Assembly: GCA_965602215.1 (NCBI GenBank)
Contig: CBFCYS010000036.1
Coordinates: 1 to 18,908 of the forward strand
DNA from: an uncultured bacterium
GTDB lineage: Bacteria > RBG-13-66-14 > B26-G2 > WVWN01
Reading direction: 5' to 3'
DNA length: 18,908 nucleotides
Positions 1-18,908 of this stretch are shown here, in pieces. Positions within the stretch are counted from its first letter, which is position 1. Each line of letters starts with the position of its first letter. Made by a program: the position numbers and the translations under genes. Below the pieces are notes generated by a model. The model saw only the letters and a program-made list of their open reading frames with translations. It was not told where the DNA came from and ran no database searches.

Positions 1-60
1 CAACTTGGCGGAGGCGAGGCGCAGCTCCGCCGCGCCACGCCTCAATACGTCAACGATGAC

Positions 61-2091
61 TTATTGCTTGCTCCCGGGCGGCTTGCGGGCCGGCGTCGCC
101 TCGGGACGCGCTATCTTGGGCTTCTTCGCTCCGGCCGCTTTGGCCGCTTCGGCCGCGCCGGGGATGTTCTTCAAATAACCCATCAGCGTCGCGGCCAGGC
201 CGCCCATCGAACCCTCGCCGCCGACGACGAGCGTGTCCGGCATGAACGGGACCTTGCCCTGCGACACCGCGTTCGCGATGTTGACGAGGGCCGTTTCCGT
301 CCGGCCGAGCGCTTCCACCTGGGCCTGATACCCGCGCGCCTTGGCGAGGCCGACGGCCTCCACCTCGGCCCCCTGCGCGGTCCCGGTCCGCCGGATGTAT
401 TCGGCTTCGCCGTCGCCCTCGGCCTTGCGGGCCTTCGCGTCGTTGGTCTTGATGTCGATCCCGACGGTGGCGCGGGCGAGCTCGGCCTGCATGTCGGCCG
501 TCCCCTTGGCTTGCTCGGTCTTGACGCGCTGGCGCTGCGCCGCCTCCTGCTTTTCGTACGTCGCGACCTCCTGGTTGGCTATTTCGCGTTCGGTCAGCAC
601 CCGCACCATGGCCGCGGGGAGCTCGACGTTCTGGATGTAAACGCCGTACGTCTCGACCTCGTACAGGTTGAGCTGCGCCTTGATGTGTTCGAACGCGTCT
701 TCCTGCACCTGCTGGCGCGTTTCGATGAAGACGATCGCGGGCATGGATTGGAGCTTGTCGCGGAAGTGGTTGCCGACCGCGGCCTGCAGAACCTCCGTAA
801 CCAGGTTTTTCATCGTGCCCACCATCGAGATTACCCGCGGCGCCTGGGTGTCCGGGACGTGGATCTGGACCTGGAGGTCGAGCGTGAAGACGAAGCCCTC
901 GTTACTTTTGGCGACGATCGGCTCGAGGTGTTTGTCGTACGAGTGGGCGGTCGACACGACCTCCGCCCAGTTGAGCGTGAGGATCGCCGTGGGGACGATC
1001 TCGGCCTGGTAGATGCGGGGGTTGAGGGCGTATTTGCCGGTGCGGAGCGAGTCGTGCCACAGGCCCCGGCGCCCGGGCCGGACGAGCGAACCGAATTTAA
1101 ATGCCTCGCCGGAAGTGTCCTCGGTCGAAAGGCCGACGTACGCTTTTATGACGGCGACCTCGCCCTGGTCCACGACGAGCATGGGCATGATCTCGACGCT
1201 GATTAGGAACGGGTTGAAGTTGTACGCCCCGTACCGCAGCACGTCGTGCTGGAGGCCCATCTTCCCGCCGCGTTCGAGGAAGGTTTGGAAGTCCTGGTAG
1301 TTGTCGTGGAGCTCGTTCCGGTCGCCCAGCAGCGCGTCGATGAGGCCGGCGTCGCTCTCCCCGGCCTTCTCCATTTCCAGGATGTCGTCGAAGCCGCCGA
1401 GCCGGCTCGCGATATGGCCGGAGGCCAGCGGGTCCCCCTCCAGCGTCGTCACGACGCCGACCGTGTCGATCATCTCGCCCTCCGCGCTCGGGTGGGGCTC
1501 GATCCTCACGACGTCGAGCTGTTCCGCGTCGAGGCCGAAGGCCCCGGGCAGGAGCACTCCCTGGTCGGCCTCTTTTGCGAGGTCGGCGTCTACCGGCCGG
1601 CCGTATACCCGGTCCTTGGTTATCACCAGGAACGCGATGGGGTGAATGGGCAGCGTGGCGCCCGAGCGGAGCACGGGCCGCTGGATCCCCTTCCGGCCCC
1701 CTTTTGTTACGAACGTGTCTAGGTCGGTGAAGTCGCCAAACTCTTTTTTATACTCAGCCGTCTTGGCGCCGAGGGGGAGCGGCGCGCCGATCTGCGCGTA
1801 CACGACGCCGACCTGGCCCGCGGGAACCTGCACCCAGGGAAATTTCTCGACGCGAAATGCTATCCACAGCTTGAAGCGGAAACCGGGCATGAGCAGTTCG
1901 GCCTGATACCCGGCCTCGCCGCCGAAACCGACCGCGTTGTCCTGGGACAGCTTTTTACCGAACCGCTTGGTGACCAGGCCGACCTCCGTAGGGCCAATCT
2001 TCTTGATCGAGGGGAGGATGAAAACCACCACGAACAAGATACTGAAGACCAGGCCGGAAAGAATTACCGTCGTCGCAACTAACGTCTCCAT
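61..2091 (-). CDS. Flotillin-like SPFH/band-7 protein. It has an N-terminal TM helix, an SPFH domain, a coiled-coil flotillin region with EA repeats, and a basic C-terminal tail.
   Basis: The 676-aa ORF starts with ATG at 2091-2089, with a GAGAGGAG RBS upstream. The N-terminus is hydrophobic (LVATTVILSGLVFSILFVVVFIL). Central SPFH-like blocks are followed by an Ala/Glu/Gln/Arg-rich coiled coil (EAEYIRRTGTAQGAEVEAVGLAKARGYQAQVEALG), which is typical of YqiK/FloA-type bacterial flotillins. Confidence 0.8.
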   Translation of the reverse strand: METLVATTVILSGLVFSILFVVVFILPSIKKIGPTEVGLVTKRFGKKLSQDNAVGFGGEAGYQAELLMPGFRFKLWIAFRVEKFPWVQVPAGQVGVVYAQIGAPLPLGAKTAEYKKEFGDFTDLDTFVTKGGRKGIQRPVLRSGATLPIHPIAFLVITKDRVYGRPVDADLAKEADQGVLLPGAFGLDAEQLDVVRIEPHPSAEGEMIDTVGVVTTLEGDPLASGHIASRLGGFDDILEMEKAGESDAGLIDALLGDRNELHDNYQDFQTFLERGGKMGLQHDVLRYGAYNFNPFLISVEIMPMLVVDQGEVAVIKAYVGLSTEDTSGEAFKFGSLVRPGRRGLWHDSLRTGKYALNPRIYQAEIVPTAILTLNWAEVVSTAHSYDKHLEPIVAKSNEGFVFTLDLQVQIHVPDTQAPRVISMVGTMKNLVTEVLQAAVGNHFRDKLQSMPAIVFIETRQQVQEDAFEHIKAQLNLYEVETYGVYIQNVELPAAMVRVLTEREIANQEVATYEKQEAAQRQRVKTEQAKGTADMQAELARATVGIDIKTNDAKARKAEGDGEAEYIRRTGTAQGAEVEAVGLAKARGYQAQVEALGRTETALVNIANAVSQGKVPFMPDTLVVGGEGSMGGLAATLMGYLKNIPGAAEAAKAAGAKKPKIARPEATPARKPPGSKQ

Positions 2092-2195
2092 AACGCTCCT
2101 CTCGTCTAATTAATTCCAGCCGGCATAGCCGCAAGCTCCGGCCGCAGTTTCGTATGTGCTCCCTCGGTTAATCGGGGTCTTATCTTAACTTATTT

Positions 2196-3542
2196 TTACT
2201 TCCCAATACAGAACCGACTGAATATCTCGCCGTAGATCTCCTCGACGTCGATGGCGCCGACGATGCGGCCCAACGCCTCCGACGCCAGCCGCAGCTCCTC
2301 CGCGCCCAGCTCCTCGATGCCGCTCGAGGCGAGGTGCTCCCCGGCGCGGCAGAGGGAGGCCGCGGCCTCCTCCAACAAGCGGCGTTCGCGAGCAGAGAGC
2401 GACAGCTTCCCCGGCCCCTCCTCGCCGGCGTCGCGCGCGGTCGCGCGGCGGACCAGCTCCGCCACGACCTTGTCGACGCCGCGGCCCGTCCTGGCCGATA
2501 TCGTGAAGCGGCCCTTCCGCGCCAGCGCCTGCGGCCACCCCGCCGCCAGCGGGAGGTCGCATTTGTTCACGACGTGGACGAGCTTGTCCGCGGCGACCAT
2601 CGGTTGCTTGCGCGGCGGCGGCCTTGAGCCGTCGTCCAGCCATAGCACGTACGCCGCCTCCTCCACGTACGCCCGGGCGCGCCGAATGCCCTCCTGCTCG
2701 ACTTCGCCGCCGCCCTTCGCGTCCAGGCCCGCGCCGTCGGAGAGGCGGAAGAGGACGCCGCCGGCGATGTACGGCGCGTCGATGCGGTCGGTGGTCGTGC
2801 CGGCCTTGGCCGTCACGATCGCGCGCTCCTCGCCCAGCAGGCGGTTGAAGAGGGTGGACTTGCCGACGTTGCGGCGGCCTGCGATGGCGACGGTGAGCCC
2901 CGCCACCAGCGCGGCGCGGTCCCGGCTCGAGGCCACAAGCTCCCGCGCGCCGGCCTCCGCCGCGGCGACCGTCGTCAGGACCTTTTCGCCCGAGACGTCC
3001 TGCTCGAACTCCAGCGCGGCCTCGACCAGCGCCCGGGCGGAGAGCACGCGCTCGCGCACGGCGTTGATTTTATCGGATAGCTCGCCCGCCAGGCGGCGGA
3101 GGGCGTCGGCTCGAGCCTCGGCGGTGCGCGCGTCGGCCAGGTCCGCCACCGCCTGCGCGGCGGTCAGCTCGAGCTTGTCGTTGCCGACGGCGCGCCAGGT
3201 GAACTCGCCCGGCTCGGCGGCGCGGGCGCCGGCGGCGTACAGCGCCTCCAGCGCGGCCTCCAGTACGGCCGGGCCGGCGTGGGTGGTGAGTTCGGCCATG
3301 TCTTCGCCGGTGTAGGAGTTGGGCGCGGCGTAGAGGACGAGGACGGCGCGGTCGACGACGTCGCCGCTCGGGGCGTGGACGAGTTCGCCGACGCGGGCGA
3401 CGCGGGGGGCGGCGGTCGCCCGGGCGCGGAAGACCTTATCGGCTATCGCGCGGGTGGCGGGGCCGCTGACGCGTATGACGGCCAGCGCGCCCCGGCCGGG
3501 GGGCGTCGCCACGGCGGCTATGGTGTCGCCGTCTCGAAACAC
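2196..3542 (-). CDS. mnmE: tRNA modification GTPase MnmE (TrmE)
   Basis: The ORF starts with GTG at 3542-3540. The N-terminal motif DTIAAVATPPGRGALAVIRVSGP is present. The G-domain P-loop is GRRNVGKSTLFNRL. The MnmE-diagnostic C-terminus ...FCIGK is present. It lies in the canonical position after jag. Confidence 0.9.
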   Translation of the reverse strand: MFRDGDTIAAVATPPGRGALAVIRVSGPATRAIADKVFRARATAAPRVARVGELVHAPSGDVVDRAVLVLYAAPNSYTGEDMAELTTHAGPAVLEAALEALYAAGARAAEPGEFTWRAVGNDKLELTAAQAVADLADARTAEARADALRRLAGELSDKINAVRERVLSARALVEAALEFEQDVSGEKVLTTVAAAEAGARELVASSRDRAALVAGLTVAIAGRRNVGKSTLFNRLLGEERAIVTAKAGTTTDRIDAPYIAGGVLFRLSDGAGLDAKGGGEVEQEGIRRARAYVEEAAYVLWLDDGSRPPPRKQPMVAADKLVHVVNKCDLPLAAGWPQALARKGRFTISARTGRGVDKVVAELVRRATARDAGEEGPGKLSLSARERRLLEEAAASLCRAGEHLASSGIEELGAEELRLASEALGRIVGAIDVEEIYGEIFSRFCIGK

Positions 3543-3574
3543 TTATGGGCTCGTTTCTTTCAAGGGAGACAGAT

Positions 3575-3596
3575 ATCCCGCCGTTGCCGGCGGGAT
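3575..3596 (-). promoter_or_regulatory. Perfect 9-bp inverted repeat (atcccgccg-ttgc-cggcgggat) in the jag-mnmE intergenic spacer
   Basis: It is seen directly in the sequence. It lies 33 nt upstream of the mnmE GTG within an 85-nt spacer in an otherwise tightly packed operon. In the sense direction it is not followed by a strong U-tract. Confidence 0.4.
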
Positions 3597-3627
3597 ACGA
3601 TTTTAAATAATATCAGCTCGCCGGCCG

Positions 3628-4437
3628 TTAGGAGGGCGGCTGGTTTTTTTCCGGGCCGCCGCTCTTGGGCTTGCGGCGGCGGCGGCGGCGCGGGCTCTTG
3701 GAGGGCGGCTTGCCGGCCTTTTCGGCTTCGGACTTCTGGGCGCGCGGCTTACTCGGGGGTCGGGCGCGGCGTTCGCCCTTGGGCTTGCCGGCGGCCTCGG
3801 GCGGCCGTTTGCGCCTGGTCGCGGCGGGGTGGACGACGACGTGGCGCTTGTTGCCGTTGCCCGCGCTCTCGGTCACGACGCGGTCATCGCGCTCGAGCGT
3901 CATGTGGACCGTACGCCGGTCGCGGGGCGTCATGGGGGCGAGCGCCTCCTCCTTACGGTGCAAGACCACCCGGTCGGCGGTAACGCGCGCCAGCCGCCGC
4001 AGCTCCTCTTCGCGCGAGAGCTTGTCCTCGGCGAACGTGGCCTTGACGGCGATTTTATTCTTGGCCCGGCGGTTTATGATGAGCTCGAGGACGTGGGCCA
4101 GCGCGTCGGCGACGTCTTCTTCTTTCTGGAACTGGCGCAGTTCGTGGCCCGCGAGCTCGATGTGGACGCCGTGCTTGTGCATCTCGACGCGGGCTTCGAC
4201 CGGCACCGGCAAGAAGGACACGATGCGGTTAATAATTTCCGCGGTATCCTCGAGGACGTTCTCCTCCACGAGGGTAACGCGGACCGTGACGCGCTTGAAA
4301 CCCAAAAAGCCCAGTATGCCGCGCGGCTCTTCGCGTATTACCTCGACCTTAACGTCGTCCACGTCGGCGCCCAGGAGCTCGAGGGCCCGCCGCGTCGCGT
4401 CCACGCGCGAATTCCCTTCCACTTCGACGGTACGCAT
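3628..4437 (-). CDS. khpB: Jag/KhpB (EloR) RNA-binding protein with a Jag_N domain and KH and R3H domains, plus an unusual roughly 65-aa Lys/Arg/Pro-rich C-terminal tail
   Basis: The N-terminus (MRTVEVEGNSRVDATRRALELLGADVDDVKVEVI) is Jag_N-like. The C-terminal R3H-like block is RRTVHMTLERDDRVVTESAGNGNKRHVVVHP. The ATG at 4437 lies 3 nt after the yidC stop, and a GGAGG RBS sits inside the yidC 3' end. The tail reads ...PSKSPRRRRRRKPKSGGPEKNQPPS. Confidence 0.8.
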   Translation of the reverse strand: MRTVEVEGNSRVDATRRALELLGADVDDVKVEVIREEPRGILGFLGFKRVTVRVTLVEENVLEDTAEIINRIVSFLPVPVEARVEMHKHGVHIELAGHELRQFQKEEDVADALAHVLELIINRRAKNKIAVKATFAEDKLSREEELRRLARVTADRVVLHRKEEALAPMTPRDRRTVHMTLERDDRVVTESAGNGNKRHVVVHPAATRRKRPPEAAGKPKGERRARPPSKPRAQKSEAEKAGKPPSKSPRRRRRRKPKSGGPEKNQPPS

Positions 4438-4440
4438 TTA

Positions 4441-6147
4441 TTAGTTGGCCTCCAGCGGCCGCATTGACTTCCGCATTAAAAGCATCTGACCCATTGTGAA
4501 CAGCTGGTTGGTGGTCCAATAGAGCACGAGCCCCGACGGCCAATTGTAGAAGAGCAGGGTGAAGACGACCGGCAGCCACGCCATGAGTTTCTGCTGCTCG
4601 GACTTGACGCCGCCCTTGCCCGGCATGGTGAACTTGTTCTGCACGACCCAGGCGATGCCCATTATTATGGGCAGAATGTTGACGGTGCCGATGTTGACCA
4701 GCGGGATGGTGAACGGCAGATCGAACAGGACGTCGGGTTGAGAGAGGTCGCTAATCCAGAAGAGGAACGGCGCCCCCTTGAGCTCGATGGCGTTGCGCAG
4801 GGCGTTGAACATCCCCCAGAAGATGGGTATTTGGAGCAGGAGGGGGAGGCAGCCGCCGAACGGGCTTATTTTGTACTTCTTGTACAGCGCCATCGTCTCG
4901 GTGTTCATGCGCTGCGAGTCGCCCTTGTATTGCTCGCGGAGCTGCTTGAGGACGGGCTGGATCTCCTGCATCCGCTGCGAGGATTTCAGCTGGATCGCGG
5001 TGGGCCAATAAGTTAGCAATTTGATAATAAAGGAGAATATGATTATGGTCACGCCGTAGTTGTGGACGACGCCGTTGAGGAGGATTATCAGGCGGAGCAT
5101 CAGCGCGGCGATGACGCCGATGATGGACCAGCCGAGGTCCACCGTTCGCTCCAGGCCGACCTTGAATTCTTTCAGGCGGTCGTACCCCTTGGGGCCGAAA
5201 TAGATCTTGTAGTCGCCGCCGTGCTTGAGGACGTACGTGCCGGCGATGGTGTCGTTCTTGGCGCGCGTCACCGTCAGCTCCCCGCCCTGGGGAGCGACGG
5301 CGGCGATGATGAAGTACTTGCTGCGCAGGGCGGCCCACGGGATGTCGCCGCGGTAGTTTTTGACCTCGTCCTTGCCTGAGAGCTTGTCGTGGATTTTCTT
5401 GGTATCGACCAGCGCGTCGACCGATATTTCGCCCACTTCTTTGGGGTCTTCCTCGGCCTTGACGAACGAGCCCGTCGACAGCGTTACCGGTTTGTCCTCC
5501 TCGCCGGCGACGACGTTAGCGGCCACTTCGTAGTCGTCGCCGCGGAAGACGTACTCGGCGCGGGCGGCCACCCGCTCGCCGTCCACCAGTTTGAATACGA
5601 GCTTGCCGGTCTTGCCGGCGCTTAAGTTCAGCGTCGTGCGGTCGACCTCCCACCGCGCGTTCTCGCTCGCTTCGACCAGCGGCGCGTACGGCGGCGCCCC
5701 GGCCTCGTCGAGGCGGGCGAACAGGAGTTGATCCTCGTCGGGGGGATATTGGGCGAGTTCCAGACGGGCGAGGCCGCCGTCCTCGAAGGTCGCGACGTAC
5801 AACGGCGTCGTTACGACGGCGCGGGCGCCGGTCTTGACGCGTGCGGGTACCTTGGCGGGCGCCGCGGGGGTGGGCTTCTCCGTCGTAGCCGGGGTCGCGG
5901 CGGTTTCGGCGACGGCCGTCCCGGCGCTCGTCTCGGGCGCGCTCGTCTCGGGCGCAGTCGTCTCGGGGGTGACGGTCCCGGGGGCGACCGTTTCCGGCGG
6001 TGCTTTCGCGACGGTCTCGGCCGTGGCCGGTTGTTCGGGCGCTTCCTTTTTATCTTTCTTGGGGCCGAAGAAGGTGGAGTAAGCGAACATCACCGCCGCG
6101 GCAACGAAGAGCGCCAGGATCATGCGTTGTTGGCCCGAAAGTTTCAT
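4441..6147 (-). CDS. yidC: Membrane protein insertase YidC, with a Pro/Glu/Thr-rich repetitive linker after the first TM helix
   Basis: The N-terminal TM is MILALFVAAAVMFAY. The periplasmic domain precedes the conserved C-terminal 5-TM core with the YidC signature ...IPIFWGMFNALRNAIELKGAPFLFWISDLSQPD. The ATG at 6147 has a GAGGAAG RBS. Confidence 0.9.
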   Translation of the reverse strand: MKLSGQQRMILALFVAAAVMFAYSTFFGPKKDKKEAPEQPATAETVAKAPPETVAPGTVTPETTAPETSAPETSAGTAVAETAATPATTEKPTPAAPAKVPARVKTGARAVVTTPLYVATFEDGGLARLELAQYPPDEDQLLFARLDEAGAPPYAPLVEASENARWEVDRTTLNLSAGKTGKLVFKLVDGERVAARAEYVFRGDDYEVAANVVAGEEDKPVTLSTGSFVKAEEDPKEVGEISVDALVDTKKIHDKLSGKDEVKNYRGDIPWAALRSKYFIIAAVAPQGGELTVTRAKNDTIAGTYVLKHGGDYKIYFGPKGYDRLKEFKVGLERTVDLGWSIIGVIAALMLRLIILLNGVVHNYGVTIIIFSFIIKLLTYWPTAIQLKSSQRMQEIQPVLKQLREQYKGDSQRMNTETMALYKKYKISPFGGCLPLLLQIPIFWGMFNALRNAIELKGAPFLFWISDLSQPDVLFDLPFTIPLVNIGTVNILPIIMGIAWVVQNKFTMPGKGGVKSEQQKLMAWLPVVFTLLFYNWPSGLVLYWTTNQLFTMGQMLLMRKSMRPLEAN

Positions 6148-6165
6148 ATTCTTCCTCGGCTCGAG

Positions 6166-6408
6166 CTACGGCACCGGGTCGTAGCCGCCGGCGTTGAGGG
6201 GGTTGCAGCGGATTATACGCAGCGCCGCCAGCGCGGACCCGCGCCACGGCCCGTGCTTGCGGACGGCCTCCAGCGCGTACCTCGAGCACGACGGTTCAAA
6301 GCGGCAGCTCATCGGCATCAGCGGCCCCAGCGTAAACCGGTAGGTGCGGACGAAGGCGACGATTAGCGCCTGCGCGGCCGCGTCAATCGCTCTCTTTAGC
6401 TTTTCCAT
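6166..6408 (-). CDS. yidD: Membrane protein insertion efficiency factor YidD
   Basis: The 80-aa protein carries the conserved YidD motifs CRFEPSCSRYALEA ... RCNPLNAGGYDPVP. It overlaps the 3' end of rnpA, which is the usual arrangement. Confidence 0.85.
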   Translation of the reverse strand: MEKLKRAIDAAAQALIVAFVRTYRFTLGPLMPMSCRFEPSCSRYALEAVRKHGPWRGSALAALRIIRCNPLNAGGYDPVP

Positions 6409-6772
6409 ATTTGCCGCGGGTCAGCTCCGCCAGCGCCGCGACGACGTCTTTCTCCAGCGTCTTGAAATTTCGGTCGGATATCGGCGGCTTCGCCACCGCG
6501 ACGAACCAGAAGCCGTCCCGAAAGAGTTCCGGGTGGGTCCGGAAGATATCGCGGAGGCGCCGCTTCGCGCGGTTCCGCACCACCGCTTTCCCCACGCGCC
6601 GGCCGCATACTACGCCCAGCAACCTCCCCTCGCCCGAAACGGGAAGGCAGTGGATGACGAACGCATCCCCGGCGACGGTCCGGCCGTCGCGGATGGTGCG
6701 CGCGAAGTCCCGGCGGCGCCGCATACGCACGGCCCGCGGGAAGCGGAAGTCTCGTTCGTCGTTACCGGCCAA
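6383..6772 (-). CDS. rnpA: Ribonuclease P protein component RnpA. The start is uncertain: candidates are TTG 6772, GTG 6730 and ATG 6724.
   Basis: The basic motif RFPRAVRMRRRRDFARTIRDGRTV...VGKAVVRNRAKRRLRD matches the RnpA RNR/KRR signature. The ORF-track start at 7027 would run through rpmH and is rejected. The true start must lie after the rpmH stop at 6780. Confidence 0.75.
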   Translation of the reverse strand: MAGNDERDFRFPRAVRMRRRRDFARTIRDGRTVAGDAFVIHCLPVSGEGRLLGVVCGRRVGKAVVRNRAKRRLRDIFRTHPELFRDGFWFVAVAKPPISDRNFKTLEKDVVAALAELTRGKYGKAKESD

Positions 6773-6779
6773 GGCAGCG

Positions 6780-6917
6780 TCATACCGTAAGGCGTTTGCG
6801 CCCCTTCGCCCGGCGGCGGCGCATAACGCGACGGCCGCCCGGCTTGGCCATGCGGCTCCGGAAGCCGTGAACGCGGCCGCGGCGGCGCCGCGACGGTTGA
6901 TAAGTCCTCTTGGGCAA
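6780..6917 (-). CDS. rpmH: 50S ribosomal protein L34 (not in the ORF track; found by manual translation)
   Basis: The minus-strand reading starts with TTG at 6917-6915, 9 nt downstream of a perfect AAAGGAGG RBS. It translates to [45 protein letters not shown], ending with TGA at 6782-6780. This is the canonical L34 sequence and length. It sits immediately upstream of rnpA, as expected. Confidence 0.85.
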
Positions 6918-6945
6918 GCTTTACCTCCTTTTCGAACCGGCCTCG

Positions 6946-7950
6946 TTAGCTCAAAACCGCGTCTGCGGCGCGAATGACGTCGGCCGGCGAAAGGTCCACC
7001 ATACAACGGAAATGTTTCTCCGGACATTTGCGGCCGCCGTGAGCGCCGCAGGGCCGGCAGGGCAAACCCGCAACCTCGGCCACCGCCGACCGGCCGGCCA
7101 GCGGCGCGAACCCCTGCGCCGGGACCGTCGCGCCGAACACCGCCACGGTGGGCGTGTCGAACGCCGAGGCGACGTGCACCGGCGCGCTGTCGTTGGACAC
7201 CAGCAGCGCCGCTTCCGCCACGAGCGCGGCCAGCTCGCGCGCGGTCGTCTTCGCCGCCAGGTTGACGGCCGGCGCATCCATGGCCGCGGCCATCGCGGCC
7301 GCCTCGTCGCCTTCGCCCGGGCCCCCCGTTATTACGACGCCGTAGCCGCGCGCCGCCAGGTGGTCCGCCACCGCGGCGAACCCCTCGGCCGTCCAGCGCT
7401 TCGTGGGCCAGGCCGACGACGGCGATATAACGACGTACGGCTCGGCACCCGCGGCCTTGCGCGCCGCTTCCCGCTCGTCGTCGCCGAGGGCCAGCGTCGG
7501 CCGGGGGTCCGCGTCGCGGCTCCCCATCGCCTCCGCCAACGCCAGTATCCGCTCCGCTTCGTGCCGCTCGGGCGGCCTGGGGACGCGCTCCGTATACAAC
7601 AGCGACAGCGCGTTCTCGCGGTAGCCCACGCGCCGCGGCGCGCCCGACGTCCAGGCTATCACGCTCGAGCGCGCGGAGCGATGCGGCGACACGACGACGT
7701 CGAACTCCCTCGCGCGCACCTCTTTTATTGCCCTCCCCAGTTCGCCCGGGCCGCCGGCCCGTTTATCGTGCACTATTATTTCGTCCAACTCCGGCAGGCG
7801 CTCCAGAATGGGAGCCGTCTCCGGTATCACCAGCGCCGCCAGGTGCGAGCCGGGCCACATTCTATTTAAAGCCCGGAACAGCGGCGTCGTCAGTACGACG
7901 TCGCCCAGGAACGCCGTTTGGATGACGAGCACCCGGGGCCCGTCCTTCAC
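6946..7950 (-). CDS. Glycosyltransferase family 9 (ADP-heptose:LPS heptosyltransferase-like, WaaC/WaaF family)
   Basis: The GT9 hallmark N-terminus RVLVIQTAFLGDVVLTTPLFRAL and the C-terminal motifs LVSNDSAPVHVASAFDTPTVAVFG are present. The start is placed at GTG 7950-7948. This forms a GTGA overlap with the TGA stop (7949-7947) of the upstream paralog, which suggests translational coupling. The longer ORF-track start at 8154 would overlap the upstream gene by 200 nt and carries a non-GT9 N-terminal extension. Confidence 0.75.
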   Translation of the reverse strand: MKDGPRVLVIQTAFLGDVVLTTPLFRALNRMWPGSHLAALVIPETAPILERLPELDEIIVHDKRAGGPGELGRAIKEVRAREFDVVVSPHRSARSSVIAWTSGAPRRVGYRENALSLLYTERVPRPPERHEAERILALAEAMGSRDADPRPTLALGDDEREAARKAAGAEPYVVISPSSAWPTKRWTAEGFAAVADHLAARGYGVVITGGPGEGDEAAAMAAAMDAPAVNLAAKTTARELAALVAEAALLVSNDSAPVHVASAFDTPTVAVFGATVPAQGFAPLAGRSAVAEVAGLPCRPCGAHGGRKCPEKHFRCMVDLSPADVIRAADAVLS

Positions 7951-8945
7951 GCCGCCCCCAGCATCTCGCGCGCCGCCGCGGCTACCGCCGCGGGTTGGAT
8001 ATCCTCCATACAACGGCGCCGCGCGCGCCAGCAAGGCCGCCGGCCGTGTTTGCTGCACGGGCTGCACCGCGGCTCGAGGTATATCGTCCGGTCGCGCGCG
8101 CCCCACGGCGCGAAGCCGAACCGCGGCGACGTGGGCCCGAAGAGGGCCAGGCACGGCACGTCCACCAGCGGCGCGAGGTGGTTCATCGCCGAGTCGTTGC
8201 CGACGAGCAGTGCCGCGCCCCGGAGCGCTTCCGGAAGCTCGCCGACGGCGACCCGGCCCGCGAGGTTAAGCGCGCCGTCAATGCCCGCGGCCGCCTCCTC
8301 GCACAGCGGCCTTTCGGTTTCGTCCCCCAGGAGCAACAGGCCGTGTCCCTCGGCCGCGAGGGCCTGCGCCAGCTCGCGCCAGCGCGCGGCGGGCCAGGCC
8401 TTGGCGGCGTGGCGGGCCCCGGGCGCGAGCGCTACCCTACCGGGCGTCAGGCCGCGCTGCCGGAGCTTCTCGGCCGCGGCCTCGTCTTCCACCAGGCGGA
8501 ACGACCAGTCCGGCCCCGTTACCCCCCACTTCGCCGCGGTGCGCGCGTACAACTCGGGCACCCGGAGCGTCGGTTTGGGTAACAAGTCTATGCCGAGCGC
8601 CGCCAGGAGCCAGCGCCGGACGCCGTATTTGGGGTACCGGAATTTCTCGTACGCGCTGACGTGGCTCGCGACGTACCGCGCCAGCGGCACGCCGTGCCAG
8701 TCCAATATTATATCCGGCTTAATTTCATCGTTCAGCCGGCGTATCAGCTCGTTAATCGCGCCCTCGGCCTTTTCGCCCCGGCTCGGCATCGTCGCGACGA
8801 CGTCCACCGCGGGGTGGCGCGCCGCGAGCGGCGCCCACTCCTGCCGCGTTACGAACGCCAGCGACGCCCCCGTCGCCTTGGCCACCGGCCCCAGCGCCGG
8901 CAGCGTCAACAATACGTCGCCCAGCGACGAGAGCCTTATAATCAC
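7947..8945 (-). CDS. Glycosyltransferase family 9 (heptosyltransferase-like), second copy
   Basis: The ORF starts with GTG at 8945. The N-terminus IIRLSSLGDVLLTLPAL and the C-terminus LLVGNDSAMNHLAPLVDVPCLALFGPTSP fit the GT9 WaaC/WaaF-like pattern. It is in the same frame as mlaE and starts 11 codons after the mlaE stop. Confidence 0.75.
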   Translation of the reverse strand: MIIRLSSLGDVLLTLPALGPVAKATGASLAFVTRQEWAPLAARHPAVDVVATMPSRGEKAEGAINELIRRLNDEIKPDIILDWHGVPLARYVASHVSAYEKFRYPKYGVRRWLLAALGIDLLPKPTLRVPELYARTAAKWGVTGPDWSFRLVEDEAAAEKLRQRGLTPGRVALAPGARHAAKAWPAARWRELAQALAAEGHGLLLLGDETERPLCEEAAAGIDGALNLAGRVAVGELPEALRGAALLVGNDSAMNHLAPLVDVPCLALFGPTSPRFGFAPWGARDRTIYLEPRCSPCSKHGRRPCWRARRRCMEDIQPAAVAAAAREMLGAA

Positions 8946-8978
8946 GCACGTTATCGGGCTGCGATTGATCGTTTTCCG

Positions 8979-9788
8979 TTAATAGTTGCTGCCCACGAAG
9001 AGGCCCGTCAGGAACACGTCGGACAACAGGATGAGTATGCAGGAAGTGACGACCGATATCGTGGTCGCGCGGCCCACGCCCTCCGCGCCGCCCCGGGCCT
9101 TGAAGCCCTGGTTGCAGCCGACGATGGCGATTATCACGCCGAATACGACGGTTTTTAAAAGGCCTATCATGAGGTCGCTCACGTGGACCAGTTGGTTCAT
9201 CTTCTCTATATATACGCCCGGGTTTATGCCGAGCGTCGTCGTCGAGATGGCGTAGCCGCCCGCGATGCCTACGAAGTCCGCCAGCGCGGTGAGGGCGGGG
9301 AGCATGATGGCGGCGGCGACGAGTCGCGGCATTACCAGGTACTGGACGGGGTTGGTGGCGAGGGTCTCCAGCGCGTCCACTTGCTCGGTGACCTTCATCG
9401 TCCCGATTTCCGCGGCGATGGCGGCCCCCACCCGCCCCGAGACCATAAGCGCCGTGAGCACCGGCCCCAGCTCGCGCGTCATCGAGATGCCGACGATGCC
9501 GCCTATGTATATGTCGGCGCCGAACTTCGCTATCTGATAGGTGGCCTGCAGCGCCAGGACCATGCCGGTGAAGACGGCCGTAAGTATTACGACCGGCACG
9601 GAGTCGACGCCGATCCGCACCATCTGTTCGATTATACGCGCCGGCTTGAACGGCCGCTTAAATACGGAACGGACGGCTTTGACGAGAAGCATCGTCGAGC
9701 CGCCGATGTCCTCGAGCAGGTATATAATTACCCGCCCGAACCGCTCGAACCAGAATAATAGAAACATAAAGCAGCCGGCCTTCGGCAA
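8979..9788 (-). CDS. mlaE: MlaE-family ABC transporter permease (phospholipid/toluene-tolerance Ttg2B-like). The start may be at an internal Met.
   Basis: Blocks conserved across MlaE are present: RIIEQMVRIGVDSVPVVILTAVFTGMVLALQ ... ELGPVLTALMVSGRVGAAIAAEIGTMKVTEQVDALETLA. There are six predicted TM segments. No mlaF or mlaD gene is adjacent. Confidence 0.8.
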   Translation of the reverse strand: MPKAGCFMFLLFWFERFGRVIIYLLEDIGGSTMLLVKAVRSVFKRPFKPARIIEQMVRIGVDSVPVVILTAVFTGMVLALQATYQIAKFGADIYIGGIVGISMTRELGPVLTALMVSGRVGAAIAAEIGTMKVTEQVDALETLATNPVQYLVMPRLVAAAIMLPALTALADFVGIAGGYAISTTTLGINPGVYIEKMNQLVHVSDLMIGLLKTVVFGVIIAIVGCNQGFKARGGAEGVGRATTISVVTSCILILLSDVFLTGLFVGSNY

Positions 9789-9851
9789 ATTCTAAAGAGT
9801 CAGAGTCTAACATACGCACCAACTCGTTTCAACCTCAAACGCCGCCGCCCC

Positions 9852-10667
9852 TTACCGCCGCGTTAATTCCTTATATACCAAGCGTTTTGTTACGTCGAAC
9901 GTACGCGCCGCCACCGCCGCCGCGCGGGCCGCAGGCAGCCCTTCCGCCACGAGTTCCCGCGCGAGTTTGACCGCGGAGGCCGCGTCCGGCGCTTCGGCGG
10001 CCGCGGCGACCACCAGCGTCATCTCCCCCTTGAGCTCCCGTGCGCGCGCGCCGTCCGCGATGGCGCTCAACGTGCCGCGGATTACCTCCTGGTGGACCTT
10101 CGTCAGCTCGCGCGCCAGCGCCGCGTCGCGGTCGCCCCACAACTCGCGCGCGTCGGCCAGCTCCGCCGCCAGCCGGTGCGGCGTTGCGAAGACGACGAGC
10201 GTCGCCGGCAGCGCCCGGTAGCGTTCCAGGAACGTACGCCGCTCGGCGCGCCGCCGCGGTAGATATCCGAGGAAGGCGTACGGGTAGGGCGGCAGGCCGC
10301 TCAGCGCGAGGGCGGCGTGCACCGCCGACGGCCCGGGTACGAAGTCCACCGCGACGCCGGCTGCGAGCGCTTTGCGCAGTATTACGTACCCCGGGTCGGC
10401 CAGCAGCGGCGAGCCGGCGTCGGTGACGAGCGCGACGGTTTCGCCGCGTTTGAGGCGGCTCAGGACTTTGGCGGCGGCGGCGGCCTCGTTGTGCTCCGCG
10501 TATATTAATAGGCTTTTCTGAAGGCCGAGGTGGGCGAGCAGCTTGGCGGTGCGGCGGGTGTCCTCGCAGGCGACGACGTCGGCCGACGCGAGGGCCTCCC
10601 GCGCCCGGGCGCTGACGTCGCCCAGGTTGCCTATAGGCGTCGCGACGAGGATTAGTTTGCCGGGCAT
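9852..10667 (-). CDS. rsmI: 16S rRNA (cytidine1402-2'-O)-methyltransferase RsmI (tetrapyrrole methylase fold)
   Basis: The N-terminus GKLILVATPIGNLGDVS...ADVVACEDTRRT is the RsmI signature. The ATG at 10667 lies 15 nt after the nadE stop. Confidence 0.85.
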   Translation of the reverse strand: MPGKLILVATPIGNLGDVSARAREALASADVVACEDTRRTAKLLAHLGLQKSLLIYAEHNEAAAAAKVLSRLKRGETVALVTDAGSPLLADPGYVILRKALAAGVAVDFVPGPSAVHAALALSGLPPYPYAFLGYLPRRRAERRTFLERYRALPATLVVFATPHRLAAELADARELWGDRDAALARELTKVHQEVIRGTLSAIADGARARELKGEMTLVVAAAAEAPDAASAVKLARELVAEGLPAARAAAVAARTFDVTKRLVYKELTRR

Positions 10668-10682
10668 AAATATGCGGGGTGG

Positions 10683-11504
10683 TTAAAACACCTGCGGTAG
10701 CTCGATGCGCTTTGTTATGGTCTTGCCCGTGACGGAGGCGATTATAGGCACCTTACGCTTGAAGAGGTTGCGGTTGACAAGGCCGACGACGCGCCGCTGG
10801 AAGTCGGCGTCGAAGCCGCGCTCCAGCAGCTTCGCGGGCTTCTCGCCCTTCTCGACGAGGTAATATAAATACCGGTCGACCTGGAAGTAGGAGATGCCCA
10901 TCTCGCCCTCGTCCGTCTGCCCGGGCCAGAGGCCGGCGGAGGGCGCCTTTTGTATAATCCGCTCGGGGACGCCCAGCGCCTCCGCCAGGAGGTACACCTG
11001 CCCTTTATATAAATCCGCCAGCGGCGCGATGGAGCAGGCCGCGTCGCCGAAGAGCGTGAAGTAGCCCAGCAGGAGCTCGGTTTTGTTGCCGGTGCCCATG
11101 ACTATGGCCTTCGCTTCTTTGGACCGGTCGAAGAGGACGATCATACGCGCGCGGGCGCAGACGTTGCCGCGCCGCACGTCGTCCACCTCGCCCGCCTGCG
11201 CCAGGTACGCGTCCGTCATCGGCGTTATCGATATCTCTTTGAAATTAATGCCGAAGCGTTCGACGACGGCCTGCGCGTCGCCCTGGTCGCTCTGGTCGTA
11301 GTAGGGGAGCCAGACGCCGGTGACGTTCTCGGGGCCGAGGGCGGCGGCGGCCAGGCCGGCGGCGGTCGCGGAGTCCACGCCGCCGGATATTCCCAGCACG
11401 ACGCCCTCCAGGCCGGCGTCGTCGACGTGGCGTTTGATGAACCGCTCCAGCACGGGCCGGACGAGGGCGACGTCGATAGTTAGTTCCTTGGGGCACTTTT
11501 CCAT
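10683..11504 (-). CDS. nadE: NH3-dependent NAD+ synthetase NadE
   Basis: The PP-loop GISGGVDSA and the NadE-like blocks (WLPYYDQSDQ, MGTGNKTELLLGYFTLFGD) are present. The start is placed at ATG 11504, which has an AAGGAG RBS 6 nt upstream. The ORF-track start at 11579 adds 25 aa that are not conserved. Confidence 0.85.
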   Translation of the reverse strand: MEKCPKELTIDVALVRPVLERFIKRHVDDAGLEGVVLGISGGVDSATAAGLAAAALGPENVTGVWLPYYDQSDQGDAQAVVERFGINFKEISITPMTDAYLAQAGEVDDVRRGNVCARARMIVLFDRSKEAKAIVMGTGNKTELLLGYFTLFGDAACSIAPLADLYKGQVYLLAEALGVPERIIQKAPSAGLWPGQTDEGEMGISYFQVDRYLYYLVEKGEKPAKLLERGFDADFQRRVVGLVNRNLFKRKVPIIASVTGKTITKRIELPQVF

Positions 11505-11536
11505 AAACCTGCTCCTTGCGGCGACGCGGTATACAG

Positions 11537-11664
11537 CAAACCTTCTTCGATAAAATAACATATAGCGCAGGTGCTTCAAGGGGAAACTACGCCGACCCTC
11601 GCCGCCGCCGCGAAGGGTTCCCTCTGCCGCGCCGCCCTATCGGTAAGGGCTTCGGTGTTTTTTT
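11537..11664 (+). promoter_or_regulatory. Conserved upstream element, copy A. It has promoter-like boxes (CAAACCTTC, then 18 nt, then TATAGC), a roughly 60-nt GC-rich conserved core, and a hairpin with a T7 run that looks like a terminator.
   Basis: Copy B at 13786-13920 has the same architecture and spacing. The core cgccgccgcgaagggttccctc (11603-11624) is identical in both copies. GGGAA (11581-11585) and TTCCC (11618-11622) can form a stem enclosing the core. The hairpin gccct-N7-agggc (11634-11650) is followed by ttcggtgttttttt. Confidence 0.5.
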
Positions 11665-11753
11665 ATGTTTGAGTCGACGTTAATAAATCGTATGTTTAAG
11701 TGTAATTATCGCCGGCGGGTTAGGTTGCCGTTTTAAAATCGATGGGAGGTTTC

Positions 11754-13754
11754 GTGGGAGAATCGGAACGGAACCGAAAGTTAACGGCGCGGGACCGTTG
11801 GTTCGCGGCGGCTATGACGGTGGCGTTGGCCGCGCTGTACTTCGCGTTGCGGTCGCGGGATATCGGCTACGACGCGGTCGCGTATTGCTCGGTAGCCGAT
11901 ACGCCGTCGTTCGGTCGCTTATTCCACCAAAACCACCCCCTTCTTACGCCGGCGTTTTGGTGCGTAATGCGGGTGGTCCGCGGCCTTGGGTACGCCGGTT
12001 CGTCGCTGACGCCGCCGGCGGCGCTCTCGGCGTTGTGGGCGGGAGCGGCGTCAGGGGGTTTCTATCTCGTCCTCCGTCGCATCGGCGCGCGTCCGGCCTC
12101 CGCCGCGCTCGCGGTCGCGGCGGCGTCTTTTTCCGCGGCGTGGTGGTATTTCGCGGGGTTGGCCGAGCCGGTGGCGTGCATATTGTTCTTCATCGTCGGT
12201 GCGTTGTTCCTGGTGGCGCCGTGGCCGCCGTCGTGGCGTCGCGCTTTGGCCGTCGGCTGCTGGTTGGGCATCGGTACGTGGTTCCACGTTACGGTGGCCC
12301 TGTTTATCCCCGTCGCCGGGGTATTGGTCGCCGGGGGCCGCGGGGGGAGGTGGGGCCGGTGGGCGGCCTTGTTCGCGGCTTACGCCGTGACCGCTTCCGC
12401 GGCGTACGCGGTGATAAGCCAATGCGTTTTACGGCACGAAGGGCTCGCGGCTTTCTGGGATTGGATTAACTCCTATAGAAGTCATTCCGACGCGTACGGG
12501 TCTTTAACCGCAAGCCGGGTCCCCGACGGCCTTCTCCAGATCCTGGTCGCGTCCGTAGCGCCGCGGCGGGAGTTGCATTTAGAGTCCATTCACATGGGAT
12601 TCGGCACCGCCGCGTTTAAGTTCGCCCCGGCGGCGGCGTTGGTGGGGGTCGCGCTGGTTACGATCGGCGTCGCCGTACGCCGCCTGTGGCGGGAGCACCG
12701 GCGTTGGCTCGTAGCGGCCGCCGTGTGGTTCGTAAGCTACCAGCTGTTTTTTACGTGGTGGGAATCGGGCAACAACTCGTGGTGGGCCGGCGTAACGCTG
12801 CCGGTATGGTTGCTCTTCGCCCTCGCGGCGCCCGCACGTCGGGTTTTCCTAATCCCCTTTGGCGCGGTCGTGTTAGTAGCGGCCGGCGTCAACTTCGATC
12901 GCGTAATCCTACCCTCGAGCCGGCCCGGCCACAACGGCGCCGAGAACGCGGCCCGCGTGTTCATCGCGGCGAGCCGCCCCGGCGACAATCTTTGGGTACC
13001 CCACAGCGCCGTCGAGCTTTGGATAAGGCACCTTACCCGCGACGACCGGCCGTTGACCAAGACCGGCCTGGGGACTATCCCGGGGTCTTATACCGGTCGC
13101 GCCGTTTCGTTGGCCAGGCGCGGCCGGGCCAATGCGCCTGCGGGCGCCGACGTGTACTTGACTGATTACGAGCTCGACAACCCGCGCTTGGGTAAGGGCC
13201 GCCGGGCGAGAGCGGCCAAGAAGGCGTTTTTTAAAATCCTCCGGAACGCCGAACCGGTGACGTTGACGTATTTCTACGGCCGGCCGCGCGTGCTGTACCG
13301 CTACCGCGGCGCGGCCGAGTTCGGGTCGTTGAGGATTTACGAGGCGGAACGCGGGACGCGCGATAACGAATTTAGGGTGCTCGACCGGCCGGGGTGTGCC
13401 GAGCGGTTTAAGGTCAAGATACTAGAGAAGGGCCGATACGTAATCAGCGTTCAAGCGAGCGGTACGCCGGCGAGGGGCGAGTGGCCGGCGGCGTCCGTGG
13501 CCGTAGACGGTGACGTCCTGTCGACGTTCGCGGTCACGAGCGATTACTGGTGGTTTTACGATACGAGAACGACACTCGACCCCGGGAAGCACGAGATAAA
13601 GGTTATCTTGCGGAACGGCTTACCGGACCGCGCCACGGGCGAAACGCGCGTCCTGTACGTTAATCGGCTCGCGATATACCGCGACCCGGCGGAAGGCCGC
13701 GGCGCGAACCCGGCCGCGCCGGAGAAGGACGAGCGGAGGCCGAAGGAGAGATAG
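11754..13754 (+). CDS. Polytopic membrane protein, paralog 1. It has about 11 predicted TM helices and a C-terminal beta-sandwich domain of roughly 250 aa that resembles a carbohydrate-binding module (CBM6/CBM35-like). Its function is unknown. It may be a GT-C-type glycosyltransferase.
   Basis: The GTG at 11754 is preferred because it is preceded by a GGGAGG RBS and its N-terminus VGESERNRKLTARDRW aligns with the paralog start VEGVERRQSLAARDRW. An alternative ATG lies at 11742. The first-loop motif D-A...S-x-D-x-P..G..FHQNH..TP is conserved. The C-terminal block GRYVISVQASG...VAVDGDVLSTF...DYWWFYDT...GKHEIKVILRNG has a CBM-like VDG/aromatic pattern. Confidence 0.7.
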   Translation: MGESERNRKLTARDRWFAAAMTVALAALYFALRSRDIGYDAVAYCSVADTPSFGRLFHQNHPLLTPAFWCVMRVVRGLGYAGSSLTPPAALSALWAGAASGGFYLVLRRIGARPASAALAVAAASFSAAWWYFAGLAEPVACILFFIVGALFLVAPWPPSWRRALAVGCWLGIGTWFHVTVALFIPVAGVLVAGGRGGRWGRWAALFAAYAVTASAAYAVISQCVLRHEGLAAFWDWINSYRSHSDAYGSLTASRVPDGLLQILVASVAPRRELHLESIHMGFGTAAFKFAPAAALVGVALVTIGVAVRRLWREHRRWLVAAAVWFVSYQLFFTWWESGNNSWWAGVTLPVWLLFALAAPARRVFLIPFGAVVLVAAGVNFDRVILPSSRPGHNGAENAARVFIAASRPGDNLWVPHSAVELWIRHLTRDDRPLTKTGLGTIPGSYTGRAVSLARRGRANAPAGADVYLTDYELDNPRLGKGRRARAAKKAFFKILRNAEPVTLTYFYGRPRVLYRYRGAAEFGSLRIYEAERGTRDNEFRVLDRPGCAERFKVKILEKGRYVISVQASGTPARGEWPAASVAVDGDVLSTFAVTSDYWWFYDTRTTLDPGKHEIKVILRNGLPDRATGETRVLYVNRLAIYRDPAEGRGANPAAPEKDERRPKER

Positions 13755-13770
13755 CCGCGCCCGTACGCGG

Positions 13771-13785
13771 CGACGGGGTACGTCG
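13771..13785 (+). terminator. Hairpin immediately downstream of paralog 1 (cgacg-gggta-cgtcg). It has no U-tract and abuts the promoter-like box of element copy B.
   Basis: It is a perfect 5-bp inverted repeat with a 5-nt loop, 17 nt after the TAG stop. Confidence 0.3.
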
Positions 13786-13920
13786 GAAACCTTCCCCGGC
13801 AAAGTAACTTATAGCAGGGGCACTTTAAGGGAAAACGCGCCGGCCCCCGCCGCCGCGAAGGGTTCCCTCCCTTGCGTTACGCGGGCCGTAGAATCCCGGC
13901 CCCCTATTTTGTATTTAATT
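13786..13920 (+). promoter_or_regulatory. Conserved upstream element, copy B. It has GAAACCTTC, then 18 nt, then TATAGC, followed by the conserved core and then a hairpin gggccg-N8-cggccc with a T-rich tail.
   Basis: It aligns with copy A. The core cgccgccgcgaagggttccctc (13849-13870) is identical. GGGAA and TTCCC flank it in the same way. The 6-bp perfect stem at 13883-13902 is followed by cctattttgtatttaattt. Confidence 0.5.
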
Positions 13921-14042
13921 TGGCGCCGATGTGTTGTATAGTAATGTCCTTATTCTCGGCGGTAGCTTCGGTCGGCCGCCGAGGCGGCGTTTGGGGCCGC
14001 GCTTAGGACAGGCGGCTATTATAAGGATCAGGAGGAAGCTTC

Positions 14043-16010
14043 GTGGAAGGAGTAGAACGGAGGCAATCGCTGGCGGCGCGGGACCGTTGGGTGGCGGTCT
14101 TCGTGGCGGTAGGCTTGGTCGTATTATATTACGCTTTCAGAACGCATTATCACCACTGCGACGCCATTAAGACGGCGACGAGCATAGACGCGCCGGAAAT
14201 AGGGATTTTTTTACACCAGAATCACCTCGCATTTACTCCCATAATTTGGCTTCTCGTAAAAGGCTTGCGCGCCCTCGGCTGGGGCGGTTCGCCGTTGGCC
14301 GTGGCCGCGGCCGCATCGTCTATTTTCACGGGCGCCGCCGCGGGCGGGTTCTTCCTCTTCCTGCGGCGAATCGGCGTAACCTTCCGGACGGCTTTACTCG
14401 CGTTGGGCGCCGCGACGGCTTCGGCGGCGTGGTGGTTTTACGCCGGGGGGGCGGAGCAACGCTCGGCAATCCCGTTCATTATCGTGGGGGCGTTGCTGCT
14501 GTTGGCGACGCCGGCGCGCCGATGGTATTCGGCGGCGGCGGTTGCGGTTTGGCTTGCGGTAGGAGCGTGGTTTCATATTTCGATAACGCTTTTCTTCCCC
14601 GTCGCCGCCATATTACTGGCTCAGAACAAGGAAGGGCGATGGTTGCGTTTATCGGTTTTCGGGGCGATTTACGCCGTCCTGGCCTTCGTACCGTACGTGT
14701 TTGTCTTTCGGGTATTTTATCACGGTACCCAGGGCGAAACATTTTATAAGTGGATAACCTTCCTGCATTGGTGGGGAGGGTGGGGACAACTCGATTGGAT
14801 TAGGTTTTGGGAAGGCGCGCTGCGTTTGATGGCGGCCGCGGTCGCGCCGGGGAACGGTTTAAATTGCTTGTTGACCGGCATTAGCCGGGCCGAATTCTTA
14901 CCGCGGCTTGGGCCGGGGGTCGTATTTTTAGCGGCGGTGATAGCGGTCATCGCCGTCCGGGGGAAGCGTTTGTGGCGGGAAAAGAGGTGGTGGCTCGCCG
15001 CGGGGATAACCTGGTTCCTCGTTTACCATATCTTCTTTTCGTGGTGGGCGCCCCAGAACGCGGAATGGTGGGTCGCGACGATAATGCCGTTGTGGATACT
15101 ATTCGGTTTAGCGGCGCCGCCGCGTCTCTCTTTCGTCGTGCCGGCCGCGGCGTTAATATTGTGCGTGGCCGGGGTTAATTTCACTCGTTTAATACTACCT
15201 ACCAGCCACCCGGGCGTAGACCCGGCCGAGCGGACGGCCCGCGCAATCGCGGCCGCGACGGAGCCGGGAGACGTTATTTTAATTTCGCGTATGCGCGTGA
15301 AGATCTGGATCGACAACCAGACGAAGCGCACCCGGGTAGTTATGGGTTCCGGCGGCCATAGTGACCTCAAAAAAGTCAAAAAGTTCATTAGGAAATATAC
15401 CCGCCCCTCGCCGGAATTTAAGGGCGGTCGCGGCAATGCTTTCCTCACGGATTACGAAATGGACAACTGGGACCTGGACCCGGCGGCCGAGGGAGATCAA
15501 GTACGGGCGTCGCTGTTCCGTGTCATACGTAACGCCGAGCCGGTGGCGTTGGTACCGTTCAACGGATGGCCGAGGGTCTTGTACCGCTGTCGCGGGAAGG
15601 CCAAGCTTGAATCGCTGAGGATTTACGAAGCGAAGCGCGGGACGCGTAAAGGGGGCTTTAAACTTCTTCGAGAGGCAGGAGAGGCTAAGGTGTTTGCAAT
15701 CAAAGTGCCGGAGGAGGGCCGGTACGTAATCTGCTTACAGGCTCGCGGTACGCAGGCGAAGGGCGAATGGCCCGCCGTACGCGTCGTCGTGGACGGGAAA
15801 GTGTTATCGAAGTTCGACGTCAAGACGCATTACTGGTGGTTTTACGATACTACGGCCCGACTCGGCGCCGGTAAGCACAAGGTCAAGGTCTTTTTACGCA
15901 ACGGCTGGCGGGACCCCGCCACGGGCGAGGAGCGCTTCCTGTATCTGAACCGGCTTATCATATACCGCGACCCGGCGGAAGGCCGCGGCGAGGGAGAGCC
16001 GCCCGGCTAA
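14043..16010 (+). CDS. Polytopic membrane protein, paralog 2. It has the same architecture as paralog 1. Identity is about 45% in the TM region and higher in the C-terminal domain. It has a noticeably lower GC content and is Lys-rich.
   Basis: The GTG start at 14043 lies 6 nt after an AGGAGGA RBS. The N-terminal, loop-1 (HQNH), WW-rich TM core and C-terminal (YWWFYDT, LRNG, IYRDPAEGRG) motifs are shared with paralog 1. Confidence 0.7.
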   Translation: MEGVERRQSLAARDRWVAVFVAVGLVVLYYAFRTHYHHCDAIKTATSIDAPEIGIFLHQNHLAFTPIIWLLVKGLRALGWGGSPLAVAAAASSIFTGAAAGGFFLFLRRIGVTFRTALLALGAATASAAWWFYAGGAEQRSAIPFIIVGALLLLATPARRWYSAAAVAVWLAVGAWFHISITLFFPVAAILLAQNKEGRWLRLSVFGAIYAVLAFVPYVFVFRVFYHGTQGETFYKWITFLHWWGGWGQLDWIRFWEGALRLMAAAVAPGNGLNCLLTGISRAEFLPRLGPGVVFLAAVIAVIAVRGKRLWREKRWWLAAGITWFLVYHIFFSWWAPQNAEWWVATIMPLWILFGLAAPPRLSFVVPAAALILCVAGVNFTRLILPTSHPGVDPAERTARAIAAATEPGDVILISRMRVKIWIDNQTKRTRVVMGSGGHSDLKKVKKFIRKYTRPSPEFKGGRGNAFLTDYEMDNWDLDPAAEGDQVRASLFRVIRNAEPVALVPFNGWPRVLYRCRGKAKLESLRIYEAKRGTRKGGFKLLREAGEAKVFAIKVPEEGRYVICLQARGTQAKGEWPAVRVVVDGKVLSKFDVKTHYWWFYDTTARLGAGKHKVKVFLRNGWRDPATGEERFLYLNRLIIYRDPAEGRGEGEPPG

Positions 16011-16029
16011 AGCTAATCCCCGTTCCCGC

Positions 16030-16058
16030 TTGACTAATCAGTAGGTTTCCCCTATCCT
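16030..16058 (+). promoter_or_regulatory. Sigma-70-like promoter for polA (TTGACT, then 17 nt, then TATCCT). It is positioned for a leaderless transcript.
   Basis: The -35 box TTGACT is at 16030-16035. A 17-nt spacer follows. The -10 box TATCCT is at 16053-16058. The predicted +1, 7 nt after the -10, coincides with the A of the polA ATG at 16065. There is no Shine-Dalgarno sequence upstream of the ATG. Confidence 0.45.
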
Positions 16059-16064
16059 TCGCGT

Positions 16065-18662
16065 ATGAAGAAGCGCCGCCTCCTGGTCGTCGACACGATG
16101 AACCTTGTCTTCCGCGCGTACTACGCGCTCATCGGCAGGCCCCTCCGCACCACCGACGGCCGCAATACCTCCGCCGTCTTCGGCTTCGCGCGGATGCTGC
16201 TCAAGGCGCTGGCCGAATACCAACCCACCCACGTCGCCGTCGCGCTGGAGGGCGGCGGCCCCTCCTTCCGCGAGGAAATTTACCCGGAGTACAAGGCTAC
16301 GCGTAAAACCCCGCCCGACGACCTCATCGCGCAGATAGAACCCATCAAAGAGTTCGCCCGGCTGCTGGGCCTGGCCGTCGTCGAGAAGGAGGGGATGGAG
16401 GCCGACGACGTGGTCGCGACGCTCGCGCGCGGCGGCGCCGGCCGCTTCGACGACGTGCTCATACTCTCGGGCGACAAGGATTTGATGGCGCTGGTGGGCG
16501 GCGGCGTTAAATTGTTCGCGCCCAGGACCGGCGTCTCCGACGTCGACGAGATGGACGCCGCGGCGGTGGAGGCCAAGATGGGGGTCCCGCCGGCCGCGGT
16601 GCCGGACCTCCTGGCGCTGGAGGGCGACAGCGTCGACAACGTCCCCGGCGTCCCCGGCATCGGCGAGAAGACGGCCCGGGCGCTGCTCGAGCGGTACGGC
16701 TCGCTCGACGCCGTGTTCGAGCACGTCGACGACGTGGAGCCCAAGCGCGCGCGGGCGGCGCTCGAGAAAGGCCGCGCGTCGGCCGAGCTTTCGCGCGCGC
16801 TGGTCGGGCTCCGGGGCGACCTCGAGCTGGGCCTGGACGCCGCGGCGCTCGAGCCCCGGGCCCGGGACGAGGAAGCGCTGCGCTCCTTTTTGAAAGAATA
16901 TGAGCTCAAGACGCTGGCGGAGGAGCTGGGCGTCGGCGCGGCGCCGGCGGACGAGCTGAAGCCGGATCTGGTCTCGGCCGAGGAGCTCGCGCCCACGGCG
17001 CCGGAGTCGGGGGACGAATGGCTCGGCCTGGAGGCCGTCGTACGGGCGGGGGAGTTCGCGGGGGCGGCGCTGGCGGCGGGGCCCGAGCGCGTGACGCTGC
17101 TCGACGGTTCGCCCGCCGACGTCGCCCGCAAGCTCGAGAAAATTTACGGGGAATCCGAGCTGCCGCTCGCGGGGCACGACACCAAGCGGCTGATTCACAT
17201 GTTGGGGTCCGACGTCAAGTTCGACGGCGACACCATGCTCGCCGCGTACCTCCTCAACCCCGAGCGCGTGAACTACCGGCTGGCCGACCTGGCGTACGAG
17301 TACCTCAAGGTCCACCTCCCCGCGGAGGAGGCGGAGGGGGAGCTGGCGTTCGGCGAGGGCGCGGCCGAGGATGCCGCGGCTCGAGCGCAGGCCGTGGCCC
17401 GGTTGGCCGAGGTGACGGCGCGCCTCGTCGAGCAGCAGGACATGGGCGAGCTCTACCGCGACCTGGAGGTCCCGCTGGCGCCGGTGCTGGCCGCGCTTGA
17501 GGAGCGCGGCGTCAAGATAGACCGGCCCCACTTCGCCAGGCTGGCGCGGAGCTTCGAGAAGCATTTGAAGAAGGCCGAGGGCGAGCTGTACGAGCTGGCG
17601 GGCGGCGAGTTCAACCCCAACTCGCCGAAACAGCTGCGGGAAATACTCTTCGACAAGCTGGGCCTGAAGCCCGCGCGCAAGACCAAGACCGGCTACTCCA
17701 CCGCGGCCGACGTCCTGGAATCGCTGGCCGAGGAACACCCCCTCCCCGCCAAGATATTGGCGTACCGCGAGCTGGCCAAGCTCAAGAACACGTACGTCGA
17801 CGTCCTGCCGACGCTGGCGGACGAGAATGGCCGCGTCCACACGACGTTCAACCAGGCCGCGACCGCCACCGGCCGCCTGAGCTCCACCGACCCCAACCTC
17901 CAGAACATCCCCATCCGGACGGACCTCGGCGCCGAGATACGCAAGGGCTTCATCCCCGGCGACGGCCTGGTCTTCCTGTCGGCGGACTACGCGCAGGTGG
18001 AGCTCCGCATCCTGGCGCACGTCGCCGACGACCCGGGCCTGCAGCAGGCCTTCGCCGAGGGCAAGGACATCCACGCCGCGACGGCCTCGGAGCTGTTCGA
18101 CGTCCCGTTCGACCGCGTGAGCCGCGAGCAGCGGACGCTGGCGAAAGCCATCAACTTCGGCCTGGCGTACAAGATGGGGCCGCGGCGCCTCGCTCGCGAG
18201 GCCGGCCTCTCGATCAAGGAGGCGGAGGCGTACATCGAGAAATATTTTACGCGCTACCCGGGCGTCCGCCGCTTCATCGACGAGGAGATCGAGCGGGCGC
18301 ACCGGGAGGGCTACGTCCACACCGTCCTGGGCCGCCGGCGCTACCTGCCCGACATCGCGTCCGACAACAGCCGCGCCCGGGCCGCGGCCGAGCGCGTCGC
18401 CGTGAACATGCCCATCCAGGGGTCGGCCGCGGACATCCTCAAGCTCGCGATGGTGGCGCTCGCGCGCCGCCTGCGGGGCGAGACGCTGCAGGCGTGGATG
18501 CTGTTGACCATCCACGACGAGCTGCTGTTCGAGGCGTCGCCCGGCGACGTCGCCGCGCTGGAGGAATTGGTCAAAGAAGAGATGGTCGGCGTTTTAAATC
18601 TTAAGGTCCCGCTGGAAGTCCACGTGGGCGTAGGCGCCAACTGGCTCGAGGCGCACGGATAG
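16065..18662 (+). CDS. polA: DNA polymerase I (PolA). It has a 5'-3' exonuclease domain, a vestigial 3'-5' exonuclease domain and a family-A polymerase domain.
   Basis: The N-terminal FEN domain is LLVVDTMNLVFRAYYAL...GDKDL...GVPGIGEKTA. Pol motif A is DYAQVELRILAH. Motif B is RTLAKAINFGLAYKMG. Motif C is TIHDELLFE. The 865-aa Taq-like organisation lacks the Exo I DxE motif. Confidence 0.92.
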   Translation: MKKRRLLVVDTMNLVFRAYYALIGRPLRTTDGRNTSAVFGFARMLLKALAEYQPTHVAVALEGGGPSFREEIYPEYKATRKTPPDDLIAQIEPIKEFARLLGLAVVEKEGMEADDVVATLARGGAGRFDDVLILSGDKDLMALVGGGVKLFAPRTGVSDVDEMDAAAVEAKMGVPPAAVPDLLALEGDSVDNVPGVPGIGEKTARALLERYGSLDAVFEHVDDVEPKRARAALEKGRASAELSRALVGLRGDLELGLDAAALEPRARDEEALRSFLKEYELKTLAEELGVGAAPADELKPDLVSAEELAPTAPESGDEWLGLEAVVRAGEFAGAALAAGPERVTLLDGSPADVARKLEKIYGESELPLAGHDTKRLIHMLGSDVKFDGDTMLAAYLLNPERVNYRLADLAYEYLKVHLPAEEAEGELAFGEGAAEDAAARAQAVARLAEVTARLVEQQDMGELYRDLEVPLAPVLAALEERGVKIDRPHFARLARSFEKHLKKAEGELYELAGGEFNPNSPKQLREILFDKLGLKPARKTKTGYSTAADVLESLAEEHPLPAKILAYRELAKLKNTYVDVLPTLADENGRVHTTFNQAATATGRLSSTDPNLQNIPIRTDLGAEIRKGFIPGDGLVFLSADYAQVELRILAHVADDPGLQQAFAEGKDIHAATASELFDVPFDRVSREQRTLAKAINFGLAYKMGPRRLAREAGLSIKEAEAYIEKYFTRYPGVRRFIDEEIERAHREGYVHTVLGRRRYLPDIASDNSRARAAAERVAVNMPIQGSAADILKLAMVALARRLRGETLQAWMLLTIHDELLFEASPGDVAALEELVKEEMVGVLNLKVPLEVHVGVGANWLEAHG

Positions 18663-18725
18663 CGGGAGATTTATAGAAAATAAAGCTTATAAGAAAATAG
18701 GAAGATGTAAAAGGAGTCGTTCTAA

Positions 18726-18908
18726 GTGGAAGACCTTAGAGTTTTAAAATACCGACCAAGTTACGTAAATAACCTTCCTAAAGCAAAAGTAACGAGACCT
18801 GAGGCGTTATTCGTTAACGCTTTTATTAAGTATATTAAGGGAAATGGCTTTCCTATGATTAAGAAGACAATTAACCCGCGATTAATAAAGGAATTCGAAG
18901 TCGAAGGA
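18726..18908 (+). CDS. 5' end of an AT-rich, Lys-rich ORF of unknown function (truncated by the window end). It is likely part of a horizontally acquired region.
   Basis: An AAGGAG RBS is at 18711-18716. The GTG at 18726 lies 9 nt downstream. Sixty-one sense codons follow with no stop in DNA of about one-third GC, where stops should be frequent. The sequence reads VEDLRVLKYRPSYVNNLPKAKVTRPEALFVNAFIKYIKGNGFPMIKKTINPRLIKEFEVEG.... An alternative ATG lies at 18855. Confidence 0.35.
   Translation, partial: MEDLRVLKYRPSYVNNLPKAKVTRPEALFVNAFIKYIKGNGFPMIKKTINPRLIKEFEVEG

What the first reader, a model, noticed from the sequence alone, without database searches (positions are those of the whole stretch)
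11754..16010. Tandem, strongly diverged pair of about 660-aa polytopic membrane proteins with a CBM-like C-terminal domain, and a GC-content asymmetry between the copies
Both proteins have about 11 TM helices and a conserved first-loop signature D-A..S-x-[DA]-x-P..G..[FL]HQNH...TP. They share Trp-rich helices (SAAWW[YF][FY]AG, WFH, F[TS]WW). A roughly 250-aa soluble tail has the pattern GRYVI.[VL]QA.G....GEWPA..V.VDG.VLS.F.V....YWWFYDT......GKH.[IV]KV.LRNG......GE.R.LY[VL]NRL.IYRDPAEGRG. The VDG and aromatic pattern recalls CBM6/CBM35-type beta-sandwich carbohydrate-binding modules. A GT-C-like membrane domain combined with a CBM-like domain suggests an envelope polysaccharide or glycolipid glycosyltransferase, but I cannot place the family from sequence alone. 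Paralog 2 is markedly less GC-rich than paralog 1 and the rest of the window (about 55-58% versus about 70%). It also uses Lys where paralog 1 uses Arg (for example KKVKKFIRKYTRPSPEFKGG). This points to different origins or evolutionary histories for the two copies.
Basis: partly seen in the sequence, partly recalled or inferred. Interest (0 to 1): 0.6.

Follow-up and report, generated by a model that had tools for sequence, protein, structure and literature searches.

The report
Paired membrane glycosyltransferases with sugar-binding tails
Two neighbouring, long-diverged genes from an uncultivated bacterium encode membrane enzymes of the well-known GT-C glycosyltransferase fold, each ending in a sugar-binding module, which most likely decorate a cell-envelope polysaccharide; this is an unannotated branch of a known kind of enzyme, not a new kind.

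Summary
Two intact genes encode proteins that are 44% identical over 655 aa: par1 at 11754/11742-13754 and par2 at 14043-16010. Each has 11 predicted TM helices, N-terminus in and C-terminus out.

- Neither membrane domain hits Pfam directly. A family profile finds 1,356 distant relatives, and 33 of 86 scanned are PMT_2 and 26 of 86 TMEM260-like.
- The first-loop Asp (D44) and H62/H65 are conserved across those relatives.

The GT-C plus CBM architecture has precedents: EmbCAB, AftD and GT136 ORF12.

The GC asymmetry is real but smaller than stated. GC is 59.3% for par2 and 65.6% for par1. GC3 is 0.70 and 0.80, against mostly 0.84-0.93 in the flanking genes.

"Different origins" is not supported. 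Par2 orthologues elsewhere keep GC3 near 0.71-0.73. Both copies fall in one lineage-restricted clade tied to the nadE-polA slot.

Verdict: a new member of a known kind, of modest interest.

The parts
11754..13754 (+). par1 gene. 666 aa from the GTG at 11754; the alternative ATG at 11742 gives 670 aa, and that numbering is used in this report.
   Evidence: ORF. Public gene calls give 666 aa. GGAGG at 11746-11750. 99% identical to P0001, with orthologues at 67-78% identity.
11742..12908 (+). par1 GT-C membrane domain, aa 1-389, with 11 TM helices.
11850..12008 (+). par1 first periplasmic loop (EL1, aa 37-89). It carries the candidate catalytic Asp44 (codon 11871-11873) and the H62-Q-N-H65 motif.
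   Evidence: D44 is invariant in the family. It is Asp in 107 and Asn in 13 of 136 distant GT-C-like relatives; H65 is conserved in 131 and H62 in 100.
12909..13304 (+). par1 periplasmic alpha/beta domain (aa 390-521). The fold is not assigned. Conserved G414-D415, W427 and LTDYELDN (473-480).
   Evidence: AF2 secondary structure. Conservation. No PDB match ranked above the CBM hits.
13332..13691 (+). par1 C-terminal beta-sandwich carbohydrate-binding module (aa 531-650).
14043..16010 (+). par2 gene, 655 aa, GTG start with AGGAGG 7 nt upstream. Candidate catalytic Asp40 is at codon 14160-14162.
   Evidence: ORF. Orthologues at 75% (P0021) and 68% (P0016) identity. All family-invariant residues are retained.
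15618..15977 (+). par2 C-terminal carbohydrate-binding module (aa 526-645).
   Evidence: Pfam CBM60, 29.5 bits, above the gathering score of 28.2, plus a weak CBM_35 hit. 62% identical to the par1 module.
11507..11644 (+). Conserved noncoding element upstream of par1, between the likely nadE start (ATG at 11504, minus strand) and par1.
   Evidence: Direct repeat with 13759-13889. nhmmer finds 4 copies, in the window and in L001. No Rfam match.
13759..13889 (+). Second copy of the conserved noncoding element, upstream of par2.
   Evidence: 67-77% identical to the first copy depending on the span aligned, against 56% nucleotide identity for the aligned coding regions.

Best explanation
Par1 and par2 are two old paralogues of a lineage-restricted branch of the GT-C superfamily of membrane glycosyltransferases.

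Shown:
- Each protein has 11 TM helices. The N-terminus is cytoplasmic, and the long first loop, the fourth loop and the whole 280-aa C-terminal region face the periplasm.
- The fold is GT-C.
- The C-terminus is a CBM6/35/36/60-type beta-sandwich.
- A single conserved Asp (D44 in par1, D40 in par2) and an H-x-x-H motif lie in the first periplasmic loop, where GT-C enzymes carry their catalytic acid.

Inferred:
- The enzymes take a sugar from a polyprenyl-phosphate-linked donor at the periplasmic face of the inner membrane.
- They transfer it to an envelope glycan, such as LPS core or O-chain or a capsule-like polymer.
- The C-terminal module holds that glycan in place, as in EmbC, AftD and the GT136 enzyme ORF12.
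- The membrane and alpha/beta domains differ sharply between the paralogue clades (40% versus 73% for orthologues), while the CBM is equally similar in all comparisons (about 62%). The two enzymes therefore probably recognise the same polymer but catalyse different transfers, through a different donor or a different acceptor position.

The pair arose by duplication within the lineage at the nadE-polA slot. The lower GC3 of par2 is the family-typical value, not a mark of recent import.
For: - Sequence: a profile of the TM domain finds 1,356 proteins at E <= 1e-3 and 481 at E <= 1e-10. Of 86 scanned, 33 hit PMT_2 and 26 hit TMEM260-like, and no non-glycosyltransferase family recurs.
- Active-site candidates: D44, H62, H65, E142 and H182 are conserved across 136 distant relatives. 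All map to periplasmic loops or helix ends.
- Precedent for GT-C plus C-terminal CBM binding the acceptor glycan: ORF12/GT136, with 11 TM helices and a CBM at 503-652, plus EmbA/B/C and AftD (PMC11127046).
- Envelope context: two GT9 heptosyltransferases and mlaE lie nearby in the window. An older clade of the family sits three genes upstream of kdsA-kdsD-lptC in at least five genomes.
- Duplication in situ: the nadE|FAM(|FAM)|polA synteny appears in L001, L002, L006 and L018, with partial flanks in L007 and L013. Clade supports are 100, 100 and 85%.
Against: - Par1 and par2 give no direct Pfam or NCBIfam hit for the membrane domain and no sequence-level PDB hit. Assignment rests on a predicted structure from a shallow 22-sequence alignment and on transitive homology.
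- No gene for a polyprenyl-phosphate sugar synthase or a flippase lies in the window or in the related loci examined. The donor is therefore unknown and the three-component logic of known systems is not seen locally.
- The neighbouring LPS genes are on the opposite strand, in a conserved housekeeping block, so the link to LPS is weak.
- The Ca2+ and ligand-binding residues of CBM36 and CBM60 could not be checked.
- The equal CBM identity across paralogues and orthologues could also come from saturation or gene conversion, not from a shared ligand.
Confidence: 0.7

Rival explanations
1. They are protein O-glycosyltransferases of the PMT/TMEM260 kind. They would transfer a sugar from a polyprenyl-phosphate donor to Ser/Thr of secreted or envelope proteins, not to a polysaccharide. 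The C-terminal module would then bind an already glycosylated substrate or the cell wall.
Confidence: 0.12
2. They are ArnT-like lipid A or LPS-core modifying enzymes that add a single sugar to the lipid A or inner-core region.
Against: The ArnT matched here (541 aa) has no CBM. A beta-sandwich CBM of the CBM6/35/36 type suggests recognition of a glycan chain, not lipid A. No arnC-like or arnE/F-like donor genes are nearby. The gene proximity is on the opposite strand or several genes away.
Confidence: 0.1
3. Par2 was acquired laterally from a lower-GC donor and inserted next to a resident par1.
For: Par2 has lower GC (59.3% versus 65.6%), lower GC3 (0.70 versus 0.80) and twice the Lys share of par1. 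The GC3 difference persists at codons for identical amino acids (p = 0.03). The paralogue content and order of the nadE-polA slot vary between genomes.
Against: Par2-type orthologues in L001 and L002 have the same GC3 (0.73 and 0.71), and the par1-type gene in L001 is also low at 0.71. Family members at other loci are likewise below most of their neighbours. All 24 close homologues among 5.8 billion proteins come from the same small group of uncultivated bacteria. Par1 and par2 clades sit together in a polA-linked clade (85% bootstrap). Both genes are preceded by the same conserved upstream element.
Confidence: 0.08
4. They are non-catalytic GT-C-fold proteins, comparable to PIG-U/GAB1 in GPI transamidase. 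They would act as membrane scaffolds or glycan sensors with a lectin domain.
Against: The first-loop Asp and several polar periplasmic residues are conserved across more than 100 distant relatives. That pattern is expected of an active site.
Confidence: 0.04

Closest known systems
ORF12 of Citrobacter youngae O1, founding member of CAZy GT136 (PMC11127046)
   Same: The architecture is the same as described in the paper: about 650 aa, 11 TM helices, a small helical domain after TM1 carrying catalytic acidic residues, and a beta-rich C-terminal CBM after TM11 that binds the acceptor polysaccharide. It acts in the periplasm with a polyprenyl-phosphate sugar donor.
   Different: ORF12 sits in an O-antigen locus with its donor synthase, a MATE flippase and an epimerase; no such partners flank par1 and par2. 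Par1 and par2 also have an extra alpha/beta domain of about 130 aa between TM11 and the CBM.
Mycobacterial arabinosyltransferases EmbC/EmbA/EmbB and AftD (GT-C with CBMs)
   Different: Emb and AftD proteins are much larger (about 1,100-1,400 aa) with more TM helices and several CBMs. There is no detectable sequence similarity. They occur in Actinobacteria and act on a cell-wall arabinan chemistry that has no evident counterpart here.
Pfam PMT_2 (PF13231) and TMEM260-like (PF11028) proteins: ArnT/PMT-type GT-C enzymes (CAZy GT83/GT39-like)
   Different: Par1 and par2 themselves do not match either model, even at E <= 1. The first-loop motif is D-x17-H-Q-N-H, or H-P-H-H in the wider group, not the PMT DE motif (the latter from established knowledge). 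They carry a C-terminal CBM where eukaryotic PMTs have MIR domains.
CBM36 / CBM60 / CBM35 / CBM6 beta-jelly-roll carbohydrate-binding modules
   Different: Sequence identity is only 11-22%. The module is attached to a biosynthetic membrane enzyme rather than a secreted glycoside hydrolase. The calcium and ligand residues were not verified, so ligand specificity is unknown; xylan is unlikely in this context.

Membership tests
GT-C glycosyltransferase superfamily (fold class) | Polytopic membrane domain of 7-13 TM helices with the conserved GT-C helix arrangement | tested here: met
GT-C glycosyltransferase superfamily (fold class) | Long first extracytoplasmic loop with juxtamembrane helices and a conserved acidic catalytic residue | tested here: met
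   EL1 spans aa 37-89 and contains short helices. D44 is invariant in the family and is Asp in 107 of 136 distant relatives. Its catalytic role was not tested experimentally.
GT-C glycosyltransferase superfamily (fold class) | Uses a polyprenyl-phosphate-linked or polyprenyl-diphosphate-linked sugar donor on the extracytoplasmic face | not testable with these tools
   Only topology supports this: the conserved polar residues and the C-terminal domains are predicted to be periplasmic. No donor-synthesis genes lie nearby.
Pfam PMT_2 (PF13231) / CAZy GT39-GT83-like | Score above the Pfam gathering threshold for PF13231 | tested here: not met
   Neither par1 nor par2 hits the model at E <= 1. Only distant relatives match: 33 of 86 at E <= 1e-3, and some above the gathering score, such as P0032 at 36.6 bits.
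CAZy GT136 (C. youngae ORF12) | Significant sequence similarity to ORF12 | not tested
   The ORF12 sequence could not be obtained with the tools. Only the architecture could be compared from the paper's description.
CBM60 (PF16841) | Score above the Pfam gathering threshold (28.2 bits) | tested here: inconclusive
   Par2 scores 29.5 bits (above) and par1 25.4 bits (below). 15 of the 24 homologues carry a precomputed PF16841 hit.
CBM60 / CBM36 | Calcium-coordinating residues that mediate ligand binding | not tested
CBM6/35/36-type beta-jelly-roll fold | Beta-sandwich of about 100-130 aa that superposes on solved CBMs | tested here: met

The most novel reading that the evidence does not exclude
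The membrane domain may define a new CAZy-level GT-C family, with a D-x(17)-H-[PQ]-[HN]-H first-loop signature. It has more than 1,300 unannotated bacterial members, and no member has been characterised. In this candidate-phylum branch it would be fused to a CBM36/60-like module. The co-resident paralogues, which share a CBM but differ in their catalytic domains, would work as a heteromeric or sequential pair on one envelope polysaccharide, as Pmt1-Pmt2 or EmbA-EmbB do. Each cassette would be driven by its own copy of a conserved ~130-nt upstream control element, and these repeats may also have helped the two genes swap order between related genomes.
Probability: 0.2. Interest if true: 0.5.

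Novelty: new member of a known kind. Interest (0 to 1): 0.3.

Why it matters
It gives a function-level annotation, periplasmic GT-C glycosyltransferase with a glycan-binding module, to genes that public records call "hypothetical" or only "carbohydrate-binding domain-containing". It also links them to a group of more than 1,300 poorly annotated membrane proteins. For uncultivated bacteria labelled Zixibacteria or Coatesbacteria, it points to periplasmic, lipid-carrier-dependent decoration of an envelope glycan by two or three paralogous enzymes. It adds another case of the GT-C plus CBM design known from Emb, AftD and GT136. It does not reveal a new mechanism.

Tried and rejected
- Direct family assignment failed. 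Pfam and NCBIfam give nothing for the membrane domain, and PDB sequence searches with profiles or single sequences give nothing usable.
- AFDB Foldseek was not available.
- The conserved upstream element was tested as an RNA. There is no Rfam match at gathering or relaxed thresholds. RNAalifold on the four copies gives a covariation term of only -0.44 kcal/mol. There is no conserved small ORF, no consensus sigma-70 promoter or terminator above shuffled expectation, and no copies outside the window and L001 among 18 loci.
- Transporter and non-glycosyltransferase readings were rejected, because no such family recurs among the relatives or among the structural hits.
- Recent lateral acquisition of par2 was rejected on orthologue GC3 and phylogeny.
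- The literature on CBM60 and CBM36 calcium-site residues was not retrievable at residue level, and papers mentioning Coatesbacteria say nothing about these genes.
Full report

The window holds two intact, same-strand ORFs at the stated place.
- Par1 runs 11742..13754 and is 670 aa from the ATG. Public gene calls on this very contig start at the GTG at 11754, giving 666 aa, and a GGAGG lies at 11746-11750.
- Par2 runs 14043..16010 and is 655 aa. Its GTG start is preceded by AGGAGG at a 7-nt spacing.

BLASTP gives 44% identity over 655 residues, E 4e-165.

The soluble tail is about 280 aa and consists of two domains, not one.

**2. Composition**

| Region | GC | GC3 | K/(K+R) |
|---|---|---|---|
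| par1 | 65.6% | 0.80 | 0.17 |
| par2 | 59.3% | 0.70 | 0.34 |
| whole window | 65.7% | – | – |
| flanking genes | – | 0.84-0.93 (rnpA 0.71) | – |

At 260 aligned codons that encode the same amino acid in both proteins, GC3 is 0.82 versus 0.75 (sign test p = 0.03).

The asymmetry is therefore real.

**3. What the proteins are**

Pfam finds only the C-terminal module. CBM60 (PF16841) scores 29.5 bits in par2, above the gathering score of 28.2, and 25.4 bits in par1. Par2 also has a weak CBM_35 match. NCBIfam finds nothing.

- The top 19 hits are all GT-C-fold membrane proteins: 16 glycosyltransferases and the GPI-transamidase subunits PIG-U and GAB1.

Foldseek agrees independently, with AftD, ArnT, OST, DPY19, ALG12, Pmt4, AftB and PglB. 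A separate model of the C-terminal 279 residues (pLDDT 83.6) again gives CBM36, CBM35 and CBM6. The alpha/beta domain between TM11 and the CBM (aa about 390-521) stays unassigned.

**4. Sequence-level support**

A word-indexed search of 5.8 billion proteins finds only 24 relatives. All but one (a 378-aa fragment) are 614-681 aa with the same architecture.

An exhaustive profile search with the membrane domain alone finds far more: 1,356 proteins at E <= 1e-3 and 481 at E <= 1e-10, mostly 500-600 aa.
- Of 86 scanned, 33 match Pfam PMT_2 and 26 match TMEM260-like.
- No other family recurs.

The membrane domain is therefore a divergent, unmodelled branch of the PMT_2/ArnT-like part of the GT-C superfamily.

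Aligning 136 distant relatives to the family profile shows which residues are kept:

| Residue (par1 numbering) | Conserved in |
|---|---|
| D44 | 107 Asp + 13 Asn |
| H62 | 100 |
| H65 | 131 |
| W135 | 134 |
| E142 | 94 |
| H182 | 106 |
| Y222 | 125 |
| W241 | 123 |
| W340 | 120 |

**5. Topology**

The model's helices and the distribution of Arg/Lys give 11 TM helices. The N-terminus and the loops RRIGAR, WRR, GGRGGRWGR, RRLWREHRRW and APARR are cytoplasmic. EL1 (37-89), the 231-286 loop and the whole C-terminal region are periplasmic.

All the conserved polar residues listed above lie on the periplasmic side. D44 sits a few residues after TM1, where GT-C enzymes carry their catalytic acid (established knowledge of ArnT, PglB and PMT; see also PMC11127046).

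**6. Mechanism proposed**

The shown facts are the fold, the topology, the conserved first-loop Asp and the CBM fold.

The inferred steps are as follows.
- A polyprenyl-phosphate sugar is used at the periplasmic face.
- The sugar goes to an envelope glycan that the C-terminal module holds.

This is how the CBMs of EmbC, AftD and the GT136 enzyme ORF12 are reported to work. ORF12 has the same plan of 11 TM helices, a helical EL1 domain and a C-terminal CBM.

Domain identities give a further clue.

| Domain | par1 vs par2 | Orthologues |
|---|---|---|
| Membrane domain | 40% | 73% |
| Alpha/beta domain | 34% | 62-66% |
| CBM | 62% | about 62% |

The CBM is about 62% identical in every paralogue and orthologue comparison. 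The simplest reading is that the paralogues share a glycan ligand but perform different transfers. Saturation or gene conversion are alternative explanations.

**7. Genomic context and evolution**

The window is a conserved housekeeping block. On the minus strand it reads SPFH/Band-7 gene, mnmE, jag, yidC, rnpA, two GT9 heptosyltransferases, mlaE, an rsmI-like gene and nadE. Par1, par2 and polA follow on the plus strand.

The same nadE|family|polA arrangement recurs in related metagenome-assembled genomes. Their NCBI records label them Candidatus Zixiibacteriota, Candidatus Coatesbacteria or "bacterium".

The slot's content varies between genomes.
- L006 and L018 have one copy.
- The window, L001 and L002 have two copies, drawn from different clades.
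- In L001 the order is reversed, with the par2-type gene first and the par1-type gene second.

Neighbour-joining with 100 bootstraps gives these supports.
- Par1 clade: 100%.
- Par2 clade: 100%.
- The two extended clades: 95% and 97%.
- All polA-linked copies together: 85%.

An older clade sits in a different conserved context, UDG|family|171-aa ORF|M3-like peptidase|kdsA|kdsD|lptC, in at least five genomes.

GC3 of family genes is lower than most neighbours elsewhere too.
- Par2-type genes: 0.73 in L001 and 0.71 in L002.
- The par1-type gene in L001: 0.71.
- P0024: 0.69, against 0.73-0.81 for its neighbours.
- P0027: 0.72, mid-range among its neighbours.

Low GC3 is therefore an old and persistent family trait. 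The window's par1 is the more ameliorated copy, and nothing suggests a separate foreign origin for par2.

**8. Upstream element**

Each paralogue is preceded by a conserved noncoding element of about 130 nt, at 11507-11644 and 13759-13889. The two copies are 77% identical over 107 nt by BLAST, and one 23-nt stretch is identical.

Two more copies lie upstream of the two genes in L001. The copies are 57-73% identical, whereas the aligned coding regions are only 56% identical at the nucleotide level.

Similarity follows position and genome, not which gene type lies downstream.

No function could be shown.
- Rfam gives no match.
- Covariation is negligible.
- There is no conserved ORF.
- No consensus promoter or terminator rises above shuffled expectation.

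It may be a regulator-binding region or a leader that travelled with the duplicated cassette.

**9. Comparison with known systems, and novelty**

The design of a GT-C membrane domain plus a periplasmic CBM is established in EmbA/B/C, AftD and GT136. Tandem diverged GT-C paralogues are also known, as in embCAB.

Membership in PMT_2 was tested and not met for par1 and par2 themselves. Membership in GT136 could not be tested. Membership of the GT-C fold class and of the CBM6/35/36 fold is met.

The finding is a new, lineage-restricted and so far unannotated member of a known kind. I found no mention of it in the held literature.

**10. Verdict**

The functional interpretation is supported at the level of fold and architecture, but the donor and acceptor remain unknown. 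The "different origins" inference is not supported. Interest is modest.

Noticed in passing
window 11507-11644 and 13759-13889; L001 7098-7235 and 9719-9856: A conserved noncoding element of about 130 nt precedes each paralogue in two related genomes. It is better conserved (57-73% between copies, with a 23-nt identical core) than the aligned coding DNA (56%). Similarity tracks slot and genome, not downstream gene type. There is no Rfam hit, negligible covariation and no conserved ORF.
   Followed up: partly
window 11742-16010 versus L001 7382-11974: Between the same flanks (nadE and polA) the two paralogue types are in opposite order in the two genomes: par1-type then par2-type here, par2-type then par1-type in L001. 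Other relatives have a single copy or a different clade combination in this slot, so the slot is rearrangement-prone.
   Followed up: partly
window 13332-13691 and 15618-15977: The CBM domains are about 62% identical in every paralogue and orthologue comparison, while the membrane domains separate cleanly (40% paralogue, 73% orthologue). The CBM carries no clade signal, which could reflect a shared ligand, saturation or gene conversion.
   Followed up: partly
L015 1093-7679; L008, L009, L011, L012, L014: A third, older clade of the family lies in a conserved block: UDG | family gene | 171-aa ORF without Pfam match | M3-like peptidase | kdsA | kdsD | lptC. At least five genomes carry it through to lptC, which is a weak link to LPS/Kdo biosynthesis.
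   Followed up: partly
L002 5993-6871 and 14634-17351: In a related genome, two low-GC genes flank the slot: a DUF3800 gene at 44.5% GC and a 905-aa gene without Pfam match at 44% GC. The locus overall is 62% GC, so these look like recent insertions.
   Followed up: no
window 6148-7027 (minus strand): The rnpA ORF as listed (214 aa) is much longer than the 129-aa rnpA of L001. L001 also has an 80-aa yidD between yidC and rnpA. The real rnpA start here is probably further downstream, and a yidD is expected in 6148-6382.
   Followed up: no
window 10683-11579 (minus strand): The longest nadE ORF starts at a TTG at 11579, but the Pfam match begins at residue 44. Related loci-273 aa. The likely start is the ATG at 11504, which leaves 11505-11741 intergenic.
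   Followed up: partly
window 6946-8945 (minus strand): Two adjacent GT9 heptosyltransferase genes appear to overlap by about 200 nt as longest ORFs (6946-8154 and 7947-8945). In L001 the equivalents overlap by only 4 nt, so the downstream gene's (6946-8154) start is probably over-extended.
   Followed up: no

Follow-up and report, generated by a model that had tools for sequence, protein, structure and literature searches.

Strain-specific islets are known from hot spots beside housekeeping genes, as exemplified by SCCmec at the 3' end of rlmH and by the islands linked to tRNA and tmRNA genes. Foreign DNA is also captured by homology-facilitated illegitimate recombination, in which one homologous anchor is combined with one illegitimate joint, as is known from work in Acinetobacter and Streptococcus pneumoniae. 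Here we examine a locus that invites comparison with both: the 3' end of polA in an 18,908-nt stretch of DNA from an uncultured bacterium (the whole stretch is referred to as the window), where AT-rich DNA begins directly behind the polA stop codon and runs to the last base.

The window is a core chromosomal region, with an SPFH-domain gene, mnmE, jag, yidC, yidD, rnpA, heptosyltransferase genes, mlaE, nadE, two CBM60-like genes and, as the last native gene, polA (16065-18662, forward strand). The latter codes for a DNA polymerase I of 865 aa with matches to the Pfam families 5_3_exonuc_N, 5_3_exonuc and DNA_pol_A (E 3e-154). As judged from a polA-based scan of species-representative genomes, the host belongs to Candidatus Zixiibacteriota, and its nearest representatives (L001-L006) show 79-92% polA identity. 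The GC content is 0.661 over positions 1-18662 and 0.346 over 18663-18908, and the fall sets in 4-8 nt past the polA TAG (18660-18662), which bears out the abrupt drop from about two-thirds to about one-third GC noted in the preliminary description. In a scan of the whole window, the lowest value of any 246-nt segment upstream of about 18300 was 0.48. GC3 is 0.93 in polA and 0.40 in the GTG-initiated ORF of the tail. The tail DNA is foreign to the host genome in both composition and codon usage.

Sister contigs were found by exact-protein look-ups; they come from per-sample assemblies of one ENA study (ERZ25073472-90; the SRR262156xx runs behind the Logan contigs are apparently the same dataset) and have a coverage of 5-7x. 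Three independent sister assemblies that extend beyond polA (L088, L089 and L090) are 99.3-99.6% identical to the window. The blastn homology of the window to L081, L088, L089 and L090 stops exactly at 18662, the last base of the polA TAG. After the TAG, the three sisters all read TTTAACC..., and a gene for a LolA-like protein of 233 aa follows 30 nt downstream. Because sister homology ends at the TAG and the LolA-like gene comes next, the AT-rich DNA is not core genome. A comparison of synteny with relatives had been proposed as the check on this point, and the AT-rich tail was missing from the polA locus in L088, L089, L090 and six more distant genomes (L001-L006).

The content of the slot behind polA takes four states. 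The slot is empty in L001-L003, in which polA is followed straight by a lipoprotein gene; it holds the LolA-like gene and a 67-aa ORF in L081, L088 and L090, a low-GC gene for a 905-aa N6-methyltransferase-like protein between duplicated polA 3' ends in L006, and AT-rich DNA in the window. A LolA-like gene also lies directly behind polA in L004, L005 and L089. In L081, L088 and L006, the next features after the slot are an orthologous lipoprotein gene (69% identity) and a tRNA-Leu(UAA). As read from these arrangements, the position between polA and the conserved lipoprotein/tRNA-Leu pair is variable across the clade. The LolA-like gene of L004, L005 and the sister strains has a GC content below that of its own flanks.

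The L006 insert, in the Zixibacteriota MAG JAUWLW010000006.1, provides a precedent within the lineage for low-GC cargo directly behind polA. The insert is 2.75 kb long, has a GC of 0.40-0.49 (host, 0.62) and is bracketed by two copies, in direct orientation, of the final ~72 nt of polA, which share 80% identity. One copy is functional and of lower GC, and the other is a high-GC remnant; no recombinase was found in the 2.75 kb between them. The 905-aa gene gave weak N6-adenine methyltransferase and type IIG signals, and its product is N6-adenine methyltransferase-like and possibly of type IIG. The insert and the window tail occupy the same locus, have a GC below that of the host, and start no more than ~16 nt from the polA stop with a strong ribosome-binding site. 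In contrast to the tail, however, the L006 insert is 10 GC points higher and is accompanied by a duplication of the polA 3' end, of which the visible part of the window has none, and its gene is unrelated to the gene in the tail (P0001, see below; BLASTP E 0.016 over 42 residues). In Providencia (L038), a 44-nt repeat of the polA end is perfect, but its copies lie on either side of a run of N, and it was set aside as a scaffolding artefact.

The tail was also found in a second context. A contig of 1232 nt (L087; 2.4x coverage, 38% GC), from the same sample as the sister contig L089, carries at positions 143-384 the 242 nt of window positions 18667-18908 (forward strand) at 100% identity by blastn. 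These are the bounds of the foreign low-GC segment. Positions 1-142 of L087 are coding DNA of 28% GC and are not polA; in the same sample, a Zixibacteriota contig (6.5x) reads from polA into a LolA-like gene. Between polA and the segment, the window has four junction bases, CGGG (18663-18666, not assigned to a strand), which match neither the TTTA of the sister strains nor the TTAT of L087. The best match of the window joint elsewhere in L087 is at chance level. AGCGGGA, found at the joint, recurs as the 7 nt that follow the window end in L087 (385-391), but the match was not significant in a whole-contig scan. The upstream ORF of L087 (at least 73 codons; gene call at 2-223) spans the breakpoint and extends into the beginning of the next gene, with a chance of accidental openness of 2e-4. 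In the window, frame translations place its cut 3' end, 27 codons and a TAA, at 18664-18747 on the forward strand. Since this ORF runs across the breakpoint in L087, the arrangement in L087 is native and that in the window is derived. Searches of the L087 DNA against phages and plasmids revealed no similarity. The neighbouring ORFs of L087 had no family matches, and a homologue search with a 105-aa fragment found none.

The visible tail carries two short direct repeats on the forward strand, TTATAGAAAATA (18671-18682) and TTATAAGAAAATA (18687-18699), upstream of the ORF, where such repeats had been noticed before. They are identical in L087 and hence native to the AT-rich DNA; a repeat search did not flag the pair as exceptional. 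A Shine-Dalgarno-like AAGGAG follows at 18711-18716 (forward strand), with a 9-nt spacer to a GTG at 18726. From this GTG, 61 stop-free codons reach the window edge (18726-18908, forward strand), in line with the ORF of more than 60 codons described earlier. A frame of this length has a chance of 0.005 in one frame at the composition of the tail; in L087 the same frame is open for 243 codons, with a chance of 4e-9. Given these 243 codons, the GTG-initiated ORF is a real gene. We refer to it as P0001; its product has 243 aa, residues 1-61 of which are identical to those of the window ORF, and L087 is the only contig that carries it in full. The label of Lys-rich applies only moderately, with 8 lysines in the 61 residues and 11.5% in the full-length protein. 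No tRNAs or Rfam families were detected in the window or L087, and neither a sigma-70-like promoter nor an intrinsic terminator in 18400-18908. Inspection by eye disclosed no integron attC core (GTTRRRY/RYYYAAC), group II intron 5' end, terminal inverted repeats or IS signatures.

P0001 is an orphan. The 61-aa fragment had no match in a word-indexed search, and a full HMMER scan of 1.84 billion representatives returned P0001 as the single match; the full-length protein is a singleton among about 15 billion predicted proteins. Relatives were absent from IMG/VR and the JGI contigs. At the DNA level, no exact match was found in the collections searched, which yielded no more of this DNA than L087, and comparison of the tail alone with phages yielded low-complexity matches of 21-33 nt. 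No match above threshold was obtained with Pfam, PHROG, PADLOC or NCBIfam, and PHROG gave no hit of any kind. The PADLOC defence models gave a single weak match, to a Csa3-like winged helix (E 0.002, residues 80-147), and residues ~82-141, beyond the part encoded in the window, gave consistent sub-threshold winged-helix matches in several libraries, to TrmB (E 0.003), HTH_23, Sta1, Cbp1, Lrs14 and PDB 1sfx. This suggests that P0001 is probably a DNA-binding protein of foreign origin with a winged-helix domain. The AlphaFold single-sequence model was unusable (pLDDT 34); GIADFIF...WAFEAKV may be read as a candidate PD-(D/E)xK motif. The idea that the AT-rich DNA brings in defence or phage cargo thus found no support, as the visible gene lacks a defence, phage or other family match.

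On balance, we lean towards the view that the tail is a real and very recent strain-specific acquisition of foreign low-GC DNA at the variable slot behind polA. One haplotype of a Candidatus Zixiibacteriota population would then carry foreign DNA directly behind the polA stop, in the slot before the lipoprotein gene and the tRNA-Leu, where the sisters have the LolA-like gene. The parts of it in view would be the cut 3' end of a foreign gene, a spacer of 63 nt that contains a strong ribosome-binding site, and the opening 61 codons of P0001. The position of the break speaks for a real joint. It coincides with the stop codon of polA, an essential gene, in an intergenic position of 30 nt: a viable insertion in vivo must spare polA, and a breakpoint set at random by an artefact would hit so small a target in only a few percent of cases. 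Against it stand the shortness of the tail, just 246 nt at the very end of the window, and a gap of ~30 GC points that, with a GC3 of 0.40 as opposed to 0.93, is extreme for host-resident DNA. The suggestion in the preliminary description of a laterally acquired island is upheld as regards the foreign composition and codon usage, the absence from relatives and the variable slot, but neither the window nor the 1.2 kb of L087 shows an integrase, a tRNA or flanking direct repeats. An island is plausible, short of proven.

A contig end joined by mistake is a serious rival, because a separate AT-rich contig of low coverage, with another upstream flank, carries the same 242 nt at 100% identity. The AT-rich DNA would then come from a separate low-abundance, low-GC organism or replicon of the community, represented by L087, and would have become attached to polA through a chimeric fragment in the library, or through an error of the assembler where coverage was low, with no insertion in any cell. 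We rate this explanation somewhat below an even chance, and nearly as likely as a real acquisition. Each half is found separately, polA with the LolA-like gene in three samples and the tail with its AT-rich flank in L087, and a donor gene, the 73-codon ORF of L087 that spans the breakpoint, is cut in the window. The joint itself was not found in any second assembly in the sequence collections searched. Coverage is low (5-7x in the sisters, 2.4x in L087), and at ~2x a path can be expected to run on into foreign sequence for a few hundred bases before it breaks. End problems, with chimeric sequence at contig ends, have been reported for SPAdes contigs (PMC8172020), and the tail is terminal and short. 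However, a random chimera would have a prior of at most a few percent of breaking exactly at the polA stop codon, and independent evidence shows the locus to be variable. Moreover, there is no shared k-mer at the joint, the two contexts sharing nothing across 18663-18666, which excludes a graph misjoin and leaves a chimeric fragment as the sole route to a chimera; for a simple ligation chimera, in turn, four unmatched bases are unexpected. Nor does L087 decide against a real island: it could represent the island in a longer form, present in a minority strain, and the window would then show a deletion derivative.

The polA 3' end of the window also bears on the choice. Among five SNPs private to the window in 8 kb, two (18599 and 18626, forward strand) fall within the last 64 nt of polA; a further one, at 18602, is common to one sister. 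All are synonymous third-position changes, and are therefore true polymorphisms rather than read errors. By these substitutions the window has a polA haplotype of its own, and a genuine distinct haplotype beside the joint argues against a chimera. The same segment contains the left arm (18583-18608, forward strand) of an inverted repeat of 26/27 nt whose right arm lies at 18732-18758 on the forward strand, at the start of P0001, and reads TGGTCGGTATTTTAAAACTCTAAGGTC as reverse complement, 23 of the 27 positions matching the polA arm. The score of this repeat was reached by 8 of 6000 dinucleotide shuffles (p about 0.001), and the RNA fold gave a z-score of -2.96. In L006 a segment of polA is duplicated, and the left arm overlaps the beginning of this segment. 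The 27-nt inverted match is a hint that the end of polA and the beginning of the foreign ORF are related in a non-random way; were the contig end chimeric, the match would be coincidence.

If the acquisition is real, the joint may have arisen by recombination that was either illegitimate or anchored in homology, polA being the anchor, or else by deletion within a larger island. Such an origin, rather than precise integration, is suggested because the joint lies inside a donor gene, has four unmatched bases and lacks an att repeat. As no terminator was detected behind polA, read-through from polA into the ORF is possible; the tail ORF may be transcribed in this manner and translated from its own AAGGAG.

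A bolder proposal extends the acquisition to the whole lineage. In Zixibacteriota, single low-GC cargo genes would be captured repeatedly at the polA 3' end without the help of a recombinase, and the 27-nt inverted sequence might serve in targeting or, through a long-range RNA hairpin (18583-18608 with 18732-18758), in polA-coupled expression. We regard this as improbable.

Less probable still is a precise site-specific integrative element (a prophage, an ICE or an integrase-borne island) with the polA 3' end as attachment site and the window as its left end: although the ~72-nt polA-end copies of L006, with a low-GC gene between them, resemble attL and attR, and both the SNPs private to the window and the inverted repeat's left arm fall in that polA segment, the joint cuts a donor ORF, no recombinase is present in the window, L087 or the L006 insert, and L087 has no polA-like segment in direct orientation beside the breakpoint. 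The polA 3' end has no copy in direct orientation in either the tail or L087; the 27-mer that resembles polA is inverted, at a distance of 70 nt from the joint. The last 33 nt of polA in the window are identical to those of insert-free strains, so that no replacement end borne by an element is evident.

If the preferred reading of a recent acquisition is correct, the locus is another case of very recent cross-lineage transfer in an uncultured phylum, bringing an orphan gene for a probable DNA-binding protein and of modest interest for the population genomics of Zixibacteriota. If the contig end is chimeric, the case serves as a caution only: where GC shifts abruptly within a few hundred bases of the end of a low-coverage contig, the reads should be consulted before an island is called.

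In comparison with known systems, the tail is like the strain-specific islets in its atypical composition, its position directly 3' of a conserved gene and its absence from near-identical strains; the locus, too, is variable in the clade, and has a tRNA-Leu a few kb downstream in relatives. Unlike these islets, the tail has no visible recombinase or att direct repeats (246 nt are visible), and its joint, which has 4 unmatched bases, interrupts a donor gene. With the chimeric ends of short-read de Bruijn metagenome contigs it shares the terminal position, the sharp break in composition, the occurrence of the halves in separate sister assemblies and the low coverage. It differs from them in that the break falls at a stop codon in a slot known to be variable, with no shared k-mer and with a distinct haplotype beside the joint. 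As regards homology-facilitated illegitimate recombination, polA could be the anchor, and the SNPs cluster in that anchor beside the foreign DNA; the L006 insert, which lacks a recombinase and is accompanied by a polA 3' end in duplicated and diverged form, resembles the products of this process as well. The window departs from the described cases in that one of the two joints is visible. Under either the acquisition or the chimera reading, the tail is a feature of a known and ordinary kind.

The junction between the polA stop codon and the AT-rich tail is spanned by an inverted repeat of 27 nt (23 of 27 positions matching), with one arm in the 3' end of polA (18583-18608), a second where the foreign ORF begins (18732-18758), and the junction between them. 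Dinucleotide shuffles gave p of about 0.001 for this repeat. Each arm is already present in its own separate context, and the match therefore predates the joining of the two DNAs; the analysis found no mechanism behind it. At the joint itself, the motif AGCGGGA (18661-18667) also occurs at positions 385-391 of L087, the separate low-GC contig that carries the tail, where it forms the 7 nt directly past the point at which the window ends. The coincidence was not significant in a whole-contig scan; its position is odd, and the motif could be templated filler.

Synonymous third-position SNPs cluster in the final 64 nt of polA (18599, 18602 and 18626). Relative to three sister assemblies, the window has five private differences over 8 kb, two of which fall within those 64 nt. 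Upstream of polA lie two paralogous genes of about 655-670 aa with weak CBM60 matches (11742-13754 and 14043-16010), which have in common a stretch of about 470 nt with 73% DNA identity (13242-13704 versus 15528-15990). Separately, four sister contigs from different samples have an end in mnmE or the adjacent region (2688-3381), which suggests a strain-variable or hard-to-assemble spot.

In the sister strains a LolA-like gene lies 3' of polA (14651-15352 in contig L081), and it directly follows polA in two of the more distant Zixibacteriota genomes, L004 and L005. Its GC content, about 0.47-0.58, is below that of the flanks in the sister strains and in both relatives, and the gene is absent from L001-L003 and L006. 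The LolA-like gene may thus itself be an older occupant of a variable slot 3' of polA.

A duplicated 44-nt polA end in Providencia burhodogranariea (L038, 12803-12965) was rejected as an att duplication: its copies flank a scaffold gap (a run of N), and the arrangement is an assembly artefact that mimics one. In L006 (Zixibacteriota MAG JAUWLW010000006.1), the last 72 nt or so of polA are present twice in direct orientation with 80% identity (12527-12598 and 15353-15424). The insert between them (12599-15352) carries one low-GC gene for a 905-aa N6-methyltransferase-like protein and contains no recombinase. The functional polA end has the lower GC content and encodes the C-terminus ...GIGYNWLDAHR, and the remnant copy is host-like (...GVGKNWLEAHG). 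This arrangement looks like a capture that brought in a donor-derived polA end.
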